Shown: positions 1 to 64,000 of the stretch, piece after piece
How positions within the stretch are numbered: position 1 is the stretch's first letter
Layout of the letters: every line of letters starts with the position of its first letter
Assembly: GCA_016867115.1 (NCBI GenBank)
Contig: VGKG01000003.1
Span: forward strand, 64,673-128,672
Reading direction: 5' to 3'
Source of the DNA: Candidatus Omnitrophota bacterium
Lineage (GTDB): Bacteria; Omnitrophota; Gorgyraeia; Gygaellales; Profunditerraquicolaceae
Length of the DNA: 64,000 nucleotides
The notes under the pieces: model-generated
Told to the model about the DNA's origin: nothing
The model's input: the letters and a program-made list of their open reading frames with translations, nothing else
The model's database searches: none
Made by a program: the position numbers and the translations under genes

Positions 1-5
1 GCCTG

Positions 6-602
6 ATGAAACCTAAAAAAGCCCTATTGATCGTCGACCTGCAGAATGATTTTTGCCCGGGCGGAGCCTTAGGTATTCCAGCCGGAGACAGGATCATCCC
101 GCCGGTCAATAAATACATCCGCATCTTTGCGAAAGAGAAGCTTCCGGTCATTGCCTCGCGCGACTGGCACCCGGTAAGGACCGTGCACTTCAGGGATTTC
201 GGGGGAGTATGGCCGGTGCACTGCATACAGAACTCTAAAGGCGCAAGCTTCCACCCCGGCCTGAAGCTGCCGAAAAAGGGCGTGATCTATGTCTATAAAG
301 GCATGGACCCGGCCAGGGACAGCTACTCCGTCTTTCAGGCGGAAGACGATCAGGGGACGGACTTTGCGCATATACTGAAGAGGTCCGGGATAAACGAGCT
401 TTATATCGCAGGCCTGGCTACAGATTACTGCGTAAAATTCACCGCCAGGGACGCGCTCAAGGCAGGCTATAAAGTGAAGGTCCTGATGGATGCGGTCAGG
501 GGTGTGGATTTAAAACCCGGGGATTCGGAGAAGGCGATCAAAGAAATCACTAAGCTTGGGGCAAAGAAGACCACCCTAAAAAATCTGGAGAAGAGAAAAT
601 GA
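6..602 (+). CDS. Isochorismatase-family hydrolase, nicotinamidase/pyrazinamidase (PncA)-like
   Basis: N-terminal [16 protein letters not shown] motif typical of PncA; length 198 aa; 4-nt overlap with the next gene. Confidence 0.7.
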
Positions 603-1375
603 TCCTGGACGATATCAAGATCTCTCAGGCGATTATCGAATCCTACAAAGATAAACTGCTTAAGGCGCTGGATGTGGATGTGGCGATTGTCGGCGCAGGG
701 CCGGCAGGCATGACCTGCGCTTATTATCTGGCTCAGGCCGGCAAGAAGGTGGTCATCTTTGAGCGCAAGCTCTCCGTCGGGGGCGGGATGTGGGGCGGCG
801 GGATCATGTTTAACGAGATCGTCATCCAGGATAAAGCCAGAGAGATCACCCAGGAGTTCGGGATCAGGACGCGCCTCTGGGAAAAGGGCTATTACCTGGC
901 GGATTCTATCGAAGCGGTCTCGACCATCTGCTCAAAGAGCGTTAAGGCAGGCGTGAAGATCTTGAATCTTTTAAGCGCAGAGGATGTGATGATCAGAAAA
1001 GGCTGCATTTGCGGCTTGGTCCTGAACTGGACCTCGGTTGAGATCGCCAATCTCCACGTGGACCCGGTGACCATGCGCGCTAAATTCGTGATCGACGCTA
1101 CCGGCCATGCCGCGGAGGTGGTGCACATTGCCCAGAGAAAGAGCGGCCTGCGTCTGCGCACAAAGACCGGCAAGATCATGGGCGAGCAGTCCATGTGGGC
1201 TGACCGCGCCGAAGACACTATCGTCAAGAATTCCAAAGAAGTGGCGCCCGGCCTCTATGTCTGCGGCATGTGCGCCAACGCCGTCTTCGGCGGGCCGCGC
1301 ATGGGCCCGATCTTCGGGGGCATGCTCTTATCCGGGAAAAAGGTGGCCGCGGATATACTCAGAAGATGCAGGTAA
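599..1375 (+). CDS. thi4: Thiazole synthase Thi4 family (sulfide-dependent type; ATGH in place of the yeast catalytic Cys)
   Basis: [17 protein letters not shown] dinucleotide fold, [19 protein letters not shown] and [14 protein letters not shown] motifs characteristic of archaeal/bacterial Thi4. Confidence 0.85.
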
Positions 1376-2007
1376 TTATCCGGCCGTACCGGAAAGCTGA
1401 CCGCAAGGCCGTGCGTCAGATCGCCTGGGATACTGCTTTTATGGGCAGGCCGGCAGACGCCTTTTTTTCCGGGAAAGCGCTTCTGACCGGGTTTCTCACC
1501 CGCTACTTTACGGAATACGAGCCGCAGAGCTCTTTTGTCGCAGAGTCAGAAGGAAGCGTGGTCGGGTATCTGCTGGGCGCAAAAGACACTGCTGTACTTG
1601 CGCGTATTTTTAAAGCGAAGATTTTGCCGGGATTGATCCTGCAGGCGGTATTCAGCGGAGCGCTCTTCAGGAAGAAGAACCTGGCTTTTTTTCGCAACTG
1701 CTGGCAGAGCCTCCGGAATAAGGAGTTCCGGATGCCTGATTTATCCCGGGATTATCCGGCGACGCTGCACATTAATCTTACCGAAGCTGCGCGCGGGGAG
1801 GGTACGGGCGCGAAATTGATCGCCGCGTATCTGGATCACCTAAGGAAGAATAATGCGGCCGGCGTGCATCTGGCGACATTATCTCAAAGGGCATCCGTTT
1901 TTTTTCAGGCGCAGGGTTTTACCCTGCTTTACGAGGCAAGGCGAACATATTTCCGGCACATCCTGAAAGATGACTTGACCCTTTCTGTCTTCGGCATGAG
2001 GCTTTAA
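1366..2007 (+). CDS. GNAT-family N-acetyltransferase
   Basis: [15 protein letters not shown] start typical of GNAT; ORF trimmed to ATG 1366, which overlaps the thi4 stop; acyl-CoA-binding-like segment. Confidence 0.55.
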
Positions 2008-2670
2008 ATGAAGATCATCAATCCCGATAAGTGCATCGTCTTTTTCGATTTCGACAATACCATCGCCACCTGCGATGTCTTTGACAGCATGCTTCCGCGC
2101 TTCTCGCGCAATGACCTCTGGATAGAGCTGGAGAAGGACTGGAGAAAAGGAAAGATCGGCTCTAAAGAGTGCCTGGAGCTCCAGATCAGGGGGATGAGCC
2201 TGGATAAGGCGAGACTGGATAAATACCTCTCCGGGATTAAGCTTGACCCCTATTTTAAGAAACTGGTGAAGCTCTTTCAGAACCGCAAGATCAGGACCAT
2301 AGTCTTAAGCGACAATTTCGATTATATCCTCAAACGCGTGCTTAACTATAATGCCATCAATAAGCTTAAGATCTACTCCAATAAGCTCCGTTTTGCCAAG
2401 GGCAGGATCAGCCCCTGTTTTCCCTACCGCAGCGCAAACTGCCAGATCTGCGCCCACTGCAAGACAAAAAATCTCTTGGCAAATATAAAGCGGGATTCTA
2501 TAATAATCTATATCGGCGACGGCCGTTCGGACATCTGTCCGGCAGGCTATGCCGATATTGTCTTTGCTAAGGAAGAGCTCCTGGACTATTACCGGGACAA
2601 GAAAATGATGTGTCTTGCCTACAGGTCCTTAAAGGACGTCTACGAATATTTTAAAAGGAGTTTTGCATGA
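2008..2670 (+). CDS. HAD-IB family phosphatase, MtnX-like
   Basis: FFDFDNTI (DxDxT) HAD motif I, Cys cluster C-x2-C-x-H-C and IGDGRSD motif IV resembling B. subtilis MtnX. Confidence 0.6.
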   Translation: MKIINPDKCIVFFDFDNTIATCDVFDSMLPRFSRNDLWIELEKDWRKGKIGSKECLELQIRGMSLDKARLDKYLSGIKLDPYFKKLVKLFQNRKIRTIVLSDNFDYILKRVLNYNAINKLKIYSNKLRFAKGRISPCFPYRSANCQICAHCKTKNLLANIKRDSIIIYIGDGRSDICPAGYADIVFAKEELLDYYRDKKMMCLAYRSLKDVYEYFKRSFA

Positions 2671-4079
2671 GCACAAAACAGACTCTCAACCGGGCTAAAG
2701 GGCCCAAAAATATCACCACCAATGAGCTCCTGGGGCTTGAAGCCAAATATTGCTCCTGGGGGGACACGGTCCATTATGTCAGGACACCTAATATTTTTAA
2801 AAGCGCCGAGGGTTGCTATCTATATGACCAGGAGGGGGTCGAGTTCCTGGACCTGCAGATGTGGTATTCTGCGGCGAACTTCGGCTACCGGAACAGGCGC
2901 CTGAATACTGCCTTAAAGAAGCAGATCGATACCCTGCCGCAGCTGGCCTGCCAATACCTGCATGAAGAGAAGATCCGCCTGGCGGCAAAGCTTTCGCAGA
3001 GGGTGGAGAGGACCTTTGAGGAGAAGGGTAGGGTGCATTTTAATGTCGGAGGCTCAAGCGCCCTGGAAGATTCGCTCAAACTCGTCAGGAATACCTCGGG
3101 CAGAAGCCTGGCCTTTGCCTTTATGGGCGGTTATCACGGCAGGACCCTGGCTGCCTCGGCGATCACCTCGAGTTTCCGCTACCGCGAGCGCTTCGGCCAC
3201 TTCGGCGAAAGGGCGATGTTTATCCCTTATCCCTACTGCTTCCGCTGCCCCTATGAAAAGAAGAGGGACTTCTGCGATTTCTATTGCCTGAAGCAGTTTG
3301 AAAGACTCTTTGAGACCGAATACCATTCGGTGGTGAACAAGAAGACTAATAAGTGCGAGTTCGCCGCCTTTTACGTCGAGCCAGTCCAGGGTACGGGCGG
3401 CTACATCGTGCCGCCGCAGGAGTATTTCGCCGGACTTAAGGAGGTCCTGGACCGCTACGGCATACTTCTGGTGGATGATGAGATCCAGATGGGCTTTTTC
3501 CGCACCGGAAAGTTCTTCTGCTTGGAACATTTTAACGTCACTCCGGATATCATCGTCTTCGGTAAGGCCCTGACTAATGGCCTGAACCCTATTTCCGGAG
3601 TCTGGGCAAAGGAGAAGTTCATTTCCCCTGAAGTTTTTCCGCCCGGCTCTACCCACTCCACCTTCTCGGCAAATCCCCTGGGTACGGCCTGCGGACTTGA
3701 GGTGATGAAACTGATCGAAGAGTCTGATTTTGCCGTCTCTGTCCCCAAAAAGGGACAGTATTTTATCTCCCGGTTAAAACAGCTGCAGAAAAAATACCCG
3801 CAGATAGGGGATGTGGACGGACTGGGGCTGGCTCTGCGCATTGAGATGTGCCAGAAGGACGGCTACACCCCGAACAGGGAGCTGACTGATGCGATAGTAG
3901 AGATCGGCTTAAGTGGGAAGCTGAAAGCAGGAGGTAGGCGGCGCGGCCTCATCCTGGACGTAGGCGGTTATTACAAGAACGTCTTTACCCTGGCGCCCTC
4001 TTTCTATATCACGGAAAAAGAGATAGACCTGGGGGTTGAGCTTTTTGAGGAAGCGCTCTCTAAAGCCCTGAAGAAGTAA
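2667..4079 (+). CDS. PLP-dependent class III aminotransferase
   Basis: 470 aa; GGSSALEDSLKL, DEIQMGFFRTGKFF and FGKALTNG (Lys-PLP) motifs of the AT-III family; 4-nt overlap with the HAD gene. Confidence 0.75.
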   Translation: MSTKQTLNRAKGPKNITTNELLGLEAKYCSWGDTVHYVRTPNIFKSAEGCYLYDQEGVEFLDLQMWYSAANFGYRNRRLNTALKKQIDTLPQLACQYLHEEKIRLAAKLSQRVERTFEEKGRVHFNVGGSSALEDSLKLVRNTSGRSLAFAFMGGYHGRTLAASAITSSFRYRERFGHFGERAMFIPYPYCFRCPYEKKRDFCDFYCLKQFERLFETEYHSVVNKKTNKCEFAAFYVEPVQGTGGYIVPPQEYFAGLKEVLDRYGILLVDDEIQMGFFRTGKFFCLEHFNVTPDIIVFGKALTNGLNPISGVWAKEKFISPEVFPPGSTHSTFSANPLGTACGLEVMKLIEESDFAVSVPKKGQYFISRLKQLQKKYPQIGDVDGLGLALRIEMCQKDGYTPNRELTDAIVEIGLSGKLKAGGRRRGLILDVGGYYKNVFTLAPSFYITEKEIDLGVELFEEALSKALKK

Positions 4080-4104
4080 TAAGAGCCGCTATAAAAATAA
4101 TCAT

Positions 4105-4140
4105 AAAAAAAGCCTCTTCTTTTAGAGAAGAGGCTTTTTT
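4105..4140. terminator. Bidirectional rho-independent terminator (A-run, hairpin AGCCTCTTCT/AGAAGAGGCT, T-run)
   Basis: Perfect 10-bp stem at 4111-4134 with loop TTTAG, flanked by AAAAAA and TTTTTT; lies between convergent genes. Confidence 0.75.
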
Positions 4141-4158
4141 GTTGCCGGTTAAATAAGG

Positions 4159-4746
4159 TTAGAACTTTCGCGTGATGCCGGCGACGGCAAAGACAGAGTT
4201 GATACCGCTGTTGGGATGGTCGATACCGGCGTTAGAAAGGTGGCGGAAGCGGCCCTCCAGGGTAAATGCGGTATCCTCCTTGAAGAAATAATGCATGCCT
4301 ACGCCGCCGGTCGAGGCGAAGTTGAACTGGGTGCTCTGTTCGCGGGTATGCAGGGTCATGTAATCAAACCCCGAGCCGACCTTGATGTAGGGCTGGAACT
4401 TCGACGTCTCAGGGAGGATGCCTGCTTTCAGAAAGAAGGAGACCCCGGTCTCAAAATTCGATTCCGGTTCAGAGATACCGGCCATGTAGGGCTCGACCTG
4501 GAACTGCAGAAGCGAACGGGGCGAGAAATTGATCTTCTTGGTCAGGGGCCTTAAGTCGAAGTTCAGGTCCACGATCACCGGATACATATGGTAATCGCCT
4601 TTTACCCGCACCTTACCCCAGCCAAAACCGGTCAGGAAATCGATCGACTGCAGGCTTTTTTCTTCGGCTCTGCACACACCCAGAAAAACAAACGTAACAA
4701 CTACTGCCAGAATGATAACGGTTAGTTTTTTCATAGTAAGCTGCAT
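4159..4746 (-). CDS. Outer-membrane beta-barrel protein, PagL (lipid A 3-O-deacylase)-like
   Basis: Signal peptide MKKLTVIILAVVVTFVFLG, alternating amphipathic strands, C-terminal HLSNAG...F resembling the PagL His/Ser motif and a terminal Phe; start could be Met 4734 instead. Confidence 0.5.
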   Translation of the reverse strand: MQLTMKKLTVIILAVVVTFVFLGVCRAEEKSLQSIDFLTGFGWGKVRVKGDYHMYPVIVDLNFDLRPLTKKINFSPRSLLQFQVEPYMAGISEPESNFETGVSFFLKAGILPETSKFQPYIKVGSGFDYMTLHTREQSTQFNFASTGGVGMHYFFKEDTAFTLEGRFRHLSNAGIDHPNSGINSVFAVAGITRKF

Positions 4747-4822
4747 TATACATAAAAATAATAAAAAAGCAAGGAAAAATATTGATGATTTATGCCTCCC
4801 TTTATGTTAGAATAGTCCCGTC

Positions 4823-6094
4823 ATGGATTACAAATACATTGTTTTAGGTATTTTTATCCTCTGTTACATCCTGTTCATCATTTTACCCCGCAGGCGCACT
4901 TACATCGCCGTGGCCGGAGCGCTTTTATTGGTCCTCATCCGGGCCCTTTCGCTAAAAGACGCATTCTTAGCCATCAACTGGAATGTCATGGGCATCTTTG
5001 TCGGCACACTTGTGGTGGCCGACATCTTCATGGAGAGCCGGGTCCCTGCCTACATCGCCGAGATCATCGTGGATAAAGCCAGAAATACCTGCTGGGCGAT
5101 CCTCTTCATCTGCCTGATGACCGGCCTTATTTCAGCCTTTGTGGAGAATGTGGCTACTGTCCTGATCGTAGCCCCCATCGCCCTATCTTTGGCCAGAAAA
5201 TTAGAGATCAACCCCACCAAAATGATGATTGCAATTGCGGTATCCAGCAACTTACAGGGTACCGCCACCCTGATCGGAGACCCGCCGAGCATGCTTTTGG
5301 GCGGTTTTGCCAGGATGAACTTCATGGATTTTTTCTTTTATAAAGGAAAGCCGAGCATCTTCTTTGCCGTGGAGTTAGGCGCCCTGGTCTCGCTGGTCGT
5401 GCTTTACTTTATCTTCCGGGACCAGCGTACGAAAGTGGAACTTGTGCCGGCAGAAAAGGTGCGCTCCTGGGTGCCGGCCATTATCCTTGCCTCTTTGATC
5501 TTGCTATTGGCGGTAACCTCATTTTTTGATACCGGCTTTACTTATATGGCAGGCGTACTCTGCATGATCGCCGCAGCTGTCTCCATGTTCTGGGAGAAAT
5601 TCGTGAACCGTTCTTCTATTCTCGGCGGCCTGAAGTCCCTGGACTGGGAGACGACCTTTTTCCTCATGGGCGTATTCATCCTTGTAGGCAGCCTCACTCT
5701 CACCGGCTGGATCGATATTATCTCTGATTTCCTGTCCAATCTCGTAGGCAGGAATATCTTTTTGGGTTATACCCTGATCGTCTGGATCGCGGTATTTTTT
5801 TCCGCATTTGTCGATAATGTGCCGTTTTTAGCCGCGATGCTTCCCGTGGCTGTCTCGATGTGCGCCAAGATCGATCAGGCGCCGTCTTTATTTCTTTTTG
5901 GCCTCCTGGTCGGCAGCAGCCTCGGAGGGAATATCACGCCTATCGGCGCCTCGGCCAATATCGTCGCCTGCGGGATACTGAAAAAAGAAGGGCATGAAGT
6001 GAAGTTTTTTGACTTTGTAAAAATAGGCCTCCCCTTTACGCTGGCAGCGGTGACTGCCGCATATCTGTTCATCTGGTTCATCTGGGGAGGATAA
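4823..6094 (+). CDS. Ion-transporter superfamily permease (ArsB/NhaD/CitMHS-like)
   Basis: 423 aa with 10-12 predicted TM helices, an internal repeat and GTATLIGDPP / GGNITPIGASANIV motifs. Confidence 0.55.
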   Translation: MDYKYIVLGIFILCYILFIILPRRRTYIAVAGALLLVLIRALSLKDAFLAINWNVMGIFVGTLVVADIFMESRVPAYIAEIIVDKARNTCWAILFICLMTGLISAFVENVATVLIVAPIALSLARKLEINPTKMMIAIAVSSNLQGTATLIGDPPSMLLGGFARMNFMDFFFYKGKPSIFFAVELGALVSLVVLYFIFRDQRTKVELVPAEKVRSWVPAIILASLILLLAVTSFFDTGFTYMAGVLCMIAAAVSMFWEKFVNRSSILGGLKSLDWETTFFLMGVFILVGSLTLTGWIDIISDFLSNLVGRNIFLGYTLIVWIAVFFSAFVDNVPFLAAMLPVAVSMCAKIDQAPSLFLFGLLVGSSLGGNITPIGASANIVACGILKKEGHEVKFFDFVKIGLPFTLAAVTAAYLFIWFIWGG

Positions 6095-6104
6095 CGGAGG
6101 AAAT

Positions 6105-6431
6105 ATGGATAGCTATCATGGCCTGATCAACGCCGTAAGTTTCTCCCTGAACATCATCGGTGCGCTCATCACCATCTGGGGGATCATCATTTCCTTCTTT
6201 GAGTTCCTCAAGAAAGAGATCCTGAACCGCAAAGAGAGCGTGCAGCTGAATGAGGCGATCCGGATAAAGCTGGGCAGTTACCTGGTCCTGGCCCTTGAGT
6301 TCTTTATCGCCGGAGACATCGTCAAGACCATCATCACTCCCACCTGGGAGAGCCTGGGGATTCTGGGTACGATCGTGGTGATCAGGACTATCTTAAGTTA
6401 TTTCTTGACCAAGGACCTGAAAAAGATTTAG
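6105..6431 (+). CDS. DUF1622 small membrane protein
   Basis: 108 aa, two TM helices, ALEFFIAGDIVKT motif. Confidence 0.5.
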   Translation: MDSYHGLINAVSFSLNIIGALITIWGIIISFFEFLKKEILNRKESVQLNEAIRIKLGSYLVLALEFFIAGDIVKTIITPTWESLGILGTIVVIRTILSYFLTKDLKKI

Positions 6432-6439
6432 AGGCGTCT

Positions 6440-7186
6440 ATGAAATTATTGGCGGTGAAAAGCTGGCTGATCGCATTTCTCGGGCTCCTGGCATTGTGCC
6501 TGGCTATTACAGGTAAGGATGCTTTATTCTTATCCGGCGTAGCCGTAGCCCTGATCTCAGCGCTTATCTTTGATTCGCTCTTTATCTACCTTAAAGAAAA
6601 AAAAGTCCGGGTTACCGATAGCTCCATTATCACCGGCCTGATCATTGGGTATGTATTGGCCAGCGATGAGCCTTTCTGGAAGTTCATCGCTGCGGCATTG
6701 CTTGCTATCGGCTCAAAACACATCATCCGGGTCAACAAGAAGCATCTTTTTAACCCGGCTGCTTTCGGCGTCTTCCTGACTATGTTTTTATTCGGCGCCA
6801 ATACCCAGTGGAGAGGCGCGTATCTTTGGTATGTGTTGATCCCGGTAGGGCTCTTTTTTGCCTATAAGGTACAGAAGAAAGAAGTGCTTGCGGGCTATCT
6901 ATTTTCGGCCCTGGGGCTTTTTGCGGCCCAGGCCTTATTGCAGAAGGCGCCGCTTTTGAATATCTTCGGATTCTTGAGTTATTTCTATATTTTTGTCATG
7001 GTCATCGAACCTAAGACGACGCCTGTATTTAAGCGCGCCAAGTTTGCCTTTGGCCTTGGAGTGGGGATATTGGTATTTTTATTCACGGAGCTGGGCGTAA
7101 ACTTTGACGCGGAACTAGCTGCCCTGCTGCTTATGAACTTAAGCGTTCCCCTCTTGAATAAGATCCCGCAAAGGAGAGGGGCATGA
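6440..7186 (+). CDS. Hypothetical polytopic membrane protein (FNPAAFG and EPKTTP motifs; weak RnfD/NqrB-like flavour)
   Basis: 248 aa, about 7 TM helices; overlaps the next gene by ATGA. Confidence 0.4.
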   Translation: MKLLAVKSWLIAFLGLLALCLAITGKDALFLSGVAVALISALIFDSLFIYLKEKKVRVTDSSIITGLIIGYVLASDEPFWKFIAAALLAIGSKHIIRVNKKHLFNPAAFGVFLTMFLFGANTQWRGAYLWYVLIPVGLFFAYKVQKKEVLAGYLFSALGLFAAQALLQKAPLLNIFGFLSYFYIFVMVIEPKTTPVFKRAKFAFGLGVGILVFLFTELGVNFDAELAALLLMNLSVPLLNKIPQRRGA

Positions 7187-7536
7187 AGAAAATAATACTT
7201 TTCTTTTTAGCCTGCTTTATCCTGGTTAATACCCTGCCTGCTTATGCCCATCCTCCTTCAAATATAGTCATCGCCTATGACCCGGCGAAGAAGATGCTGC
7301 ATGCTGAGATCAAGCATCAGGTCGGCAACCCCAGGCAGCACTATATCAAAAAAGCGGACATCGGGCTTAACGGCAAAGAGATCGCAAGCCTTAGCTTTAC
7401 CTCTCAGGCAAGCTATTTTTCCCAGTTGCTTGACTACAGCCTGGCTGAAGTAGAGATAAAAAAGGGCGATAAGATCTATGTCGAGGGCTATTGCAGCATC
7501 AGCGGAAAACTGAAAGTCGAGTACACCGTAGAATAA
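7183..7536 (+). CDS. Secreted small protein of unknown function (signal peptide, beta-rich)
   Basis: MKKIILFFLACFILVNTLPAYA signal peptide; translationally coupled to the upstream membrane protein. Confidence 0.4.
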   Translation: MKKIILFFLACFILVNTLPAYAHPPSNIVIAYDPAKKMLHAEIKHQVGNPRQHYIKKADIGLNGKEIASLSFTSQASYFSQLLDYSLAEVEIKKGDKIYVEGYCSISGKLKVEYTVE

Positions 7537-7542
7537 GGGAGC

Positions 7543-7570
7543 TTCCTTCCCTGTTTTTTTCTTGACAAAT
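7543..7570 (+). terminator. Weak intrinsic terminator (AGGGA/TCCCT stem plus T7)
   Basis: Short stem followed by TTTTTTT right after the stop of the 7183-7536 gene. Confidence 0.35.
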
Positions 7571-7571
7571 G

Positions 7572-7606
7572 ATACTAATATAGTATCATTTATAAGTAGA
7601 GGCAAA
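7572..7606 (+). promoter_or_regulatory. Promoter with a perfect 25-bp palindromic operator AAATGATACTAATATAGTATCATTT (Rrf2-type) in front of the Rrf2 regulator gene
   Basis: TTGACA at 7572-7577 followed directly by an 11-bp perfect inverted repeat (7577-7601) with a 3-bp centre; an AT-rich palindrome of the NsrR/IscR class. Confidence 0.65.
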
Positions 7607-7607
7607 G

Positions 7608-8003
7608 ATGAAATTGATTACCCGCAATACCGACTATAGTCTAAGGGCGCTGATCTATATGGCGAAGAAGGGGGGGATAGTTTCGGTGCGTGAGCTTGAG
7701 CGCGCCTTAAAGATACCCCGGGCGTTTTTGAGAAAAATACTGCAGGCCCTGAACAAGAAGGGGATCCTCGCTTCCCAGAAAGGCCCGGGCGGGGGTTTCA
7801 GGCTGCTGGTCGCGCCGAAAGACCTGCGCCTTCTGGATGTGGCAAGCATCTTTCAGGGAAGGGTCAGGTTGAACGAATGCCTCTTTAAGAGAAAGGCCTG
7901 TCCCGATATCCGCAAGTGCCCCTTAAAAAGGGAGCTGGATAATATAGAAAGCTATGCGCTCAGGCGGCTGGGCGCGATATCCCTTGCCGCTCTCTTGAAG
8001 TAG
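7608..8003 (+). CDS. Rrf2-family transcriptional regulator (NsrR/IscR-like, Cys-liganded)
   Basis: N-terminal wHTH (YSLRALIYMA...VSVRELE) and C-x5-C-x5-C cluster (CLFKRKACPDIRKC). Confidence 0.8.
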   Translation: MKLITRNTDYSLRALIYMAKKGGIVSVRELERALKIPRAFLRKILQALNKKGILASQKGPGGGFRLLVAPKDLRLLDVASIFQGRVRLNECLFKRKACPDIRKCPLKRELDNIESYALRRLGAISLAALLK

Positions 8004-8014
8004 AAAGGAAAAGC

Positions 8015-8845
8015 ATGCCTAAAAGAAAGATCATCAAGATCGACGAAGAAAAATGCAACGGCTGCGGCCTCTGTATCCCCAACTGTCCGGAAGGCGCCAT
8101 CCAGGTCATAGACGGTAAGGCGCGCCTGATCAGCGATTTATTTTGTGACGGCCTGGGCGCCTGTATCGGCCATTGCCCGCAGGGCGCGATCGCCATCGAG
8201 GAGCGGGAGGCGGAAAAATACGATGAAAGGAAAGTGATGGAGAATATAGTCAGGCAGGGTGAGAATACAATCATTGCCCACCTTGCGCACCTGAAGGAAC
8301 ACGATGAAGAGGGGTATCTGAAGGAGGCTATGCAATTCTTAAAAGAGAAACATCTCGATATCCCGCTTGAGAGCGGACCTGCTCACCATGTCCACGGACA
8401 TGCCGGATGCCCCGGAGCTAAAATCACGGAGTTTAAGAAAAGGGCCGGGTCAGGGCATGCTCCGGCAGGGCATCAGGAATCAGGGCTTGAGCAGTGGCCG
8501 ATACAGCTTGCGCTTGTGCCGGCATTCGCGCCTTTTTTGAATGATGCTGACCTGCTGATTGCCGCAGACTGCGTGCCTTTTGCTTATGCCTCTTTCCACC
8601 GGGACTTATTAAGAGGAAAGGTTTTGCTGGTGGGCTGTCCTAAGTTCGACGATACGCAACTCTATAGCCAGAAATTAACCCAGATGTTCCAGAATAACCG
8701 CATCAAGTCGGTGACTTACGCGCATATGGAGGTGCCCTGTTGTTCCGGCCTGACACCGCTTATTCAATCAGCCATAACAGCTTCGGGAAAGGAGATCCCT
8801 TTCCGTGAAACGGTGATCAGTATTAAGGGGGAGAGGTCGGAATGA
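8015..8845 (+). CDS. Di-cluster 4Fe-4S ferredoxin-domain protein with a C-terminal Cys/His-rich domain (Hcp-associated)
   Basis: CNGCGLCIPNCP and CDGLGACIGHCP motifs; C-terminal HVHGHAGCPG and PCCSG. Confidence 0.6.
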   Translation: MPKRKIIKIDEEKCNGCGLCIPNCPEGAIQVIDGKARLISDLFCDGLGACIGHCPQGAIAIEEREAEKYDERKVMENIVRQGENTIIAHLAHLKEHDEEGYLKEAMQFLKEKHLDIPLESGPAHHVHGHAGCPGAKITEFKKRAGSGHAPAGHQESGLEQWPIQLALVPAFAPFLNDADLLIAADCVPFAYASFHRDLLRGKVLLVGCPKFDDTQLYSQKLTQMFQNNRIKSVTYAHMEVPCCSGLTPLIQSAITASGKEIPFRETVISIKGERSE

Positions 8846-9069
8846 TCCGGAAGTGCCCGGGACAGGATGACCGTAAAATCAACGCCGAAGAGATCAGGTG
8901 CCCTGATTGCGGTTACGAGGCGGAGATCTTCTCGGATGAATTAAAGGTAAAATGCCCCGGATGCAAAGGCCTTATCTGCAGGGCGTTATTGCCGTCCTGC
9001 ATTGACTGGTGTAAACACGCCCGGGAGTGCCTGGGCGGGGTAAGATGGAGGAAGATAAGAGGGAGGTAA
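8842..9069 (+). CDS. Small zinc-ribbon/Cys-rich protein
   Basis: CPDCG...CPGCKG double CxxC; ATGA overlap with the upstream gene. Confidence 0.35.
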   Translation: MIRKCPGQDDRKINAEEIRCPDCGYEAEIFSDELKVKCPGCKGLICRALLPSCIDWCKHARECLGGVRWRKIRGR

Positions 9070-9071
9070 AA

Positions 9072-10361
9072 ATGTTCTGTTACCAGTGCGAACAAACATC
9101 GGGGGGAAGCGGCTGTACAAAAATCGGAGTCTGCGGTAAGAATGAGGATATCCAGAGCCTGCAGGATACTCTTCTGTTTGGCCTCAAGGGTATTGCCGCT
9201 TATGCGTATCATGCCCGCGAATTAGGCAGCCGCGACGAAGAGGTAGACGCCTTCATGCATGAAGCGCTCTTTAAGACCCTGACCAATGTCAATTTCAGCC
9301 TGCAGGACTATCTGGAGGCGGTCTTAAAATGCGGGGGGATGAATCTAAAAATAATGGAAGTTCTGGATCAGGCGCATACCAAAAGATTCGGCAATCCTGT
9401 CCCGGCCGAGGTAGATACCGGGACAAAGGCCGGGCCCGGGATACTGGTGACCGGGCATGACCTGCTTGACCTTTATGAGTTATTGAGGCAGACCGAAGGC
9501 ACGGGAGTAAATGTCTATACGCACGGCGAGATGCTTCCGGCGCATGGTTACCCGGAACTAAGGAAGTTCAGGCATTTGGCCGGTAATTACGGCGGCGCCT
9601 GGCAGGAGCAGCGCAAGGAATTTAAAGATTTTTCCGGCGCGATCCTGGTGACCACTAACTGCGTGATGATCCCGCCGCAGGACTCTTATCTTGACCGCCT
9701 TTTCACCACCGGACTTCCCGGGGTAGAGGGCGCGATACAAGCGAAAAAGAGGGACTTTAAGGCTTTGGTCGAGAAGGCAAAGTCCCTTGCGCCTTTTCCG
9801 GAGGCGCCGGGTAAAAAAATCATGACCGGATTCCACCACACGGTGATACTCAGCCTGGCGGATAAGATCATTGCCGCAGTCAAAGCCGGAAAGATCCGGC
9901 ATTTCTTCCTGATCGGCGGCTGCGACGGGGCAAAGCCGGGGCGCAACTACTACACTGAGTTTGCCGAGAAGGTGCCCAAGGACTGCATAATCCTCACCCT
10001 TGCCTGCGGTAAATACCGCTTTAACAAACTTGATTTCGGCGCAATTGACGGGATACCGAGGCTTCTTGACGTCGGGCAGTGCAATAATGCCTATTCTGCC
10101 ATCCAGGTCGCTTTAGGGTTAGCCAAGGCCTTTAACTGCGGGGTGAATGACCTGCCGTTATCCCTTGTCCTCTCCTGGTATGAGCAGAAGGCGGTAGCGA
10201 TACTGCTTACCCTACTGCATCTAGGGATAAAGAACATGCGTTTGGGGCCTACCCCTCCTGCGTTCCTGACCCCCAATGTCTTTAAGGCGCTTCAGGAGAA
10301 GTTCAACCTTAAACTGATCACTACGCCGGATGAGGATTTAAAGGAGATTTTAAAGAAATAG
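9072..10361 (+). CDS. hcp: Hybrid-cluster protein (hydroxylamine reductase Hcp), short class
   Basis: Canonical N-terminus MFCYQCEQT...GCTKIGVCGK, GGCDGAK and CGK motifs; start set at ATG 9072, which has a GGGAGG RBS. Confidence 0.8.
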   Translation: MFCYQCEQTSGGSGCTKIGVCGKNEDIQSLQDTLLFGLKGIAAYAYHARELGSRDEEVDAFMHEALFKTLTNVNFSLQDYLEAVLKCGGMNLKIMEVLDQAHTKRFGNPVPAEVDTGTKAGPGILVTGHDLLDLYELLRQTEGTGVNVYTHGEMLPAHGYPELRKFRHLAGNYGGAWQEQRKEFKDFSGAILVTTNCVMIPPQDSYLDRLFTTGLPGVEGAIQAKKRDFKALVEKAKSLAPFPEAPGKKIMTGFHHTVILSLADKIIAAVKAGKIRHFFLIGGCDGAKPGRNYYTEFAEKVPKDCIILTLACGKYRFNKLDFGAIDGIPRLLDVGQCNNAYSAIQVALGLAKAFNCGVNDLPLSLVLSWYEQKAVAILLTLLHLGIKNMRLGPTPPAFLTPNVFKALQEKFNLKLITTPDEDLKEILKK

Positions 10362-10380
10362 GTATGTAAGATATTGTAGC

Positions 10381-10408
10381 TTGAAAAGATAGCAATATTT
10401 TGTATAAT
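10381..10408 (+). promoter_or_regulatory. Sigma70-type promoter (TTGAAA, 16 nt, TATAAT) for the tiny-peptide/SOR unit
   Basis: -35 at 10381-10386, -10 at 10403-10408. Confidence 0.45.
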
Positions 10409-10444
10409 ATGATTGTATCTGCGCTTTCTGACAAGGAGGTGGAT

Positions 10445-10507
10445 ATGAGTTGCGGAGGATGCGGACCAAAGAAACCGAAGAAGAAAGCAAAGAAGAAAAA
10501 GAAGTAG
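10445..10507 (+). CDS. Candidate 20-aa peptide MSCGGCGPKKPKKKAKKKKK (CGGC motif plus poly-Lys tail)
   Basis: Consensus promoter plus AAGGAGGTGG RBS 5 nt before the ATG; 66 nt upstream of sor; absent from the ORF track because it is shorter than 60 aa. Confidence 0.3.
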   Translation: MSCGGCGPKKPKKKAKKKKK

Positions 10508-10572
10508 ATCAGGCCCCATACCTGGCGAAAATAGCAGTTGCTGGGCGTGGGGCGATTTATTAGGAGGCCAAA

Positions 10573-10968
10573 ATGTCAGAGTTCAAAGATCTTTTACAGA
10601 GCGCGGACTGGAAAACGGAGAAGCATGTCCCGGTGATCGAGGCGCCGGCCAAAACAAAGAAAGGAGAAATGCTTAAAGTCGCCTTAAGCGTGGGCAGGGA
10701 GATCGCCCATCCGAATACCACCGAGCACCACATCCGCTGGATCACGCTGTACTTCCTTCCCGACGGAGAGAAGTTTCCCTGCCAGGTCGCCAGGTTTGAG
10801 TTTACCAGCCACGGCGAATCTGTGCAGGGGCCCAACACCAGCACAATATTCACCCACCCTGAGGTTACGGCCAGTTTGAAGACTGAGAAGAGCGGACAGC
10901 TTCTGGCTGCTTCATATTGCAATATCCACGGCCTCTGGCAAAACTCGGTAAAAATAACCGTAGAGTAA
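10573..10968 (+). CDS. sor: Superoxide reductase (1Fe-SOR, neelaredoxin)
   Basis: Near-colinear with P. furiosus SOR: EKHVPVIE, HPNTTEHHIRWI, YCNIHGLW Fe ligands. Confidence 0.9.
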   Translation: MSEFKDLLQSADWKTEKHVPVIEAPAKTKKGEMLKVALSVGREIAHPNTTEHHIRWITLYFLPDGEKFPCQVARFEFTSHGESVQGPNTSTIFTHPEVTASLKTEKSGQLLAASYCNIHGLWQNSVKITVE

Positions 10969-10987
10969 GCAGACATTATACGAGGAG

Positions 10988-11317
10988 GTGTCTATGATCA
11001 TGGAAAGGCTAATGGGTTTATGCGCGGTTGTTCCCGCCACTCTCCTGCTGACCGTCAGTTTCTTTGTCCTGGTCGTCATCCAGCGGATAGAAAAAGCAGG
11101 ACTCAAGGCTTTTGGTTATGTGGTAGCTGCGCTCCTCTGGTTGGGTGTAGCGCTGGTGGGTTCTCTGGGAATTTATACTCTGGCTACCGGCCGTCCTCCG
11201 ATGATGTGCATGATGCGCGCTAAGATGTGCGAGATGATGGTGTCCGGGATGATGGGCGTCAAAGAAGGCATGATGAAGCCCGGCCCCATGGAAAAGATGC
11301 CTGCGGCACAGAAATAA
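10988..11317 (+). CDS. Small membrane protein with a Met-rich C-terminal tail
   Basis: Two TM helices followed by PPMMCMMRAKMCEMMVSGMMGVKEGMMKPGPMEKMP (18 Met and 2 Cys in 40 aa). Confidence 0.5.
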   Translation: MSMIMERLMGLCAVVPATLLLTVSFFVLVVIQRIEKAGLKAFGYVVAALLWLGVALVGSLGIYTLATGRPPMMCMMRAKMCEMMVSGMMGVKEGMMKPGPMEKMPAAQK

Positions 11318-11341
11318 AAGGCCTGCTATAAACGCCCAATA

Positions 11342-13129
11342 ATGAACGGATTAAAACTTACGGTAAATGCGCTTAAGGTCCTTGAGCGAAGGTATCTTCT
11401 GAAGGATGACCGTAGACGCGTCATTGAGACGCCCGATGGGCTTTTCCGGCGTGTAGCCCGGCACGTCGCCGGGGCGCAAGATAATTTCCGTAGGCGCACG
11501 GTAAGCCGGCGGGAGGCAGAAGAAAGGTTCTTCGGCATGATGCGTTCCCTTGAGTTCATGCCCAACTCTCCCACCCTGATGAATGCCGGCACAAAGATCG
11601 CTCAGCTCTCCGCCTGTTTTGTCATTCCAGTTCCGGACTCGATCCCCAGGATCTTCGGCGCCCTGAAACAGATGGCCACGATCCACCAGACCGGCGGAGG
11701 AACGGGTTTTGATCTTTCCTCTCTGCGCCCCAAAGGGGACCTGGTCTATTCCACTAAGGGCGAAGCTTCCGGAGCGGTCTCCTTTATGAGTATCTTTGAC
11801 GCGGCGACCGGAGTGATCGTGCAGGGCGGCCGGCGCCGCGGGGCGAATATGGGGATCCTGCGCGTGGACCATCCGGATATCCTGGAATTCATCCGGGCAA
11901 AACTCAGGGAAGGCGCATTCGCCAACTTTAATCTCTCGGTCGCAGCCACGGACAGGTTCATGCGGGCCTGCTATGCGGACGGCTCTTATGCGCTGATCAA
12001 CCCCCGGACAAAAAAAGAATCCGGCAGGCTTAAGGCGCGTAAGGTCTTTGATTTGATCGTGGAGTGCGCCTGGAAGACCGGAGACCCGGGCATGGTCTTT
12101 ATCGACGAGATCAACCGGCATAATCCTACACCCGGGGTAGGCTCGATTGCCGCGACTAATCCTTGCGGAGAGCTGCCGCTCCTGCCTTATGAGAGCTGTA
12201 ATCTCGCCTCGCTTAACCTCTCTAAGTTCGTCGATAGAGGCGGAAAGATGAACTGGCATAAGCTTTCGGAGCGCATACGCTGGGGCGTGCGCTTTTTGGA
12301 TAATGTCATTGAAGTAAATAAATTTCCTCTGCCTGAGATCAGGAAGATCACCTTTGCTAACCGTAAGATCGGACTCGGGGTAATGGGTTTTGCCGATATG
12401 CTTATCCTCTTAGGTATACCCTACAATTCAAAAGTAGCGATTGATTTCTCCTGCAAGCTTATGCGCTTTATGCGCCAGGAATCGCTAAATGCCTCGCATA
12501 ATCTGGCCAGGGAGCGCGGGGTATTTCCGAATTTCACAAAATCTATATATGCGAAAAAGAACCTAAAGTTACGTAACGCCGCGGTAAACACCATAGCGCC
12601 CACCGGTACGATCAGCATTATCGCCGGATGCTCAAGCGGCATTGAGCCGCTCTTTGCCATCAGCTTTACCCGCAATGTTTTAGGAGGCCAGAAGCTGCTT
12701 GAGGCCAATCCCGTGTTTGAACGCGTAGCCAGAGAGCGAAAATTTTACAGCGCTTCTCTGATGGCCGAGATCTCAAGGCGCGGCTCGATCCAGAAGATAA
12801 AAGGCATACCCGGCGACGTAAAAAATATCTTTATTACGGCTTTTGATGTCAGGCCTTCCGAGCATCTTTACATCCAGGCCGCATTCCAGAAATATACGGA
12901 TAATTCAGTTTCCAAGACGGTGAACCTCCCCAGCCAGGCGCGGCCGGAAGATATCCGGCGTATTTATTTACTGGCCCATAAGCTTAGATGCAAGGGGATC
13001 ACGGTCTACCGCTACGGCACGAAGAAGGAACAGGTGCTCTCTTTTCCCGGCGCCGGAAGAAAGGCTAAGCCAGTAGTCGCCTCTTCGGTTTATTCCGGCG
13101 GCACCTGCGCCAGCGAAGTCTGCGCGTAA
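11342..13129 (+). CDS. nrdJ: Adenosylcobalamin-dependent ribonucleotide reductase (class II, NrdJ)
   Basis: ERRYLLKD...ETP N-terminus, NPCGE active-site motif, 595 aa. Confidence 0.8.
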   Translation: MNGLKLTVNALKVLERRYLLKDDRRRVIETPDGLFRRVARHVAGAQDNFRRRTVSRREAEERFFGMMRSLEFMPNSPTLMNAGTKIAQLSACFVIPVPDSIPRIFGALKQMATIHQTGGGTGFDLSSLRPKGDLVYSTKGEASGAVSFMSIFDAATGVIVQGGRRRGANMGILRVDHPDILEFIRAKLREGAFANFNLSVAATDRFMRACYADGSYALINPRTKKESGRLKARKVFDLIVECAWKTGDPGMVFIDEINRHNPTPGVGSIAATNPCGELPLLPYESCNLASLNLSKFVDRGGKMNWHKLSERIRWGVRFLDNVIEVNKFPLPEIRKITFANRKIGLGVMGFADMLILLGIPYNSKVAIDFSCKLMRFMRQESLNASHNLARERGVFPNFTKSIYAKKNLKLRNAAVNTIAPTGTISIIAGCSSGIEPLFAISFTRNVLGGQKLLEANPVFERVARERKFYSASLMAEISRRGSIQKIKGIPGDVKNIFITAFDVRPSEHLYIQAAFQKYTDNSVSKTVNLPSQARPEDIRRIYLLAHKLRCKGITVYRYGTKKEQVLSFPGAGRKAKPVVASSVYSGGTCASEVCA

Positions 13130-13141
13130 AGAGGGTTATTG

Positions 13142-14803
13142 ATGAACGAAGTTTCGTTTTTGATCGGAGGAAAAGCCGGGTTTGGCATTGATAAATCCGG
13201 GACGGTTATCGCCGGGATCCTGAACCGGATGGGATACCGGATTTATATCTACCGCGACTATCCTTCGCTTATCCGCGGCGGGCATACTTTTTCCATTATC
13301 CGGGCATCCAAAACCAGGGTTGCCTGTCACCTGAATAAAGTCGATATCATCTTAGCCCTGAATCAGGACACCTTTAATTTCCATAAGGCCAGATTAAAAG
13401 AAGATTCCCTGATCATCTCTGATTCCGATGTCGTGAAAATCGAAGGGGTAAGCAACAGGGTAATAGGCATTCCCATTACCGGGATGGTCAAAGAAGAGAA
13501 TGCAGCTGAAATCATGCGGAATACCTGTGTTATCGGAGCACTCTGTAAAGCCGCAGGCATCAGCTGGGATATCTTAGATGAGATATTCAGGAAAGAGTTC
13601 ACTAAAGAGATAGATATAAATTTAAAGATTGCCCGCCGGGGCTTTGACGCTGCCAGAGAGGAGAAGAGGATTGAAGGCTTAGGCCAGGCGCCGCTGGCCA
13701 TGCTTACCGGCAATCAGGCAGCGGGGCTGGGGCTGATCCGGGGAGGCCTTAAAACTTATATTTCCTATCCCATGACCCCTTCTTCGCCCATCTTGCATTT
13801 TCTTGCCGAGATGGCGCCGGATTTCGGCCTGAAGGTGATCCATCCGGAGAGCGAGATCGGCGTGGTCCTGATGGCCCTGGGAGCTTCCTACATGGGCGAG
13901 AGGGTTGCGGTCGGTACTTCAGGCGGAGGTTTTTGTCTGATGACCGAGGGCCTGAGCTTTAGCGGGATGAGTGAGCTTCCGGTAGTATTTATCGTCGGAC
14001 AAAGGCCAGGCCCGAGCACCGGACTCCCCACTTATTCAGCGCAGACAGAACTCCATTTTGTCTTAAATGCCGGGCAGGGAGAGTTTGTGCGTCTTGTGGT
14101 TGCGCCGGCTGACCCCGAAGAAGCCTATTACTGGTCAGCAGTAAGTTTAGCTTTAAGCCAAAAATACCAGATACCAGGGATTATTCTCACGGATAAGAAT
14201 ATGGGCGAGGGGACCTTCAACTTTGACCTTTCAAGCATGGGGGAGATAAGAGAAGAACCGCCGCTTCTCTGGGACAGAAAATCCGAATATAAGCGGTATC
14301 TGGATACAGAGAACGGGGTCTCGCCTTTGGCTTTTGTGCCGGATAGAAATGCTATTGTCAAGGTGAATAGCTATGAACATGACGAATACGGCATCACTGC
14401 TGAGGACCAGCAGATAACGACCCGGATGAATGATAAGCGGTTGCGTAAGGCTACGTATTTAGCCAAAGATCTGGAAGGATACCCATGCGTAAAGACCTAC
14501 GGCAATAAAGATTCTTCGACCGTCTTATTATGCTGGGGTTCAAATAAGGGAGTCTGCGTCGAGGCAGCGGAGAGAAGCGGCCTTAAAGTGGTCCAGCCTT
14601 TGGTACTTTGGCCTTTTCCGGTGAAGCAATTTCAGGATGCGCTTCAGGGAGTTAAGAAGTTGATCTGTGTAGAGAATAATGCTACAGGGCAGCTTACCCG
14701 GCTCCTTAAGGCGCAGGGATTTGGCACAGATAAACAGATCTTAAAATACGACGGCAGGCCTTTTTCCCTGGATGAATTGCAGGAAAGACTAAGCGGGGTT
14801 TAA
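13142..14803 (+). CDS. korA: 2-oxoacid:ferredoxin oxidoreductase, fused gamma-alpha subunit (KorA/PorGA-like)
   Basis: N-terminal gamma-domain GGKAGFGI, alpha-domain motifs, 554 aa; start taken at ATG 13142 rather than the TTG at 13139. Confidence 0.8.
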   Translation: MNEVSFLIGGKAGFGIDKSGTVIAGILNRMGYRIYIYRDYPSLIRGGHTFSIIRASKTRVACHLNKVDIILALNQDTFNFHKARLKEDSLIISDSDVVKIEGVSNRVIGIPITGMVKEENAAEIMRNTCVIGALCKAAGISWDILDEIFRKEFTKEIDINLKIARRGFDAAREEKRIEGLGQAPLAMLTGNQAAGLGLIRGGLKTYISYPMTPSSPILHFLAEMAPDFGLKVIHPESEIGVVLMALGASYMGERVAVGTSGGGFCLMTEGLSFSGMSELPVVFIVGQRPGPSTGLPTYSAQTELHFVLNAGQGEFVRLVVAPADPEEAYYWSAVSLALSQKYQIPGIILTDKNMGEGTFNFDLSSMGEIREEPPLLWDRKSEYKRYLDTENGVSPLAFVPDRNAIVKVNSYEHDEYGITAEDQQITTRMNDKRLRKATYLAKDLEGYPCVKTYGNKDSSTVLLCWGSNKGVCVEAAERSGLKVVQPLVLWPFPVKQFQDALQGVKKLICVENNATGQLTRLLKAQGFGTDKQILKYDGRPFSLDELQERLSGV

Positions 14804-14804
14804 T

Positions 14805-15656
14805 ATGGAACAGAAGGATCTAGGGACATATGCTCAGAATACCTGGTGCCCGGGTTGCGGCAACTTCGCAATACTAAACGCCATCAAGACGGTGCTTGGC
14901 GAATTGAATGCCGAAGGACTTCCGCTTGAGAATGTAGTCCTGGTCTCGGGGATCGGCTGCCACGCAAAGATAGTCGATTATATCAATGTGAACAGTTTTT
15001 ATTCTATTCACGGAAGGGTGACTCCTGCGGCAGAGGCGATCAGGCTTGGTGATCCAAAGATGAAGGTCATTGGTTTTGCCGGAGACGGGGATGCCTACGG
15101 AGAGGGGATCGAGCATCTGATCTTCGCTGCCAAGCGTAACATCGATATTACCATGGTCATCCATAATAACCGCGTCTATGGCCTGACTACCGGCCAATAT
15201 ACGCCCACCTCTCCTCAGGGCTACCGGGGCCGCTCTACTCCGGAGGGGACAAAGGAGCTGCCGATCAATCCTTTGGAATTGATGCTGGCAAGCGGTGCAA
15301 CGTACCTCGGCCGCGGGACATCCCACGGCATAGAGCTTTTAAAAAAGCTCTTTAAAGAGGCGATCCTGCATAAGGGCTTCTCCCTGGTAGATGTCCTGCA
15401 GGTCTGCGTCACTTATTTCAATATGTACGAATATTACGATAAGCGGGTCTACGAATTAAAGGATCATAATCCCCTGGATTATCAGCAGGCGCTGAACAAG
15501 ATCCGGGAGTGGGATTACAACCGGGATGCCCGGATCGCCCTCGGCACTTTTTATAAAAGAGGATCCCCTACTTTTGAGGAAGGCTTCTTTAAACAGGCCG
15601 TGCCTCCTCCGGAGAGGATGGAAAAGATAAGGCTGATTTTAGAGTCCTCAATTTAG
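14805..15656 (+). CDS. korB: 2-oxoacid:ferredoxin oxidoreductase beta subunit (TPP-binding)
   Basis: WCPGCGNF, GIGCH and GDGD TPP motifs. Confidence 0.8.
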   Translation: MEQKDLGTYAQNTWCPGCGNFAILNAIKTVLGELNAEGLPLENVVLVSGIGCHAKIVDYINVNSFYSIHGRVTPAAEAIRLGDPKMKVIGFAGDGDAYGEGIEHLIFAAKRNIDITMVIHNNRVYGLTTGQYTPTSPQGYRGRSTPEGTKELPINPLELMLASGATYLGRGTSHGIELLKKLFKEAILHKGFSLVDVLQVCVTYFNMYEYYDKRVYELKDHNPLDYQQALNKIREWDYNRDARIALGTFYKRGSPTFEEGFFKQAVPPPERMEKIRLILESSI

Positions 15657-15663
15657 CCCCACT

Positions 15664-15689
15664 TGTAAACAGAATAAGTATGATATAAT
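15664..15689 (+). promoter_or_regulatory. Promoter with extended -10 (TTGTAA ... TGATATAAT) for the rubredoxin-led O2-defence operon
   Basis: TTGTAA at 15664-15669, TGaTATAAT at 15681-15689, then a GAGAGGAGA RBS. Confidence 0.4.
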
Positions 15690-15728
15690 AATTTCTTCTA
15701 AAATAATACTCGAGAGAGGAGACTGATT

Positions 15729-15887
15729 ATGGACAAATACAGATGTACGGTTTGCGGCTATATTTATGACCCGGCAGCAGGGGATCCTACCCAGGGTATT
15801 GCTCCGAATACGCCTTTTGAGACTCTGCCGGAGAGCTGGGTATGTCCCGAATGCGGGGTGACCAAGGATATGTTTGAAAAAGCCTAA
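15729..15887 (+). CDS. Rubredoxin
   Basis: 52 aa; CTVCGY...WVCPECG tetracysteine motif; not in the ORF track because it is shorter than 60 aa. Confidence 0.9.
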
Positions 15888-15896
15888 AGGAGAGAA

Positions 15897-16748
15897 ATGC
15901 CCCGGACAATCACTTTTAAAGGCAATCCTTTGACCTTAGCCGGCAGGCCGGTAAAACTGGAAGCGCCTGCCCCGGATTTTTTAGTCACCTCGCAGGATTT
16001 AAAAGAAGTGCGCCTGGCTGATTTTAAGGGAAAGATCAAGATCCTCACCTCCTTTCCCTCCCTGGATACCCCGGTCTGTGACCTGCAGGTTAAGGAGTTT
16101 AATAAACGCGCCACCGGCTTTTCGTCAGATGTAGTCATAGCCGGGATAAGCAAGGACCTTCCCTTTGCCCAAAAAAGGTTCTGTGAGACCTTTGAGATCA
16201 AAGGTGTTTCCGTAGTCTCAGACTATAAGACTTCCTCCTTCGGGATAAACTACGGCCTGCTCATTAAAGAGCTGAATCTTCTGGCCAGGTCAGTCTGTAT
16301 CGTAGACAAACAGGATATTGTGAGGTATTTCCAGCTGGTGGGGGAATTGACCTATGCGCCCGACTATGAGGATGTGCTAAAAGCGCTGGATGCAGTCATC
16401 CGCAATCCCATCCTTACCCCTAGGCAAGAGTTGCCGGGTAAATGTAAGCCTTGTGAAGGCGGAGTTCAGACTTTACCTAAAGATACGATTGAGAAATTGC
16501 TCGCCCAGCACCGCGGCTGGCAGCTGGTCGAGGATAAAAAGATCAGCAAAGATTTCAAATTTAAGGACTTCCCGGAAGCAAAATACTTCGTGGATCTGGT
16601 CGCGGTGACTGCGGAGGAACAGGGGCATCATCCTGCTATCACCATCGTCTACAATAAGGTGAAGATCGCCCTGACTACGCACGCCGCAGGCGGGCTTACG
16701 GAAAATGACTTTATTATGGCGCGCCTGATCGATGAGCTCGGAGGTTAG
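15897..16748 (+). CDS. Fusion protein: thiol peroxidase Tpx (atypical 2-Cys peroxiredoxin) plus pterin-4a-carbinolamine dehydratase (PCD/DCoH) domain
   Basis: Residues 1-165 colinear with E. coli Tpx (PSLDTPVCD peroxidatic Cys, DLPFAQKRFC resolving Cys); residues about 190-283 carry the PCD signature E-x2-GHHPAI...TH. Confidence 0.75.
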   Translation: MPRTITFKGNPLTLAGRPVKLEAPAPDFLVTSQDLKEVRLADFKGKIKILTSFPSLDTPVCDLQVKEFNKRATGFSSDVVIAGISKDLPFAQKRFCETFEIKGVSVVSDYKTSSFGINYGLLIKELNLLARSVCIVDKQDIVRYFQLVGELTYAPDYEDVLKALDAVIRNPILTPRQELPGKCKPCEGGVQTLPKDTIEKLLAQHRGWQLVEDKKISKDFKFKDFPEAKYFVDLVAVTAEEQGHHPAITIVYNKVKIALTTHAAGGLTENDFIMARLIDELGG

Positions 16749-16750
16749 CG

Positions 16751-17254
16751 ATGAAAAGAATAGCGGTATTGGTCGAAGAGGCCTATCAGGTGCTGGAGGT
16801 ATGGTACCCGTATTTAAGGCTGCGGGAAGAAGGGTTCCAGACCGTATTAGTCGGCACCGGAAAGAAGGCCTATAAAAGCAAAGACGGCTATCCGGCTGAA
16901 GAGGAGCTGGCCATAAAAGACGCAGACCCCGCTGATTTTGACGCCGTGGTCATCCCCGGCGGCTGGGCCCCGGATTTTTTACGCAGGTCGCCTGAAGTGT
17001 TGAATCTTATCAGAGATATGGATAAACAGGGAAAGGTCATCGCCTCTATCTGCCACGGCGGATGGGTCCTGGCTTCTGCGGGGATACTAAGGGGCAGGAC
17101 CGTAACCAGTTTTTCGGCGATTAAAGATGACGTGGTCAATGCCGGGGCAAAGTTCCTGGATCAGGAGGTAGTGGTAGATAAGAACCTGATTACTTCGCGC
17201 AACCCCTGTGATCTGCCGGCCTTCTGTAGGGAAATTATAAAGGGGATAAAATAA
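16751..17254 (+). CDS. DJ-1/PfpI family protein (class I glutamine amidotransferase-like)
   Basis: ICHGGWVL nucleophile elbow, 167 aa. Confidence 0.75.
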   Translation: MKRIAVLVEEAYQVLEVWYPYLRLREEGFQTVLVGTGKKAYKSKDGYPAEEELAIKDADPADFDAVVIPGGWAPDFLRRSPEVLNLIRDMDKQGKVIASICHGGWVLASAGILRGRTVTSFSAIKDDVVNAGAKFLDQEVVVDKNLITSRNPCDLPAFCREIIKGIK

Positions 17255-17255
17255 A

Positions 17256-17966
17256 ATGACTCAGACCATCGATGCAAAAATAAAAGAAGTGATCCAGCGA
17301 ACCGGTAACGTAAAGAGCGTGCGCCTGGAATTGCCCGAGATCGCAGAATATAAAGCAGGGCAGTTCGGCTGCGTATTTCTTAAAACTGAGCCGGTCTGCC
17401 ACCGGTATCTCTCCATCTCCAGCTCTCCGACGGAAGAGGGATACCTTGAGTTCACCAAAAAATTAAGAGGGAGCGACTTTGCCTCCGGTTTCCTTAAGTT
17501 AAAACCCGGGGATGTAGTCGGCGTACAGTATCCGATGGGAAAGTTCACCCTGGAAGATAACGGGATGCCGGAAAAATGCGCCTTTCTTTCCGGAGGCATC
17601 GGCATTACTCCTATCAGAAGCATAGTGAAATCCGCGGTAGACAAGAATCTGGGCATAGATATGGTATTGATCTATGCCAACCAGACAGTAAGGGACATAG
17701 TCTTTCACGATGACCTGGAAAAGATGCAGGAAGTTTACCCTAAGTTCAGGCTCGCGCATGTGCTCTGCGAGCCGGCGCCGGATTTTAAATGTTCTGTCGG
17801 CCTGATCAACAGCCGGGTGATCAAGAATGAAATACCGGATTATTCCGAGAGGAAGTTTTTCCTCTGCGGCCCGCCGCCGATGGTGGAAGGGATGAAGAAG
17901 ATCCTGAGCGAAGAACTAAAGCTGCCCCAAGAGCAGATCGTCACTGAGAACTTTGCCGGGTATTAA
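17256..17966 (+). CDS. FNR-family FAD/NAD(P)-binding oxidoreductase (candidate NAD(P)H:rubredoxin reductase)
   Basis: RYLSISS (RxYS FAD motif), GGIGITP, C-terminal CGPPPM; no Fe-S domain. Confidence 0.65.
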   Translation: MTQTIDAKIKEVIQRTGNVKSVRLELPEIAEYKAGQFGCVFLKTEPVCHRYLSISSSPTEEGYLEFTKKLRGSDFASGFLKLKPGDVVGVQYPMGKFTLEDNGMPEKCAFLSGGIGITPIRSIVKSAVDKNLGIDMVLIYANQTVRDIVFHDDLEKMQEVYPKFRLAHVLCEPAPDFKCSVGLINSRVIKNEIPDYSERKFFLCGPPPMVEGMKKILSEELKLPQEQIVTENFAGY

Positions 17967-18011
17967 AATACAGTAGATAGCAGTTAGCAGGTAGCATTCA
18001 GGGAGGAAAAT

Positions 18012-19199
18012 ATGTCAGCGATTAAAATATTACCGGATATCTACTCTGTGGGAGCGGCAGACTGGAATGTGCGCACCTTTCACGGCCACACCTACAGCAC
18101 AAAGAGAGGCACGACTTATAACGCCTATCTGATTGTGGACGAAAAAATCGCGTTGGTGGATACCGTTTACGGCCCATTTGCCAAGGAGCTGATCGAGAAT
18201 ATCCGCGAGGTTATTCCGGTTGAGAAAATAGATTATGTGATCGCTAACCACGTTGAGACTGACCACTCCGGAGCCCTGCCTGAAGTGATGAAGCTCTGCC
18301 CCAAGGCCAAGGTGATCGGCACGCAGAAATGTAAAGAGGGGCTCTTTAAGCACTATTACGGAAACTGGGATTTTCAGGTGGTCAAGACCGGGGATAAGAT
18401 CAGCCTTGGCAAAAGGGAGCTGGCCTTTATCGAAGCGCCGATGATCCACTGGCCGGACAGCATGTTCACTTACTGCCCGCAGGAAGAGCTGCTCATGCCT
18501 AATGACGCCTTTGGCCAGCATATCGCTACCAGCGAACGTTTTGCCGATGAAGTCGACCCCTGTGCGCTCTGGGATGAGGCCTCTAAATACTATGCCAATA
18601 TCCTCTGGCCGCTGGGTGCGGTCATTGCCAGAAAGATCGATGAAGTCCTTAAGATGAATATCCCCATAAAATCAATCGCTCCCAGCCACGGTGTGATCTG
18701 GAGAAAAGAGCCCTTAAAAATAGTCCAGGCCTATGCTGCCTGGGCAAGAAATGAAACTAAGCCCAAAGTAGTAGTGGCCTATGAATCCATGTGGGGCGCA
18801 ACTCAGATGATGGCCAAAAAAATAGTTGAAGGGATCATCGATGCCGGTATCAGCGTCAAGCTCTATGACGTAGCCGCTAGCGACCGCACCGAGATCATCA
18901 ACGATATGCTGGAGGCAAAAGGTTTTCTCTTCGGCTCATCCACCCATGATAATGACATGCTTCCTAATTTTGCCGGATTCCTTGAGTTTGTCAGGGGCCT
19001 GGCGCCGAAAAACAGGATTGCTTCCGTATTTGGATCCTATGGCTGGGCAGGAGGGGCAGCGAAAGAGATCGAAACTGTGCTTAAAGAAACGGGAATAGAG
19101 CTGGCCATGCCTTCTTTAACCGTAAAATATGTTCCCGATGAAGCGGAAACCAAGCGCTGCTATGATTTTGGCCGGGACTTTGCCGCCAGGATAAAATAA
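18012..19199 (+). CDS. fprA: Flavodiiron protein (FprA / rubredoxin:oxygen oxidoreductase)
   Basis: Metallo-beta-lactamase-like diiron domain (HVETDHSG) followed by a flavodoxin domain (SMWGAT). Confidence 0.85.
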   Translation: MSAIKILPDIYSVGAADWNVRTFHGHTYSTKRGTTYNAYLIVDEKIALVDTVYGPFAKELIENIREVIPVEKIDYVIANHVETDHSGALPEVMKLCPKAKVIGTQKCKEGLFKHYYGNWDFQVVKTGDKISLGKRELAFIEAPMIHWPDSMFTYCPQEELLMPNDAFGQHIATSERFADEVDPCALWDEASKYYANILWPLGAVIARKIDEVLKMNIPIKSIAPSHGVIWRKEPLKIVQAYAAWARNETKPKVVVAYESMWGATQMMAKKIVEGIIDAGISVKLYDVAASDRTEIINDMLEAKGFLFGSSTHDNDMLPNFAGFLEFVRGLAPKNRIASVFGSYGWAGGAAKEIETVLKETGIELAMPSLTVKYVPDEAETKRCYDFGRDFAARIK

Positions 19200-19202
19200 A
19201 GG

Positions 19203-19664
19203 ATGAAAAAGATCCCGGAAAATATCCTGCGTTTTTTTCAGAACCAGGGTTTTGTCATAGTCTCTACTATAGATAAGTCAGGCCTGGTGCACAGTGCCTG
19301 CAAGGGCATAGTAAAGATCGAAGGCACGGGAAGAATATACCTGCTCGACCTTTATCGGGCCAGGACCTATATAAATCTAAAAAATAATCCCGCCATCAGC
19401 GTCACTGCCGTTGATGAGCATAAGTTCAGCGGCTGGTGCCTTAAGGGCAGGGCGAAGATACTCAACGCCGGTGAAGTGAGCGGGGAATTGATCAGGGAGT
19501 GGGAGGCAAAGATCTCCGGAAGGATCGCCTACCGGCTCCTTAAGAATATCCGCGAGGAAAAAGGGCACCCCCGGCATCCTGAGTCTCAGCTGCCCAAGCC
19601 GCAGTATATGATTCTGATGGAAGCCGAAGAGATCGTGGACCTTACCCCGCAGCACCTTAAGTAA
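19203..19664 (+). CDS. Pyridoxamine 5'-phosphate oxidase-like FMN-binding protein
   Basis: Split-barrel PNPOx-like fold (GFVIVSTIDKSGL...); 153 aa. Confidence 0.5.
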   Translation: MKKIPENILRFFQNQGFVIVSTIDKSGLVHSACKGIVKIEGTGRIYLLDLYRARTYINLKNNPAISVTAVDEHKFSGWCLKGRAKILNAGEVSGELIREWEAKISGRIAYRLLKNIREEKGHPRHPESQLPKPQYMILMEAEEIVDLTPQHLK

Positions 19665-19685
19665 AGAAATAAGACAGGAGGAGGA

Positions 19686-20162
19686 ATGGGCAATATATTT
19701 GCTGGCAGTGAAGTCGTAGAGATCGGCATACAGATCGAAAAGAACGGCAGGGATTTTTATAACGCCCTCGTCACGCAATCCAAAGCCCCTGAGGCAGCGG
19801 AGCTTTTCAAGTTCTTGGCTAAGGAAGAAGAGAAGCACATTGAGATGTTCCGCAAAATCCTGGAAACTGCCACAAAGTACGAACCGCAAGGGTTAGATTC
19901 CGACGAATATTATGCCTATATGCAATCTCTTGCAAGCGATTATGTGTTTACGCAGAAGGATAAAGGTGCAGAGATCGCTAAGCAGATAAAAAGCGACCAC
20001 GAAGCCGTAGAAATGGGTATCGGCTTTGAGAAGGACTCCATTATCTTTTACGAAGGAATAAAAAAAGCGGTCCCGGATTACGACCAGAAGATCGTGGATG
20101 CCCTGATCGCCCAGGAGCAGGAGCATTTAAGGAGATTGATCGACTTAAGAAGCGCGCTCTAA
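19686..20162 (+). CDS. Ferritin-like/rubrerythrin-like diiron protein with no rubredoxin domain
   Basis: Two E-x2-H half-sites (EEEKHIE, EQEHLRR) in a four-helix-bundle-sized protein. Confidence 0.55.
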   Translation: MGNIFAGSEVVEIGIQIEKNGRDFYNALVTQSKAPEAAELFKFLAKEEEKHIEMFRKILETATKYEPQGLDSDEYYAYMQSLASDYVFTQKDKGAEIAKQIKSDHEAVEMGIGFEKDSIIFYEGIKKAVPDYDQKIVDALIAQEQEHLRRLIDLRSAL

Positions 20163-20180
20163 CTGAAGAGAAAGGATAAA

Positions 20181-20417
20181 ATGGCTAAAAACGTAAGGAT
20201 TTACAGCACGCCTACCTGCCCCTGGTGCATCCGCACCAAACAGTTCTTAAAGGACAATAATGTGGTTTTTGAGGATGTAGATGTCTCCGGTGACCAGCAG
20301 GCCGCAGAAGAGATGGTCCGCAAATCCGGCCAGATGGGCGTGCCGGTCCTGGATATCGAGGGCGAGATCATCGTCGGGTTTGATAAGGATAGGATCAAAA
20401 AAGCACTGGGAATATAA
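20181..20417 (+). CDS. Glutaredoxin-like protein (CPWC)
   Basis: 78 aa, YSTPTCPWC active site. Confidence 0.7.
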   Translation: MAKNVRIYSTPTCPWCIRTKQFLKDNNVVFEDVDVSGDQQAAEEMVRKSGQMGVPVLDIEGEIIVGFDKDRIKKALGI

Positions 20418-20419
20418 AT

Positions 20420-21325
20420 ATGTATGACCTGATTATCATAGGCGCCGGCCCCGCCGGGATTACTGCCGGAGTCTATGCTGCGCGCAAAAACATGGACCTT
20501 CTGGTGGTTACCGGGGATATCGGCGGCCAGGCCGCGGTCAGCGGAGACATTGAAAATTATACCGGTTATCAGTTCATTACCGGGCCGGAGCTTGCGGCGA
20601 AGTTCGAGGAGCACATCCATAATTACGCGGTTACGGTAAAAGAGAATGAGTCTGTAAGGGAATTACGCAAGTCCGGGGATAAGGTCATCGTGGTTTCGGA
20701 TAAGGAAACCTATGAGGCCCGCTCGGTGATCATTGCCTCGGGAAAAAGATCAAGGGAGCTGAACGTTCCCGGAGAAAAGGAGTTTAAGAATAAGGGCCTG
20801 ACCTATTGCGCTACCTGCGATGCTCCGCTCTTTAGGGGGAAGGATGTCGCGGTGATCGGAGGAGGCAATTCCGCGCTCGATGCCGTCCTGCAGCTGACGA
20901 AGATCGCCCGCAGTATCTATCTGATCAACATTAATCCCGCTCTTGGCGGTGATGCGGTGATGCGCCAGAAGGTCTTAGGAAGCCCTAATGCCAAGGTGTT
21001 GAATAATGCGCAAACGACGGCAATCACCGGCGATAGTATGGTAAGCGGGATCAGAGTCAAATGCGATGGCCGCGAAGAAGTGCTTCCGGTTCAGGGAATA
21101 TTTGTGGAGATCGGTCTGGTCCCGAATTCTGATTTCGCTAAAGACATTGAGAAGAATGATTTGGGCGAAATAAAGATAAATTGCCGCAATGAAACGAATA
21201 TCCCGGGGATCTTTGCTGCCGGAGATGTCACCGATGTCCCGGAGAAGCAGATCATTATCGCAGCAGGTGAAGGCTCAAAGGCCTGCCTTAGCGCCTTCCG
21301 GTACTTAGCGGAACATAGATTCTAA
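20420..21325 (+). CDS. trxB: Thioredoxin reductase-like FAD-dependent disulfide oxidoreductase
   Basis: IIGAGPAG, CATCDAP redox-active disulfide, GGGNSA and AAGDV motifs. Confidence 0.8.
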   Translation: MYDLIIIGAGPAGITAGVYAARKNMDLLVVTGDIGGQAAVSGDIENYTGYQFITGPELAAKFEEHIHNYAVTVKENESVRELRKSGDKVIVVSDKETYEARSVIIASGKRSRELNVPGEKEFKNKGLTYCATCDAPLFRGKDVAVIGGGNSALDAVLQLTKIARSIYLININPALGGDAVMRQKVLGSPNAKVLNNAQTTAITGDSMVSGIRVKCDGREEVLPVQGIFVEIGLVPNSDFAKDIEKNDLGEIKINCRNETNIPGIFAAGDVTDVPEKQIIIAAGEGSKACLSAFRYLAEHRF

Positions 21326-21331
21326 ATTTCT

Positions 21332-22285
21332 ATGGTAAATCTAAAACTGATAAAACAAAAGATTCTCAGGGCAAAGCGTATCGCAGTGGCCAGCCACATC
21401 AACCCTGACGGCGATTCGCTGGGTTCGCTCCTCTCCCTGGGGTTGGCCTTAAAAAAGCTGGGCAAGCGCGTCTATCTCCTGAGCCCTGACGGCGTACCTA
21501 AAAGATACCGCCGGCTCCCCGGGGCAGGAGGGATTATCCGTAAATTAAATAAGCCGGTGGACCTGGCGGTCGCAGTTGACTGCAGCAACCGCGAGATCCT
21601 GGGTAGATCCTGGGGGACCTTTCAGAAGGCAAAGGATATTTTAGAGATTGACCACCACGAATTCCGGCGGCCGTTCGGAAATATCCGCCTCGTGGATACC
21701 CGGGCTGCAGCAGTGGGCGAATTGATCTACCCCCTCTTAAAGGACCTAAAGATAAACATCGATACAGCCATAGCGCAAAACCTCCTGACCTCAGTGGTGG
21801 TTGAGACCGATTCCTTCCGGCTACCGAACGTCCGGCCCTTTACCTTTGAGATCTGCCACGATTTAATGAAAAAGAAAGTGGATTTCTATAAGCTGGTGGA
21901 TATGGTCTTTTGGTCAAAAACTAAGGAGTCCACGATTCTTTCCGGTATTTGTATGGCCAGATGCAAGTTCCTGAAGAACGGCCGGCTGGCCTGGTCTATT
22001 GTGCGCCAGAAAGATTTCCGCAACCAGAAGGGTAAAGACGAAGACGTAGACCCGGTAGCCGATGAGATGCGTTCGATCAAGGGCGTGAGGATCGCGGTAT
22101 TTTTCCGGGAAAAGGATAACTCGACATTACGGGTGAGCCTGCGCTCAAAGGGCAAGATTAATGTCGCGGGGATAGCCGAGCATTTCGGGGGAGGCGGCCA
22201 CTTTGATGTGGCGGGCTGCTCCATAGCGAATAAACCGAAAGCAATGAATAAGCTCCTTGCCATGGCCAAAACCTTATTGAAATAG
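21332..22285 (+). CDS. nrnA: DHH/DHHA1 phosphoesterase, NrnA-like nanoRNase/pAp phosphatase
   Basis: HINPDGDSLGS, DHH and C-terminal GGGGH motifs. Confidence 0.75.
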   Translation: MVNLKLIKQKILRAKRIAVASHINPDGDSLGSLLSLGLALKKLGKRVYLLSPDGVPKRYRRLPGAGGIIRKLNKPVDLAVAVDCSNREILGRSWGTFQKAKDILEIDHHEFRRPFGNIRLVDTRAAAVGELIYPLLKDLKINIDTAIAQNLLTSVVVETDSFRLPNVRPFTFEICHDLMKKKVDFYKLVDMVFWSKTKESTILSGICMARCKFLKNGRLAWSIVRQKDFRNQKGKDEDVDPVADEMRSIKGVRIAVFFREKDNSTLRVSLRSKGKINVAGIAEHFGGGGHFDVAGCSIANKPKAMNKLLAMAKTLLK

Positions 22286-22687
22286 ATGATCCAAAAGACA
22301 AAGTTCACTGAACTAAAAAAAGTTTTTAGTACTTTGCACGGGCCGAAAGGCTGCCTCTGGGATAAAGAGCAGACGCATAAGAGCCTTATCCCCTATCTTA
22401 AGGAAGAAGCGGATGAGTTTATCGCTACTGTCAGGAAGGGCACTTACGCGCACATGCGCGATGAGCTGGGAGACCTCCTGCTGCAGGTGATGTTCCATTC
22501 CCAGATCGCGAAGAAAGACGGAAAGTTTGACGTAGAAGACGTGATCGATACCCTGATCAAGAAACTGAAACGCCGCCATCCCCATGTCTTTGGCAAGGTA
22601 AAGGTAAGGTCCAGCCGCGAGATCATCGCTAACTGGCACAAAATTAAAGCGCAGGAGAAGAGAGGTAAAAGGCATGCTAAAGTATAA
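22286..22687 (+). CDS. mazG: MazG-family nucleoside triphosphate pyrophosphohydrolase
   Basis: EEADEF and ELGDLLLQV EE-x2-E motifs. Confidence 0.75.
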   Translation: MIQKTKFTELKKVFSTLHGPKGCLWDKEQTHKSLIPYLKEEADEFIATVRKGTYAHMRDELGDLLLQVMFHSQIAKKDGKFDVEDVIDTLIKKLKRRHPHVFGKVKVRSSREIIANWHKIKAQEKRGKRHAKV

Positions 22688-22964
22688 AAAGATAAGAGTA
22701 GGAAAAAATTATATTGAGGCTTTTTCCGTTTCGTTACAGAGTAAAACATTCATCCTGCTTAAGGGAAGAAAGGGCTATGTAATGTGCGGCTACATTAATC
22801 TAAAAGCTGCCGAAAAATTTAAAGACGCAGCCGTAAAGATCACGGGCGTCTCTACTATTGAAGAGGCCCTGAAAGCAAAAGTCCATTCCTGTACTTCCTG
22901 TGCGAGAAAATTAGGCATATCTAAAGGACAATCGATCCGGGAGGCACTCAAGAAAATTTACTAA
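22674..22964 (+). CDS. DUF1805 (YunC-like) small protein
   Basis: 96 aa, GYVMCGYIN motif; 14-nt overlap with mazG. Confidence 0.4.
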   Translation: MLKYKKIRVGKNYIEAFSVSLQSKTFILLKGRKGYVMCGYINLKAAEKFKDAAVKITGVSTIEEALKAKVHSCTSCARKLGISKGQSIREALKKIY

Positions 22965-22971
22965 ATAATAC

Positions 22972-23001
22972 TTGATATACCCCCAGGGGGTATGTTATAA
23001 T
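22972..23001 (+). promoter_or_regulatory. Promoter with CsoR-type operator ATACCCCCAGGGGGTAT placed between the -35 and -10 elements
   Basis: TTGATA at 22972-22977, 17-bp perfect GC-core palindrome at 22977-22993, TATAAT at 22996-23001; matches the known CsoR operator architecture. Confidence 0.7.
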
Positions 23002-23020
23002 TATTGTACAGAGGTGATGA

Positions 23021-23302
23021 GTGGCTAAGTATCCGGATCATACAGATAATTTAGTATCTCTAAGAAGGATAGAAGGGCAAGTCCGCGGCATTCAGAAGAT
23101 GATTGAGAATAAAGGATATTGCGTAGATATACTTAATCAGATACACGCGGTTATTTATGCCCTCGCCAGAATCGAGGATAAAATTCTCCAGAAGCATTTT
23201 GAGGGATGTGTAGCCGAAGCTGTCCGCGGCGGTTCGGCAAATGATAAAAGAAAAAAGCTGGAAGAGATACTTCGGCTAATCCATCAATTCAGGAAGGTCT
23301 AA
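23021..23302 (+). CDS. csoR: CsoR/RcnR-family metal-sensing repressor (Cu-type C-H-C ligand set)
   Basis: GQVRGIQKMIE...GYCVDILNQIHAV...HFEGC pattern; GTG start with AGAGGTGA RBS. Confidence 0.75.
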   Translation: MAKYPDHTDNLVSLRRIEGQVRGIQKMIENKGYCVDILNQIHAVIYALARIEDKILQKHFEGCVAEAVRGGSANDKRKKLEEILRLIHQFRKV

Positions 23303-23314
23303 AAGGAGGTACAC

Positions 23315-23503
23315 ATGAAAAAATCTCTTATTTCTTTGTTTATCGCCACACTCTTACTTAATGCCGGATTGTCTTTGGCAGCCGCAGGCTCTTGCTGCGC
23401 AAAAGACAAGTGCGCAACTGCCAAAGGTACATGCTGCATAAAAGGAGATTGTAAGAGTTCCGATAAGAGTTGTTGTAGTAATGGACAGTGTAAATGTCCG
23501 TAG
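23315..23503 (+). CDS. Secreted Cys-rich mini-protein (13 Cys in a mature peptide of about 38 aa), candidate periplasmic copper-binding peptide
   Basis: Signal peptide MKKSLISLFIATLLLNAGLSLAAAG followed by CCAKDKCATAKGTCCIKGDCKSSDKSCCSNGQCKCP; AAGGAGG RBS; 12 nt downstream of csoR. Confidence 0.55.
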   Translation: MKKSLISLFIATLLLNAGLSLAAAGSCCAKDKCATAKGTCCIKGDCKSSDKSCCSNGQCKCP

Positions 23504-23529
23504 GATCTTAGCAGGAAAATAGGTCAATC

Positions 23530-23690
23530 ATAGGCGGGGAGGTCGTAATACGGCCTGAGAGTCTCCGTTTAGACGGGGTTACCCGATGAACCTGAACTGG
23601 ATAATGCCAGCGGAGGGAAGGAGCGTGATGGATAATAGACCCGATGCATCTGGCAAAGGGTCTTTTTATTTCTGCGGGCAGCCAGAAAAC
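23530..23690 (+). promoter_or_regulatory. TPP riboswitch (THI element) with terminator-type expression platform
   Basis: CUGAGA ... ACCUGA ... GGAUAAUGCCAGCG ... AGGGAA THI-box hallmarks at 23557-23618; GACCC/GGGTC hairpin plus TTTTTATTT at 23640-23672; GGAGGG RBS before the Thi4 ATG. Confidence 0.75.
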
Positions 23691-23704
23691 CCGGAGGGTT
23701 AAAA

Positions 23705-24517
23705 ATGTTTAGCAAAATAACGGAAGCACAGATCAGCAGGGCGATCGTAGGAGAGTTTACCAGGTGGTTTGATGATTATATTACTTCCGATGTCATCATC
23801 GTCGGCGCCGGGCCCAGCGGCCTTATGGCAGGGCGCGACCTGGCTAATGCAGGGATCAAGACCCTGATCATCGAAAGCAACAATTATATCGGCGGAGGTT
23901 TTTGGGTCGGCGGTTATTTCATGAATACCCTGACCTTCAGGTCTCCGGCAGAGGATATCCTGGATGAACTGAAGATACCTCATAAGAGGATAGAAGACGG
24001 GTTGTCTGTCGCGGACGGCCCTTCTGCCTGCTCAAAGCTCATCTCCGCCACATGCGATTCAGGGGCAAAGATCCTGAACCTCACTAAGTTCGATGACGTG
24101 GTCCTGCGCAATCAGCGGGTTGAGGGGGCGGTGGTCAACTGGGCCCCGGTCTCGGCGTTACCCCGGCAGATCACCTGCGTAGACCCGATCGCCCTGGAAG
24201 CAAAGGTAGTGGTTGATGCTACAGGCCATGATGCCTGGGTAGCCCGGAGCCTCGAGAAGAGAGGGTTATTGAAATTGCAAAGTTTCGGCCCTATGGATGT
24301 CGTGCTTTCAGAAGGGCTGGTGGTAGAAAAGAGCGGTGAGATCTTCCCGGGGCTCTTTGCTATCGGTATGGCAGTATCTTCTGTCTACGGGATACCGCGC
24401 ATGGGGCCTACTTTTGCCGGGATGCTTTTTTCAGGAAGAAAAGCTGCTCAGGAAATAATCAAGCTATTCTCCTGCACAGGGAGCTCTACTTGTAAAGAGC
24501 CTGCCGCAGTAGTCTAA
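23705..24517 (+). CDS. thi4: Thiazole synthase Thi4 family, second paralogue, riboswitch-controlled
   Basis: IIVGAGPSGL, GGGFWVGG, VVDATGHDAWV and PRMGPTFAGMLFSG motifs. Confidence 0.85.
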   Translation: MFSKITEAQISRAIVGEFTRWFDDYITSDVIIVGAGPSGLMAGRDLANAGIKTLIIESNNYIGGGFWVGGYFMNTLTFRSPAEDILDELKIPHKRIEDGLSVADGPSACSKLISATCDSGAKILNLTKFDDVVLRNQRVEGAVVNWAPVSALPRQITCVDPIALEAKVVVDATGHDAWVARSLEKRGLLKLQSFGPMDVVLSEGLVVEKSGEIFPGLFAIGMAVSSVYGIPRMGPTFAGMLFSGRKAAQEIIKLFSCTGSSTCKEPAAVV

Positions 24518-24548
24518 AAACTACCAGTATAAAAATTGCAAAAAAAGA

Positions 24549-24595
24549 TTGACAAATCTTATTTCTATAGTAAACTCTACTTTGTTAATAGAGTT
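24549..24595 (+). promoter_or_regulatory. Promoter (TTGACA) with inverted repeat AACTCTA-N8-TAGAGTT over the -10/start-site region; candidate Rrf2 autoregulatory operator
   Basis: TTGACA at 24549-24554; 7-bp arms at 24574-24580 and 24589-24595. Confidence 0.45.
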
Positions 24596-24617
24596 AATAG
24601 ACAAAAGGAAAAGCAAA

Positions 24618-25052
24618 ATGAGAATTACCTATCGGGGCGATTACGCTTTAAAGGCAGTTCTGGATCTGGCGTTGCATCAGGGGACTTTAGTGACGACGCA
24701 TGATTTAGCCAGGCGCACAGACGCTCCCCTTAAATTCTTGGAACAGGTTTTACTGGATTTAAAGAGGGGCGGTTTTGTAGAGAGCCGGCGGGGTAAGGTC
24801 GGCGGTTATCTTCTGGCAAGAGATCCTTCGCAGGTCAGATTAGGCGAGGTCATCAGGTTCATTGACGGCCCTATTGAGCCGATTGAATGCGTAGATAAAA
24901 AATACGACGGCTGCCGCGACTTGTATAAGTGCATCTTTAGAGGCATATGGCAGGAAGTGGCGGAGTCGACCTCCAGAATCATAGATAACATCACTTTTAA
25001 AGATCTGGCAGAAAGGGTGAAGAGGGGCCAGGGTCTGGTCTATTCGATTTAG
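24618..25052 (+). CDS. Rrf2-family regulator (CymR/IscR-like) heading the sulfur-assimilation operon
   Basis: YALKAVLDLA...VTTHDLARR wHTH; C-x6-C-x5-C (CVDKKYDGCRDLYKC); trimmed to ATG 24618. Confidence 0.75.
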   Translation: MRITYRGDYALKAVLDLALHQGTLVTTHDLARRTDAPLKFLEQVLLDLKRGGFVESRRGKVGGYLLARDPSQVRLGEVIRFIDGPIEPIECVDKKYDGCRDLYKCIFRGIWQEVAESTSRIIDNITFKDLAERVKRGQGLVYSI

Positions 25053-25070
25053 GAAGGAGATCATGAATAA

Positions 25071-25994
25071 ATGCCAAAAATTGCCAAAGACATTACGGCA
25101 CTGATTGGTAATACTCCTTTGGTCTACATAAACAGGCTATCTCAAGGCTGCGGGGCCAGGGTGGCGGCGAAGTTAGAATTATTCAACCCCTGCTCTTCGG
25201 TTAAAGACAGGATAGGCCTGAGTATGATCGAACAGGCAGAGAGGGAAGGCAAGATAAAGCCGGATACGGTCATTGTCGAGCCGACTTCGGGCAATACCGG
25301 TATAGCCCTGGCTTTTGTCGCTGCTGTCAGAGGGTATAAACTGGTCTTGATTATGCCGGAGACGATGAGCCTTGAACGCAGAAAATTATTGGCCGCCTTT
25401 GGCGCAGAGATTATCCTTACTTCCGGCAGTGAGGGGATGAGCGGCGCGGTAAAAAAAGCGGAAGAGCTGGTAAAGAGCAATAAGCACTATTTTATGCCGC
25501 AGCAGTTTAAGAATCCGGCTAACCCCGAGATTCACCGTCGGACTACTGCCTTAGAGATCTGGGAGGATACCGAAGGCAAGATAGATATTTTAGTTGCAGG
25601 CGTCGGGACCGGTGGTACAATTACAGGTATAGCCGAAGTGATCAGGGAAAAGAAGCCTTCATTTCGCGCGATTGCGGTCGAACCGGAGGAATCACCGGTT
25701 CTCTCCGGCGGAAAGCCCGGGCCGCACAAGATCCAGGGCATCGGCGCAGGTTTTGTGCCAGATGTCCTGAACCGGGAGATAATTGATGAGATCATCCAGG
25801 TCTCTAATGACGATGCCGCTGCCACCGCCCGCAGGCTGGTAAAAGAAGAGGGGATCCTTGCCGGGATCTCTTCCGGGGCAGCTGTCTTTGCCGCCCTGAA
25901 AGTCGGCCGGAGAAGCGAGAATAAGGATAAGCTGATTGTGGTCATCCTGCCCGATACCGGCGAGCGCTACTTAAGTACAGGGCTTTTTGTTTAA
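25071..25994 (+). CDS. cysK: Cysteine synthase A (O-acetylserine sulfhydrylase)
   Basis: IGNTPLV, SVKDR (PLP Lys), [10 protein letters not shown] and GTGGT motifs. Confidence 0.85.
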
Positions 25995-26012
25995 CCCTAA
26001 GGAGGAATAATC

Positions 26013-26234
26013 ATGAGAGAAAAAGTCGAGAAGGCGATAGAAAAGGTGCGGCCCATGCTTCAGGCAGACGGAGGGGATGTTGAGCTCATCGATGTGACCT
26101 CAGAAGGAGTTGTGAAGCTGAAATTACAGGGAAGCTGTGGCTGCTGCCCGATGAGCCAGATCACCCTTAAGACGGCAATAGAGAAGATCATCAAGCAGGA
26201 AGTCCCCGAAATAAAAGAGGTCATCGCGATTTAA
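26013..26234 (+). CDS. NifU-like (Nfu) Fe-S cluster scaffold domain protein
   Basis: 73 aa, GSCGCCPMS CxxC motif. Confidence 0.7.
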   Translation: MREKVEKAIEKVRPMLQADGGDVELIDVTSEGVVKLKLQGSCGCCPMSQITLKTAIEKIIKQEVPEIKEVIAI

Positions 26235-26252
26235 GGAGAGCGAGTCAGAGAG

Positions 26253-27458
26253 ATGAGAACGATAAAAGAGATAAACGCAAAGATCAAAAAGGGCGACGTC
26301 GTAGTCGTCACCGCGGAAGAAGTCATAGATCTGGTGGCTAAAAAGGGCGTAAAAAAGGCGGCCCAGGAAGTGGATGTGGTCACCACCGGTACCTTTGGCC
26401 CGATGTGTTCATCCGGCGCCTATTTTAATATCGGACATTCAAAACCGAGGATTAAACTCGGCGGCGGGACCTGCACATTAAACGGAGTCCCGGTTTATAC
26501 CGGTTTTGCGGCCGTGGATATATACCTCGGCGCAACCGCGCTTGCGGATGATGACCCGCGCAATAAGATCTATCCGGGAGAGTTCAAATACGGCGGAGGT
26601 CATGTGATCCAGGAGCTGGTCGCGGGAAAGAACGCGCACCTTGAGGCGAGCGCCTACGGCACGGATTGCTATCCGCGTAAGAAACTTTCCACCCATATTA
26701 ATATCAAGGATATTAACGAAGCAGTCCTCTTTAATATCCGCAATTGTTACCAGAATTATAATATTGCGGTGAACCTTTCGGATAAGCCGATCTATACTTA
26801 CATGGGTATGCTTAAGCCGAATCTCGGTAATGCCAATTACTGTTCTGCGGGACAGCTCTCGCCGCTCTTGAAAGACCCCTACTATAAGACCATAGGCGTA
26901 GGGACAAAGATATTCCTGGGCGGCGGCATCGGCTATGTCTCCTGGCACGGCACCCAGCACAACCCGTCGGTGAAACGCAAGGAGAATGGTATCCCGCAGG
27001 CTCCGGCCGGGACCCTGGCGGTCATCGGCGACCTGAAACAGATGAAACCGGAGTGGTTGGTGGGGGTGAGCATGCTTGGTTATGGCGTAACGCTGAATGT
27101 AGGGATAGGTGTACCCATACCGATACTTGATGAAGAGATACTTAAATACACGGCTGCCAGGGACGAAGAGATCTACGCGCAGGTAGTGGATTACAGCGAG
27201 GCGTATCCTCAGGCGGTACCGGGCAGCTTAGCAGAGGCAAATTATGCCCAGTTAAAATCCGGAAAGATCACGGTAAAGGGAAAGGAAATCCCTACCGGAA
27301 ATCTCTCCAGTTACTCCAAGGCGGTGGAGATCGCCGAGCAGTTAAAGGCATGGATCAAGAAGGGGGATTTTACCCTGACAGAGGCGGTGGCGGCATTGCC
27401 GGGTGTAGAGTCAGGGTATACCTTTAAGCCTTTAAAAGAGAGCCCGTCAATCAGCTAG
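26253..27458 (+). CDS. DUF39 / COG1900 homocysteine-biosynthesis protein (MA1821-type sulfide-incorporating enzyme)
   Basis: 401 aa; typical size and architecture; directly followed by an NIL-domain ferredoxin, as in the methanogen MA1821-MA1822 pair. Confidence 0.65.
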   Translation: MRTIKEINAKIKKGDVVVVTAEEVIDLVAKKGVKKAAQEVDVVTTGTFGPMCSSGAYFNIGHSKPRIKLGGGTCTLNGVPVYTGFAAVDIYLGATALADDDPRNKIYPGEFKYGGGHVIQELVAGKNAHLEASAYGTDCYPRKKLSTHINIKDINEAVLFNIRNCYQNYNIAVNLSDKPIYTYMGMLKPNLGNANYCSAGQLSPLLKDPYYKTIGVGTKIFLGGGIGYVSWHGTQHNPSVKRKENGIPQAPAGTLAVIGDLKQMKPEWLVGVSMLGYGVTLNVGIGVPIPILDEEILKYTAARDEEIYAQVVDYSEAYPQAVPGSLAEANYAQLKSGKITVKGKEIPTGNLSSYSKAVEIAEQLKAWIKKGDFTLTEAVAALPGVESGYTFKPLKESPSIS

Positions 27459-27477
27459 GCAGCGGGAGGAAAAGAAT

Positions 27478-27885
27478 ATGGTTTCCAAAAAGATAGTCTT
27501 GCATTTTCCGTCAAAGCTGGTGGATCAGCCCATCGTTTATAAACTGGTCAAAGATTTTGACCTGCAGTTTAATATTCTGAAGGCCTCGGTTACCTCGGGG
27601 GAAGAGGGCCTGATGGTCCTGGAATTGACCGGCAAAAAAGAGAACTTTGATCAGGGCATCGAATATCTTAAGTCCTGCGGGGTAAAGATCCAGCCTTTAA
27701 GCAAGGACGTGGTGCGCGATGAAGTCAAATGCACGCATTGCGGAGTCTGTATCCCGATCTGTCCTACGGGTGCGCTGATCGTCGACCCTAAGACGCGTAA
27801 AGTAATCTTCCATAACGATAAATGCATCGCCTGCGAACTCTGTGTTCCCATCTGCCCGCCGCGCGCCATGGAAGTGAAGTTCTAG
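27478..27885 (+). CDS. NIL-domain plus 2x[4Fe-4S] ferredoxin (MA1822-type partner of DUF39)
   Basis: N-terminal NIL domain; CTHCGVCIPICP and CIACELCVPICP motifs. Confidence 0.7.
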   Translation: MVSKKIVLHFPSKLVDQPIVYKLVKDFDLQFNILKASVTSGEEGLMVLELTGKKENFDQGIEYLKSCGVKIQPLSKDVVRDEVKCTHCGVCIPICPTGALIVDPKTRKVIFHNDKCIACELCVPICPPRAMEVKF

Positions 27886-27893
27886 TATTGCAC

Positions 27894-28691
27894 GTGGATA
27901 AATTACCCAGACTTAAAAATATAATCAGGCGTTATGGCTCCTGCGTCATCGCTTTTTCCGGCGGCGTAGACAGCACGTTACTTTTAAAAGTGGCTTCCCT
28001 GGTGTTACCTAAAGATAAAATCCTTGCAGTTACTGCCACCTCTGCTACATACCCAAAAGAAGAATTATTTTTTTCTAAAACCCAGGCTAAGGAGATCGGC
28101 GTAAGGCATAAGATCATCGCGACTGCGGAAGTTAAAGATAAAAGATTTACTTCCAACCCCCTTGACCGTTGTTATATATGCAAAAAAGAGCTTTTTAATA
28201 AGCTGAAGATTATCGCGAGGAATTTTAGATACGATTTTGTACTCGATGCCACCAATGCCTCTGATAAGGCAGATTTTCGCCCCGGAAATAAGGCGCTTCA
28301 GGAATTAAAAATACGCTCACCGCTTAAGGAGGCAGGTTTGTCTAAGGATGATATCCGCGCGCTAAGTAGGCGATTTGGTTTGGTTACCTGGGATAAACCG
28401 AGTTTGGCTTGCCTGGCCTCTCGCATTCCTTACGGCACAAAAATTACGCCGTCTTTACTTAGCCGCATTAACCAGGCAGAGGAATATTTAAGAAGTTTTG
28501 GTTTCAAACAGGCGAGATTGCGGCATTATAACAACCTCTGCCGGATTGAGGTTTTGAAAAGGGATATCCCGCGGCTTCTTGCCCGGCGCAATCAGATAGT
28601 CGACAAGCTAAAAAGTTTGGGTTATAATTATGTTACTGTGGACCTTGAAGGATACCGTACCGGCAGCATGAATGAGGTGATCGGTCGATGA
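27894..28691 (+). CDS. PP-loop ATP pyrophosphatase, LarE-like/TIGR00268 family, candidate sulfur transferase
   Basis: SGGVDS PP-loop; conserved CYICK Cys; GTG start chosen at 27894 with low certainty. Confidence 0.6.
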   Translation: MDKLPRLKNIIRRYGSCVIAFSGGVDSTLLLKVASLVLPKDKILAVTATSATYPKEELFFSKTQAKEIGVRHKIIATAEVKDKRFTSNPLDRCYICKKELFNKLKIIARNFRYDFVLDATNASDKADFRPGNKALQELKIRSPLKEAGLSKDDIRALSRRFGLVTWDKPSLACLASRIPYGTKITPSLLSRINQAEEYLRSFGFKQARLRHYNNLCRIEVLKRDIPRLLARRNQIVDKLKSLGYNYVTVDLEGYRTGSMNEVIGR

Positions 28692-29857
28692 GGAAAGCCT
28701 ATTTAGACTACGCAGCTACTACTCCTTGCGATCCCGAAGTGCTTGAGGCGATGAAGCCGTATTTTTTTGAAAAGTTCGGCAATGCCTCCAGTATCTATTC
28801 TCTAGGACAGGAAGCGAAGAAGGCTATTGAGGATAGCCGCGAGAAGCTCGCCGCATTTTTAGGCGCAAGGCCTGATGAGATCGTCTTTACTTCAGGCGGG
28901 ACAGAATCCGATAATTTCGCCATTAAAGGCATAACCTATGCCCTTAAGCAAAAAGGTGACCACATTGTTACTAGTGCCATCGAGCACCATGCTGTCAGCG
29001 AGCCGGCTAAATTCCTGGAGAAGCAGGGATTTAAGGTCACTTATGTCGGCGTAGACAGCCAGGGGCTGGTCTCTCCTGATGACATAAAGCGCGCGATCAC
29101 CGATAAGACCATCCTCATCAGCGTAATGCATGCCAATAACGAGATCGGTACTATTCAACCGATTGCCGAGATCGGCAGGATTGCTAAAGAAAAAGGGGTC
29201 TGTTTTCATACTGATGCCGTGCAGACAGTCGGCCACATTCCGGTGAATGTGGATGAGCTGAATGTCGATCTTCTATCACTCTCTGCGCATAAATTTTACG
29301 GGCCCAAGGGTGCCGGCGCCCTTTATATCCGTAAGGGTACGCGTATTGAATCGTTCCTGCATGGCGGAGACCAGGAGAGGGACAGGCGTGCATCTACCTA
29401 TAATACTCCGGGGATCGTAGGCCTGGGCAAAGCAATAGAATTATGCTCAAAGACTATGCCGGAAGAAGCCAAGTTTCAGACCGCCCTGCGTGACCGTCTG
29501 ATCAAGGCGCTGGTGGAAAAGATCCCTGAGGTCCGGCTTAACGGAGACCCGCTTAAGCGGCTCCCTAATAATATAAATATTTCTATCCGATACATTGAGG
29601 GCGAATCCATGCTTCTGAGCCTGGATATGGCGGGAATCGCCTGTTCTACCGGCTCAGCCTGTACCTCTACTTCTTTAGAGCCGTCGCATGTGCTCCTGGC
29701 GATCGGCCTGCCGCATGAGATCGCTCATGGATCGCTACGCATTACTTTCGGCAGATGGACGAAAGAAGAGGATGCCGAGTATCTCTTAGAAAGCCTTCCC
29801 AAGATCGTTTCGAAACTGCGCGCCATGTCGCCCCTTTACGATAAAAATAGGTTGTAG
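28688..29857 (+). CDS. nifS: Cysteine desulfurase (NifS/IscS)
   Basis: YLDYAATTP, SAHKFYGPKG (PLP Lys) and CSTGSAC motifs. Confidence 0.85.
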   Translation: MRKAYLDYAATTPCDPEVLEAMKPYFFEKFGNASSIYSLGQEAKKAIEDSREKLAAFLGARPDEIVFTSGGTESDNFAIKGITYALKQKGDHIVTSAIEHHAVSEPAKFLEKQGFKVTYVGVDSQGLVSPDDIKRAITDKTILISVMHANNEIGTIQPIAEIGRIAKEKGVCFHTDAVQTVGHIPVNVDELNVDLLSLSAHKFYGPKGAGALYIRKGTRIESFLHGGDQERDRRASTYNTPGIVGLGKAIELCSKTMPEEAKFQTALRDRLIKALVEKIPEVRLNGDPLKRLPNNINISIRYIEGESMLLSLDMAGIACSTGSACTSTSLEPSHVLLAIGLPHEIAHGSLRITFGRWTKEEDAEYLLESLPKIVSKLRAMSPLYDKNRL

Positions 29858-29888
29858 ATAGCAGTTAGTAGGTAGTAGTTAGGTAAAA

Positions 29889-30845
29889 ATGCAGGAACGC
29901 ATACTCGATTTTTTAAAGAGAAAACAAGGCTATGTTTCCGGCGATACTATTGCCAGCCGGCTTGGCATTACCCGTCAGGGGCTCTGGAAACACATCCAGG
30001 AGCTCAAAGAATTAGGGTATGACATCGTCGCTGTGCCGCACCTGGGGTATCGGCTTGAATCTTTACCTGACAGGCTCTTTCCTTTTGAGGTCAGCCACAA
30101 CCTGAATACTAAGTTCGTCGGTAAAAGAGCCCATTATTTCGATACCGCAACCAGCACCATGGAGATCGCCATGGACCTGGGCCTGAAGGGTGCTCCTGCG
30201 GGTTCGGTCGTCATCGCAGAATCTCAGACTAAGGGCAAGGGAAGGCTTGGCCGCATCTGGTTTAGCCCCAAATACAAAGGAATATATCTTTCGCTGATAC
30301 TTAGGCCCACCCTCCTTCCGAGCGAGGCCTCTATTTTTACCTTGTTGTCGGCTGTAAGTATCTGCGAGGCGCTTAAAAACTTTGCCGCAATAGATGCCCA
30401 GATCAAATGGCCCAACGATATATTTTTGGGCCAGAAAAAATTAGGCGGCATCCTCACCGAACTGAACGCCGAGACGGATAAGATCAATTTCATCGTCATC
30501 GGCATCGGCCTGAATGTGAACAACGATAAGAAATCCCTGATCAGCGGCTCAACTTCCCTGAAGGAGCACAAAAAAGAAAGCGTAGACAGGGCCGGGTTGC
30601 TCAAGGAGGTCTTGCGCCGGATAGAGGCGAATTATTTTCTTCTGGAGAAGAAGGGTTCAGGGGTGATCCTGGATAAATGGCGCGAGCATAATCTGACACT
30701 CGGCAGGAGGGTCAAGGTCTACTGCCAGAAGAAACATCTTGAGGGGGAGGCCTTGGGCCTGGATCGCGACGGCGGGCTTCTGGTCAGAAACGACGGCGGC
30801 CTGATCGAGAAGGTCCTGGCCGGCGATGTGGTGCACTGCAGGTAA
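29889..30845 (+). CDS. birA: Bifunctional biotin-protein ligase / biotin operon repressor BirA
   Basis: N-terminal HTH (VSGDTIASRLGITRQGLWKHI) and BPL domain GKGRLGRIW. Confidence 0.8.
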   Translation: MQERILDFLKRKQGYVSGDTIASRLGITRQGLWKHIQELKELGYDIVAVPHLGYRLESLPDRLFPFEVSHNLNTKFVGKRAHYFDTATSTMEIAMDLGLKGAPAGSVVIAESQTKGKGRLGRIWFSPKYKGIYLSLILRPTLLPSEASIFTLLSAVSICEALKNFAAIDAQIKWPNDIFLGQKKLGGILTELNAETDKINFIVIGIGLNVNNDKKSLISGSTSLKEHKKESVDRAGLLKEVLRRIEANYFLLEKKGSGVILDKWREHNLTLGRRVKVYCQKKHLEGEALGLDRDGGLLVRNDGGLIEKVLAGDVVHCR

Positions 30846-30869
30846 CGTAAACCTATAATTTAATTCAGG

Positions 30870-30912
30870 TTGACAATTATCCCGGCGGATGCGATAATAA
30901 CTGCCGGGATTT
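30870..30912 (+). promoter_or_regulatory. Consensus promoter (TTGACA-17-GATAAT) overlapping a hairpin plus T-run (CCCGGCGG...CTGCCGGG ATTTTTATTT); birA terminator and TonB-receptor promoter overlap
   Basis: -35 at 30870-30875, -10 at 30893-30898; stem at 30881-30908 followed by the T-run. Confidence 0.45.
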
Positions 30913-30921
30913 TTATTTCCG

Positions 30922-32715
30922 ATGAATAAGATACTTATTTTTATCATTTCCGGGCTCTGTTTCAACCTTTGTGCCTTTGCCGAGGAGCCGCATACTCTGG
31001 AAAAGATCACGGTCAGGCCGCAGAGCGGGTTCTCTACGCAGGTGGTCACTGCCTCTGAAATAAGCGGGATGCACCTGGATACCGTCGCGGATATTCTCGA
31101 TCATGTCTCCGGTATCGATTTACGCTACCGGGGAACGCAGGGTATCCAGGCGGACCTTACCCTGCGCGGTTCTACTTTCGAGCAGGTTGCGCTCCTCATC
31201 GACGGGGTAAGGGTAAACGACCCTCAGACCGGACACCATAATCTGGATATACCCCTGACGCTATTTGACGTGGAGAGGATAGAGGTGGTCAAGGAAGGTG
31301 ATTCTGCCTTCTACGGCGCAGGCGGGATTGCCGGAAGCGTAAACATCATCACTAAGAAGCCCAAAAAGAAGGCCTTGCGCCTGGATACGCTTTTTGGCCA
31401 GCATGCGCTCTTTGGTCAGGCAGGATCTTTGAGCCTGCCGGCAGATCAGGCTTCCGGAAGGGTATCTTTTGACCACAAGATCTCAAAAGCTGCCCGGCCG
31501 AATACCGATTTCGAATATAAGACCGCCTCTATCTACCTAACCCGGGAGTTTGATTCATCTACTCTGGACACGCTTTTCGGTTACCAGAAAAAAGATTTCG
31601 GTGCGGACAGCTTTTATTCCAATCTCTTTCCCGAAGAAGAGGAGCATACCGAGACAATTTTTTCCCGCACCGGCCTTGAATCCAAACTTGGCTTCGGCAC
31701 GCTCAAAAACAACCTTTTTTTCCGCAAGCACCGCGATAAGTTCATCCTGCGTAGGAACAGCCCCACCCCTGTCAATTACCACACTACCTATGTATACGGG
31801 CTTAATTCAGACCTGACCCTTCCCACAAAATACGGGGATTTAGCTCTGGGGCTGGATGTAGGGAGAGACGAGATATATTCTTCAAACCTCGGGAAACACA
31901 CCCGCATCCACGAGGCAGGTTCTTTTGGCTTTACCCCGAAATTAGGCGAGAGGCTGAGTGCCGATCTACGGGCGAGGCTCGATTATTACCAGAAGTGGCA
32001 TACTCAGGAGTCTTTTAATGTCGGTTTAGGGTATGACCTCATCCCTCAAGAATTGAAGGTGCGGGGTTCGGCTTCCCGGGCTTTCCGCATCCCCAGTTTT
32101 ACCGAACTTTATTACTCTGATGCTGCAAATAAGGGGAATCCGGACCTGGGAGTCGAGACCTCGGATAATTTCCGTCTCGGTCTTTCTTTGCGCAAGTGGT
32201 TTATGGAGTTGGGAGTTGACGGTTTCCTGCGCCAGGGCCGCAATCTCATCGACTGGACGCGCACCCGGCCGACTGACCGCTGGCAGGCGACGAACCTTGG
32301 CCGGATCGATTTCCGGGGCATAGAGCTTAACAGCAAGATCAAGCCGAACTTGAAATACGGCGGGCTGAGGCTGGATAAGATGACTTTCTCCTATAATTAT
32401 ACGGGTCCGGATAAACAGGCAGGCGGGTTCTATTCCAAGTACGCCCTGGATATCCTGAAGCACCAGTATCTTTTGGGCATGGATTTTGTCCTCTTTGGCC
32501 TGGATGTGAACTGGCAGTTCTCCTACAACCGGCGTTATTACGGCGAGACCTATTTTGTGGGAAACGTGTATCTGGGGAAGAGGTTCCTCGCTAAAGACTT
32601 CAGTTTCGAGCCATTCCTTAAGATTGATAATTTCAGCAATACCCGATACACCGAGGTTGCCGGAGTGCTGCAACCGAGGCGCTGGATCAAGTCCGGGGTA
32701 AAGTTTGAGTGGTAG
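30922..32715 (+). CDS. TonB-dependent outer-membrane receptor (BtuB-sized)
   Basis: Signal peptide, plug domain (DTVADILDHVSGI, RG...ALLIDGVRVND), C-terminal KFEW. Confidence 0.75.
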   Translation: MNKILIFIISGLCFNLCAFAEEPHTLEKITVRPQSGFSTQVVTASEISGMHLDTVADILDHVSGIDLRYRGTQGIQADLTLRGSTFEQVALLIDGVRVNDPQTGHHNLDIPLTLFDVERIEVVKEGDSAFYGAGGIAGSVNIITKKPKKKALRLDTLFGQHALFGQAGSLSLPADQASGRVSFDHKISKAARPNTDFEYKTASIYLTREFDSSTLDTLFGYQKKDFGADSFYSNLFPEEEEHTETIFSRTGLESKLGFGTLKNNLFFRKHRDKFILRRNSPTPVNYHTTYVYGLNSDLTLPTKYGDLALGLDVGRDEIYSSNLGKHTRIHEAGSFGFTPKLGERLSADLRARLDYYQKWHTQESFNVGLGYDLIPQELKVRGSASRAFRIPSFTELYYSDAANKGNPDLGVETSDNFRLGLSLRKWFMELGVDGFLRQGRNLIDWTRTRPTDRWQATNLGRIDFRGIELNSKIKPNLKYGGLRLDKMTFSYNYTGPDKQAGGFYSKYALDILKHQYLLGMDFVLFGLDVNWQFSYNRRYYGETYFVGNVYLGKRFLAKDFSFEPFLKIDNFSNTRYTEVAGVLQPRRWIKSGVKFEW

Positions 32716-32765
32716 CCGCCTCAAAATCTGTTGGAAAGGATAACACTGCGCGGTATAATATTGAC

Positions 32766-33053
32766 ATGTTTATTCACGCCGTATTATTCGAGGTCGAGCC
32801 GAAAGAGGTAGTCAAGTACCGCAGGGATAGCCTGATGTGGGCGCGCTACGCGAAAAAAGCCAGGGGCTTTGTGGCCTACCGCACGATGAAGAGATCCGGT
32901 TATAAAAATCAGTATGCCTCGGTTTATGAATGGAAGTCCGAAGCAGACCATACCCGCTTTATGAAGAAATTCCACGACCGGCTCGTCACCAAATCCTGCG
33001 CCCGCGTAAAAGTCCTGGGCTATTACAATCTGAAAGCCATAGACCAATCTTAG
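32766..33053 (+). CDS. Small hypothetical protein (ABM/Dabb-like alpha-beta barrel flavour)
   Basis: 95 aa; weak. Confidence 0.3.
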   Translation: MFIHAVLFEVEPKEVVKYRRDSLMWARYAKKARGFVAYRTMKRSGYKNQYASVYEWKSEADHTRFMKKFHDRLVTKSCARVKVLGYYNLKAIDQS

Positions 33054-33080
33054 GGATCCCCTTCCGGGTCCCCATTTTAG

Positions 33081-34151
33081 ATGAAAAAAGAGCGCGTAGT
33101 CGTAGCCATGAGCGGTGGGGTGGATTCTTCGGTAGCCGCCGCCCTTTTACAGAAAGAGGGCTATGAGGCGATCGGGATGACCATGTGCTTCAATCTTGCA
33201 GATACCGGGCGCAGGAAATCTGGCTGCTGCGGCCTGCAAGGCATAGAGGATGCCCGTCGCGTCGCCCATAAATTAGGCATCAGGCACTACGTCATCAATA
33301 TGCAGAAGCCCCTGAGAGATTTTATCATCAAGGATTTCTGCAAAGAATACCTGAGGGGCAGGACCCCGAATCCCTGCGTGCGCTGCAATCAGTTTTTAAA
33401 GTTCGACATCCTCTTAAAAAAAGCGCTTGAACTGGATGCCCGATATTTGGCTACCGGGCATTATGTCAGGAAGATCAGAACACCCCGCGGTTTTAAGTTA
33501 AAAAAGGCCAAGGACCCGGATAAAGACCAGTCGTATTTTCTCTACCGTCTTAATCAGTATCAACTAAGGCACGCGCTCTTTCCACTCGGCGATTATACTA
33601 AGACTGAGGTGAGGGAGCTGGCCCGTAAATTCGGCCTGGCAGTGGCTGAAAAGCCGGGGAGCCAGGAGATCTGCTTTCTGCCTGATAGCGATTACCGCGG
33701 GTTTCTAAAAAACCGGGTTAAAAAAAAGCTGCAGCCGGGTCCGATCGTAGACAAGGATGGCGATCTTTTAGGCAGGCACAGGGGAGTCGCGTTTTACACT
33801 GTCGGCCAGCGTGAAGGGCTAGGTTTAGCCCTGGGTTATCCGGCTTATATCAGCCGGATCGACGCAGCTAAGAATCAAATCGTAGTCGGCAGAAGAGAAG
33901 AGGCGATGGAAAAGGCATTTCTCGTCAGCCAGCTGAACCTTATTTCCGCACCCCACAAAAAGAAGGTTGCGGCCCGGGTGCGGATAAGGTATAATCACAA
34001 AGAGGCTCCCGCAGATATATTTTTTTGGGGCAGGAGAGCCAAAGTTATTTTCAGGGAGCCGCAGTTTGCCGTTACCCCGGGACAATCCGCGGTATTTTAC
34101 CGCCGGGGCACAGTCCTTGGCGGCGGCGCGATCGAGGAGGTCTTAGATTAG
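33081..34151 (+). CDS. mnmA: tRNA-specific 2-thiouridylase MnmA
   Basis: VVAMSGGVDSSV PP-loop; catalytic Cys motifs. Confidence 0.85.
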   Translation: MKKERVVVAMSGGVDSSVAAALLQKEGYEAIGMTMCFNLADTGRRKSGCCGLQGIEDARRVAHKLGIRHYVINMQKPLRDFIIKDFCKEYLRGRTPNPCVRCNQFLKFDILLKKALELDARYLATGHYVRKIRTPRGFKLKKAKDPDKDQSYFLYRLNQYQLRHALFPLGDYTKTEVRELARKFGLAVAEKPGSQEICFLPDSDYRGFLKNRVKKKLQPGPIVDKDGDLLGRHRGVAFYTVGQREGLGLALGYPAYISRIDAAKNQIVVGRREEAMEKAFLVSQLNLISAPHKKKVAARVRIRYNHKEAPADIFFWGRRAKVIFREPQFAVTPGQSAVFYRRGTVLGGGAIEEVLD

Positions 34152-35075
34152 ATGACTAAGAAAGAAGCCACAGGACTGGAAGATAAAATCCTAGAGCTGA
34201 AGAAGAAGCGTAATGCCGTAATCCTGGTGCACAATTACCAGCTTCCTGAGGTTCAGGATATCGCGGACTACCGGGGTGATTCTCTGGAGCTGAGCCGTAT
34301 CGCGGCCAAGACCGATGCCAAGGTGATCGTCTTCTGCGGGGTGCATTTCATGGCTGAGACCGCATCAATATTATGCCCGGAAAAGAAAGTGATCATGCCG
34401 GATATGCATTCCGGCTGCCCCATGGCCGATATGATCACCGCCCAGGACTTGAGAAGATTGAAAAAAGAGCACCCTAAGGCGGTGACGGTCGGTTACGTGA
34501 ATACTTCAGCGGAAGTAAAGGCAGAACTGGATTACTGCTGTACCTCGACTAACGCGGTGAAGGTAGTGAATTACCTGAAAGATAAGTTTGAGGAAATCGT
34601 TTTTGTGCCGGATAAGTACCTGGCGGATTATGTCTCCAAAGAGACACATAAAAAGCTCATCTTCTGGAACGGATTCTGTCCTACCCACGTAAAGATCCTG
34701 CCCGATGATATCAAGCGGGAGAAGAAATTTCATCCTTTTGCCAAGGTGATGGTGCACCCGGAGTGCCTTCCGGCAGTGGTAGCCATGGCAGATGCCGCGC
34801 TATCGACCAGTCAGATGTGCAAGTTTGCGCATGAATCCGAGGCCAAGGAGTTCATCGTGGGAACAGAGGTCGGATTGATCTATCGCCTCAAAAAAGATAA
34901 TCCCGCCAAGGAGTTTTACCCTGCCTCGGAAGCGGCAGTCTGCCCGAATATGAAACGGACTACCCAGGAAAAGGTGCTCTGGGCGCTGGAAGAGCTCAAA
35001 GAAGAGGTCAGGGTCGCGGATGAGGTGCGCCAGCGCGCGCGCCTGGCTATTGACCGGATGCTGGAAATCGTATAG
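34152..35075 (+). CDS. nadA: Quinolinate synthase NadA
   Basis: ILVHNYQ, VHFMAET, 307 aa. Confidence 0.85.
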   Translation: MTKKEATGLEDKILELKKKRNAVILVHNYQLPEVQDIADYRGDSLELSRIAAKTDAKVIVFCGVHFMAETASILCPEKKVIMPDMHSGCPMADMITAQDLRRLKKEHPKAVTVGYVNTSAEVKAELDYCCTSTNAVKVVNYLKDKFEEIVFVPDKYLADYVSKETHKKLIFWNGFCPTHVKILPDDIKREKKFHPFAKVMVHPECLPAVVAMADAALSTSQMCKFAHESEAKEFIVGTEVGLIYRLKKDNPAKEFYPASEAAVCPNMKRTTQEKVLWALEELKEEVRVADEVRQRARLAIDRMLEIV

Positions 35076-35704
35076 TGAACATCCCGATCGCCTACGAGGA
35101 TGACTGGCTCTTGATTGCCGATAAACCCACCGGACTCCTGACTATCCCTACCCCGAAAAAAGAATCCCGCACGCTGGTAAGCATCCTCAACGATGACCTA
35201 AAGAAAAAAGGCTCAACCTACCGCCTGCATCCCTGCCACCGCCTTGACCGGGAGACCTCCGGCCTGATCGTCTTTGCCAAGGGAAAGTCCGTGCAGAAAA
35301 AGATGATGGGGCTTTTCCGGGAGCGCAGGGTCAAGAAGACCTATGTCGCCTTTATCAGGGGGGATGATCTGCCTTCCGAAGGCGAGATAAAAAAAGCGAT
35401 TGAAGGAAAACCAGCACTCACCAGGTACAAACTCATCGAAAAGAGAAAAGACTTTTCCGTGGCAGAGGTCCTGCCCCTTACCGGCCGCACTAATCAGATC
35501 AGGATCCATTTCAAGGAGATCGGGCATCCCCTTTTAGGAGAGACAAGGTTCGCCTTTCGCCGCGATTTTAAGGTCAGGGTAAAACGGCTCATGCTCCATG
35601 CAGAGAACCTGGAGTTCGTGCATCCGGTGACCATGAATACCGTTTCGGTGAATAGCAAACTGCCTCAGGATATGCGGCAGCTCCTGGATAGAAGGGCGCA
35701 ATGA
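35075..35704 (+). CDS. RluA-family pseudouridine synthase
   Basis: HRLDRETSGL catalytic Asp motif. Confidence 0.8.
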   Translation: MNIPIAYEDDWLLIADKPTGLLTIPTPKKESRTLVSILNDDLKKKGSTYRLHPCHRLDRETSGLIVFAKGKSVQKKMMGLFRERRVKKTYVAFIRGDDLPSEGEIKKAIEGKPALTRYKLIEKRKDFSVAEVLPLTGRTNQIRIHFKEIGHPLLGETRFAFRRDFKVRVKRLMLHAENLEFVHPVTMNTVSVNSKLPQDMRQLLDRRAQ

Positions 35705-36927
35705 GCATAAAAAGAGCGTTTTTGATCTTCTCCTGGGCGCTTTACGACCTGGCAAACCAGTTCTTCGCCTTGAATGTGGTCTCGCTTTATTATGTGCGCT
35801 GGCTGACCCTGGAAAAGCAGGTGCCCGAGATATTTTACAGCATCTCCTTCGGCGTTTCACTATTCTTCGTCGGAATACTCTCGCCCGTTCTGGGCGCTAT
35901 TTCTGACCTCACCCAGAGAAGAAGGATATTCCTCATCCAGCTTACCGTCTTGTCTGTCGTCTTTACGCTGTTTCTGGGACTCACCGCAAATGTCGCCTTG
36001 AGCCTTATCTTCTTTGCCGTGGCGAACTTCGGCTGTCAGCTGGCGATCATCTTTAATAACGCCCAGATGATCGAGATAGCCCCGCAGGGAAAGGTGGGGC
36101 TGGTCTCCGGCTTCGGCAGGATGCTCGGTTATAGCGGCGCGATCATCGCCATGTACCTGGCCAAGCCCATAGTTTTGGAAAGAGGATACCAGGCGACCTT
36201 TATCCCCAGCGGCCTCCTCTTTTTGTTGTTTGCCCTGCCCTGCATGATCTTTGTCCGGGACCCGCATAGCAGGCAAAACATAAGATTGGCTTATTTCTTC
36301 CGGGGAGAAAGGGTCATAGCCAGCTTCGCGGCCTTAAGAAAGGCGCTTCTGGAGGTGAGGAAGGTCGCATCCCTGGCCAATTTTCTGAAGGCGGCATTTT
36401 TCGGGCTGGCTGCGGTCAACGTGATCATCCTCTTTATGTCAGTATACGCCACGCGCGTCTTCGGATTAAGCGAAATACAGATCATCCACCTGATCGTCTT
36501 CTCCACGCTTTTTGCCATTGCCGGAAGCATCGTCTCCGGCTTCATCAGCGACTATATCGGTTATAAACGCTGCCTGATGGGCGTATTTATCCTCTGGATA
36601 GCCGCCTTTATCGGCGCAAGCATAAGCCGGGATATCCGCCTATACTGGGCGATGGGAGCAATAGTGGGGGCAGCCCTGGGTGCTACCTGGGTCGTCTCGC
36701 GGGCGCTCGCCATAAAACTTGTTCCTCCGGAAAAGATCGGCGAGGTATTCGGGTTATTTAATTTTGTCGGCTACATTTCTGCGATCATGGGTGCTGTGTT
36801 TTGGGGCCTGGCCCTGTTATTCCTCTCCAGGTTCGGTGAGTCCGGTTACCGGATCGCGTTGGCAAGCCTTATCTTATTCATGGGCCTGGGGTTTGTGTAT
36901 TTACGCCGCCTCCCTCAGGATAAATGA
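35701..36927 (+). CDS. MFS transporter, LplT-like candidate lysophospholipid transporter
   Basis: 12-TM MFS topology; translationally coupled (ATGA) to the Aas-like gene, mirroring the E. coli lplT-aas operon. Confidence 0.55.
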   Translation: MSIKRAFLIFSWALYDLANQFFALNVVSLYYVRWLTLEKQVPEIFYSISFGVSLFFVGILSPVLGAISDLTQRRRIFLIQLTVLSVVFTLFLGLTANVALSLIFFAVANFGCQLAIIFNNAQMIEIAPQGKVGLVSGFGRMLGYSGAIIAMYLAKPIVLERGYQATFIPSGLLFLLFALPCMIFVRDPHSRQNIRLAYFFRGERVIASFAALRKALLEVRKVASLANFLKAAFFGLAAVNVIILFMSVYATRVFGLSEIQIIHLIVFSTLFAIAGSIVSGFISDYIGYKRCLMGVFILWIAAFIGASISRDIRLYWAMGAIVGAALGATWVVSRALAIKLVPPEKIGEVFGLFNFVGYISAIMGAVFWGLALLFLSRFGESGYRIALASLILFMGLGFVYLRRLPQDK

Positions 36928-39575
36928 TGCAGACGACAGGACCGGTGATCCAGGATATTTTTCATGAGACGGCCGAAAGGCTGTCTGAAAACGTCTCTTT
37001 ACAGTCAAAAAAGGGATCCGGATGGCAGAAAGTGACCTTCGGTGAGCTGGATGCTTCGGCGCAGAAGCTGGCGCGCTTTTTGCTCAGCGAGGGTTTTCAG
37101 AAAGGCGACGCCGCAGGGATAGTCCTGGAGAACCGTCCGGAGTGGGCGCAGATTTTCCTCGGCGTGATGTACGCGGGGCTGGTCGCAGTCCCCCTTGATC
37201 CCGCATTAAGCCAGCAGGAATTAAGGAACCTGCTGCTGGACAGCGCAGCAAAGGTCATTTTCTGCTCCCACGATACTTTTGCCAAAAAGGTCTCCCCGGA
37301 ACTTCACAGCAGGCTTGCCAAGATCGTCATCCTGGACAGCCCGGTCGCCCGGCCGCAGGATCTGGTAAGTTTTTCCGAGATAGAGGCTCAGGCGTTCCCG
37401 GAGATCGCCCTGCCGCAGACAGGGCCGCAGGCTCCGGCGCTTTTATTCTACACTTCCGGGACCACCGCTACTCCCAAGGGCGTGCTCCTGACCCATAATA
37501 ATATCTGCGCCAATTTTTTCAGCATCAAAAAGACGGGCGTTTATTCCTCTTCGGACAATACACTTTCGATCCTGCCCTTTTATCATACCTATGCCTTTAT
37601 GACGACACTGGTCGTGCCTCTTTTGACGGGAGGCAGGATCACTATTTTTGGCCTGAGTTTTAAACCTCAGGAACTTATTCGGGTTATCCGGGAAACGCAA
37701 ATTACGGTTATTATCGGGATACCGCATCTTTTTGTGCTGATCCACAAGGCCATCATCGAGGGGCTGAAAAAGCTCCCGCTAGTCCTAAGGCCGTTTTCCA
37801 GGTTCGGATTAGGCCGGTATCTGGGCAGGAGCCTACGCTTCATGGCCAGCGGAGGGGCCCGTCTTGATCCGAAGGTCTGCCGTGACCTGAACCGCTGGGG
37901 CCTGAAGTTGATCGAGGGTTACGGCCTGACCGAGGCCTCTCCGGTAGTTACTCTGAACCCCCTGCAAAAGATCAAGTGCGGTTCAGCGGGAAAGCCGCTC
38001 CCCGATATCCAGGTAAAGATAATCGATCCGGATAATTCCGGAGTGGGGCAGGTGGCTGTCCGCGGCGAAAACGTGATGCAGGGGTATTTTAAACAGCCGG
38101 GGCTCACTGCCCGGGCGGTCAGGGACGGCTGGCTTTATACAAAGGACCTGGGGTACCTGGACAAAGAGGGGTATTTATTCCTTACCGGGAGAGAAGAGGA
38201 GCTGATCGTCTTAAGCTCGGGGAAGAACATCTATCCCGAGGAACTGGAGGCCTATTACGCTGCAAACCCCTACATCAAAGAGCTCTGCATCCTGGAAAAA
38301 TACGAAGAGAAGTTCGGGCACCGCATGGAATCTTTGCATGCGGTGGTGGTGCCCGATCTTGAGTATTTCCGCTCCCGCAACGAGGCGAACATCCGGGAGA
38401 AGATCCGCTGGGAACTGGATAACCTGAGCCGCCAGCTTCCGGCATACGCGCACATCATGGGCTTTACCGTGACTAAAGAAGAGCTCCCCCGCACTACCCT
38501 GGGCAAGATCAAGAGGTTTGAAGTGAGGGAAAGGTATTTAGAGGCAAGGATGCCGAAAGTAAAACCTGAGGAGGTCGCTTTCTCGGAGGAGGACCTGCGG
38601 TTGCTGGAAGAGCCGGCCAGCCGCAAGATCATTAAGTTCCTCTCATCCGAATTAAAAAAGCCGGTCTATCTGGACAGCCATCTTGAGCTGGACCTGGGGA
38701 TCGATTCTCTGACACGGGTGGAGCTGGGCCTGGGCTTAGAAAGTTTATTTTCGCTGAAGATCCCGGAGGATATCCTCTATAGCATCTCGACGGTAAAGGA
38801 GGTCATCCTTAAGATAAAAGAATTGCTCAGCCGGCCTGCTCAGGGTCAGGCAGGCCAGCAGGAGCCGGCCTCCTGGAGCCGGATCCTGGAAGAGATGCCT
38901 TCAGAAGAGACCCTCGACAAAATCGGTACAGAGCCGTCATTTTTCAATAAGATAGCGACCTGGCTCTTTAAAGTTTTCTTCCTGGGGATGTTCAAAATCT
39001 TCTGGCTCCTTAGCGTAAGAGGCAGGGAGGACTTGCCTAAGGACGGCCCGTACATAGTTTCTCCGAATCATGCCAGTTACCTGGACGGTTTCGCCGTCTT
39101 CAGCAGCCTGCCTTTTAGCCTCGGGCTCAAGACCTATTTCATCGGTTACAGCGCTATCTTTGAGCATCCTCTGGTGAGATGGGCGATAAAAACCGGCCGC
39201 CTCATCCCTATCGATCCGAATACCAATCTTACTCAGGCCTTGCAGGCAGTGGCCTATTGTTTGCGGAAGAAGAAGATCGTCTGCATTTTCCCCGAAGGCA
39301 TGCGCGCCATCGATGAAAAGGTGGGAGAGTTTAAAAAAGGCATCGGCATATTGCTCAAAGAGATGGATATCCCGGCGGTCCCGGTGTATATTAAGGGTTC
39401 ACACGCCTCCTGGCCAAGGACTAGGCGTCTGCCCAGATTCTGCCGGATCAGGGTCTGTTTCGGCAAGCCGGCTGCCTGGAAAGAGCTGAAAGACGAGAAT
39501 ACGGAAAGCGCAGGCGACGATTACGAGGCGATAACCAGGGCGCTGAGGCAGAGGGTGATGAGGCTGGCATGTTGA
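36924..39575 (+). CDS. Three-domain acyl-ACP synthetase (AMP-binding) / acyl-carrier (PP-binding) / lysophospholipid acyltransferase (PlsC-type), Aas-like
   Basis: LFYTSGTTATPKG AMP-binding motif and ELPRTTLGKIKR; carrier motif DLGIDSL; C-terminal NHASYLD (HxxxxD) and FPEG acyltransferase motifs. Confidence 0.75.
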   Translation: MMQTTGPVIQDIFHETAERLSENVSLQSKKGSGWQKVTFGELDASAQKLARFLLSEGFQKGDAAGIVLENRPEWAQIFLGVMYAGLVAVPLDPALSQQELRNLLLDSAAKVIFCSHDTFAKKVSPELHSRLAKIVILDSPVARPQDLVSFSEIEAQAFPEIALPQTGPQAPALLFYTSGTTATPKGVLLTHNNICANFFSIKKTGVYSSSDNTLSILPFYHTYAFMTTLVVPLLTGGRITIFGLSFKPQELIRVIRETQITVIIGIPHLFVLIHKAIIEGLKKLPLVLRPFSRFGLGRYLGRSLRFMASGGARLDPKVCRDLNRWGLKLIEGYGLTEASPVVTLNPLQKIKCGSAGKPLPDIQVKIIDPDNSGVGQVAVRGENVMQGYFKQPGLTARAVRDGWLYTKDLGYLDKEGYLFLTGREEELIVLSSGKNIYPEELEAYYAANPYIKELCILEKYEEKFGHRMESLHAVVVPDLEYFRSRNEANIREKIRWELDNLSRQLPAYAHIMGFTVTKEELPRTTLGKIKRFEVRERYLEARMPKVKPEEVAFSEEDLRLLEEPASRKIIKFLSSELKKPVYLDSHLELDLGIDSLTRVELGLGLESLFSLKIPEDILYSISTVKEVILKIKELLSRPAQGQAGQQEPASWSRILEEMPSEETLDKIGTEPSFFNKIATWLFKVFFLGMFKIFWLLSVRGREDLPKDGPYIVSPNHASYLDGFAVFSSLPFSLGLKTYFIGYSAIFEHPLVRWAIKTGRLIPIDPNTNLTQALQAVAYCLRKKKIVCIFPEGMRAIDEKVGEFKKGIGILLKEMDIPAVPVYIKGSHASWPRTRRLPRFCRIRVCFGKPAAWKELKDENTESAGDDYEAITRALRQRVMRLAC

Positions 39576-40312
39576 AATACGCACTATTAGGCATTCTCCA
39601 GGGCCTGACCGAGTTTCTGCCGGTGAGCAGTTCAGGGCACCTGGTGATCTTTCAGAAGCTTCTCGGAGTGGCAGAGGAAGGGGTGGTCATTTCGGTAGTC
39701 TTGCATGCGGGAACCCTCTTTGCCCTGGCTATTTTTTTCATCCGGGACCTGTTGGCGATTTTGCGTCACGTAAGATTATTGCTCTTTATCCTGGCGGTGA
39801 CGTTGATCACGGGGTCAATCGGTATTGCGGGAAAAGACTTTTTTGAGGGGCTCTTCGGTTCTCCCCGGCTGGTCGCCTTTGCCCTGATCTTCACCGGCCT
39901 CGTACTTCTGGTCACGAAGAGATCCTGCGCCGGAACAAGGGAAAAGCCCGGGTTTAAAGATGCGCTTGTCTTAGGGCTGGCGCAGGCAACCTCGATCATA
40001 CCGGGCCTCTCGCGTTCAGGCATGACTATCTCGACGCTGTTATTCAGGAAGTTCGCCCCGGAGACTAGTTTTAAGCTCTCTTTCCTGGCCGCGATACCGG
40101 CGATATCCGGCGCGCTGCTTCTTGAGGCAGGAAAGGTGGATCTTGCCTTAAAGGCGCATGCCCCAGAGTTGCTTATAGGCTTTATTTTTAGTTTTTTAAC
40201 TGGACTTATTAGCCTTCAGGTATTAAAATCAATATTACGCAAGGAAAAATTCTATTTGTTCGGCTTCTATTGCTTCTTTCTGGCAATCATTACCCTTATA
40301 TTTTTAAGATGA
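39569..40312 (+). CDS. uppP: Undecaprenyl-diphosphatase UppP (BacA)
   Basis: GLTEFLPVSSSGH and PG.SRSG motifs. Confidence 0.85.
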   Translation: MLKYALLGILQGLTEFLPVSSSGHLVIFQKLLGVAEEGVVISVVLHAGTLFALAIFFIRDLLAILRHVRLLLFILAVTLITGSIGIAGKDFFEGLFGSPRLVAFALIFTGLVLLVTKRSCAGTREKPGFKDALVLGLAQATSIIPGLSRSGMTISTLLFRKFAPETSFKLSFLAAIPAISGALLLEAGKVDLALKAHAPELLIGFIFSFLTGLISLQVLKSILRKEKFYLFGFYCFFLAIITLIFLR

Positions 40313-41220
40313 GTATCATTGTCTTAGGCACAGTTGCCCTGGATTCGGTAAAGACTCCTCACGGAGAGCGCAGGCGGATGCTCGGCGGTTCGGCTGCGCA
40401 TTTTGCCATGTCCTGCCGCCTGTTTACCGACGTGCATCTGGTGGCGATCGTGGGAGAGGATTTTCCCGAAAGGCACGTCAGCTTTCTTCGCCGCAAAGGC
40501 ATTATCCTGACTTCGCTCATCCGAAGCAGGGGCGAGACTTTCAGGTGGAGCGGAGAATATAAGGGAGACCTGAATACCGCCCTTACCTTGAGTACGCAGC
40601 TTGGGGTGCTTTCCGCTTTCCGGCCGGTGATCCGGGAGGAGCAGCGTAATATCAAGCACATCTTTCTGGCCAATGTGGACCCCCAGATACAGAGGGGCCT
40701 GTTGAAACGGATGCATTCTCCGCAGCTGGTAGGCCTGGACAGCATGAACTACTGGATTAAGCATAAGCGCCGGGCGCTGGTAGGCCTCTTGAAAGAGGTG
40801 GATATCTACGTCGCTAATGACCAGGAGGCGCGCTCCCTCTCCGGAGAGCATAACCTGCTTAAGGCTGCGCGTTGCCTTAAGGCATTCGGGCCGAAGATGG
40901 TCCTGATCAAAAAGGGAGAGCACGGGGTCTTGTTCTACGCGCCGGGTGTTATTTTTTCGCTTCCGGCGTATCCTACGCATAAAGTAGTCGATCCTACCGG
41001 AGCAGGGGACACCTTTGCCGGAGGTTTCATGGGATATCTGGCGAAAGTGGGGAAGGTCAATACGCAAAGCATTAGAAAAGCCATTGCTTACGGGACAGTG
41101 GCCGCTTCTTTTAATGTCGAGGGATTTGGCCTTGAGCAGACCGCGCGCCTCACCGCCAAGGACCTGGAGGCGCGCCTTGCGCGTTTTAAAAAATATATTT
41201 CTCTGGAGGGAGAGGCTTGA
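40309..41220 (+). CDS. PfkB-family carbohydrate/nucleoside kinase
   Basis: GG motif and DPTGAGDTFAGGF anion hole; trimmed to ATG 40309, ATGA-coupled to uppP. Confidence 0.7.
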   Translation: MSIIVLGTVALDSVKTPHGERRRMLGGSAAHFAMSCRLFTDVHLVAIVGEDFPERHVSFLRRKGIILTSLIRSRGETFRWSGEYKGDLNTALTLSTQLGVLSAFRPVIREEQRNIKHIFLANVDPQIQRGLLKRMHSPQLVGLDSMNYWIKHKRRALVGLLKEVDIYVANDQEARSLSGEHNLLKAARCLKAFGPKMVLIKKGEHGVLFYAPGVIFSLPAYPTHKVVDPTGAGDTFAGGFMGYLAKVGKVNTQSIRKAIAYGTVAASFNVEGFGLEQTARLTAKDLEARLARFKKYISLEGEA

Positions 41221-41465
41221 TGAACAAGGAATTAAGAGAGATGCGGGAGGAGTTTGCCGGGTTTTTCCGCGCTTACGGCATCATATGAGTGGCTATCGGT
41301 ATTGTCATGGGCAATGCCGTGGCCAAGGTCATTTCAGGGATTGTCGAGGGTTTGATCATCGCCGCCCTGGTCAATTTCTTTGCTATCTCCATAGTCGTGT
41401 TCTTTATGGTCAAATACGTCTTTAAGGCTATAGCTCCGGAAGGAAAGGAAGAGAAAGATGCTTGA
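41220..41465 (+). pseudogene. Mini MscL-like mechanosensitive channel gene interrupted by an in-frame TGA at 41286-41288 (or a 58-aa product from GTG 41289)
   Basis: Conceptual product MNKELREMREEFAGFFRAYGII*VAIGIVMGNAVAKVISGIVEGLIIAAL...FFAISIVVFFMVKYVFKAI aligns with MscL S1-TM1 and TM2 across the stop; good RBS (GGAGGGAG) only before ATG 41220. Confidence 0.4.
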
Positions 41466-41922
41466 GGAAAAGATCCACAGTGATTATAAAGAGGCGATGA
41501 AGAGTCGTGACACACTGAGGAGTTCGGCTTTAAGTTTCCTGCGCGCGGACATGATGAACCTGGCAGTAGCCAGGAAAAAGAAACTCCTGGATGATGCGGA
41601 AGCCGTTTCGGTGATCAAGAAGCAGATCAAACAGCGCCAGGATTCCATCGACCAGTTCACCAAGGGCGGACGGCCGGATATGGCGGAAAAAGAGAAGAAA
41701 GAGCTTGAGATCTTAAAGGGGTATCTGCCCCCGGAATTATCGGCAGAGGAGATCAAAAAGATGATCGATGAGGCTGTCGCGGCCACCGGCGCCCAGGGCA
41801 TGAAGGATATGGGCAGGGTGATGAAGGAGGTCACGGCTAAGACAGGCGGCAGCGCAGACGGAAAACTGGTCAGCGACCTGGTAAGAGAGAAACTGGCAAC
41901 CCTTGAGCCGAAAAAGGAATAG
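41458..41922 (+). CDS. GatB/YqeY-domain protein
   Basis: 154 aa, YqeY family conserved blocks. Confidence 0.65.
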   Translation: MLEEKIHSDYKEAMKSRDTLRSSALSFLRADMMNLAVARKKKLLDDAEAVSVIKKQIKQRQDSIDQFTKGGRPDMAEKEKKELEILKGYLPPELSAEEIKKMIDEAVAATGAQGMKDMGRVMKEVTAKTGGSADGKLVSDLVREKLATLEPKKE

Positions 41923-41923
41923 G

Positions 41924-43303
41924 ATGAACCTTCAGAGTTTTAAGGTAAAAGTCACTTTGATCCTGATCTTCTCCATGGTCTTTTCCCTGGCGGTAAGCAA
42001 TATGCTCATCTACCGCTTTGCGCTGGAGTCGCAGCTTAGCCAGTTAAGGGATAAGCTGATGATCATCGCCCAGACCGCAAGCCTGGTGGTCGATCCCAAA
42101 GCGCTGCTTGAGATACCCCTTAACCCCGAAGGGAAAAATACCCCTCAATATAAAGCAATCGAGAATAAGCTGGTAAAGATCCGGCAGGGAAACCCCTCTA
42201 TTACCTATATTTACGTGATGAGTATGACCGGCCAGGAGGGTATCTGGCAGTTTATTGTGGATGCCGAGGTCCCGGCTACCGTTAATCAGAGGACTGCCGA
42301 CCCGGGCGAAAAATACGACGCCAGCCGTTTTTCCGAGATACTTAAAGGCTTTCAGGGGCCCTCCGCAGACAGAGAACTTGAAGTCGATGAATGGGGGGCT
42401 ACCCTTTCCGGTTACGCCCCTGTTTATGACGAATCCGGCCGTCCTATCGCGCTATTGGGGGTGGATATCATGGCCGACGATGTCTTTAAGACGCAGCGCG
42501 AGGTGAACGTGCGCGTCTTTTCCATACTTTTCGGCGGGATCCTGCTTTCCATCTTTATCGGCATCTTATTCTCCCGTAAGATCACCGATCCGATCAAAAA
42601 ATTAGTCGAGGCGACCGGACACATCGCCGAAGGCAACTTCAATTTCCGCGTCCAGATAAAGAGCCAGGATGAGATCGGCCAGCTGGGGAACGCCTTTAAC
42701 CAGATGAGTGAGAGCCTGCATGAGGCAAAGGAGGAGCTGCACGGCTATTTTTACAAGATCGTGCAATCCTTAATCCGCGGCATCGAGGCAAAGGACCGCT
42801 ACACCCGCGGCCATTCTGAGCGGGTGGCGGAATACGCGGCTAAGATCGCCGCTGGCCTGGGCTTTCCGGAGGAAAAGATAGAGCTGTTAAGAGAGGCGGC
42901 CAGCCTCCATGATATAGGCAAACTCGGGGTCAAAGAGGATATCCTCAACAAGAAGGACAAGCTTAATGAGGAAGAGTGGGATATCATCCGCAGGCACCCG
43001 GCAGTCGGAGAGGATATATTGAAGCCGGTGATGTCGGACAAAGAGATGCTTACCGTCATCCGCGAGCATCATGAGCACTGCGACGGCTCGGGTTATCCCG
43101 ACAGGCTGAGCGCGGATAAGATCACCCTTTTTGCCAAGATCGTCGCCGTAGCCGACGCCTATGACGCGATGACCTCATCCCGCGCCTACCGGCCCGCCCT
43201 GAGCAGGGAAAAGGCGATAGAGGAGCTAAGAAAAGGCGCCGGCACCCAGTTTGACGAAAAGATTGTCGACGTTTTTATCGGGATACTCGCGCAGGAGGGC
43301 TAA
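41924..43303 (+). CDS. HD-GYP domain c-di-GMP phosphodiesterase with N-terminal TM/periplasmic sensor and HAMP
   Basis: RGHSERVAEYA...HDIGKLGV...HHEHCDGSGYPDRL. Confidence 0.75.
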   Translation: MNLQSFKVKVTLILIFSMVFSLAVSNMLIYRFALESQLSQLRDKLMIIAQTASLVVDPKALLEIPLNPEGKNTPQYKAIENKLVKIRQGNPSITYIYVMSMTGQEGIWQFIVDAEVPATVNQRTADPGEKYDASRFSEILKGFQGPSADRELEVDEWGATLSGYAPVYDESGRPIALLGVDIMADDVFKTQREVNVRVFSILFGGILLSIFIGILFSRKITDPIKKLVEATGHIAEGNFNFRVQIKSQDEIGQLGNAFNQMSESLHEAKEELHGYFYKIVQSLIRGIEAKDRYTRGHSERVAEYAAKIAAGLGFPEEKIELLREAASLHDIGKLGVKEDILNKKDKLNEEEWDIIRRHPAVGEDILKPVMSDKEMLTVIREHHEHCDGSGYPDRLSADKITLFAKIVAVADAYDAMTSSRAYRPALSREKAIEELRKGAGTQFDEKIVDVFIGILAQEG

Positions 43304-43364
43304 AATTTAGTAGACAATTCCGGGCAAATGTGGTAATCTAACCTTTCAATATTTTCGGGTTGTT

Positions 43365-43381
43365 TTGTGATCAGCTCACAA
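43365..43381 (+). promoter_or_regulatory. CRP/FNR-family binding site TTGTGATCAGCTCACAA upstream of the hydrogenase operon
   Basis: Perfect TGTGA-N6-TCACA palindrome 38 nt upstream of ATG 43419. Confidence 0.55.
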
Positions 43382-43418
43382 GTCACCCCGCCTTTTCCGC
43401 AAACCTAAAAATCCTTTT

Positions 43419-44516
43419 ATGGAGACGTATTTTTTAAAGAGCACGGATATCTTTAAGTTCTACGACCGGATAGCCTCTGAATACGAGCTCTATGTCCCGG
43501 TCAGGGTAAAGACTCCCGTCAAGGTAAAATGCGAATATCAGTCGCACCTTCCCACCGACGACTACCTGCTGAAGAAATACTCTGAAGCCAATAAAGAAGA
43601 GGTCTGTTTTAACGAATACCGCTGCGTGGAGCCTACCGCAAGGGCTTTTTTCACCCACTTTAAAGAAGAAGTCTGCGATTATTTTGCGCATCCGCCGAAA
43701 GAAGCGAAAGATAAACCCATCGCCTTATGCGGGGTAAAGAATTGCGACATCTTCTCCACTAGAATCCAGGATTTTGTCTTTCTGGGCGGCATTGACGAAG
43801 ACCCGGTCTATAAGGCAAGAAGAGAAAATGCCCTGATCATCTCCGGCGATTGCCCTAATTTCAAAGAGGCCTGTTTCTGCCGCGCCTTTGAAATAAACCC
43901 GCACTGCAACGAGGGATTTGATTTTAACTTTTCCCCTCTTACCGACGGATTTCTCGTCGATGTGGGCTCGGAAAGGGCGGGTAAGCTCGCAGGACTCATC
44001 AAGGATATGCTTGTCCCGGCCGGCTTTGGCCAGCTCTCCGGCAGGCAGGCCAAGAGAGAGACACTGATCCGGCAGATGGAGAGCCACCTTGCCCACCATA
44101 AGATCCCTAGAAAAGAGACGCTTCAAGAAATAGTACTGGCGGGTTACAATTCCAAGATCTGGAACGAAGAGATGTTTACTTGTGTGGAGTGCGGCGGCTG
44201 CATCTTTATCTGCGATACCTGTCACTGCTTCTTTCTCTCGGATGAGCCCCGGGACGGCAATACCAAAAGATACCGCGCCTGGGATGGCTGTTTATTGAAG
44301 AACTTCAGCCGCGTTGCCGGAGGGGCAAACCCCTTAAAGATGCGTCATATGCGCCTACGTAACCGCTATATGAAAAAGTTCGACTTTTTTGTGGATAATC
44401 TCGGGGTTCAGGCCTGCTGCGGCTGCGGCAGGTGCATCGAGGTCTGCCCGGGAAAGATCGATATCCGCCACATCTTAAGGAAGTTATATGAAGAAAAACA
44501 TCTACCGGCCGTTTGA
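43419..44516 (+). CDS. Fe-S subunit of an AsrA / sulfhydrogenase-beta (HydB)-like oxidoreductase
   Basis: Multiple Cys clusters: CVECGGCIFICDTCHC, CCGCGRCIEVCP. Confidence 0.65.
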   Translation: METYFLKSTDIFKFYDRIASEYELYVPVRVKTPVKVKCEYQSHLPTDDYLLKKYSEANKEEVCFNEYRCVEPTARAFFTHFKEEVCDYFAHPPKEAKDKPIALCGVKNCDIFSTRIQDFVFLGGIDEDPVYKARRENALIISGDCPNFKEACFCRAFEINPHCNEGFDFNFSPLTDGFLVDVGSERAGKLAGLIKDMLVPAGFGQLSGRQAKRETLIRQMESHLAHHKIPRKETLQEIVLAGYNSKIWNEEMFTCVECGGCIFICDTCHCFFLSDEPRDGNTKRYRAWDGCLLKNFSRVAGGANPLKMRHMRLRNRYMKKFDFFVDNLGVQACCGCGRCIEVCPGKIDIRHILRKLYEEKHLPAV

Positions 44517-45306
44517 GGCGGTTGTAGAGGACATCATCAGCGAGACTCCGACGATAAAGACCTTTGTCTTCCGTCCCAAAGAGCCGTTCAGTTTCAGGAC
44601 CGGCCAGTTCATCGAGCTGACTGTTCCGGGAATAGGGGAGGCGCCTTTTACCCCTTCTTCGGACCCCAATATCACCGAAAGGTTCGATGTCACCATCATG
44701 AAAGTGGGCCGGGTCACCGAACTCCTGCACGGCATAACCAAGGGCACGACCTTAGGCGTGCGCGGGCCTTACGGAAAGGGTTACCCGCTGGATAAATTTT
44801 ACGGCAAAGACGTCCTGATCGTCGGCGGAGGCGTGGGCCTTGCGCCTTTAAGGTCGCTGCTTTTCAGCCTATTTGCCGGGATCGATAAATATAATAAGGT
44901 GGTGCTGCGCTACGGTTCGCGCACCTCAGGAGACATCGTCTATAAGGAGGCTATTCCCGAATGGGCGAAGAAGAAAAAGGTTAACCTGGTCACCACCGTG
45001 GACGTGGGCGATCCTTCCTGGAAGGGCAATGTCGGCCTGGTAACCACTATCCTTAAAGACCTGCCCGTAGACCTTAATAATGCGGTGGCAATCGTCTGCG
45101 GCCCGCCGATCATGATGAAATTTGTGACCATGAAATTACTGGACCTCGGGTTTAAACCGGAACAGATTTATCTTTCTATGGAAAAAAGCATGTCCTGCGG
45201 CCTGGGTAAGTGCGGACACTGCCGTATCGGTAAGTTCTACGCCTGTAAGGACGGCCCGGTCTTTACTTACGAAGAATTGAAAGATATACACGATATTTGG
45301 GACTAA
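44488..45306 (+). CDS. FAD/NAD(P)-binding 2Fe-2S subunit (AsrB / HydG / PyrK-like)
   Basis: RxxS FAD motif region, GGGVGLAPL NAD(P) motif, C-terminal CGLGKCGHCRIGKFYAC 2Fe-2S motif. Confidence 0.7.
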   Translation: MKKNIYRPFEAVVEDIISETPTIKTFVFRPKEPFSFRTGQFIELTVPGIGEAPFTPSSDPNITERFDVTIMKVGRVTELLHGITKGTTLGVRGPYGKGYPLDKFYGKDVLIVGGGVGLAPLRSLLFSLFAGIDKYNKVVLRYGSRTSGDIVYKEAIPEWAKKKKVNLVTTVDVGDPSWKGNVGLVTTILKDLPVDLNNAVAIVCGPPIMMKFVTMKLLDLGFKPEQIYLSMEKSMSCGLGKCGHCRIGKFYACKDGPVFTYEELKDIHDIWD

Positions 45307-45366
45307 AATACAGTGGATAGTAGGTAGCAGTTAGTAGTCAGGGAAAGACAAAAACAAAAGAAAAGA

Positions 45367-45864
45367 ATGAAAAGATTGTTTATAGACTTAGATGTCTGCA
45401 ATAAATGCGAGGAGTGTAAGGTAACTTGCGACTATTTTTATCATCCGCAGAATAACGGGATCACGTCGCTGCGCGAGTATGCCACCTTTGCGACGATCTG
45501 CCGGCACTGTGAAGAAGCGCCCTGCGTCAACGCCTGTTACCATAACGCACTTGAGCGAGCCGCTGACGGCCACATCAAGCGCTACAAGATGCGCTGCACC
45601 AGCTGTAAAAGTTGCTCGGTAGCCTGCCCTTTTGGAGTGATCTTCCAGGATTTTATCCCTTATCTTGATTCCCGCTGCGATTACTGCACGGGCGAGACTA
45701 AGGAGCTGCCGAAGTGCCTCTCTACCTGCCCGGAAAAGGCAATTGAGGTCAAAGAAGTGGCTGAAGACCCGGAAAAGGATATCTATCTTGTGGGTGAGCA
45801 TCTGGCAGTGCATTCGCTCAAGTGGTCAAGGGAGGATGTGCAGCCTGCGCCGAAAAAAAGATGA
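45367..45864 (+). CDS. Polyferredoxin-type 4Fe-4S subunit (HycB/HyfA-like)
   Basis: Four Cys clusters: CNKCEECKVTC, CRHCEEAPCVNAC, CTSCKSCSVACP, CDYCTG...C. Confidence 0.6.
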   Translation: MKRLFIDLDVCNKCEECKVTCDYFYHPQNNGITSLREYATFATICRHCEEAPCVNACYHNALERAADGHIKRYKMRCTSCKSCSVACPFGVIFQDFIPYLDSRCDYCTGETKELPKCLSTCPEKAIEVKEVAEDPEKDIYLVGEHLAVHSLKWSREDVQPAPKKR

Positions 45865-46772
45865 AACTGCTGTTCGACTATCTAGTATTCCCCGGTTTTA
45901 TATTTAGCGCCTGTGTCGGCCTCATGGCCGGCTGGGTGGACAGGAAGGTTACTGCCAGGCTCCAGTGGCGCATAGGCCCGCCCTGGCATCAGAACTTCAC
46001 GGATATTTTAAAACTGCTCGGCAAGGAGACAATCGTTCCTGCCGGCACAAAGGCGACATTCCTACTGGCACCTTTTCTGGGCCTGGGCAGCCTGATCCTG
46101 GCAGCAACAATTCTTGGCCTCTCCGTAAGGAACCCCTTAGAGAGTTTTATCGGCGATCTGATCGTGGTCGTATATCTATTGACTATTCCGGCGATCTCCC
46201 TGATCATCGGAGCCTCCAGTTCCCAGAACCCTCTGGCTTCAGTCGGGGCTTCGCGGGAGATGAAGATGATTTTGGCTTATGAATTGCCGTTCATTCTGTC
46301 TATTGTCGCGGTGATTGTAAAAAGCTCAGGCGCAATAGAACTTGGCCAGATCTTGAACCACCAGCTTAATTCCGGTTCCAATATTTTTTCCTGGTCAGGG
46401 GCGCTTGCCTTTCTGGTCGCCATCTTGTGTATGCAGGCAAAGCTTGGGCTCGTCCCTTTTGATGCTTCAGAGGCAGAGCAGGAGATCATGGGAGGTACAT
46501 TGATCGAATATTCGGGCGCCCCCCTCGCAGTATTTAAATTGACCAAGGCGGTTATGCTCTACACCATGCCGTTTTTTCTGATCGTCCTGTTTCTGGGCAG
46601 GGATCTTAGTCCCCTGTTTATGATCGCAAAATACGCGATGCTCCTTGTGGTTATAGTACTGATCAAGAATACTAACCCGCGGCTGCGCATCGATCAGGCA
46701 TTAAGGTTTTTCTGGAGATTTCCGACGTTACTGGCTTTGATCGCCGTGATCCTGGCTTTATTCGGTAAGTAA
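45861..46772 (+). CDS. Membrane subunit MbhM/HycD/NuoH-like
   Basis: NuoH-family TM pattern; ATGA-coupled. Confidence 0.75.
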   Translation: MKLLFDYLVFPGFIFSACVGLMAGWVDRKVTARLQWRIGPPWHQNFTDILKLLGKETIVPAGTKATFLLAPFLGLGSLILAATILGLSVRNPLESFIGDLIVVVYLLTIPAISLIIGASSSQNPLASVGASREMKMILAYELPFILSIVAVIVKSSGAIELGQILNHQLNSGSNIFSWSGALAFLVAILCMQAKLGLVPFDASEAEQEIMGGTLIEYSGAPLAVFKLTKAVMLYTMPFFLIVLFLGRDLSPLFMIAKYAMLLVVIVLIKNTNPRLRIDQALRFFWRFPTLLALIAVILALFGK

Positions 46773-46773
46773 G

Positions 46774-47199
46774 ATGAGCTGGAAGATAAAAGCGCTAACT
46801 AAATCCATCTGGGTTTTTCACCTGAGCGTAGGTTCCTGCAACAACTGCGATATCGAGATCCTGGATTGCCTGACGCCCCGTTTTGATGTAGAGCGTTTCG
46901 GCATCCAGCTCATCGGTTCACCGCGCCACGCGGACGCGTTACTGGTCACTGGAGTCGCCACAAGGAAGAACATCCCGCGCATGAAAAAGATCTACGAACA
47001 GGTGCCTAAGCCCTGTGTAGTCATTGCCGTGGGCCAGTGTGCGATCTCGCAGCACATGTTCAGGTTCGGCTACAATGCGCCGCTTCCGGTGGATAAGATC
47101 CTTCCCGTGGACCTCTATATCCCCGGCTGCCCGCCGAAGCCTGAGGCGATGATCGACGGGATCGTGAAATTGGTGACTAAATTAAGAAAGGCAAAGTAA
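46774..47199 (+). CDS. [NiFe] hydrogenase small subunit, NuoB-like (MbhJ)
   Basis: GSCNNCDIE, GQCA and GCPP proximal-cluster Cys motifs. Confidence 0.8.
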   Translation: MSWKIKALTKSIWVFHLSVGSCNNCDIEILDCLTPRFDVERFGIQLIGSPRHADALLVTGVATRKNIPRMKKIYEQVPKPCVVIAVGQCAISQHMFRFGYNAPLPVDKILPVDLYIPGCPPKPEAMIDGIVKLVTKLRKAK

Positions 47200-47633
47200 T
47201 GGACGTAAGAAGCGCGATAAAAGATAAACTGGGCAATAAGATCATCGATTGGCAGGAAAAATCGACGCGGCGGAGCTACTTTAGCATCAAAAAAGAGCAC
47301 ATCCTCGAGACGGTAAAATTACTCTTTCACACCCTGGGCCTAAGATTCTCTATCGCCTCGGCTACAGATATGCCAGAAGGCCTTGAGATCCTCTACCATT
47401 TCAGTTTCGACGCGGCGGGTGAGTTTTATTCGGTGCGGGTGATCATCCCGGATAAGGCGCATCCCGAGGTGGATTCTATTACTCCGTTATTCCCGGGCGC
47501 TGAGTGGATCGAACGCGAGATGTGGGAACTCTTAGGGATCAATTTCAAGGGGCATCCGAATCTGAAGAGGCTGCTTTTGAGCGAAGACTGGCCGGAAGGC
47601 GAATATCCGTTGAGGCATAAAGATGAGTCATAA
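47199..47633 (+). CDS. NuoC-like 30-kDa subunit (MbhK)
   Basis: NuoC-family fold; E-x-E-x-W-E-L-LGI motif. Confidence 0.75.
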   Translation: MDVRSAIKDKLGNKIIDWQEKSTRRSYFSIKKEHILETVKLLFHTLGLRFSIASATDMPEGLEILYHFSFDAAGEFYSVRVIIPDKAHPEVDSITPLFPGAEWIEREMWELLGINFKGHPNLKRLLLSEDWPEGEYPLRHKDES

Positions 47634-48816
47634 AGTCATCGTACCCATAGGGCCGTATCATCCACTGCAGGAAGAGCCGGAGTTTTTCCAGCTTTATGTG
47701 GAGGGAGAAAAGGTCGTCGATATCGATATCATCATCGGGTATAATCACCGCGGCATTGAGAAGCTCTCCGAGTCCAAGCACATTGACCAGGTGCCTTTCC
47801 TGGTCGAGCGCATCTGCGGGATCTGCTCTTCCAGCCACCCTTACGCCTATGTGCTGGCAGTAGAGGACATCTTAGGAGGAGAGGCAAGCGTTGTACCGGA
47901 GAGGGCCCTCTATATCCGCACTATTATTGATGAATTACAAAGGATTCACAGCCACCTGTTGTGGCTGGGTCTTGCCGGCCATTTCATAGGTTATAATACG
48001 GTCTGGATGTGGGCCTGGAAATACCGCGAGCCGGTGCTGGACATGTTTGAGATGGTTACCGGAAACCGGAATAACTACGCCATGTTTAAGGTCGGCGGAG
48101 TGCGCCGGGATATTAAAGACGAGGACATTCCGGTATTAAAGAAGGCCCTGGATGATTTAGTCCCTGCCCTTGGAATGTTTCGCGGTGCGGTAATGGATGA
48201 TCCGGTAATCCAGGCGCGCCTGAAAAACGTCGGAGTCTTAACCAAAGAGCAGGCCATTGACTGGTGCGTGATCGGCCCCACGGCCCGCGCCTCGGGAGTA
48301 AATATCGATGTCAGGAGAGATGAGCCCTATGGGGTTACGGATAAGATCAACTGGAACGTGATCGTTGAAAAAGAGGGAGACATCTTTTCCAAGACCGTGG
48401 TCAGGATTCTTGAGATGTATGAAAGCGTGAGCATGATCCGGCAGTGCCTGGATAAGATGCCTAAAGGCAGCATTGATGCCGATATCCAGGATATTCCTCC
48501 TGGTGAGGGAATCGGCAGGGTTGAGGCGCCGCGGGGTGAGTGCTTTCACTACGTAAAAACCGACGGGACGAACCGGCTGATCCGGCATAAGGTGCGCGCG
48601 CCCAGCTTCATGAATGTCGCCTCAAATAAAGTGGCGGCGGTGGGCGGGACAATTTCAGATGCCACCATTACCCTGGCTGCGGTCGATCCCTGCTATTGCT
48701 GCACCGAGCGCGTGGCGGTCATCAATAAGATAGATAATAAAAAGATCCTGAACGGCTGGGACCTGATCAGGCTCTCCCAGGAAAAAACCCAAAAATTAAA
48801 GCTTCAGAAGAGATAG
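47623..48816 (+). CDS. Group 4 [NiFe] hydrogenase large subunit (MbhL/EchE/NuoD-like) with intact Ni-binding cysteines
   Basis: N-terminal RICGICSSSH and C-terminal DPCYCCTER CxxC pairs retained. Confidence 0.85.
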   Translation: MSHKVIVPIGPYHPLQEEPEFFQLYVEGEKVVDIDIIIGYNHRGIEKLSESKHIDQVPFLVERICGICSSSHPYAYVLAVEDILGGEASVVPERALYIRTIIDELQRIHSHLLWLGLAGHFIGYNTVWMWAWKYREPVLDMFEMVTGNRNNYAMFKVGGVRRDIKDEDIPVLKKALDDLVPALGMFRGAVMDDPVIQARLKNVGVLTKEQAIDWCVIGPTARASGVNIDVRRDEPYGVTDKINWNVIVEKEGDIFSKTVVRILEMYESVSMIRQCLDKMPKGSIDADIQDIPPGEGIGRVEAPRGECFHYVKTDGTNRLIRHKVRAPSFMNVASNKVAAVGGTISDATITLAAVDPCYCCTERVAVINKIDNKKILNGWDLIRLSQEKTQKLKLQKR

Positions 48817-48820
48817 ACAT

Positions 48821-49438
48821 ATGGAAAATCTATCCGCGATAAAGGAAAAGATTAATGAAATGGCAGCCCTGGTTGTATCAATGCTTGAGGCAACCTTCAA
48901 AGGGTTCATGAAGCATGATATAAAAATCCTTACCCGCGTATTAAAAGATGAAGACGCGCTGAATAAGACGGAAGAAGCCCTTACTGCATCTTTGGTGAAT
49001 CTCTCCAAAGGCGCTACGTCTGATACGGAGAGAGAAAATATCGCGCGCCTCTCCGACATAGTTACGGATCTGGAAGAGATCGGGGATTATATCAAAGATA
49101 TGGTTGAGAGGATTGAGATAAAGATAGAAGAGAAGCTCCTCTTTAGCGAAGAGGCATTGGATGAATACAAGCACGTTTACCGGGTGATTGAAACTGCGCT
49201 CTACGATATAGTAAACTCATTAAAACTGAATGATAAGAATTTTGCCCAGAGGATTTTAAGCGATGAGGGCCATGTGGATAGGCTGGCGCAGGAATACAGG
49301 CAGGCGCATACAGAGAGGCTCATTGCCGGAAAATGCGACCCCCGCGCCGGCAATATGTTTGTCGATCTTCTTGATTTTGCAGCCCAGATCTCTCACCATG
49401 CGATATCCGCGGCCAAGAGCATCCTGAAATTAAAATGA
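48821..49438 (+). CDS. PhoU-domain protein (two PhoU repeats) embedded in the hydrogenase operon
   Basis: 205 aa helical protein with duplicated E-x3-D PhoU-like motifs. Confidence 0.5.
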   Translation: MENLSAIKEKINEMAALVVSMLEATFKGFMKHDIKILTRVLKDEDALNKTEEALTASLVNLSKGATSDTERENIARLSDIVTDLEEIGDYIKDMVERIEIKIEEKLLFSEEALDEYKHVYRVIETALYDIVNSLKLNDKNFAQRILSDEGHVDRLAQEYRQAHTERLIAGKCDPRAGNMFVDLLDFAAQISHHAISAAKSILKLK

Positions 49439-51099
49439 TAGACTCTTTATACCCTTTATTTAAAGTGGACACCCTGAACGGCTTCGTGGCCCTGGCAGCC
49501 GGATTATTTACCGTTCTGACAGTGATTTTCTCTCTCAGGTTCATGAAGGGTAAGCCCGGGCTTACCCGGTATTATACCTATATTATAATGACCGCGGTCG
49601 CCTCTGCGGCGGCGGTCCTTTCCAATAACCTGATCTTACTCCTGGCCTGCTGGGGATTTCTCGGCCTGACCCTATATCTTCTGATTCTGACGAATAACGA
49701 TGCCGGCCTGATAGCAAAGAAAACCTTCATTATTGTGGGCGGCTCGGACGCCCTGATGCTTCTGGGGATAGGCATCATCTATTATCTTTCCGGTACGGTC
49801 CAGATGGACGAGATCAGTATTCCTTTGACCGGAGGCTCTCAGCTTCTGGCCGTCGTTGCTTATGTTTCGATCGCCATCGCCTGCTTCGCCAAAGCCGGGG
49901 CCATGCCTTTTCATTCCTGGATCCCGGATTGCGCGAAACTTGCGCCTGTGCCGGTAGTAGCATTTCTGCCTGCCTCCCTGGATAAATTATTGGGCATTTA
50001 CCTGTTGGCTAGGATCTCCCTCAATCTATTCGTGATGAGCGAGGCGATGAATATCTTCCTGATGCTGATCGGCGCCATCACCATCATCGCCGCGGTAATG
50101 ATGGCTTTGATCCAGCATAATATGAAGAAGCTCCTGGGTTACCATGCGGTTTCCCAGGTCGGATACATGGTTTTAGGTATCGGTACCGGAACACCCATCG
50201 GTATTGCGGGCGGGCTATTCCACATGCTGAATAATGCCGTATATAAATCCTGCCTCTTTCTGACCAGCGGTAACGTGGAGTATCGCACAGAGACTACTGA
50301 GCTGGATGAGCTGGGAGGCTTAAGCAGGGCCATGCCCCTGACTTATTTTGCCTGTTTAATTGCCAGCCTCTCTATCTCGGGTATCCCGCCTTTTAACGGC
50401 TTTGTCTCCAAGTGGATGGTCTATCAGGGGCTTATCGAACAGGCGGGGAGCTCCGGTTTCGTAATACGCTTTACGGCCGTTTTCTGCCTGGTGGCAGCCA
50501 TGTTTGGCTCAGGCCTGACCCTGGCCAGCTTTATGAAATTGATCCATGCCACATATCTTAGCCGCCAGCCCGACGCATTGAAGGCCAGAAAAATAAGCGA
50601 GGTTCCCTGGACGATGTGGCTTCCCTGCCTGGTCTTGGCGCTGATCTGTATTGTCTTTGGCGTCTTTGCCAATCAGCTGCCGCTTAAATACTTTATCCTT
50701 CCGGCAGTAGAAGGAGTATCCTTTATCGGGAGCTGGTATTCAGGATTGGCGACTTTGCTTATCGTCATCGGCCTCATCCTCGGTATTTTCGCCTTTAGGT
50801 TAAAAGGGCTGAAGCCCCTTGTCCGGGTAGATAGTGCCTGTGTGGGCGGAGAAGAACTTGACCTGGCTGCCAGCCGGGTTACCGGAACGGAATTTTATAA
50901 TACCATCAGGGACTTAGGCCCTTTAAAAAGGATTTATGCAAAAGCCGAAGCAGGCATTTTTGATATCTATGAGCAGGGAAAGGCCGCTGTTTTCAGTGTG
51001 GGGAAATTCCTGCAGTATCTGCATAACGGTATTTTACCGACGTACCTGGTCTGGACGCTTTTAGGGATGATCCTTTTATTTTTTATCCTGGTGAGATAA
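49435..51099 (+). CDS. Mrp antiporter-type subunit, NuoL/M/N family (MbhH-like)
   Basis: 14-TM antiporter-like fold; HMLNNAVYKSCLFL and GIPPFNGF motifs. Confidence 0.75.
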   Translation: MIDSLYPLFKVDTLNGFVALAAGLFTVLTVIFSLRFMKGKPGLTRYYTYIIMTAVASAAAVLSNNLILLLACWGFLGLTLYLLILTNNDAGLIAKKTFIIVGGSDALMLLGIGIIYYLSGTVQMDEISIPLTGGSQLLAVVAYVSIAIACFAKAGAMPFHSWIPDCAKLAPVPVVAFLPASLDKLLGIYLLARISLNLFVMSEAMNIFLMLIGAITIIAAVMMALIQHNMKKLLGYHAVSQVGYMVLGIGTGTPIGIAGGLFHMLNNAVYKSCLFLTSGNVEYRTETTELDELGGLSRAMPLTYFACLIASLSISGIPPFNGFVSKWMVYQGLIEQAGSSGFVIRFTAVFCLVAAMFGSGLTLASFMKLIHATYLSRQPDALKARKISEVPWTMWLPCLVLALICIVFGVFANQLPLKYFILPAVEGVSFIGSWYSGLATLLIVIGLILGIFAFRLKGLKPLVRVDSACVGGEELDLAASRVTGTEFYNTIRDLGPLKRIYAKAEAGIFDIYEQGKAAVFSVGKFLQYLHNGILPTYLVWTLLGMILLFFILVR

Positions 51100-51629
51100 T
51101 GGAACTACACCTGCTTTTACTCTTTATGATCATAACGGCCATCATCGCCATCGAGGTAAAGGACCTTTTATCCAGTGTCGTGGCCGTGGGCGCAGTGGGT
51201 TTTGCCCTTTGTGTCGCCTTTCTGATCCTGAAAGCGCCGGACCTGGCCATTACCCAGCTTGTGGTTGAGATCCTCTGCCTGATCATCCTGATCCGGGCGA
51301 CCATAAAGAAGGATTTGCCGCTGGTGATTGAAGGCCGCTGGGTCTTCAATACGGTCTCGACGGTGGTCTTTGTCGCGGTCTTTCTTTTCTTTGCCTATGC
51401 TGCACTCCGGGAACTTCCCCAGTTCGGTGAGCCGATGATGTCGGTGGTCAAAAAATATCTGGAAGAGGGGACGAGTGAGACCGGAGCGGTAAATCTGGTT
51501 ACTGCCGTGATCCTTGATTTTCGCGCCTATGATACGCTGGGAGAAGCCACGGTTCTATTTACCGCGGTGATCGGCATTATGGCGGTGCTTCGGCCTCGGG
51601 GAAGAAAAAAAGTTGAGGAGAAGGAATAA
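51099..51629 (+). CDS. MnhB-related membrane subunit (DUF4040 / MbhD-E-like)
   Basis: Hydrophobic 176 aa; position within the Mrp module. Confidence 0.5.
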   Translation: MELHLLLLFMIITAIIAIEVKDLLSSVVAVGAVGFALCVAFLILKAPDLAITQLVVEILCLIILIRATIKKDLPLVIEGRWVFNTVSTVVFVAVFLFFAYAALRELPQFGEPMMSVVKKYLEEGTSETGAVNLVTAVILDFRAYDTLGEATVLFTAVIGIMAVLRPRGRKKVEEKE

Positions 51630-52078
51630 TGGCCTTTGAGCAAAAAAGCGGGATGTCTCTGATCGTTAAGACCATTACCCGCCTGACCGTCGGCCTGATC
51701 TTAATCTTTGGCATTTACATAGTCTTGCACGGGCACCTGTCTCCCGGCGGCGGATTTGCCGGAGGCGTGATCATTGCCCTGGCCTTTGTGCACCTGATGC
51801 TTGCCTTTGGCAAAGACGCCGTCACTACCAGGATCTCTAAAGAGATGGCTTCAAATCTTGAGAGTATCGGCGCGCTCATGTTCCTGGTCATCGCCCTGAT
51901 CGGTTATTTCGGAGGTTCATTCTTTCTGAATATCCTGAGCAAAGGTACTCCGTTTGAGCTGTTTAGTTCCGGTACTATTCCCTTAAGTAACGCCGCAATC
52001 AGTTTAAAAGTAGGGGTAGGGCTATTTGCCATATTCCTGGCATTGGTGATATTAGAGGGGTCGAAGAGGGAGAAATGA
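51629..52078 (+). CDS. Mrp subunit B (MnhB)
   Basis: LSPGGGFAGG signature. Confidence 0.65.
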   Translation: MAFEQKSGMSLIVKTITRLTVGLILIFGIYIVLHGHLSPGGGFAGGVIIALAFVHLMLAFGKDAVTTRISKEMASNLESIGALMFLVIALIGYFGGSFFLNILSKGTPFELFSSGTIPLSNAAISLKVGVGLFAIFLALVILEGSKREK

Positions 52079-52413
52079 CGCTCTATTTATTGTGCCTGGC
52101 ATTGTTTTCTGTTGGCCTTTACGGGGTTTTACGTAAGCGTAACCTCGTAAAGATCATCATTGGCCTGGGGATCATCGAATATTCGATGAACCTCTTCTTT
52201 GTGCTCCTAGGTTACCGCTATCACGGCCGCGCGCCTATTGACGCCCAGGCCCAGGACATCCTGAATATGGTTGACCCGCTTCCCCAGGCGCTGGTACTTA
52301 CTTCGATCGTCATCGGCCTCGGGGTGACTGCATTAGTCATCTCTATTGCCATCAGGATTTACGAGAAGTACGGCACATTCGATATCACAAAGATCAAACG
52401 GCTAAAAGGCTAA
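52075..52413 (+). CDS. Mrp subunit C (NuoK-like)
   Basis: 112 aa, 3 TM helices, NuoK-like. Confidence 0.65.
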   Translation: MTLYLLCLALFSVGLYGVLRKRNLVKIIIGLGIIEYSMNLFFVLLGYRYHGRAPIDAQAQDILNMVDPLPQALVLTSIVIGLGVTALVISIAIRIYEKYGTFDITKIKRLKG

Positions 52414-53925
52414 ATGCAAAACGCAAATATCATTCCTTTGTTTGTGATTATACCGCTGGCAGCTGCTTTTCTGATCTCCCTGATCGGCAGATATGTGAGC
52501 CTGCGCTTCACTAATGCTATTTCGGGCCTGGCCTGTTTTATGCTTTTGGGATTCTCGCTTTACAGTGTATACGTATTGCAGGCCCAGGGCATCCCCGCCC
52601 TGGTTTACAAAGTCGGCGGCTGGGCTATACCCTTTGGTATATGCATGGTCCTTGACGGGCTGACTGCTTTTATGCTGGTCACCGTGAATCTGGTCGCTTT
52701 TTTTGTCAGTATTTATTCGCTCAGCTACATGGATAAATACACAGACCGGCCGAAGTTCTTTACTCTCTTTTTCCTGATGCTCACAGGAATGAACGGCCTG
52801 ATCGTGACCGGAGACCTGTTTAATCTTTTTGTCTTCCTTGAGATCGCCTCCATCGCCAGCTACGCCTTAGTCGCCTTCGGCACCGAGGCAGAAGAATTAG
52901 AGGCCTCTTTTAAATACGCGATCATGGGTTCAGTCGCCTCAAGTTTCATTTTTATCGGAATCGCCTTTTTATACGGCTTTACCTCTACCCTGAATATGGC
53001 GGATATGGCGCAGGTCCTGAACTCCAAGCCCAATCTCTGGGTAGTCCCTTTTGTTACCGTGCTCTTTTTAATGGGTTTTGGCTTAAAGGCAGCGATCGTG
53101 CCCTTCCATGCGTGGCTGCCGGATGCGCATCCGTCTGCTCCGGCCTCAATTTCTGCGATGCTCTCCGGAGTCCTGATCAAAACTCTCGGGGTCTATGCCA
53201 TGGTCAGGGTCTTCTTTAATGTCCTGGGCGTAAGCCAGGCGGTCTTATCTATGTTGATGTTTCTGGGCGCGCTCTCCATGCTGGTAGCGGTCTTTTTGGC
53301 GGTTTCGCAGTGGGACTTAAAGCGGCTCTTGGCCTACCACTCTATCAGCCAGATCGGTTATGTGATTTTAGGTATAGGCCTCGGTACGCCTTTAGGGATC
53401 CTAGGCGGCCTTTTTCATTTGTTCAATCATTCGGTATTTAAATCCCTCCTTTTTTTAAATTCCGGTTCAATAGATTACGCTGTCGGCACGCGCGACTTAA
53501 ACGAAATGGGCGGCTTAAAAGAGAAGATGCCGCTTACCAGCAGCACAAATCTGGTCGCCTCCATGTCTATTGCCGGGATTCCGCCTTTTAACGGGTTTTT
53601 CAGCAAATTGATCATTATTTTTGCCTGCCTTCAGAAAGGCTATTTAGGCTATGCCGTGGCTGCGGTGATCGGCTCGCTTCTGACCCTGGCCAGCTTTATG
53701 AAGGTGCAGAAGTACGCCTTTTTAGGTACCCTGAAAGAAAAATACAGCCAGATAAAGGAAGTGCCTCTGGCCATGCAATTCTCTATGATTTGTTTAGCCA
53801 TTATTTGTATCCTCGGCGGTTTACTCTTATTGCCTGCGCTTAAGTTCTTCCTGAATGACGCTGTGAATGTGCTCCTGGAGGGCAGGGAATATGCCCGGGT
53901 AGTTATGGGATTGAGCGGAAGATGA
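52414..53925 (+). CDS. Mrp subunit D (NuoM/N-like antiporter)
   Basis: FHAWLPDAHP and GIPPFNGF motifs. Confidence 0.75.
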   Translation: MQNANIIPLFVIIPLAAAFLISLIGRYVSLRFTNAISGLACFMLLGFSLYSVYVLQAQGIPALVYKVGGWAIPFGICMVLDGLTAFMLVTVNLVAFFVSIYSLSYMDKYTDRPKFFTLFFLMLTGMNGLIVTGDLFNLFVFLEIASIASYALVAFGTEAEELEASFKYAIMGSVASSFIFIGIAFLYGFTSTLNMADMAQVLNSKPNLWVVPFVTVLFLMGFGLKAAIVPFHAWLPDAHPSAPASISAMLSGVLIKTLGVYAMVRVFFNVLGVSQAVLSMLMFLGALSMLVAVFLAVSQWDLKRLLAYHSISQIGYVILGIGLGTPLGILGGLFHLFNHSVFKSLLFLNSGSIDYAVGTRDLNEMGGLKEKMPLTSSTNLVASMSIAGIPPFNGFFSKLIIIFACLQKGYLGYAVAAVIGSLLTLASFMKVQKYAFLGTLKEKYSQIKEVPLAMQFSMICLAIICILGGLLLLPALKFFLNDAVNVLLEGREYARVVMGLSGR

Positions 53926-54416
53926 AAAGCAAACTAGCCCTTTTTATCATCGGTTTTATCATCTGGATGCTTTTATCCTGGCCGCCGGATATCCAGCATG
54001 CCGTCGTAGGCATCTTTGTTTCTGGCCTGGCCGCCTTCTTAACCGGAGATTTATTTACCCGCCGGCCGCAACACTTTGCCGACATAAAGAGGTATTTGTG
54101 GTTCGGCTATTACATCCCGGTCTTTCTCTGGGAGTGCCTGAAGGCAAATATCGATGTGGCGCTACGCGTGCTTAGCCCGGGATTGCCGATAAACCCGGGG
54201 ATTGTGAAGGTAAAAACTACCCTTAAGTCCGACACCGGGCTGACCTTTCTGGCTAATTCTATCACCCTTACTCCCGGCACATTCTGTGTGGATATAAAAC
54301 CCGAAGAGGGCATCCTTTACATCCACTGGATCGACGTCAAGGCCCAGGATACCGAAAAGGCGACCCAGTTGATCGTGACCAAGTTTGAGAGTATCTTAAA
54401 GAGGATTTTTGAATAA
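53922..54416 (+). CDS. Mrp subunit E (MnhE)
   Basis: MnhE-family conserved blocks. Confidence 0.6.
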   Translation: MKSKLALFIIGFIIWMLLSWPPDIQHAVVGIFVSGLAAFLTGDLFTRRPQHFADIKRYLWFGYYIPVFLWECLKANIDVALRVLSPGLPINPGIVKVKTTLKSDTGLTFLANSITLTPGTFCVDIKPEEGILYIHWIDVKAQDTEKATQLIVTKFESILKRIFE

Positions 54417-54784
54417 TGGGTTATCGAAAGTACCTTTCCTGGTTTTTACTCTTTTTTCTGATTTCGGCAACATTATTCTTTATCGGTTTCTTTACCGTCC
54501 CTTCGCTTCTAGAATGGCAGTCGCCATTTCTGTCGCGCTGTTTCTTTATCCTGATGATCTGTTTTGCCTTATGCTTGATCCGGCTGATAGTCGGGCCTAC
54601 GCCGGCTGACCGGGCAGTGGCAGTGGACACCTTAGGGATCCTGATCGTAGGTTTTTGCGCTATCTTAAGTATCCCCACCGGAAGGGACTGGTACATTGAT
54701 ATTGCCATTGCCTGGGCATTGCAGAGCTTTATCGGCGCCTTGGCCCTGGCAAAATACCTGGAAGGAAGGGGTTTTGATGAGTAG
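54416..54784 (+). CDS. Mrp subunit F (MnhF)
   Basis: 3-TM MnhF pattern. Confidence 0.6.
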   Translation: MGYRKYLSWFLLFFLISATLFFIGFFTVPSLLEWQSPFLSRCFFILMICFALCLIRLIVGPTPADRAVAVDTLGILIVGFCAILSIPTGRDWYIDIAIAWALQSFIGALALAKYLEGRGFDE

Positions 54785-54789
54785 AATAA

Positions 54790-54829
54790 AGATTACACAG
54801 ATTAAAGAAATCAGATTACACAGATTAAA
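54790..54829 (+). repeat. Two perfect 17-nt direct repeats AGATTACACAGATTAAA in the mrpF-mrpG intercistronic gap
   Basis: Copies at 54790-54806 and 54813-54829. Confidence 0.8.
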
Positions 54830-54832
54830 AAA

Positions 54833-55162
54833 ATGATAGAGATCGTGGGATATATATTCATTATTATAGGCCTGGTCTTTGATATCTTTGGCTGTATCGG
54901 CCTTTTACGGCTGCCGGATGTTTATAACCGCCTGCAGGCGACGACAAAATGCGTGACTTTAGGCACCACAAGTATCCTTTTGGGGACCATGGTAATCAAA
55001 GGTTTTACTTCCACGGGAGTAAAGGCATTGCTTTGCATTGTCTTTTTGATTCTGACTGCGCCCGTGGCTGCCCATGCGCTTTCTCGCGGCGCCCATATTT
55101 CCGGGGTCAAGCTCTGGGAAAAATCTGTCTGCGACAAATACGCTGAAGACAAAAAGCAGTAG
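54833..55162 (+). CDS. Mrp subunit G (MnhG)
   Basis: MnhG-family pattern, 109 aa. Confidence 0.7.
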   Translation: MIEIVGYIFIIIGLVFDIFGCIGLLRLPDVYNRLQATTKCVTLGTTSILLGTMVIKGFTSTGVKALLCIVFLILTAPVAAHALSRGAHISGVKLWEKSVCDKYAEDKKQ

Positions 55163-55197
55163 TTAGCAGATAGCAGGTAGTAGTTAGGGAGAAGTAA

Positions 55198-55809
55198 ATG
55201 CGTTATCCGAAACTAAGAGAATTAAAAGAGGCGATCAAGGCGCTCATCAAAGGGCCTTATACCAGCAAGTTCCCTTACCAGGCGCATGAGCCGTACGAGC
55301 GCTTCCGCGGCCGGCCTTATTTTCACGAGGAAGACTGCACAGGCTGCACTGCCTGCGCCGAGGTCTGCCCCACAACCGCTATTGAGGTGGAAGATAAGGT
55401 TTCAGGAGGCAAAGCAAAGAGGCGACTTACCGTCCACTGGGATATCTGTATCTGCTGCGGCCAGTGCGAGCTGAATTGCCTTACCGGCAAAGGCATCACC
55501 CTTTCCCGGGAGTTCGCCTACGCCACTACCGAAAGCAAGAGCGAACTCAAACAGGAGATAGACAAGGAGTTCGTCACCTGCGAATGCTGCGGCGAGCCGG
55601 TCGTCCCCTATGACCAGTATGCCTGGGTCGCAAAGCGCCTCGGGCCCCTTTGTTTCTCCAATTCCTCTCTCATGCTTTTCTACCTTAAGCTCTTGGGCCT
55701 GGCTTTTAGGAGTAAGCCTTCTACCCGCAAGAAGACAGAGGTCTTACGCCAGGACCGCATCGGAATCCTTTGCCCCCGCTGCCGCCGCGAAGCAGTTTTA
55801 AAATCATAA
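55198..55809 (+). CDS. NuoI-like 2x[4Fe-4S] ferredoxin subunit (MbhN-like)
   Basis: CTGCTACAEVCP and CICCGQCELNC motifs. Confidence 0.7.
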   Translation: MRYPKLRELKEAIKALIKGPYTSKFPYQAHEPYERFRGRPYFHEEDCTGCTACAEVCPTTAIEVEDKVSGGKAKRRLTVHWDICICCGQCELNCLTGKGITLSREFAYATTESKSELKQEIDKEFVTCECCGEPVVPYDQYAWVAKRLGPLCFSNSSLMLFYLKLLGLAFRSKPSTRKKTEVLRQDRIGILCPRCRREAVLKS

Positions 55810-55835
55810 AAATAAAAAGATTAGGGATTTTAAAT

Positions 55836-55911
55836 GATTACACAGATTTCTTTAGATTACACAGATTGAAAACTTTAATCTGTAGAATCTGTATTCATAA
55901 TCTGTGTAATC
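55836..55911 (+). repeat. Nested inverted-repeat structure built from the GATTACACAGATT motif (two direct copies plus three inverted or degenerate copies)
   Basis: Direct copies at 55836-55849 and 55854-55867; inverted copies AATCTGTAGAATC at 55877-55889 and AATCTGTGTAATC at 55899-55911, forming a perfect 13-bp inverted repeat with the direct copy. Confidence 0.75.
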
Positions 55912-55924
55912 AATTATTAATAAG

Positions 55925-57163
55925 ATGTTTTCCTCCCTCAAGGTCCGCGATTTCCGCCTCTACTGGTTCGGGATGCTTGTTTCGCTTGTCGGCACCTGGA
56001 TCCAGTCCGTAGCCCAGAGTTGGCTCGTCTTTCAATTGACCGGCTCAGCTTTTCTTCTGGGGGTGGTCGGTTTCTTAAGCTCGATTCCGATATTTGTTTT
56101 TTCGCTCTTTGGCGGCCTGCTGGCTGACCGCCTGAACAAGAGAAAGATCCTCCTTGCCACCCAGACCTCCTTTATGCTCCTTGCTTTTCTACTGGCCGCA
56201 CTTACCCAGCTGAAGCTGGTTACTCCGGCTCAGATCATGTTCATTGCATGTTTAAACGGTGCGGTCATGGCTTTTGACGCGCCCAGCCGCCAGGCAGTGG
56301 TAGTGGAGCTGGTAGGTAAAGAGCATCTTTTAAACGCCATTGCCTTAAACTCCGTGGCCTTCAACTCCAGCCGCATCATCGGCCCGGCCGTGGCCGGGAT
56401 CCTGGTGGCTACGATCGGCATGAGCGGCTGTTTCTACCTGAACGGCATAAGCTTCCTGGCGGTGATTCTGGCGCTCGCCGTGATCCGCACGCACAACCAC
56501 GTAAAAGCCAATAAGAAGGCAGGGCTGATCTTAGACCTGAAAGAGGGCTTTAGCTTCGTAAAAAAACATTACCTGATCCTGGTCTTGGTAGCCATGGTGG
56601 GGATGGTGAGTCTATTCGGCGTGGGCTACATCATCCTGATGCCGGTCTTTGCAGAGCAGGTCTTAAAAGCCGGGGTGAAGGGCTTAGGGGTATTGATGTC
56701 TGCTTCCGGCTTTGGCGCCCTGATCGGCGCATTGACCCTGGCGCGGCTGGGTGACTTTCGTTATAAGGGAAAGCTTCTTTTGGCATCCAGCCTCATTTAC
56801 TCGGTTTCCCTGATTCTTTTTTCACTCTCTCAGGCCTTTTTCTTTGCGTTGATAGCTCTATTCCTGATTGGCGCAGGCGGCGTCACTTCCATCGCCCTGA
56901 TCAATACCCTTTTACAGTCAGGAGTGCCGGATGAGTTCCGGGGCCGGGTAATGAGCATCTTTATGCTTACCTTTGCCGGTTTTATGCCCTTCGGCAATCT
57001 CTTTGCCGGCAGTCTCGCGCAGGTAATCGGGGTCTCCGCAACCATATTCTTAAGCGGGGTAATTTGCACCATTTTCTTCATTCTTATTAACCTGATTTAC
57101 CCCCAAATACGCAGCCTAAAGCAACAGATTGGACATTCATTCCAGGCTGAGACCCCCCTTTAA
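55925..57163 (+). CDS. MFS transporter (DHA/EntS-like)
   Basis: 12 TM helices; GGLLADR MFS motif A. Confidence 0.7.
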   Translation: MFSSLKVRDFRLYWFGMLVSLVGTWIQSVAQSWLVFQLTGSAFLLGVVGFLSSIPIFVFSLFGGLLADRLNKRKILLATQTSFMLLAFLLAALTQLKLVTPAQIMFIACLNGAVMAFDAPSRQAVVVELVGKEHLLNAIALNSVAFNSSRIIGPAVAGILVATIGMSGCFYLNGISFLAVILALAVIRTHNHVKANKKAGLILDLKEGFSFVKKHYLILVLVAMVGMVSLFGVGYIILMPVFAEQVLKAGVKGLGVLMSASGFGALIGALTLARLGDFRYKGKLLLASSLIYSVSLILFSLSQAFFFALIALFLIGAGGVTSIALINTLLQSGVPDEFRGRVMSIFMLTFAGFMPFGNLFAGSLAQVIGVSATIFLSGVICTIFFILINLIYPQIRSLKQQIGHSFQAETPL

Positions 57164-57410
57164 TCGGATTAATAATCTATTTGTAAAAGTATTTTATAAA
57201 CTACTAATAAAGCAATTTCGCTTAGATTGGACATTATAAACTTAAGCTCAGGATTACTCTGGCACTACCAAGCGCATTTGATTTTACGCTACAACTAAAA
57301 GAGGTATTTTTATTGTTATAAACCCATGATTTTAATAAAAAAATGATTTGATTGGACACCATTAAGTATTATAAAACTGTCCAAACTTTCTTTGAGGGGC
57401 AAAAAAACAT

Positions 57411-57440
57411 TTGACAAGAAGGTGCACTTGTGTTATAATC
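57411..57440 (+). promoter_or_regulatory. Near-consensus sigma70 promoter TTGACA-17-TGtTATAAT
   Basis: -35 at 57411-57416, extended -10 at 57431-57439; the track ORF start at 57411 is the -35 TTG itself. Confidence 0.65.
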
Positions 57441-57455
57441 GCTTCCCCTGGAGAA

Positions 57456-59159
57456 ATGCAGCATTCTGCACTAGGCCAGGAAAAAAGGAGGAGAGCCATT
57501 AACAAAGCCTTTAGAGAGACTATAACTTTGGTTTTGTCCATTGTGCTCCTGTTTTCATTTTGTCCAATTTGTTTTCCCGCCGAGCCGCAGGCCCAGGACT
57601 TCATCACTATTAAAAATAAGAGCCCCCAGGATATCTTCGATGACGCCAACTACCTTTACCAGCTGGGAGATTTTGAAGGCGCACTTGCCCTTTTTAACCG
57701 CGCCTATGACCAGGCAGATAATCCGGCATTAAAAAGAAAGGCCAAGCTCGGAGCCGAAGTCACCGCCCTATTACTTAAATCCGAAAGAGTCAGCCCCAAA
57801 GATGCGCAAAAGGTGATCAGGCGCGCAGGTAAGATCAAAGAGCGCCAGAAAAAAGAGCAGCTGGATGAGCTCTATAAAGACGCCTTTGGCTGTTATTTTA
57901 AAGAAGATTACGAAAAATCAGCTGAGATATTCCGCAAGATCCTTGAGCTTTACCCCGAAGAGGCAATGGCTAAGGATTATCTGCGGGTAAAGATCCCCCA
58001 AGAAGAGAAAAAAATTAAGGCCGCCTCTCTCTACCAGCAGGCCCTTTCTGATTTAGCAGATAATAACTACGATCAGGCAATAACGGGTTTTCAGAAGGCC
58101 CTTGCCCTTGATCCTGCCCATAAGGAGGCCAAAGACTACCTGGAGCAGAAGATTCCCGCGAAATTGGCGCAAGACAAAAGACAGAAGATAGACGTGCTTT
58201 ACCGCCAGGCGCTTTCGGATTTTGCGGATAAGAAGTACGATTCGGCGGCTGAGTCATTCAAGGAGATCCTGGTCCTTGAGCCCGGGGAAGCGCAGGCAGC
58301 GGATTATATAAAGGTAAAGATACCTGACCTGCTTAAGGCAGAAAAGATCGCCTCCCTTTATCCGCAGGCGCTGGAATATTTCAAGCAGGCAGATTACGAG
58401 AAGTCCCTGCAGGTCTTTAACGAGATCCTCTCCCTTGACCCCGGACAGAAGGAGGCTAAGGATTATGCTCAGGTAAAGATCCCGGCGATCCTGACCGAGC
58501 AGAAAGTAAAGGCCTTATACCTCCAGGCCAACGCCTATTACCAGATCAAGAGTTACGCCAAGGCAGAAGAGTTTTACCGGCAGATACTCGCCCTTGACCC
58601 CAAGCAGGAGAAGGCAAGAGGCTACGTAGAAAAGGAGATTCCTCAGAGGCTCAAAGAAATAGAGGATGCCAAGCGGCTTATGGTGCGCAAAGACGCAGAG
58701 AAGTTTGCGCTGGAAATGGAAAAGGCCAAAGCTAAGGAGCTGCGGGAAAGGCAGGAGCAGGATAGGCAAGCCCGCCGGGTAGAGCAAGAGAAGGAGTTGG
58801 CCGCCAGGAAAAAGAGCGCCCAGGTACAGGTAGCGGCTAAGGAAAAGAAGGTTATGAAGAAGCAAGAGAAGCCAAAGTCCGCAGAACAACCGGTGCTGGC
58901 GCCGCCAGCTCCGAAAAAAGAGCCTGTGCCGGAAAAGAAACAGGAAGTAGCCCTTAAGCGCGAACAGGCTTCACCCTCCAGGCTTGGCGTGCCGATGAAC
59001 TATCCCCGCGACGGAGTGGTGGGTTATATGTATGAAACGGCTTTTAAATATTACAAAGAAGGAGATTTAGAATTAGCCGGGGAGTATTTCCGCAAGATCC
59101 TCCTGACTGACCCCGGACAACAATTAGCCAAAAGATACCTGCAAGAAACCTTTAAGTAA
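57456..59159 (+). CDS. TPR-like repeat protein with N-terminal signal/anchor and C-terminal KE-rich coiled coil plus Pro-rich tail
   Basis: About 7 repeats of a 50-55 aa unit (...EAKDY..VKIP...LY.QAL...Y..A...F..IL.LDP...); start at ATG 57456 is uncertain because of the very short leader. Confidence 0.55.
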   Translation: MQHSALGQEKRRRAINKAFRETITLVLSIVLLFSFCPICFPAEPQAQDFITIKNKSPQDIFDDANYLYQLGDFEGALALFNRAYDQADNPALKRKAKLGAEVTALLLKSERVSPKDAQKVIRRAGKIKERQKKEQLDELYKDAFGCYFKEDYEKSAEIFRKILELYPEEAMAKDYLRVKIPQEEKKIKAASLYQQALSDLADNNYDQAITGFQKALALDPAHKEAKDYLEQKIPAKLAQDKRQKIDVLYRQALSDFADKKYDSAAESFKEILVLEPGEAQAADYIKVKIPDLLKAEKIASLYPQALEYFKQADYEKSLQVFNEILSLDPGQKEAKDYAQVKIPAILTEQKVKALYLQANAYYQIKSYAKAEEFYRQILALDPKQEKARGYVEKEIPQRLKEIEDAKRLMVRKDAEKFALEMEKAKAKELRERQEQDRQARRVEQEKELAARKKSAQVQVAAKEKKVMKKQEKPKSAEQPVLAPPAPKKEPVPEKKQEVALKREQASPSRLGVPMNYPRDGVVGYMYETAFKYYKEGDLELAGEYFRKILLTDPGQQLAKRYLQETFK

Positions 59160-59161
59160 CC

Positions 59162-60859
59162 ATGCTGAGAAACATTTGGCCGAAAACCGCTTACGTTTTC
59201 GTTTTTTTGTCTATAGGGGCAGGACTCTGTTTTGCCCAGGCGCCAGCTTCTACCAAGGCCGGGATCATCCAGGAGAAGATCCAGGGGGAGATGAAAAGAG
59301 AGGAGCCCTTTAGGGTAGAGGAGAAAAAACCCCTGCCCGGGGTGGAAGATGAGAGGCAGCCGCCGCCGGCCCTGAAAATGGAGCCTAAGGTGCGCGTGCT
59401 GATCAAGAAGTTTGCGCTCGTGGGGGTGACTAAGTTCAAGCCGGAGGATTTCACTGCCTACCTGGCGCAGTTTCGCGGCAAAGAGCTGGGGATGGATGAG
59501 CTAAATACAATCGCCGCTTACATCCAGGGCTTCTACCGCCAGAAAGGCTACATCACCACCTTTGTCTACATCGGGCCGCAGGACATCAAAGACAATACCC
59601 TTGAGATCCAGGTCATCGAGGGTTATATCGGCCAGGTGGAGGTAGAGGGCGGAAAATATTTCAGCCGCGAACGGGTACGCGAAGAGTCGCGTATCCGGCC
59701 GGGCGAGACGATCCTGTATAAGGACCTCATCCGCAATGTCAGGAGGCTTAACCTCCATCCTGACCGCCGAGTAAAGGCGGTGCTGATCAGGGGAGAGAAG
59801 TTTGAAACTACGGATGTAGTCCTTAAGATGACGGATTCGCGGCCGCAGCATGCCTTTATCGAATATGACAACCGCGGCACCAGGTATATAGGTAAGCAGC
59901 GTTTTTCAACCGGCTACATCAATAATAACCTTTTAGGCATTGAGGATATCCTTTCTTTAAGGTTTCTTAAGGGCAATGAAAAGCTGATCGGCGGAAGCTT
60001 CGACTACAATTTCCCCCTCACTTACGATGAGTTGCGGCTGGGGATGAACTTTAGTTACTCCAATGTGGATATCTTAAGGGAGTTTGGCGCCCTGGGCGCT
60101 GAGGGGAATGCCCTGATCGGCGGGGTGTATGCGACTTATCCGTTTTTTGATGAGGAGCATCTGCGCGCCAGGTGGACCATAGGCCTGGACATCAAGAGGA
60201 GCGAGAACCGGATCCTCGATACTAAGACCAGCGAAGATAACCTGAGCGTCGCCAAGATGAATGTGAGCTTAAGCCAGGATGACCGCTTTGGTTCCACATT
60301 CCTGGCCCAGGAGCTGGATTTCGGGATCCCGGATTTTGCCGGCTCTTTAGGCAAGGATGATACGCGCGCCAGCCGCCTGGGCGCCGGAGGGCAATTCAGC
60401 AAGTATACGATGAACCTGAGGCGTCAGATCAACCTGCCCTTTTCAAGCTACCTGCTTTTGATCTCCCGGGGCCAGTATACGCCGGATAAACTGGTGGCCG
60501 GAGAGCAGTTTTACATCGGAGGCGCGGATACGGTCAGGGGCTATCCTGAACTGGAGTACATGGGCGATTACGGCTACAACGTAAACGTGGAGCTGCGCAC
60601 CCCGCTCTGGTTCCTGCCCAAGTCGATTCAGGATAAGATCCAGATGGTCTATTTCTGGGACTTCGGCGAGGGGTATCTGCGTAATGCCCTGGTCGGGGAG
60701 AAGAAATCCGAATCCCTGATGGGTACCGGCTGGGGAGTGAGGCTTAATCTGCATAAGAACTTTTACCTGAAGGCTGATTGGGGCTTTCCTATAGACCCCA
60801 AGCCTTCGGATAATTCCAAGAGCACGGCGCATTTGTGGGCGCACTGGGACTTATTCTAA
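59162..60859 (+). CDS. TpsB (ShlB/FhaC family) two-partner-secretion outer-membrane transporter
   Basis: Signal peptide, POTRA domain, beta-barrel, C-terminal WAHWDLF. Confidence 0.8.
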   Translation: MLRNIWPKTAYVFVFLSIGAGLCFAQAPASTKAGIIQEKIQGEMKREEPFRVEEKKPLPGVEDERQPPPALKMEPKVRVLIKKFALVGVTKFKPEDFTAYLAQFRGKELGMDELNTIAAYIQGFYRQKGYITTFVYIGPQDIKDNTLEIQVIEGYIGQVEVEGGKYFSRERVREESRIRPGETILYKDLIRNVRRLNLHPDRRVKAVLIRGEKFETTDVVLKMTDSRPQHAFIEYDNRGTRYIGKQRFSTGYINNNLLGIEDILSLRFLKGNEKLIGGSFDYNFPLTYDELRLGMNFSYSNVDILREFGALGAEGNALIGGVYATYPFFDEEHLRARWTIGLDIKRSENRILDTKTSEDNLSVAKMNVSLSQDDRFGSTFLAQELDFGIPDFAGSLGKDDTRASRLGAGGQFSKYTMNLRRQINLPFSSYLLLISRGQYTPDKLVAGEQFYIGGADTVRGYPELEYMGDYGYNVNVELRTPLWFLPKSIQDKIQMVYFWDFGEGYLRNALVGEKKSESLMGTGWGVRLNLHKNFYLKADWGFPIDPKPSDNSKSTAHLWAHWDLF

Positions 60860-60875
60860 AAAACGGAAAGATAAA

Positions 60876-63800
60876 ATGAAGAAAAATGCCTTTTTAAACT
60901 CTTTATTAGTACTGTTGATGGTCTTTCAGAACAGTTATCTTCTGGCTGATCCGCTTCCCAGTAACCCTGTTGACCGCATTGGTTCATCTACCGTGACCAG
61001 AGACGGCAATACCATGAATGTCACTACGCCAGACGGCCGCTGGTGGGGGGACTTGAACTCGTTTAATATTGCCCAGGGCTACACTTTGAACAGTATGGGG
61101 CCTTCGGCTGATGCGGTGATGCTCTACAATGTTACCGGGCCCTCGGGGTCGAATATTTCCGGCCTATGGAACAGCAACTGTAACCAGTTCCTGATCAATC
61201 CTAACGGCATATTATTCTCGTCCACCGCCCAGGTGAATGTAGGCGGGTTAGTCGCCTCTACTTTAAGCATCTCGCAGGATGATTTCTTAAGCGGAAAGTA
61301 TTATTTTGAAAATAGCAAAGCCAGCCCTTCTTACCTGATCAACGAGGGCATGATCAGGGCCAGTGACGGCGGCAATGTCGCTCTGATCGCCGGGGCAGTG
61401 AGAAATAGCGGTACGATCACTACGCGTTTAGGCAGCATAAACTTGGTCTCCGGGGATAAAGTCACCCTGGACCTGGATAGCCGGGGGTATCTGGCTGCCG
61501 CAGTTGATGATCAGGTCAAAGAAGAGGTCCTGGACCAGAACGGCGAGAAGATGTCGGATGCCGTAAAAAATAGCGGCATCCTTTCTGCCGAAGGCGGCAA
61601 GGTAGAGCTCAAAGCCGAAGCCCTGGAGGGTATCTTTGATAACCTGGTGAATCAGGAAGGTACAGTCAGGGCGAATTCCCTGGTTGAGCATGACGGCGTG
61701 GTGAGCCTGGTTTCAGAAAGTGACGGGATCATCCAGAACTCCGGCACTATCGATGTTTCGGCAACAGAGACAGGAGCTAGTGGCGGAAGTATTGCCATGC
61801 GCGGGGATAAGGTCGGCCAGTTCGGCATCCTGCATGCGGATGCCGTAGACGGCGATGGCGGAAACATCGATCTGATTGCCCGGACTATAGTCGCCTTAAG
61901 CCCCTTTAGCCTGGCTACTGCCAATGCCGGCTTAAATGGCGACGGAGGCAGGATCATCAATTATTCGCCGGATACTGCGCTTTTCTGGGAAGGCGCCAGG
62001 ATAGAGGCAAAGGGCGGCACTCTCTCTGGTAACGGCGGTTTTGTTGAGGTATCCGGTAAAGAGCATGTGGAGGTCTACGGCTTGGTGGATACCAGCGCGC
62101 CTTCCGGCCTGACCGGGAACTTCCTTATTGATCCTTATAATGTAGAAATAAGATCGATCGGAAATGATAACAACGGAAGCTGGGGCGGCGGGAACCCCAA
62201 TATTTGGACCCCCAGCGGCACTCCTTCTCAGATACGGAATAATAATATCACCTCCAATTTGGCGACTTCCAATGTCACAATTACGACTACCGGCGCAGGC
62301 CTTGAAGACGGCGATATCACTGTCAGCGGCGCTATCAATGTGGATGGCGGTAACGGCAATACTTTGACTTTACAGGCGCATGATGACATCATCGTGAATG
62401 CGGCAATCTCAGATTCTGCTCCCGGGAGTGTCGATGTGGTGGGCGTGACCTTGATCGCAAACAGCGATGCCTCAGGCGGCGGCAGCGTAGACATAAATGC
62501 AAACATCAGCACCTACGGGGGTACTTTTGCTTCAAGCGGGGTAAACTTTGACAGCACCGGAGCCACAATCGATACCAGCGGCGGCACTGCCAACCTTAAT
62601 CATACCGGAACAGCTACGCTGGGCGCAGTGAATAGCGGTACCTTGAGCGTCACGGCAGGCGGCGCAATAACCGATTCCGGGGCCCTCACCGTTACCGGCT
62701 CAACTACCCTTGCTGCCGGAGCAGGCAATAATATTACTTTAGATAACGCCAATAACTTTAACAGCGTCGGGATCACCTCCGGAAATAACGTCACCCTGAA
62801 TGACATTAATGCCATTGCCTTAAATGCCTCCACTGTCTCCGGCACCCTGAATGTCACCAGCGTAGGAGCGATCACCGATAACGGAATCCTTACTGTCAGC
62901 GGCACCACCACCCTGGCTGCCGGTGCGGCTAATAACATCACCCTGGATAATAATAACAACTTCTCAAGCGTCGGGATCACCTCTGGCAATAATGTCACTC
63001 TGGTAGACATTAATGCCATTGGCCTGGATGCCTCAAGCGTTTCCGGCACCCTGAATGTCACCTCAAGCGGCGCGATCACCGATAACGCTGCGCTCACCGT
63101 GGCGGGGGCCACTACCCTGGCTGCAGGTGCGGCTAACAACATTACCTTAGATAACGCCAATGACTTCTCAAGTGTGGGAATTACCTCAGGCAATAACGTC
63201 ACCTTAAACGATACTAATGCCATTGCCTTGGATGCTTCTACTATTTCAGGAGCCCTGAATGTCACTACCAACGGCACCATTACTGATAACGGGGCCCTTA
63301 CTGTCACCGGCGCTACCACTCTGGCTGCCGGAGCAGGCAATGACATTACCCTGGATAATGCCAATAACTTTAACAGCGTAGGTATTACTAGCGGTAACAA
63401 CGTTACCTTAAATGACACCAATGCCTTAAGCCTCAATGCCTCTACCGTCTCAGGTACCCTGGATGTCACCACTGCCGGCGCAATCACTGATAATGCTGCC
63501 ATCAATGTAACCGGCACTGCCACCTTTGCTGCGGGCAGCGGAAATAATATTACCTTAAATAACAGTAATGATTTTTCTACAGTAGGGATCACTACCGGCA
63601 ATAACGTTACCCTGGTAGATGCTAATGCCATAGATTTGGCTGCTTCCACTGTCTCAGGCACCCTGAATGTCACCTCAAACGGCGTAATTACAGATAGCGG
63701 TGCACTTACCGTTACCGGCGCCACTACCCTGGCTGCCGGAGCAGGCAATGACATTACCTTAAATACCGCAGGCAATAATTTCTCAAGCGTAGGCATTACT

Positions 63801-64000
63801 ACCGGCAATAACGTCACCCTGGTGGATACGAATGCTTTAGCCTTGAACGCCTCGACTATTTCCGGGAATCTGAATATCAGCACCTCGGGAGCCATTACGG
63901 ATAATGCCGCATTCAGCGTATCCGGCACCACCACCCTGGCTGCCGGTGCGGCTAATAACATCACCCTGGATAATAATAACAACTTCTCAAGCGTCGGGAT
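60876..64000 (+). CDS. TpsA-type exoprotein (filamentous-haemagglutinin-like), 3' partial, with TPS secretion domain and tandem 68-aa beta-helical repeats
   Basis: Signal peptide; TPS-domain NPNGILF motif (FLINPNGILFSS); at least 20 repeats of G-x-ITD-x-G-x-LTV-x-G-TTLAAGAGN-x-ITLDNANNF-x-SVGITSGNNVTL; open to the window end, so missing from the track. Confidence 0.75.
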   Translation, partial: MKKNAFLNSLLVLLMVFQNSYLLADPLPSNPVDRIGSSTVTRDGNTMNVTTPDGRWWGDLNSFNIAQGYTLNSMGPSADAVMLYNVTGPSGSNISGLWNSNCNQFLINPNGILFSSTAQVNVGGLVASTLSISQDDFLSGKYYFENSKASPSYLINEGMIRASDGGNVALIAGAVRNSGTITTRLGSINLVSGDKVTLDLDSRGYLAAAVDDQVKEEVLDQNGEKMSDAVKNSGILSAEGGKVELKAEALEGIFDNLVNQEGTVRANSLVEHDGVVSLVSESDGIIQNSGTIDVSATETGASGGSIAMRGDKVGQFGILHADAVDGDGGNIDLIARTIVALSPFSLATANAGLNGDGGRIINYSPDTALFWEGARIEAKGGTLSGNGGFVEVSGKEHVEVYGLVDTSAPSGLTGNFLIDPYNVEIRSIGNDNNGSWGGGNPNIWTPSGTPSQIRNNNITSNLATSNVTITTTGAGLEDGDITVSGAINVDGGNGNTLTLQAHDDIIVNAAISDSAPGSVDVVGVTLIANSDASGGGSVDINANISTYGGTFASSGVNFDSTGATIDTSGGTANLNHTGTATLGAVNSGTLSVTAGGAITDSGALTVTGSTTLAAGAGNNITLDNANNFNSVGITSGNNVTLNDINAIALNASTVSGTLNVTSVGAITDNGILTVSGTTTLAAGAANNITLDNNNNFSSVGITSGNNVTLVDINAIGLDASSVSGTLNVTSSGAITDNAALTVAGATTLAAGAANNITLDNANDFSSVGITSGNNVTLNDTNAIALDASTISGALNVTTNGTITDNGALTVTGATTLAAGAGNDITLDNANNFNSVGITSGNNVTLNDTNALSLNASTVSGTLDVTTAGAITDNAAINVTGTATFAAGSGNNITLNNSNDFSTVGITTGNNVTLVDANAIDLAASTVSGTLNVTSNGVITDSGALTVTGATTLAAGAGNDITLNTAGNNFSSVGITTGNNVTLVDTNALALNASTISGNLNISTSGAITDNAAFSVSGTTTLAAGAANNITLDNNNNFSSVG
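62590..64000 (+). repeat. Tandem coding repeats of about 204 nt inside tpsA; copies 1.0 kb apart share over 40 identical nucleotides
   Basis: 62941-62990 is nearly identical to 63964-64000; the periodic sequence also generates a spurious antisense ORF. Confidence 0.8.

Follow-up and report, generated by a model that had tools for sequence, protein, structure and literature searches.

A copper-type repressor gene followed by a putative exported, metallothionein-like peptide gene in an Omnitrophota bacterium

What might a short, cysteine-rich peptide with a signal sequence be doing directly behind the gene of a CsoR-family repressor? This question is raised by a locus in a 64-kb stretch of a Candidatus Omnitrophota bacterium contig (64,000 nucleotides, hereafter the window). 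The original prediction had read it as a CsoR repressor gene whose operator controls a secreted metallothionein-like peptide. We likewise lean towards reading the locus as an autoregulated two-gene copper-stress operon with a putative Sec-exported, metallothionein-like extracytoplasmic peptide. Its features, in window positions, are as follows.

22972..22977, + strand: -35 hexamer TTGATA of the csoR promoter (promoter scan; 11/12 sigma-70 score, 18-nt spacer).
22977..22993, strand-less: CsoR operator, the perfect palindrome ATACCCCCAGGGGGTAT (8+1+8), which fills the -35/-10 spacer.
22993..23001, + strand: extended -10 element TGtTATAAT (hexamer at 22996-23001, preceded by TG in the promoter scan).
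23021..23302, + strand: csoR, encoding a 93-aa CsoR/RcnR-family repressor with a GTG start (PF02583, E = 1.1e-24).
23303..23309, + strand: Shine-Dalgarno sequence AAGGAGG of the peptide gene, within the 12-nt gap.
23315..23386, + strand: predicted signal peptide, residues 1-24 (n-region MKK, h-region LISLFIATLLL, c-region NAGLSLAAA, inferred signal peptidase I site between AAA and G).
23387..23503, stop codon included, + strand: mature Cys-rich peptide of about 38 aa, residues 25-62 (from the sequence and family alignments).

Judged by its sequence, the regulator appears to be an ordinary Cu(I)-type CsoR, with its metal specificity left in some doubt by one histidine discussed below. It matched PF02583 with 87.1 bits (cut-off, 22.8) over profile positions 3-77 of 78. 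In Cu(I)-sensing CsoRs, the second shell of the metal site includes the Tyr preceding the first Cys and a helix-3 Glu (Y35 and E81 in Mycobacterium tuberculosis). The regulator has both, as Y33 and E82, and these residues, together with C34, H59, C63 and Q40, are invariant in 36 of 36 orthologues. C34, H59 and C63 occupy the X, Y and Z positions of the copper-type x-C-H-C fingerprint (Cys36, His61 and Cys65 in M. tuberculosis numbering), the corresponding patterns being H-C-H-H in RcnR, P-C-H-x in FrmR and x-C-N-C in CstR (PMC11672702). The best solved relatives in a PDB search were the CsoRs of Geobacillus (4M1P, E = 1.6e-18) and Streptomyces lividans (4ADZ), whose YC and H-x3-C motifs align with C34, H59 and C63, and whose Glu aligns with E82. 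Further, Q40 and R16 are the equivalents of the S. lividans DNA-contact residues Q81 and R57 (PMC3902906); the R16 position is conservative, with R in 29 and K in 7 of the 36 orthologues. The regulator therefore shares with the CsoRs of Geobacillus thermodenitrificans, Bacillus subtilis and S. lividans the Pfam family, the x-C-H-C ligands and the Tyr and Glu of the second shell. It differs from them in an N-terminal P-[DST]-H motif that is invariant in this clade (36 orthologues), and in the DNA-contact motif RLXR, whose first Arg is replaced by Ser or Ala, giving S-L-R-R.

RcnR- and FrmR-type identities, which the original prediction had itself named as findings that would count against it, are disfavoured, as the H-C-H-H and P-C-H-x patterns are absent. 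Position Z is Cys63, residue 2 is an Ala that varies among orthologues, and scores against the NCBIfam models were 29 bits for FrmR (cut-off, 133) and 25 bits for RcnR (cut-off, 138). The fingerprint of CstR-type persulfide sensors is absent as well: His59 at position Y is invariant, and the CstR-type structures 7MQ1 and 7MQ2 matched at 3e-10, compared with 1.6e-18 for CsoR. The doubt that remains comes from His7, which is invariant in all 36 orthologues and could supply a fourth ligand, affecting both the coordination and the metal. The regulator might then be an InrS-like H-C-H-C sensor and the operon would answer nickel or cobalt. We regard this as very unlikely. InrS (5FMN) is among the PDB matches (E = 9e-9) but scores far below the CsoR structures, and His7 lies 9 residues before RIEG, whereas in RcnR and InrS position W precedes it by about 14 (in a register inferred from alignment offsets and family sequences). 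Moreover, the neighbours of orthologues are Cus-type genes rather than Ni/Co exporters, and a thiolate-only peptide would, from general coordination chemistry, be a poor Ni/Co ligand.

The promoter region agrees with a copper-type CsoR. A 17-bp perfect palindrome had been predicted between the -35 and -10 elements of the csoR promoter, and it indeed lies there, between TTGATA and TGtTATAAT. It can be parsed as A-TAC-(X9)-GTA-T, where X9 is CCCCAGGGG. CsoR operators share the common motif TAC-X9-GTA, and experimentally defined boxes yield the type-2 consensus ATATACCCCTNAGGGGTATAT; the palindrome fits the former exactly and the latter as well (PMC3902906). A perfect palindrome with 8-bp arms is by itself no more than expected by chance, with three in the window compared with 1.6 in shuffles. 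The significance of the operator comes from its match to the CsoR box, its place inside the promoter and its retention at the same place upstream of csoR in the orthologous loci examined, which carry TTGACA at the -35 place. In motif scans of the 64 kb, the CsoR-box match was unique and no second operator was found, while ATACC-N5-12-GGTAT was present in 112 of the 176 loci fetched. The site is thus a G/C-tract pseudopalindrome with a TAC-X9-GTA dyad overlapping the promoter of its own regulator gene, as for the known Cu(I) CsoRs with type-2 operators, where csoR likewise heads its own operon. The claim of a CsoR repressor gene is borne out by the PF02583 match, the Cu(I)-type fingerprint and this canonical operator.

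The cargo differs from that of known CsoRs, which control copZ and copA, whereas a single peptide, predicted to be exported, is encoded here. The peptide gene, predicted to start 12 nt past csoR with a ribosome-binding site, does so: the intergenic gap is AAGGAGGTACAC and holds AAGGAGG. Co-transcription of the two genes is suggested by this short gap, by the lack of any internal promoter or terminator between them and by their conserved adjacency. The operon contains neither transporter nor ATPase, as had been stated, and across the whole window we found no DKTGT P-type ATPase motif, no GMxCxxC motif, and no copA or other copper gene. The copper reading of the locus is supported by orthologous CsoRs with the same operator, which are followed, in place of the peptide gene, by genes for a CusC/CusB-like efflux system or a porin-like barrel. 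In CsoR orthologues of about 64% identity with the same box, the following genes encode an OEP, a CusB with two heavy-metal-binding domains and a YHS protein, a predicted Cu/Ag efflux set.

The second gene is an ORF of 62 aa (23315-23503, + strand), and the predicted architecture of a signal peptide plus a mature part of about 38 aa holds for it. The N-terminus is of Sec type (MKK, hydrophobic core, N-A-G, AAA before G) by a rule-based call, with a predicted cleavage site, and the tripartite pattern with A-x-A is kept in all family members. Tat export was rejected since the n-region is MKK and a twin arginine is absent. A lipoprotein reading failed too, as no lipobox is kept before the first Cys (FADGC, AKTGC, EKSKDC) and A-x-A is always present. 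The cysteine pattern of the original prediction needed correction. In place of the 13 cysteines claimed, we counted 10 (positions 27, 28, 33, 40, 41, 46, 53, 54, 59 and 61), and of the claimed motifs CC is present, but neither C-x3-C nor C-x2-C is. The real spacing is CC-x4-C-x6-CC-x4-C-x6-CC-x4-C-x-C, that is, three CC-x4-C units and a final C-x-C. The suggestion of a metallothionein-like exported peptide thus stood as regards a real, conserved gene with a Sec-type signal and a metallothionein-like composition, while its cysteine count and motifs were wrong. From the first Cys to the C-terminus (36 aa), 28% of the residues are Cys, and F, W, Y and H are absent from the predicted 38-aa mature part. 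Metallothioneins, as an operational class, are of low mass, with about 30% Cys in CC, CxC or CxxC motifs and few or no aromatics or His, a composition that the peptide shares.

Comparative data show that this 62-aa ORF is a true, conserved gene. The original prediction had proposed searching other genomes for pairs of csoR and a secreted Cys-rich peptide, and such pairs recur at no fewer than 10 further, distinct loci of Omnitrophota type (L004, L008/L095, L084-L087, L092, L094, L101, L164/L165 and L176). A profile search retrieved 19 peptide clusters of 54-79 aa, all with a Sec-type signal peptide, and phmmer gave 14 matches. Family alignments A2 and A4 contain invariant Cys columns, nine in number, and in a close family pair 12 synonymous codon differences stand against 4 nonsynonymous ones, so the peptide is under strong purifying selection. 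Across 33 members, the Cys-rich part consists of 31% Cys, 14% Lys, 12% Gly, 0% Phe/Trp, 0.1% Tyr and 0.6% His. A typical member carries 14-15 Cys, and the window copy is a shortened one, with 4-5 of the usual Cys and the C-terminal GC-x2-C-x-C module of the family missing. Other searches returned no relatives. Pfam and NCBIfam gave nothing at E <= 1 for five family members, a word-indexed search with the window peptide as sole query found nothing, and an exact look-up of that peptide found no record. A back-translated metagenome-contig scan with a 3-sequence peptide alignment produced 599 pattern matches, of which none was confirmed because the patterns fell within the signal peptide. We conclude that the peptide family is new and undescribed, that it occurs in uncultured Omnitrophota-type bacteria, and that the novelty does not extend to the repressor, which is ordinary.

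A small, secreted, Cys-rich protein with a regular repeat might also be a disulfide-rich mini-protein with a non-metal role (antimicrobial, toxin, or surface/structural) that merely sits in a csoR operon. The AlphaFold2 (AF2) model of the window peptide (pLDDT 63) has an N-terminal helix at residues 3-24, a mature part without helices and, at pLDDT about 72, short beta-strands within the Cys region. The strands would suit such a protein. So would the top match of a PDB profile search, an EGF-like domain, although at E = 0.76 this match is meaningless; the search gave no metallothionein match. However, a typical family member was modelled at pLDDT 56, so neither of the two AF2 models shows a confident apo fold, and Foldseek against the PDB returned only noise. 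Further, the number of cysteines per member ranges from 6 to 16 and is mostly odd (15), which fits a fixed disulfide framework poorly, and aromatic or hydrophobic core residues are absent. Immunity, maturation and export genes are absent nearby, on which grounds a RiPP or bacteriocin was also rejected. The gene content of the organism is that of an anaerobe, and co-transcription with a metal sensor is conserved. On balance, a disulfide-rich mini-protein seems improbable.

Some family members occur with neither csoR nor a CsoR box, indicating that the function of the peptide is not bound to CsoR. In L166-L171 and L174 the gene lies behind that of an undescribed secreted Cys/His protein ending in ..IFHPP[KR]., a second partner, and in L172 it lies behind thi4 with a MerR regulator nearby. 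The neighbours of csoR-less members include ArsP_1, SBF/ACR3-like permeases and DsbD_TM. These might point to a peptide that is exported to bind, through its thiols, another thiophilic metal or metalloid (Zn, Cd, Hg or As) or reactive sulfur in persulfide or polysulfide form, with a regulator that may sense that species. The window locus itself adjoins the sulfide-assimilation genes thi4, Rrf2, cysK, NifU and HcyBio; persulfide sensors are reportedly the largest group of the CsoR superfamily (PMC11672702), and Sox genes have been placed under a CsoR-like protein (PMC10318464). Nevertheless, position Y of the regulator is invariantly His, as in Cu sensors, where CstR has Asn or another residue, its closest matches are validated Cu sensors, and CusC, CusB-HMBD and YHS genes follow its orthologues. 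The adjacency to thi4 resembles lineage synteny, as the whole region is syntenic (oxidative-stress cluster, peptide, thi4-Rrf2-cysK-NifU), gene order varies, and a terminator and promoter separate the peptide gene from thi4 in relatives. For the same reasons a functional tie to thiamine synthesis, suggested by thi4 in many loci, was rejected. We therefore consider a binder of non-copper species unlikely, though the least unlikely of the alternatives considered here.

In the window, a TPP riboswitch and thi4 begin 22 nt past the peptide stop with no terminator in between. This arrangement, and the absence of the ORF from the gene calls on contigs of the organism itself, could mean that it encodes a regulatory nascent exported sensor peptide or has no functional product at all. 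Sensors of the CutF type are recognised by a Cu-binding motif, a conserved C-terminal stalling sequence and translational coupling to a downstream copper gene. CutF is a small exported peptide with a Cys motif that controls translation of a downstream copper gene (PMC9973294). In the present family no C-terminal stalling motif is conserved (members end in KCP, KCS, CGK, CQC or CAK), the genes downstream of the peptide differ between loci, and in relatives the peptide gene is followed by a terminator; CutF-like membership was rejected on these grounds. The signs of strong purifying selection and the nine invariant Cys columns argue against a non-product. Either possibility is hardly credible.

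The closest precedent for a copper-controlled thiolate peptide is found in M. tuberculosis, where the metallothionein MymT is under the control of RicR, a paralogue of CsoR (PMC3944814). There too, a CsoR-family copper repressor and a palindromic box are combined with a Cys-rich Cu-binding mini-protein, a Cu(I) metallothionein of about 5 kDa that had been missed by annotation. However, MymT is cytoplasmic and lacks a signal peptide, it shares no sequence similarity with the family, and it has its own RicR-regulated promoter, whereas the peptide gene described here lies behind the regulator gene. Although RicR was the best NCBIfam match of the regulator, the score was far under the cut-off (72 vs 175 bits). 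Csp1 represents the same strategy as that proposed for the peptide, being an extracytoplasmic, thiolate-based, high-capacity and copper-induced Cu(I) binder. In contrast, Csp1 has about 120 aa, folds into a Cys-lined four-helix bundle before Tat export and assembles into tetramers, while the family peptides have about 38-50 aa, a Sec-type signal, no helices in the mature part and no Pfam match. Membership of Csp1/Csp3 (DUF326) was rejected for the missing Pfam match, the short mature part of about 38 aa, and the lack of predicted helices and of a twin arginine. In this respect the peptide is, as predicted, much smaller than the Csp1/Csp3 bundles and unrelated to them. With classical metallothioneins (yeast Cup1, mammalian MT, bacterial SmtA/BmtA) it shares small size, about 30% Cys, CC and C-x-C motifs, richness in Lys, Gly, Ser, Ala and Thr, near-zero aromatics and no confident apo fold. 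It differs from them in being exported rather than cytosolic and in its own CC-x4-C-x-C repeat, found three times, and homology to any Pfam or PDB metallothionein family, including SmtA/BmtA, was not detected. CopL, CusF and PcoE/SilE rely on Met, His or Trp ligands or on a defined fold, and their capacity is limited to one or a few ions. They follow the same proposed strategy of sequestering or buffering copper outside the cytoplasm within a copper-stress regulon, with the peptide being an all-thiolate, cluster-type candidate.

Judging from context, the peptide is most likely a copper-derepressed, Sec-exported and metallothionein-like product. From what is known of the family, CsoR tetramers on the TAC-X9-GTA palindrome would block RNA polymerase when copper is absent. 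As cytoplasmic Cu(I) rises, it would be bound by C34 and H59'/C63', CsoR would leave the DNA, and a csoR-peptide mRNA would be made. Sec would then translocate the 62-aa precursor in an unfolded state, and cleavage following AAA would set free a lysine-rich mature form of about 38 aa, carrying 10 thiols, in the periplasm or outside it. Composition and context suggest that these thiols would be reduced in an anaerobe and might form Cu(I) thiolate clusters, and that the peptide may act as a small extracytoplasmic metallothionein-like buffer or hand-over point.

To our knowledge, described bacterial metallothioneins and copper stores are cytosolic (SmtA, MymT, Csp3), with Csp1, a pre-folded and Tat-exported bundle, as the sole exception. 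Our literature search on exported or periplasmic bacterial metallothioneins and on Omnitrophota copper biology returned nothing relevant. More tentatively than for the operon itself, we suggest that the family could be the first naturally Sec-exported prokaryotic metallothionein family, an all-thiolate extracytoplasmic Cu(I) buffer of anaerobic, uncultured Omnitrophota-type bacteria that is wired either to CsoR or to the IFHPP[KR] Cys/His protein and forms an unrecognised envelope copper-handling system. Such genes escape both gene callers and domain libraries, as illustrated by this uncalled ORF, whose family is not represented by any model. A peptide of this length can be synthesised, so the idea is directly testable. 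If true, an unfolded, Sec-exported and thiolate-only mini-peptide would represent a distinct and very economical means of buffering copper outside the cytoplasm, workable only where the periplasm is kept reducing. It would also provide an initial entry point to metal homeostasis in the Omnitrophota, a widespread phylum for which nearly all knowledge comes from metagenome-assembled genomes.

The locus pairs a CsoR/RcnR-family repressor gene with the gene of a small Cys-rich peptide:
18012-22964, upstream cluster of oxygen/oxidative-stress genes (domain calls from the identical contig L001)
22972-23001, + strand, csoR promoter scoring 11/12 in the promoter scan (-35 TTGATA at 22972-22977, 18-nt spacer, TGtTATAAT ending at 23001)
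22977-22993, operator palindrome ATACCCCCAGGGGGTAT
23021-23302, + strand, csoR, 93 aa, GTG start (PF02583, E = 1e-24)
23315-23503, + strand, Cys-rich peptide ORF, 62 aa, 12 nt 3' of csoR and preceded by AAGGAGG
23525-23635, TPP riboswitch (59.9 bits), starting 22 nt after the peptide stop, with thi4 next
23705-28691, downstream sulfide-assimilation cluster (thi4 and an Rrf2 regulator; the rest by synteny with L164, a locus fetched from a public contig)

The assignment of the regulator to CsoR, made originally from the sequence alone, is borne out by the PF02583 match, by its x-C-H-C fingerprint and by its best solved relatives, which are copper sensors. Geobacillus CsoR 4M1P (E = 1.6e-18) and Streptomyces lividans CsoR 4ADZ (7.6e-15) outscored CstR, M. 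tuberculosis CsoR and InrS, and in the alignments to both, Y33-C34 fall over the copper-site Y-C and H59-x3-C63 over the H-x3-C. At the W-X-Y-Z metal-site positions, x-C-H-C denotes Cu(I) sensors, H-C-H-H RcnR, P-C-H-x FrmR and x-C-N-C CstR (PMC11672702); the window CsoR is predicted to be of the Cu(I)-sensor type and not of the RcnR, FrmR or CstR type. RicR ranked first among NCBIfam models at 72 bits, far under its cut-off, with FrmR at 29 bits and RcnR at 25 bits. Y33, C34, Q40, H59, C63 and E82 were invariant across 36 orthologues from related loci, Q40 being the counterpart of the Gln that S. lividans CsoR requires for DNA binding (PMC3902906). His7 (23039-23041), in an N-terminal P-[DST]-H motif, was invariant in 36/36 orthologues as well (L004-L017, L084-L106 and L176) and lies 9 residues before RIEG. 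From alignment offsets, we take the W ligand of RcnR and InrS to lie about 14 residues before RIEG, which places His7 outside that register; it could contact the metal site as a fourth ligand or form part of an allosteric tail. Copper is the probable signal.

The spacer of the csoR promoter is occupied by ATACCCCCAGGGGGTAT, in agreement with the proposed position of a palindrome between the -35 and -10 elements. This box occurred once in the 64-kb window with up to three mismatches allowed, and the looser pattern TACC-N5-11-GGTA found no other G/C-tract site there. Perfect palindromes with 8-bp arms numbered 3 in the window versus 1.6 in shuffles; symmetry of this kind is not rare, and the evidence therefore lies in sequence, position and conservation. 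The streptomycete type-2 CsoR operator consensus is ATATACCCCTNAGGGGTATAT, and a TAC-X9-GTA dyad, needed for binding, is common to the S. lividans, S. aureus, L. monocytogenes and B. subtilis sites (Tan et al., PMC3902906). The window operator, A-TAC-CCCCAGGGG-GTA-T, fits this dyad exactly. At Omnitrophota-type orthologous loci such a box lies directly 3' of TTGACA and extends into the -10, either as the perfect palindrome ATACCCCC-N-GGGGGTAT or as ATACCATA-G6-TATGGTAT. ATACC-N5-12-GGTAT was present in 112 of the 176 fetched loci, in inspected cases immediately 5' of the csoR gene or operon. We have little doubt that repressor and operator form a pair.

Because the TPP riboswitch and thi4 lie directly 3' of the peptide gene, the unit in the window is csoR plus peptide. 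The 12-nt gap and the AAGGAGG match the original prediction of a closely following gene with a strong ribosome-binding site, whereas the 13 cysteines claimed there are in fact 10 (residues 27, 28, 33, 40, 41, 46, 53, 54, 59 and 61), laid out as three repeats of CC-x4-C with C-x-C at the end. The ORF ranks first in Cys richness among 351 window ORFs of at least 40 aa. The second, a zinc-ribbon-like 75-aa ORF (8842-9069, + strand) with 9 Cys in CPxC/CxxC pairs, bears no relation to the peptide family.

In the organism's own public contigs, whose DNA is identical to the window, the 62-aa ORF is uncalled (L001 4867-5268; L002; L003); homologues are called in other samples. A phmmer search of 1.84 billion representatives with the window peptide returned 14 matches of 65-79 aa, and a profile search returned 19 clusters. 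Members that are named at all are called 'hypothetical protein', and one comes from a Candidatus Omnitrophica MAG. Pfam and NCBIfam contain no model for the family, and no description of such an exported Cys-rich family was found in open-access papers. The family's small, Cys-rich genes are under-represented in annotation. The search for similar gene pairs in other genomes, suggested at the outset, found ORFs of the same type directly 3' of csoR in L004, L008/L095, L084, L085, L086, L087, L092, L094, L101 and L176; CsoR is 62-77% identical in these loci, and the MAGs are labelled Omnitrophota, with some TPA bins labelled Planctomycetales. The L085 peptide is identical to that of L164/L165. In two family alignments (A2 and A4), nine Cys columns are invariant and three more nearly so, with free variation of the residues between them, and the close pair L086/L087 shows 12 synonymous versus 4 nonsynonymous codon differences. 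The peptide gene is real and conserved. A typical member has three CC-x4-C-x-C units and a C-terminal GC-x2-C-x-C (14-15 Cys); the window copy is a short variant, in which two C-x-C pairs lack their second Cys and the C-terminal module is missing. The peptides of L092, L094 and L095 are also of a short type (9-11 Cys), and a conserved membrane protein of ~122 aa with a zinc-ribbon-like C-terminal CxxC...CxxC tail lies just downstream (L092 3600-3971, L094 3564-3932, L095 4275-4643).

All family members begin with 1-3 basic residues, followed by a hydrophobic stretch of 11-13, a helix breaker (N/Q-G) and then A-x-A, 1-5 residues ahead of the first Cys. Twin arginine is absent from these N-termini, the lipobox is not conserved, and AF2 places a helix over residues 3-24 of the window peptide. 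By rule, this pattern predicts Sec export and SPase I cleavage between AAA and G to a 38-aa mature peptide, in agreement with the proposed signal peptide and mature length. Since porin-like and TolC-like genes follow csoR in other clade members, these bacteria would have an outer membrane and periplasm. A real exported peptide is very likely.

From the first Cys onward, 33 members contain 31% Cys, 14% Lys, 12% Gly and 9% Ala, with 0 Phe/Trp, 0.1% Tyr and 0.6% His, a composition typical of classical metallothioneins. Members have between 6 and 16 cysteines, in most cases an odd number, and this speaks against a fixed disulfide scaffold. AF2 gave no confident fold (pLDDT 63 for the window peptide, 56 for family member P0016), and Foldseek and a PDB profile search returned nothing for the peptide. 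Thiolate metal binding is the reading we moderately favor. RicR and MymT of M. tuberculosis provide a precedent for a CsoR-family repressor governing a small metallothionein (PMC3944814); the bacterial metallothioneins listed in the reviews cited here are cytosolic only, plus the Tat-exported Csp1 bundle (PMC7558416; PMC11672702).

The family is not bound to csoR. In L166/L167, L168/L169, L170/L171 and L174/L175, and probably on the contig of family member P0026, a secreted protein of 100-120 aa precedes the peptide:
L166 3656-3955
L168 3644-3958
L170 3641-3952
L174 2591-2953
This protein, uncalled in L166 and L168, has a His/Cys-rich motif (e.g. HQDCSCCK..KCH) and a conserved C-terminal ..DIFHPP[KR]., and matched nothing in Pfam or NCBIfam. 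The order in L172 (1030-2570) and L173 (1221-2761) is a MerR-type gene (106 aa, C-terminal motif CWEIKKC..C), thi4, the peptide gene 34 nt later, and Rrf2-cysK-NifU. The CsoR box is absent from the csoR-less peptide loci. Their neighbours include DsbD_TM, SBF-type and ArsP_1 permeases, which keeps open a wider role of the family in binding thiophilic metals or sulfur species.

A copper role at the csoR-linked loci can be viewed against the other cargo of this repressor. The P-type ATPase signature DKTGT and the copper-chaperone motif GMxCxxC are absent from the 64-kb window, consistent with the initial remark that the locus has no ATPase. Behind csoR genes whose products are ~64% identical orthologues, with the box ATATACCCCCGGGGGGTATAT, an outer-membrane efflux protein comes next, then a CusB-type adaptor carrying a pair of heavy-metal-binding domains, and a YHS-domain protein; this is a copper/silver efflux set. 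Other orthologous csoR genes are followed by a Porin_O_P-like barrel of ~337 aa, which may be a copper-regulated outer-membrane channel. This secreted barrel (L005 5293-6309; homologues in L006, L009, L013, L016 and L088-L106; Porin_O_P match weak, 23 bits) replaces the peptide at many Omnitrophota loci, and in L005 it precedes two unknown ORFs and a MacB-type ABC exporter. According to this survey, the gene directly behind csoR in the clade nearly always encodes a component of the envelope, and of the three types of cargo one has a clear link to copper.

The upstream cluster encodes PNPOx-like, rubrerythrin, glutaredoxin, thioredoxin-reductase-like, DHH/DHHA1, MazG and DUF1805 proteins; its first ORF (18012-19199) is possibly flavodiiron-like by analogy with L164. 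Synteny with L164 places cysK, NifU-like and HcyBio genes in the downstream cluster, and a ferredoxin-like ORF was recognized by eye. The same two-cluster synteny occurs in L164, L172, L174 and L176, and the two clusters point to an anaerobe. The recurrent adjacency of peptide and thi4 is best read as synteny, given the same oxidative-stress cluster upstream and thi4-Rrf2-cysK-NifU-HcyBio downstream in every one of these loci, and the terminators after the peptide gene in L168 and L174; in L164, TATAAT comes right after the stop. Between peptide stop and riboswitch in the window, no terminator or promoter was predicted, and the riboswitch platform is terminator-like (GACCC...GGGTC and a T-run near 23640-23670). 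Read-through may bring about partial thi4 transcription from the copper-regulated promoter.

In the most likely mechanism, Cu(I) would trigger derepression of the csoR operon, Sec would export the thiol-rich peptide, and the peptide would bind Cu(I) outside the cytoplasm of this anaerobe; for the chain as a whole, our confidence is slightly better than even. As a CsoR module, the repressor and its operator are of textbook quality and ordinary. What is out of the ordinary is their cargo, which belongs to an undescribed family of mini-proteins that are exported and metallothionein-like.

Follow-up and report, generated by a model that had tools for sequence, protein, structure and literature searches.

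Analysis of a 64-kb stretch of DNA (the window, to whose positions all coordinates refer) from an uncultured Candidatus Omnitrophota bacterium confirmed a real operon that is conserved within the Omnitrophota. The genes rrf2-cysK-nfu-DUF39-NIL/ferredoxin-larE-nifS, with birA as a possible addition (Table 1), probably form a single sigma-70-driven, autoregulated transcription unit of parallel sulfur consumers and suppliers. One self-regulated promoter would thus precede a cysteine synthase, a previously known enzyme pair for sulfide-dependent homocysteine formation, Fe-S helper proteins and a cysteine desulfurase.

Table 1. Features of the operon and of its 5' neighbourhood (window positions).
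Feature	Position	Strand	Evidence
TPP riboswitch	23525..23635	+	RF00059, 59.9 bits (gathering score 54.3)
Thi4-family thiazole synthase, Cys at catalytic position	23705..24517	+	PF01946, 210 bits; TIGR00292, 229 bits
Predicted sigma-70-type promoter	24549..24576	+	Promoter scan; -35 TTGACA 24549-24554, 16-nt spacer, -10 TAAACT 24571-24576
Putative Rrf2 operator, 29-nt box ACTCTACTTTGTTAATAGAGTTAATAGAC	24574..24602	+	CTCTA-N9-TAGAG-N4-TAGAG family architecture, weight matrix
Rrf2-family regulator, IscR-like, 144 aa	24618..25052	+	PF02082, 121 bits; C91, C99, C105 conserved
cysK, O-acetylserine sulfhydrylase A	25071..25994	+	TIGR01139, 483.6 bits (cutoff 350.95)
nfu, 73-aa NifU C-terminal-domain Fe-S carrier, CxxC	26013..26234	+	PF01106, 97.9 bits
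DUF39/HcyBio (COG1900), predicted L-aspartate semialdehyde sulfurtransferase subunit	26253..27458	+	PF01837, 516.8 bits
NIL domain + 2x[4Fe-4S] ferredoxin, MA1822-type partner	27478..27885	+	PF09383, 63.9 bits; Fer4 models
LarE-family PP-loop ATP-dependent sulfur insertase, [4Fe-4S] CxxC...C type, 267 aa	27888..28691	+	TIGR00268, 318.7 bits (cutoff 150)
nifS, class-V PLP cysteine desulfurase	28688..29857	+	TIGR03402, 591.2 bits (cutoff 530.75)
birA, bifunctional biotin ligase/repressor, N-terminal HTH	29889..30845	+	TIGR00121, 216 bits; HTH_11

Profile searches bore out the gene order and all seven gene assignments of the initial annotation, from rrf2 to nifS, and all genes lie on the plus strand. 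The operon start at 24549 was rejected, because the TTG there belongs to the -35 hexamer; a long Rrf2 reading frame from the same position was discarded, since the family profile begins at its residue 24 and an independent gene call returned the 144-residue protein. Similarly, an ATG at 27822 was rejected as the start of LarE in favour of the TTG at 27888, which is most likely according to start-codon analysis and the independent gene call. The genes are compactly arranged, with gaps of 18, 18, 18 and 19 nt from rrf2 to the NIL-ferredoxin gene, about 2 nt between the latter and larE, and a 4-nt overlap of larE and nifS. A promoter/terminator scan revealed no terminator-like sites between the operon genes, the nifS-birA gap included. 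As birA starts 31 nt past nifS and also comes next after the cluster at 27 of the 43 loci from Omnitrophota, it is probably the last gene of the operon. The scan also identified a promoter-like site within larE (28600-28628, 11 of 12 matches), which could drive nifS-birA separately. On the 5' side, the TPP riboswitch and the Thi4 gene, whose product reads 'ITCVDP' in the alignment, are a separate neighbouring unit outside the Rrf2 operon, and the riboswitch marks the operon's 5' boundary.

Over 20 loci keep the promoter as TTGACA-N16/17-TATACT ahead of their Rrf2 ortholog, and the 29-nt box overlaps the -10 element together with the predicted transcription start. An AACTCTA-N8-TAGAGTT operator had been proposed at this promoter. 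The inverted repeat is indeed real, located at the promoter and conserved, but its spacing is N9 (AACTCTA-N9-TAGAGTT, 24573-24595), and it is part of a longer box with three half-sites, in which a direct half-site, TAGAC, follows the core palindrome (family consensus ACTCTACTAATATGATAGAGATTATAGAG); a pattern search for the N8 version gave no matches, even with two mismatches. The 7-bp palindrome by itself is weakly improbable, with a match in 84 of 100 shuffles at three mismatches, and its significance derives from the comparative data: by leave-one-out weight matrix the window site scores 27.4 bits, compared with at most 13.9 in any of 20 shuffled windows. Every match of at least 17 bits in 1.1 Mb is located 31-60 nt ahead of the Rrf2 gene of the cluster, including loci outside the training set with Rrf2 proteins of about 35% identity (L015, L022, L025, L026, L070 and L086). 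About 30 Omnitrophota genomes conserve box and promoter 5' of their Rrf2 ortholog, but not the intergenic sequence around them. This conservation supports autoregulation by an IscR-like Rrf2 protein with three conserved cysteines. The sequence of the box presumably bears no relation to the type 1 and type 2 motifs of IscR.

The three cysteines of the regulator, spaced C-x7-C-x5-C, are kept in 39-40 of 41 orthologs, which makes the earlier suggestion of an Fe-S-sensing regulator plausible. The protein falls below the equivalog cutoffs of both IscR (90.7 bits against 207.6) and CymR (83 against 195); its nearest structures are IscR of T. potens (4cic) and of E. coli, and CymR (2y75) was also matched. 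We propose that the IscR-like protein, probably with an Fe-S cluster on these cysteines, binds the conserved box. Because this site overlaps both the -10 hexamer and the transcription start, the bound protein would keep RNA polymerase out, and operon expression would track Fe-S or sulfur status.

The complete eight-gene order recurs in six loci and parts of it in many more, and an upstream Rrf2-CysK pair is present at 31 of 43 Omnitrophota loci. The unified module initially envisaged is better described as a mosaic: many relatives lack larE, nifS or both, and at the cysK-nfu junction some carry inserted thiM/thiE or canonical metX/metW/metY. No second box was found ahead of nfu-DUF39 in these split loci, so the regulator is firmly tied to rrf2-cysK only. 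Rrf2 might be a regulator of cysteine metabolism with rrf2-cysK as its true regulon, the downstream genes being inherited neighbours with expression signals of their own. That reading, which we consider quite improbable, would fit the status of rrf2-cysK as the pair conserved most often, the position of the box always 5' of Rrf2 and never of nfu or DUF39, the promoter-like site within larE, and the proximity of the CymR and IscR model scores (83 vs 91 bits). Yet the 18-19-nt gaps of the window are too small to hold promoters before nfu, DUF39 and the NIL-ferredoxin gene, and the inserts of split loci (thiM/thiE, metX/metW) are tightly packed on the same strand, making read-through from the Rrf2 promoter likely. 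Moreover, the regulator has three conserved cysteines, unlike B. subtilis CymR, which is not known to have Fe-S cysteines or a cluster. We favour a single transcription unit under Rrf2.

Among the enzymes, the DUF39 protein matches its family profile over the full length (positions 1-349, E 3e-155), and its partner combines the NIL domain with two 4Fe-4S motifs that retain all eight cysteines, invariant in 59 of 59 orthologs. The pair is thus built like MA1821-MA1822 (L-aspartate semialdehyde sulfurtransferase), as initially recognized, the DUF39 protein being of the bacterial form that has no CBS domain. Its C52 and C139 are retained by all 81 orthologs and lie near the positions of Cys54 and Cys131 of MA1821, of which Cys54 is essential (PMC12068725). 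A structure search found no solved structure for DUF39/HcyBio. The predicted reaction would convert aspartate semialdehyde and reduced sulfur to homocysteine, with electrons passing through the two [4Fe-4S] clusters. Other COG1900 subfamilies, such as MMP16/ComF, and possible overlapping roles of L-ASST (PMC12068725) raise the idea of another product, such as a thiol resembling coenzyme M or otherwise derived from an aldehyde. This appears highly improbable, given an MMP16 score far short of the model's cutoff (121.7 vs 364 bits), the lack of an inserted ferredoxin domain, and the presence of the NIL-ferredoxin partner and both conserved cysteines. In addition, the window protein shares 74% identity with the Dehalococcoides mccartyi ortholog of DET0921, which has been assigned to methionine synthesis (PMC4045070), and two relatives (L015 and L024) carry metX/metW/metY inside the same cluster. 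The latter genes tie the cluster to methionine synthesis; they also imply that DUF39 is not necessarily the sole homocysteine route in the phylum. The bacterial occurrence of a methanogen-type pathway, highlighted earlier, is not new: genetic work established the pathway in Desulfovibrio alaskensis and D. vulgaris, and Dehalococcoides was predicted to have it (PMC4045070, PMC5764234; 2014, 2018), and relatives of the window protein are already named 'homocysteine biosynthesis protein' at NCBI.

Together, the enzymes of the operon are best read as parallel users and sources of reduced sulfur rather than as one linear pathway. CysK would form cysteine from sulfide and O-acetylserine, NifS would release persulfide sulfur from cysteine, and Nfu, with C42 and C45 invariant in 38 of 38 orthologs, would deliver Fe-S clusters. 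The LarE protein had been described as a sacrificial-sulfur-type ATPase; instead, it carries the CxxC...C triad of [4Fe-4S]-dependent catalytic LarE, invariant in 22 of 22 orthologs and aligned to PDB 5udq and 8cnz, and conserves the substrate-phosphate residues S180, R212 and R214. LarE of T. maritima is catalytic and works with a cysteine desulfurase (PMC9283937). The window protein may likewise use NifS-derived sulfur for ATP-dependent thiocarboxylation, with synthesis of the nickel-pincer cofactor as the most likely context.

A further pattern emerged from DUF39-NIL-ferredoxin loci with enough flanking sequence: Nfu/LarE/NifS accompany the pair in 28 and COG2122/UPF0280 in 17, none having both or neither. 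We regard this either-or distribution as a lead from the present analysis. COG2122 is required in D. vulgaris and constitutes the third pathway component in Desulfovibrio (PMC5764234). Nfu, NifS and LarE could replace it in this lineage if homocysteine sulfur came from cysteine and not from free sulfide, through CysK, NifS persulfide and possibly Nfu/LarE to a persulfide on Cys52 of DUF39. We consider such a coupled chain unlikely, although the mutual exclusivity extends to three Omnitrophota loci with COG2122 that have no nfu, larE or nifS (L039, L086 and L087), COG2122 was not found within the 64-kb window, and MA1821 is persulfidated in vivo, with a role of COG2122 in persulfide formation proposed (quoted in PMC5764234). 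The split is near-perfectly phylogenetic (Omnitrophota versus Dehalococcoidia), so that the counts are not independent events, and the genome may hold COG2122 at another locus, as in Desulfovibrio, where DvMF_1464, DvMF_0262 and DvMF_0044 are unlinked. Furthermore, many loci of the Nfu/LarE/NifS type do without larE and many without nifS, and the retained nickel-pincer precursor-binding residues point to the usual role for LarE.

Compared with known systems, all components were known before, and the operon is tidy rather than surprising. Bacillus subtilis has a CymR regulon and a cymR-yrvO-mnmA operon with a nifS-like yrvO, and its CymR requires CysK as co-repressor. In the window, too, an Rrf2 regulator shares an operon with a cysteine desulfurase and is tied to cysK and to cysteine metabolism, and mnmA also lies a few genes downstream (33081-34151). 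IscR-led operons (E. coli iscRSUA; Thermincola potens IscR, PDB 4cic) similarly encode a three-Cys Rrf2 repressor first, have a likely autoregulatory operator over the promoter, and include a cysteine desulfurase and a NifU-domain protein; here, however, cysteine and homocysteine synthesis genes dominate, with no IscU/SufBCD scaffold. In a 2025-26 preprint surveying prokaryotic 'suicide' Thi4 in more than 400 genomes, one Omnitrophica MAG included, CysK, NifS, NifU, LarE, HcyBio (L-ASST), MnmA and CysE are recurrent neighbours (Oliveira-Filho et al., bioRxiv 10.1101/2025.09.23.678117), which is exactly the gene content beside the Cys-type Thi4 of the window. The survey is centred on Thi4, and its available text contains neither Rrf2 and its operator nor the COG2122 complementarity, whereas Thi4 in the window is its own unit under the riboswitch.

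LarE shares with the [4Fe-4S] enzyme of Thermotoga maritima (PMC9283937) and PDB 8cnz the SGGxDS PP-loop, the CxxC...C triad (Tm C92/C95/C172), the precursor-phosphate residues and the cysteine desulfurase partnership; the annotated parts of the window showed no larA, larB or larC, and its substrate here is putative. MA1821-MA1822 of Methanosarcina acetivorans (Rauch 2014; Allen 2015; PMC12068725) is also a two-gene unit, in which a two-Cys COG1900/DUF39 protein is followed by a NIL + 2x[4Fe-4S] ferredoxin, but the window protein lacks the C-terminal, SAM-sensing CBS domain and belongs, with cysK, nfu, larE and nifS, to a bacterial operon headed by Rrf2. The same CBS-less form of DUF39 with a NIL/ferredoxin partner occurs in Desulfovibrio (Dde_3007; DvMF_1464 with DvMF_0262 and the COG2122 protein DvMF_0044) and Dehalococcoides (DET0921-0919) (PMC4045070, PMC5764234). 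The three DvMF genes are scattered, and in Dehalococcoidia COG2122 follows the NIL-ferredoxin gene in 15 of 15 loci, whereas the window has no linked COG2122 and Nfu, LarE, NifS and BirA flank the pair.

The + strand between 24.5 and 30.9 kb, which carries every long ORF of that interval, is best filed as a putative IscR-like autoregulated sulfur operon that is well conserved and includes the known gene pair of L-ASST (L-aspartate semialdehyde sulfurtransferase). Seven genes had been called here in the initial annotation (rrf2, cysK, nfu, a DUF39 gene, a gene for a ferredoxin with a NIL domain (NIL-Fd), larE, and nifS), and Pfam and NCBIfam scans confirmed each of them. Their functional annotation was correct, as was the overall account, apart from the spacer of an inverted repeat, two start codons, and the end of the operon. 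CysK and NifS exceed the cutoffs of the equivalog HMMs TIGR01139 (483.6 versus 350.95 bits) and TIGR03402 (591.2 versus 530.75 bits), and Nfu is a 73-aa protein that matches PF01106. The intergenic gaps measure, in order, 18, 18, 18, 19, and ~2 nt, followed by a 4-nt overlap of larE and nifS; birA begins 31 nt downstream of nifS, and terminator-like sites were found neither in any gap between operon genes nor in the gap between nifS and birA. The Rrf2 frame had been opened at TTG 24549, which is the first base of the −35 hexamer TTGACA. Because the HMM match starts at residue 24 of this long ORF and an independent gene call, made on a contig of identical sequence, gives 144 aa, we rejected the TTG and place the start of the coding sequence at ATG 24618. 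For LarE, the long start at ATG 27822 was rejected as well, and TTG 27888, three bases past the NIL-Fd stop, is preferred. A strong promoter-like site, TCGACA-N17-TATAAT (11/12 matches), is located within larE at its 3′ end, a short distance upstream of nifS, and may serve as an internal promoter for nifS–birA.

The regulator contains an Rrf2 domain (PF02082, 121.4 bits; TIGR00738, 111.9 bits versus a cutoff of 73.3), and its cysteines C91, C99, and C105 (C-x7-C-x5-C) are kept in 39–40 of 41 orthologs. Its scores stay below the cutoffs of the equivalog models for IscR (TIGR02010, 90.7 versus 207.55 bits) and CymR (NF047409, 83.2 versus 195 bits); the closest solved structures are those of IscR from Thermincola potens and from E. 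coli, with CymR next. The protein is best described as IscR-like, within an Rrf2 subfamily that is distinct and uncharacterised, and Fe–S sensing is plausible for it. As far as the promoter is concerned, the proposed single-Rrf2 control has good support, on purely comparative genomic grounds.

At this promoter, an inverted repeat AACTCTA/TAGAGTT had been described with an 8-nt spacer. The half-sites are present, but they are nine bases apart: the N8 version has no match in the window at up to 2 mismatches and was replaced by AACTCTA-N9-TAGAGTT, which begins within the −10 element of the promoter TTGACA-N16-TAAACT. Since an isolated 7-bp palindrome is weak evidence, we fetched for comparison 80 loci (designated by L numbers), each with a gene for a relative of the window DUF39 protein. 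In otherwise unalignable intergenic DNA, TTGACA-N16/17-TATACT always occurs upstream of the orthologous Rrf2 gene, and this promoter sequence is followed by a 29-nt box with the consensus ACTCTACTAATATGATAGAGATTATAGAG, conserved upstream of Rrf2 orthologs in ~30 loci. This consensus unites the core of the palindrome, CTCTA-N9-TAGAG, with a third half-site, TAGAG in direct orientation, after another four bases; in the window this half-site reads TAGAC. A weight matrix places one box per locus, 31–60 nt upstream of the Rrf2 start of the cluster, and also recovers it in non-training loci whose Rrf2 is only ~35% identical. Across 1.1 Mb, all hits of at least 17 bits occupy the Rrf2-upstream position, and only three hits, of 14.5–16.4 bits, lie elsewhere. 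Scored with a matrix trained without it, the window site reaches 27.4 bits, compared with at most 13.9 among 20 shuffled windows, and it is the sole hit of at least 12 bits in the 64 kb, with no second box of that score elsewhere in the window, including the regions before nfu–DUF39 and Thi4. In the split loci, the matrix likewise finds no box before nfu/DUF39.

A conserved box in this position might also be read as an RNA element. The leader fold is weak (−3.1 kcal/mol, z = −1.5), the differences among orthologs are mismatches with no compensatory pairs, and there is no Rfam hit, and this reading was rejected. We conclude that the box is a predicted DNA operator that overlaps the −10 hexamer and the start of transcription, where repressors usually bind. 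No SAM or other riboswitch was found at gathering thresholds before the DUF39 or met genes, either in the window or in the split loci L015, L017, L024, and L029. In L017 and L021, which belong to one Omnitrophota subclade, the box reaches its best score on the opposite strand, and its sequence is a near-perfect palindrome of 9 bp, TACTATTCC-N4-GGAATAGTA; this suggests that the ancestral site was a longer symmetric operator than the window core. The Rrf2 operator is a newly defined candidate, of which we found no description in the searchable literature.

The DUF39 protein matches PF01837 along the full profile (516.8 bits, E 3e-155, positions 1–349 of 349), and the proposed family assignment therefore withstood the HMM search. 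Its 401 aa match PF01837 only and lack the C-terminal CBS domain of the archaeal form (MA1821/MJ0100). Desulfovibrio Dde_3007 has no CBS domain either (PMC4045070), so the window protein represents the bacterial form. The protein falls outside the MMP16/ComF (COG1900d) subfamily, with 121.7 bits versus a cutoff of 363.95 for TIGR03287 and no inserted ferredoxin domain. Residues C52 and C139 are invariant in 81/81 orthologs and lie near Cys54 and Cys131 of MA1821, a correspondence by position only; in MA1821 these are two near-universal cysteines, of which Cys54 is essential (PMC12068725). The adjoining gene, which starts 19 nt after the DUF39 gene, encodes a NIL plus 2x[4Fe-4S] ferredoxin of the MA1822 type (PF09383, 63.9 bits, and Fer4 models), with all 8 cysteines invariant among orthologs. 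With the Dehalococcoides mccartyi ortholog of DET0921, itself placed in the DUF39 pathway by Kuehl et al. and Price et al. (PMC4045070, PMC5764234), the DUF39 protein shares 74% identity. A Candidatus Omnitrophica MAG encodes a protein with 100% identity to the window protein, and more than 100 clusters, mostly from Omnitrophota, show 81–97% identity. Many of these relatives are named "homocysteine biosynthesis protein" (NCBI) and some "L-aspartate semialdehyde sulfurtransferase" (JGI); we found no solved DUF39 structure. The pair is best filed as the known L-ASST pair, with a predicted homocysteine-forming activity.

The full order Rrf2-CysK-Nfu-DUF39-NIL/Fd-LarE-NifS-BirA is present in six species-level genomes (L001, L003, L009, L010, L013, L046) and has partial counterparts in many truncated contigs. 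Among the 43 Omnitrophota-type loci with enough flank, Rrf2 is located upstream and directly before cysK (in a few variants, before metY or a Thi4 gene) in 31, Nfu is adjacent in 27, and BirA follows the cluster in 27, including loci that lack larE and nifS (L001–L055); no functional explanation was found for this close association of birA. LarE occurs in only 17/43 loci, NifS in 20/43, and both together in 13/43. The cysK|nfu junction is an insertion hot spot, which received thiM-thiE in L017, L021, L029, and L038 and metX-metW in L015 and L024, where metY is found beside Rrf2 or cysK (all above NCBIfam cutoffs). Sulfur-related modules are thus combined in mosaic fashion in this cluster, which is not one fixed pathway, and the unified module proposed in the initial annotation dissolves into these parts. 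In L015 and L024, the interval between Rrf2/cysK and nfu–DUF39 holds metY, metX, metW, and a thiM or DUF169 gene. Canonical direct-sulfhydrylation genes within the DUF39 cluster mean that both homocysteine routes are encoded together, which connects the DUF39 pair with methionine synthesis and shows that the predicted DUF39 route need not be the sole homocysteine route in the phylum, as it is likewise not the only one in M. acetivorans (PMC12068725). By tblastn with homologs from relatives, no metX, metY, metW, COG2122, or cysE was found within the 64-kb window.

LarE is clearly assigned (TIGR00268, 318.7 bits versus a cutoff of 150) and carries the PP-loop motif SGGxDS as SGGVDS. It had been regarded as a sacrificial-sulfur enzyme of the L. 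plantarum type, a view contradicted by the replacement of W-Y-Y-A with C-Y-I-C and by a third cysteine. This triad is invariant in 22/22 orthologs and corresponds to C92/C95/C172 of T. maritima LarE, a catalytic enzyme that depends on [4Fe-4S], and to the triad of PDB 8cnz. T. maritima LarE takes its sulfur from a cysteine desulfurase (PMC9283937), which makes the overlap of larE and nifS sensible. In an alignment to 5udq, the residues equal to L. plantarum S180, R212, and R214, which bind the phosphate of the nickel-pincer precursor P2CMN (PMC9283937), are all conserved. On the simplest reading, the protein would be an ordinary LarE; the annotated parts of the window (~0–37 kb and 41–47 kb) showed no larA, larB, or larC.

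The partners of the pair differ between lineages. A protein of 240–250 aa follows NIL-Fd in 15/15 Dehalococcoidia loci and in L043, which is labeled Deltaproteobacteria; it scores 315–323 bits with NF003323 and is named UPF0280/ApbE superfamily by NCBI and JGI, that is, COG2122 (PF27030), the third component of the DUF39 pathway. Only 1/43 Omnitrophota loci have COG2122 after NIL-Fd; the 64-kb window does not contain it, nor do 42/43 of these loci within ±8 kb. The Omnitrophota loci with COG2122 beside DUF39-NIL/Fd (L039, L086, L087) have no nfu, larE, nifS, or birA there. Taking all loci with enough flank, 28 contain Nfu/LarE/NifS and 17 contain COG2122, with none having both and none neither, a split that is almost entirely phylogenetic and strongly confounded. 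It could mean that in the Omnitrophota lineage a cysteine-fed persulfide and Fe–S supply by NifS and Nfu, perhaps with the [4Fe-4S] LarE-like ATPase, replaced COG2122, that homocysteine sulfur would come from the cysteine of the co-transcribed CysK and not directly from sulfide, and that the new IscR-like Rrf2 would tune this chain through its own 29-nt operator. We consider this scenario quite improbable; COG2122 sits elsewhere in the genome in Desulfovibrio (PMC5764234) and could do so here. We found no description of the complementarity in the searchable literature, and the either/or pattern is a modest lead on sulfur or Fe–S delivery to L-ASST. L043 has the order Rrf2-CysK-DUF39-NIL/Fd-COG2122-CysE-PP-loop ATPase-NadA. 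A Thi4-like gene beside DUF39 in Dehalococcoidia and some Omnitrophota, considered as a new paralog or COG2122, proved to be a standard His-type TIGR00292 thiazole synthase (327–338 bits).

The neighboring Cys-type Thi4 has its own TPP riboswitch and so forms a separate unit from the Rrf2 operon; with a His-type Thi4 also in the window, the genome carries both kinds of thiazole synthase. The products of mnmA and nadA both depend on a cysteine desulfurase or on Fe–S supply. A CsoR-family repressor gene (PF02583) stands behind a TTGATA-N18-TATAAT promoter, the spacer of which contains a GC-rich palindrome, ATACCCCC-A-GGGGGTAT, resembling a CsoR operator. The ORF after the repressor gene, 62 aa long, has a signal peptide and ~13 cysteines, and its product may be a secreted peptide that binds metal. 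Another cluster is led by a second and unrelated Rrf2 regulator and also encodes a ferredoxin-like Fe–S protein, a hybrid-cluster protein (Prismane), and desulfoferrodoxin; it looks like an NsrR-type nitrosative/oxidative stress unit and also occurs upstream of DUF39 in L020 and L023.

Coordinates of features in the window and in fetched loci encoding DUF39 relatives
Feature	Sequence	Position	Remarks
Second Thi4	Window	599-1375	His at catalytic position (LHVDP), sulfide-dependent type
Second Rrf2 cluster	Window	7608-8003, 8015-8845, 9027-10361, 10573-10968	
Promoter before CsoR-family gene	Window	22972-23001	
CsoR-family repressor gene	Window	23021-23302	
62-aa ORF	Window	23315-23503	
TPP riboswitch	Window	23525-23635	RF00059, 59.9 bits; precedes Cys-type Thi4
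Thi4	Window	23705-24517	Cys at catalytic position (ITCVDP), suicide type; immediately upstream of Rrf2 operon
Inverted repeat, N9	Window	24573-24595	
Promoter-like site in larE	Window	28600-28628	
mnmA	Window	33081-34151	tRNA 2-thiouridylase; just downstream of operon, a few genes on
nadA	Window	34152-35075	Fe-S quinolinate synthase; just downstream of operon
Rrf2 box, opposite strand	L017, L021	~4841-4870	
Interval with met genes	L015	747-5558	
Interval with met genes	L024	2968-7786	
COG2122	L039	9645-10361	
COG2122	L086	8001-8723	
COG2122	L087	8001-8723	
COG2122	L047-L080		Dehalococcoidia loci

Taken together, the region is a clean, conserved case in which an uncultured, largely anaerobic phylum packs sulfide assimilation, Fe–S supply, and sulfur-cofactor enzymes behind one promoter, and a well-defined candidate operator is now available for an uncharacterised Rrf2 subfamily. 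In annotation and auxotrophy prediction, Omnitrophota should be credited with the DUF39 homocysteine route, sometimes beside MetX/MetY. The main Omnitrophota genomics paper mentions neither cysteine nor methionine. The methanogen-type pathway is not new for a bacterium and was preceded here by published genetics in D. alaskensis (2014) and in D. vulgaris (2018, with NIL/ferredoxin and COG2122) and by predictions for Dehalococcoides (PMC4045070, PMC5764234). Novelty is unsupported because the pathway, its bacterial occurrence, and the neighborhood type are all published or already annotated. A 2025–26 preprint surveyed more than 400 neighborhoods of Cys-type Thi4, including that of an Omnitrophica MAG, and its available text, in which Rrf2 does not appear, gives CysK, NifS, NifU, LarE, HcyBio, MnmA, and CysE as recurrent neighbors (Oliveira-Filho et al, bioRxiv 10.1101/2025.09.23.678117). 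The window fits this description, with the Cys-type Thi4 upstream of the operon and mnmA and nadA downstream.

Follow-up and report, generated by a model that had tools for sequence, protein, structure and literature searches.

Locus and gene organization

The window, that is, the whole 64,000-nucleotide stretch of Omnitrophota DNA analysed here, contains two adjacent genes which specify a transporter of the major facilitator superfamily (MFS) and a protein with adenylation, acyl carrier and acyltransferase domains, hereafter the tri-domain protein (Table 1). Both reading frames are present as originally predicted. The junction between them reads ...gataaATGAtgcag, the TGA stop of the transporter gene sharing four nucleotides with the ATG of the next. 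The pair lies within a string of unrelated housekeeping genes (mnmA-nadA-rluA-MFS-tri-domain-uppP-pfkB), every junction of which overlaps or lacks a spacer: nadA and rluA share 1 nt, rluA and the transporter gene also meet in an ATGA (35701–35704), and the tri-domain gene and uppP share 7 nt (39569–39575). Because such overlaps occur at every junction of the string, the ATGA says little by itself; the overlap put forward as evidence of translational coupling is real, but it is not specific to this pair.

Table 1. Position of the two genes, their predicted domains and the flanking genes (coordinates are those of the window)
Feature	Coordinates	Strand	Basis or remark
RluA-type pseudouridine synthase (upstream flank)	35075..35704	+	Housekeeping context, outside the proposed system
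MFS transporter gene, 408 aa, UMF1/Atg22-like	35701..36927	+	ORF list, Pfam
ATGA start/stop overlap of MFS and tri-domain genes	36924..36927	+	Junction sequence
Tri-domain gene, 883 aa (adenylation, acyl carrier, PlsC/Aas-type acyltransferase)	36924..39575	+	ORF list, Pfam
ANL-type adenylation (acyl-AMP forming) domain	36960..38540	+	N-subdomain (AMP-binding) residues 13–389, C-subdomain (AMP-binding_C_3) residues 426–539
Built-in acyl carrier (PP-binding) domain, residues 564–636	38613..38831	+	PF00550
Ser595 codon, predicted phosphopantetheine attachment	38706–38708	+	Codon check
Linker helices and long amphipathic/hydrophobic helix (residues 673–694, FFNKIATWLFKVFFLGMFKIFW)	38874..39005	+	AF2 model, hydropathy
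PlsC/Aas-type acyltransferase domain, residues 697–824	39012..39395	+	PF01553
UppP/BacA undecaprenyl-diphosphatase (downstream flank)	39569..40312	+	Envelope housekeeping gene

The suspicion that the long reading frame might in reality be split is not borne out: the tri-domain gene is identical and unsplit on seven independent contigs, nor is it split in any of the 67 related loci that have a complete copy. It is followed by uppP in 11 of these 67, all inside one synteny block. A PagL-like gene also lies within the window, in which no phosphopantetheinyl transferase gene was found.

Domain structure of the tri-domain protein

Pfam analysis supports the proposed three-domain architecture, with matches to AMP-binding [8.8e-81] and AMP-binding_C_3, to PP-binding [residues 569–627, 29.2 bits, cutoff 20.8] and to Acyltransferase [9.6e-24]. 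The residues named below were followed through 120 homologs sharing 49–76% identity with the 883-residue protein.

The adenylation domain bears the motifs TSGTT (177–181) and GYGLTE (332–337), together with D408 and the A10 lysine K528; TSGTT, GxGxTE, D408 and K528 are unchanged in all 120 homologs. Its nearest structures are acyl/aryl-CoA ligases, and its second-best NCBIfam match is to the fused LplT-Aas models (243 bits). Given its greatest similarity to CoA ligases this domain may release its product as acyl-CoA. Its substrate is presumably a fatty acid.

The carrier domain which had been predicted between the AMP-binding and acyltransferase domains is genuine on the combined evidence of Pfam, alignment and AF2 fold. 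DLGIDSL occupies residues 590–596, DLGIDS being invariant or nearly so and S595 present in 120/120 homologs, and Ser595 falls in register with the phosphopantetheine serine of solved type II ACPs. In the AF2 model of the protein (mean pLDDT 81.8) the domain is a four-helix bundle, the second helix of which begins at residue 595, and linkers of low pLDDT occur at residues 542–550 and 639–646. Relatives of the protein possess two or three tandem ACP domains, or two acyltransferase domains, as is expected for real carrier-based enzymes.

The PlsC-type motifs are also where they had been placed. NHASYLD (715–721) includes the HX4D pair H716 (codon 39069–39071) and D721, and FPEG (789–792) begins motif III, FPEGxR (789–794). 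H716 and F789 are unchanged in every homolog, and D721 and G792 in 119 of the 120. Motif II is RLIPIDP (759–765), the LIPIDP of which resembles FVPLDP of E. coli Aas (PxDP-like), unlike VFLDR of the Thermotoga maritima PlsC; not one of the 120 homologs has arginine at the position equivalent to that in PlsC. In the AF2 model the helix at residues 673–694 precedes the acyltransferase core. Its Kyte-Doolittle hydropathy peaks at 1.75 at residue 680, lysines being interspersed, and by analogy with PlsC it is probably a membrane-interface anchor. The T. maritima enzyme [1-acyl-sn-glycerol-3-phosphate acyltransferase, PDB 5KYM], which shares the HX4D and FPEGxR motifs, likewise has helices ahead of its catalytic core that are able to sit in the membrane interface. 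It stands alone, however, and takes acyl-ACP or acyl-CoA in trans, whereas the tri-domain protein carries its ACP in cis.

The MFS transporter

The 408-residue protein matches MFS_1 [1.4e-38] and ATG22-like [2.1e-16; 60.1 bits against a cutoff of 24.1] in Pfam and has about 12 TM helices, 11–12 hydrophobic helices being counted (AF2 pLDDT 86.6), and its homologs are labelled “UMF1 family MFS transporter” by JGI. The original prediction had called it LplT-like. This identity we reject: at E<=0.01 the protein matched neither the LplT model of NCBIfam nor the transporter portion of the fused LplT-Aas models, while E. coli LplT, as the positive control, scored 579 bits on the LplT model, and BLASTP against E. 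coli LplT returned E~1. Judged by its sequence, the transporter is of the UMF1/Atg22 type and lies outside the LplT family. Its nearest solved relative is the glycolipid flippase LtaA, at an E value of only 1e-4, and the fold search does not discriminate.

Gene neighbourhood and distribution

The transporter gene adjoins the tri-domain gene in about 25 of the 67 Omnitrophota loci, in 24 of them directly upstream and on the same strand, which makes it the commonest neighbour. The adjacency is kept across about a dozen flank contexts, among them loci with no other flanking gene in common (L007/L010, L017, L018, L024, L025, L028/L029, L062 and L070), and it recurs in a distant clade of tri-domain genes (L055, L056 and L059).

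It is quite conceivable, though we would not call it probable, that the transporter handles an unrelated solute and lies beside a correctly interpreted enzyme merely through the synteny of a compact genome. The close packing of the entire mnmA-to-pfkB string, in which an ATGA is unspecific, would fit this explanation, as would the absence of LplT similarity and a literature which gives no known lipid substrate for the UMF1/Atg22 family and in which we found no characterised bacterial member. Furthermore, three MFS orthologs (58–61% identity) sit away from a tri-domain gene, about 60% of the 67 tri-domain loci have no MFS gene, and L044 and L053 have lost it from the same synteny block. A bystander would nonetheless not be expected to persist where the remaining flanks have changed, to reappear in the distant clade and to outnumber any other neighbour, in a pairing which mirrors the logic of the aas-lplT operon. 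Conservation of the neighbourhood thus gives moderate independent support to a functional link between the two genes, albeit one that is not obligatory. That the transporter supplies lipid to the enzyme we suggest tentatively, at somewhat less than an even chance.

Beside the tri-domain gene, other loci have in place of the transporter gene Hydrolase_4-type α/β-hydrolases (15 loci, several with 4-nt overlaps), a second PlsC-type acyltransferase (6), patatin phospholipases (4), an ACP-acyltransferase di-domain protein (4) or a KAS (2). The hydrolases, patatins and extra acyltransferases point to lipid turnover. The family itself, with 445 matching stretches in species-representative genomes on a comparison base of ~700 Omnitrophota species (GTDB R232), spans the phylum almost completely.

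Proposed function

The best explanation, and one to which we would give an even chance of being correct in full, is that the 883-residue protein is a self-loading Aas-type lipid O-acyltransferase paired with a lipid-supplying MFS transporter. The N-terminal ANL domain would convert a free (long-chain) fatty acid and ATP to acyl-AMP and then load the phosphopantetheine thiol attached to Ser595 of the carrier in the same protein. Tethered by two flexible linkers, this carrier would present its thioester-bound acyl group to the PlsC/Aas-type domain at the C-terminus. The latter would be held against the inner membrane, on the cytoplasmic side, by the amphipathic helix, and with its His716 and Asp721 would catalyse acylation of a lysophospholipid at the free hydroxyl, giving a diacyl lipid without recourse to CoA or soluble ACP. 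The UMF1-type transporter encoded upstream would supply lysolipid, by flipping it out of the outer leaflet or the periplasm, or perhaps fatty acid. We are highly confident of the relay in cis from adenylation domain to carrier to acyltransferase. The pair would then be a functional analogue of LplT-Aas, the transporter not being an LplT homologue, and the enzyme would probably reacylate membrane lipids that have been damaged or scavenged.

The acceptor is likely to be a glycerolipid; that it is specifically a lysophospholipid, as for Aas, we consider an evenly balanced question. Scored alone, the acyltransferase region gives its best NCBIfam result, 88.8 bits, with the Aas-type “acyl-[ACP]-phospholipid O-acyltransferase” model PRK08633. 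The AGPAT model TIGR00530 follows with 62 bits, under its cutoff of 103 but above the 42 bits given by PRK08043, the Aas model of E. coli type, a ranking which weakens any assignment of the acceptor class.

The AGPAT score, together with PlsC 5KYM as the best solved match of the domain [6.6e-10], could instead indicate a self-loading GPAT/LPAAT which acylates glycerol-3-phosphate or lysophosphatidic acid, so that scavenged fatty acids would enter de novo membrane phospholipid synthesis, in cells that are ultra-small and host-dependent, instead of serving lysolipid repair. Omnitrophota do include host-dependent or predatory forms (PMC10066038), and a near-universal family is what one would expect if the pathway were a core one. 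Two paralogs are present in some genomes (L008/L080 and L067/L072), and in the distant clade the gene lies beside both an ACP-acyltransferase di-domain protein and a second PlsC-type acyltransferase, an arrangement that fits successive acylations. We regard this explanation as unlikely: motif II lacks the PlsC arginine and matches Aas instead, TIGR00530 is outscored by the Aas-type model in addition to falling short of its cutoff, and the KAS gene near some family members suggests that at least some Omnitrophota synthesize fatty acids.

Less likely still is an acceptor other than a glycerophospholipid, that is, another envelope lipid such as a lyso-aminolipid (the substrate type of OlsA), a glycolipid or a lipid A-related intermediate. 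PF01553 includes OlsA, the glycolipid flippase LtaA is the closest solved structure to the transporter, and the envelope genes uppP and the PagL-like gene are near. The match to the lyso-ornithine-lipid acyltransferase (OlsA) model is weak, however, its 20.6 bits being far under the cutoff of 300 and below the Aas and AGPAT scores; no olsB-like or glycosyltransferase gene recurs as a neighbour, and glycerolipids are suggested by the patatin and lysophospholipase-like genes found alongside.

Relationship to known systems

E. coli Aas, the 2-acyl-GPE acyltransferase/acyl-ACP synthetase, forms acyl-ACP and then acylates lysophospholipids, the acyl group passing via the ACP thioester, and it couples physically to its MFS partner LplT (PMC11416262). 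Like the tri-domain protein it unites an ANL fatty-acid-activating domain and an HX4D acyltransferase on one polypeptide. Both catalytic domains are homologous to those of Aas [adenylation 26% identity, 3e-33; acyltransferase 24%, 6e-12], in keeping with the claim of a reversed order: the acyltransferase comes first in Aas, the adenylation domain first here. The carrier is a domain in cis rather than soluble holo-ACP, and the protein scores far under the Aas model cutoff (243 against 1221 bits). In E. coli also, aas shares an operon with an MFS gene and the two overlap, but there aas comes first and the partner is LplT, whereas here the MFS gene comes first and is of UMF1/Atg22 type. The fused LplT-Aas proteins (PRK08633/PRK06814, about 1140 aa) likewise tie an MFS transporter to an Aas-like enzyme, as a single MFS-acyltransferase-adenylation chain lacking an ACP domain, unlike the separate gene and different MFS family found here.

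By its published domain description, ElbD of Myxococcus xanthus (Lorenzen et al. 2014, reviewed in PMC9131029) has at its C-terminus the same order, ACS-ACP-AGPAT-like, on a single protein, a precedent which the original prediction had overlooked. Its ACS and ACP activities were demonstrated in vitro; acyltransferase activity was undetected (PMC9131029). “ElbD-like homologues lacking the reductase domain” FAR1 have been described in other phyla, in anaerobes and extremophiles, without lipid data (PMC9131029), so the Omnitrophota protein is an uncharacterised variant of a known layout and not a new kind of enzyme. Given this shared order, those FAR1-less homologues and split elbD variants in which an adenylation-ACP-acyltransferase ORF stands alone, one might place the protein in the ElbD family, aiding the formation of alkyl-glycerol (ether) lipids. 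We consider this highly improbable. There is no FAR1-like reductase domain, AMP-binding beginning at residue 13, nor a separate reductase gene alongside, and without a reductase the chemistry which defines Elb is impossible on this protein. Homologs of the elb operon partners elbB (HAD), elbC and elbE (NAD-epimerase) are absent from the window and from the recurrent neighbours, the partners here being a UMF1 MFS transporter, α/β-hydrolase and patatin.

Finally, A-PCP/ACP didomains of NRPS and PKS systems, such as McyG A-PCP [PDB 4R0M], also have an adenylation domain followed by a carrier which it loads in cis. These feed condensation or ketosynthase domains, whereas here a membrane-lipid acyltransferase comes next and there is no assembly line. 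The structural alignment with McyG A-PCP covers the adenylation and carrier domains over 682 columns.

Tri-domain gene and its integrity

The two genes under study, one for an MFS transporter and one for a protein with adenylation (A), carrier (ACP) and acyltransferase (AT) domains, were found where the original prediction had placed them, both on the plus strand and sharing a 4-nt ATGA overlap (Table). The claimed order of domains likewise holds, since Pfam AMP-binding, PP-binding and Acyltransferase all score above their gathering thresholds in that sequence. A protein with 100% identity to the 883-aa product is present in an NCBI MAG under no more specific a name than "AMP-binding protein."

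Table. Positions of features in the window (nucleotides) and in the tri-domain protein (residues).
Feature	Position	Strand	Size or score
Thi4-family paralog	599-1375	+	E 1.6e-81
PagL-like lipid A deacylase (PF09411)	4159-4734	-	
Thi4-family paralog	23705-24517	+	E 3.5e-62
Sigma-70-like promoter match	32731-32759		
Gene string mnmA to pfkB	33081-41220	+	
MFS gene	35701-36927	+	408 aa
Tri-domain gene	36924-39575	+	883 aa
Hydrogenase-like cluster	~45800-55200	+	
EntS-like MFS	55925-57163	+	
POTRA/ShlB-type (TpsB) transporter gene	59162-60859	+	
ORF open to window end (64000)	from 60876	+	at least 1041 aa
Minus-strand ORF	62600-63982	-	460 aa
A domain, extent	residues 13-539		
AMP-binding (Pfam)	residues 13-389		E 8.8e-81
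AMP-binding C-terminal subdomain (Pfam)	residues 426-539		
ACP domain, extent	residues 564-636		
PP-binding PF00550 (Pfam)	residues 569-627		29.2 bits (gathering score 20.8)
DLGIDSL motif	residues 590-596		
AT domain, extent	residues 697-824		
Acyltransferase PF01553 (Pfam)	residues 697-824		E 9.6e-24, 84.1 bits (gathering score 23)
NHASYLD motif	residues 715-721		
FPEG motif	residues 789-792		

A split gene was looked for and none was found. Identical DNA occurs on seven independent contigs (JGI and Logan assemblies), and the presence of an unbroken gene on these and in related loci rules out an assembly artefact. An origin from a mobile element was also rejected, plasmids giving no match and the GC and GC3 content resembling that of adjoining genes.

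The best 120 database relatives are 49–76% identical and 805–929 aa in length, and nearly all possess the same three Pfam domains. Across these 120 aligned homologs the adenylation motifs TSGTT and GxGxTE (GYGLTE in the window protein), D408 and the A10 lysine K528 are invariant, as are H716 and F789 of the AT domain; D721 occurs in 119 of them, and so does G792.

Carrier domain and predicted structure

The serine required for attachment of phosphopantetheine, which had been sought on alignment, is S595. Together with D590 and L591 it is present in all 120 homologs, the other four positions of DLGIDSL being kept in 118–119, and it falls in register with the serine of solved type II ACPs (DLgiDSLtrvEL vs. 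DLkaDSLdtvEL). In an AF2 model of the protein (mean pLDDT 81.8) the carrier is a four-helix bundle (564–577, 595–609, 615–620 and 624–636) with its second helix beginning exactly at Ser595. The PF00550 score, the DSL serine at the start of helix 2 and the four helices together mark an acyl carrier domain, whose conversion to the holo form would fall to a phosphopantetheinyl transferase (PPTase). Low-confidence linkers flank the carrier (542–550 and 639–646), and a long helix (673–694), hydrophobic with lysines interspersed, precedes the AT core; this character suits an anchor at the membrane interface better than a helix crossing the membrane. A full-length fold search returned only ANL enzymes and A-PCP didomains, and no solved equivalent of the whole.

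Variants in the representative library carry tandem PP-binding domains (three in protein P0246, two in P0269 and P0277) or, in P0365, two acyltransferase domains after A-ACP. Such variants are typical of enzymes which truly use their own carrier. The annotated genes of the window (64 kb) include neither an ACPS/Sfp-type PPTase gene nor any gene for soluble ACP, FASII or plsXYC.

Acyltransferase domain and relationship to Aas

In direct comparison with E. coli lplT-aas both domains of Aas match the tri-domain protein, the synthetase at 26% identity [E 3e-33] and the acyltransferase at 24% [E 6e-12], with their positions swapped, which bears out the reversed order originally proposed. Whereas Aas consists of an N-terminal acyltransferase (Aas-T, 1–203) followed by a synthetase (Aas-S, 204–719) with no carrier domain (PMC11416262), the order here is A-ACP-AT. 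The two share the HX4D histidine (H716 here, H36 in Aas) and the ANL adenylation motifs. The whole protein falls far under every curated NCBIfam cutoff [PRK08633, 243 bits vs. 1221; PRK06814, 188 vs. 1349]. Judged on order, carrier domain and score, all of which fail, this predicted enzyme falls outside the curated Aas family. A FAAL subtype for the A domain was considered and rejected, PRK09192 giving a weak partial match well under the acyl-CoA-ligase and Aas-type models.

The AT domain passes the gathering score of the PlsC/AGPAT family PF01553 and conserves both HX4D and FPEGxR. When this region was analyzed alone the best NCBIfam model was PRK08633 ("acyl-[ACP]-phospholipid O-acyltransferase," 88.8 bits), followed by AGPAT TIGR00530 [62 bits vs. 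cutoff 102.95] and E. coli-type Aas PRK08043 [42 bits vs. cutoff 886]. Its closest solved structure is Thermotoga maritima PlsC [6.6e-10, 5KYM].

In GPAT and LPAAT enzymes the Arg of motif II touches the phosphate group of the substrate, G3P or LPA. Motif II reads RLIPIDP in the tri-domain protein, FVPLDP at the aligned position of Aas, and VFLDR in T. maritima PlsC; the 120 homologs have P, T or A at position 765, and none has R. Because this phosphate-contacting Arg is missing, as it is in Aas, the sequence leans towards an acceptor which bears a head group, that is, a lysophospholipid; we regard this as suggestive, not decisive.

The MFS transporter

The transporter had been described as LplT-like, a label which was not borne out. 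At E<=0.01 the 408-aa protein matches neither the NCBIfam LplT model (NF008397, cutoff 297 bits) nor the MFS part of the fused LplT-Aas models, and BLASTP against E. coli LplT gave a best segment of 16.9 bits [E 1.1]. As a working control, E. coli LplT itself reaches 578.9 bits with NF008397 and 137 with PRK08633. These results exclude an LplT identity. The protein is instead of the UMF1/Atg22 type, scoring 60.1 bits on Pfam ATG22 (PF11700, gathering score 24.1); the same family was found in 120/120 of the homologs among the matches listed, and the JGI name is "UMF1 family MFS transporter." Given this assignment and the missing LplT match, "LplT-like" would therefore be true merely at the level of the MFS superfamily. 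An LplT-style operon partnership with an Aas-type enzyme is present, as a feature of context and not a proof of family membership.

Our search of the literature found no characterized member of the bacterial UMF1/Atg22 family. Sequence and profile searches of the PDB gave weak matches, including SV2A, the best for the family profile being LtaA [1e-4, 6S7V], a proton-coupled glycolipid flippase. The AF2 model (pLDDT 86.6) retrieved an unspecific Foldseek list: SV2A, an Rv1410 homologue, AmpG, MCT8 and VMAT.

The window specifies a second MFS protein, which is EntS-like [TIGR00900, 202 bits; EntS model, 177 bits]. With a weak match of 45.7 bits to the MFS part of PRK08633, its sequence resembles the LplT lineage more than that of the transporter adjoining the tri-domain gene does.

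Gene neighborhoods in Omnitrophota

The string mnmA-nadA-rluA-MFS-tri-domain-uppP-pfkB, with a promoter match ahead of mnmA and with yqeY following, is predicted to be a compact super-operon of unrelated functions. There is zero spacer between mnmA and nadA, a 1-nt overlap of nadA with rluA, an ATGA between rluA and the MFS gene, a 7-nt overlap (ATGTTGA) of the tri-domain gene with uppP, and an overlap of uppP with pfkB. The ATGA between transporter and enzyme, from which their pairing had been argued, does exist; yet it is a weak sign of specific coupling, since every junction in this housekeeping string overlaps or abuts.

Species-representative genomes were therefore scanned with an ACP+AT profile, which gave 445 matching stretches (GTDB R232 holds roughly 700 species of Omnitrophota), the best 80 being almost all from this phylum. 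At every locus examined an A domain lies immediately upstream in the same gene. Neighbors were counted by gene calling and clustering at 67 loci with a complete gene, the counts resting on ORFs called by a simple procedure in MAG contigs, of which many are short. A UMF1 MFS gene is a neighbor at 25 of the 67, in 24 cases immediately upstream on the same strand. A Hydrolase_4-type alpha/beta-hydrolase occurs at 15 loci, several with 4-nt overlaps, a second PlsC-type acyltransferase at six, a patatin-like phospholipase and an ACP+acyltransferase di-domain protein at four each, and a KAS-type ketosynthase at two. The other neighbors are housekeeping genes.

In a neighbor-joining tree MFS adjacency is kept within the window's clade across ~12 flank contexts and recurs in a distant clade (loci L055, L056 and L059). 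Further orders are MFS-hydrolase-tri-domain (L025) and MFS-tri-domain-hydrolase (L055), and the MFS gene is gone from the same synteny block in L044 and L053. Three MFS orthologs (58–61% identity) do not adjoin a tri-domain gene; as they were deliberately picked from contigs outside the tri-domain match list, they establish no more than that the two genes need not be linked. We consider these neighborhoods moderate evidence for a functional connection between transporter and enzyme, and strong evidence that the tri-domain enzyme belongs to lipid turnover.

The di-domain proteins (~484 aa; L064:2765-4219, and also L046, L065 and L079) come from a distant Omnitrophota clade, where they lie beside a full tri-domain gene. 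Each consists of a remnant adenylation C-subdomain followed by PP-binding and PlsC-type acyltransferase domains, which suggests that a single adenylation domain may load two carrier-acyltransferase modules.

Two tri-domain paralogs from different clades were found in each of two MAGs (L008/L080 and L067/L072; K_DeepCast_250m_m2_027 and PPR_0458), and Omnitrophota genomes can therefore carry two such enzymes. A gene for a small DUF2784 protein is found repeatedly downstream of the tri-domain gene (L062, L056 and L066), and also near an MFS ortholog with no adjoining tri-domain gene (L092:7638-8054). At L012/L003:10741-15234 a 1497-aa RHS/YD-repeat protein with DUF6531 sits between the tri-domain gene and pfkB, in place of uppP; the rest of that block is conserved in this relative.

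Relationship to ElbD

ElbD, the ether lipid enzyme of Myxococcus xanthus, carries ACS, ACP and an AGPAT-like acyltransferase on one chain (PMC9131029), in the same order as here. Unlike ElbD, the tri-domain protein possesses neither a FAR1-like reductase nor an NAD-binding domain, AMP-binding starting at residue 13, and it lacks the elb operon partners elbB (HAD-like), elbC and elbE (NAD-epimerase). No reductase ORF adjoins the gene in the window, where its neighbors are rluA, MFS, uppP and pfkB, and families of the elbB, elbC and elbE types are not among the recurrent neighbors in the 67 loci. Being devoid of the reductase domain and of these partners, the protein is not ElbD, the comparison with ElbD (Q1DC43) being one of described layout. 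By analogy we might say that it would work most like Aas-LplT and is built like a reductase-less ElbD.

The architecture has been noticed before, since homologues of ElbD in other phyla, almost all without FAR1 and with no lipid data, have already been reviewed (PMC9131029). An exhaustive representative search with the ACP+AT profile, run at E<=1e-30, yielded 759 clusters (50% identity), and tri-domain proteins of 830–1000 aa make up the majority of the best matches. Our literature search revealed nothing specific on the A-ACP-AT architecture, in Omnitrophota or in general, and the Omnitrophota genomics papers that it covered do not discuss lipids. Nor did we find described the near phylum-wide presence of the protein in Omnitrophota, the Aas-type features of its AT domain, or its recurrent partnership with UMF1 MFS, hydrolases and patatin.

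Proposed mechanism

The best-supported model of the tri-domain protein is an acyl relay in cis. The ANL domain would convert fatty acid and ATP to acyl-AMP, the acyl group would be loaded as a thioester onto the phosphopantetheine carried by Ser595, and His716/Asp721 would then transfer it to the hydroxyl of a lipid at the surface of the membrane. Activation and carrier loading have a direct precedent, because the ACS and ACP activities of ElbD, which has the same arrangement, were shown in vitro (PMC9131029). The overall logic would resemble that of Aas, an enzyme that first makes acyl-ACP and next spends it on lysophospholipids supplied by its MFS partner (PMC11416262).

We infer that the acceptor is a lysophospholipid or LPA/G3P; the PxDP-type motif II in common with Aas and the best AT score on an Aas-type model both hint indirectly at Aas-like use. 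The cargo of the MFS protein may be a lipid substrate. The neighboring alpha/beta-hydrolases could supply fatty acid or lysolipid, or could instead edit the carrier as thioesterases.

A broader reading, which we think rather improbable, is that Omnitrophota independently built an analogue of LplT-Aas from a permuted, ACP-bearing Aas-like enzyme and a UMF1/Atg22 flippase, with hydrolase or patatin as alternative upstream suppliers. With an ACP of its own the enzyme would need neither CoA nor soluble ACP, and the MFS protein would flip lysolipid or fatty acid. If this is true, bacterial UMF1/Atg22 transporters would gain a first substrate class, and the pair would form a phylum-wide lipid-salvage module fit for ultra-small, host-dependent cells.

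Should the relay model be right, a candidate phylum whose members are mostly ultra-small and in part host-dependent would return recycled or scavenged fatty acids to its membrane lipids through one enzyme that bypasses both CoA and the soluble ACP pool. The large group of "ElbD-like proteins without reductase" would be given a function, the shuttling of a carrier from an adenylation domain to an acyltransferase at the membrane would have a tractable model, and a first substrate for bacterial UMF1/Atg22 transporters might follow. Proteins now labelled merely "AMP-binding protein" or "long-chain acyl-CoA synthetase" could be better annotated. The enzyme is also a candidate one-enzyme tool for putting free fatty acids into phospholipids, although its practical value would be modest.

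Other features of the window

The gene for a PagL-like lipid A deacylase is the sole minus-strand gene in its stretch. Its presence implies an outer membrane containing LPS, from which by-products of the lysolipid type would arise in the envelope. Two paralogs of the Thi4 family are also encoded.

A long cluster of genes in one direction is similar to those for a membrane-bound [NiFe] hydrogenase of the Mbh/Mrp type with a Na+/H+ antiporter module. It includes NADHdh, Oxidored_q6, Complex1_30kDa, NiFeSe_Hases/Complex1_49kDa and a PhoU-like gene, as well as two Proton_antipo_M genes, MbhD/E, MnhB and MNHE/MrpF/MnhG.

The ORF that follows the TpsB-type outer-membrane transporter gene specifies an N-terminal TPS-like "LINPNGILF" and then many repeats of ~45 aa (AITDNxALTVxGxTTLAAGAxNNITLDNxNNFSSVGITSGNNVTL). 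Its product has the look of an exoprotein of two-partner secretion, perhaps one of the very long proteins of Omnitrophota. The minus-strand ORF opposite, which has no Pfam match, is probably its shadow.
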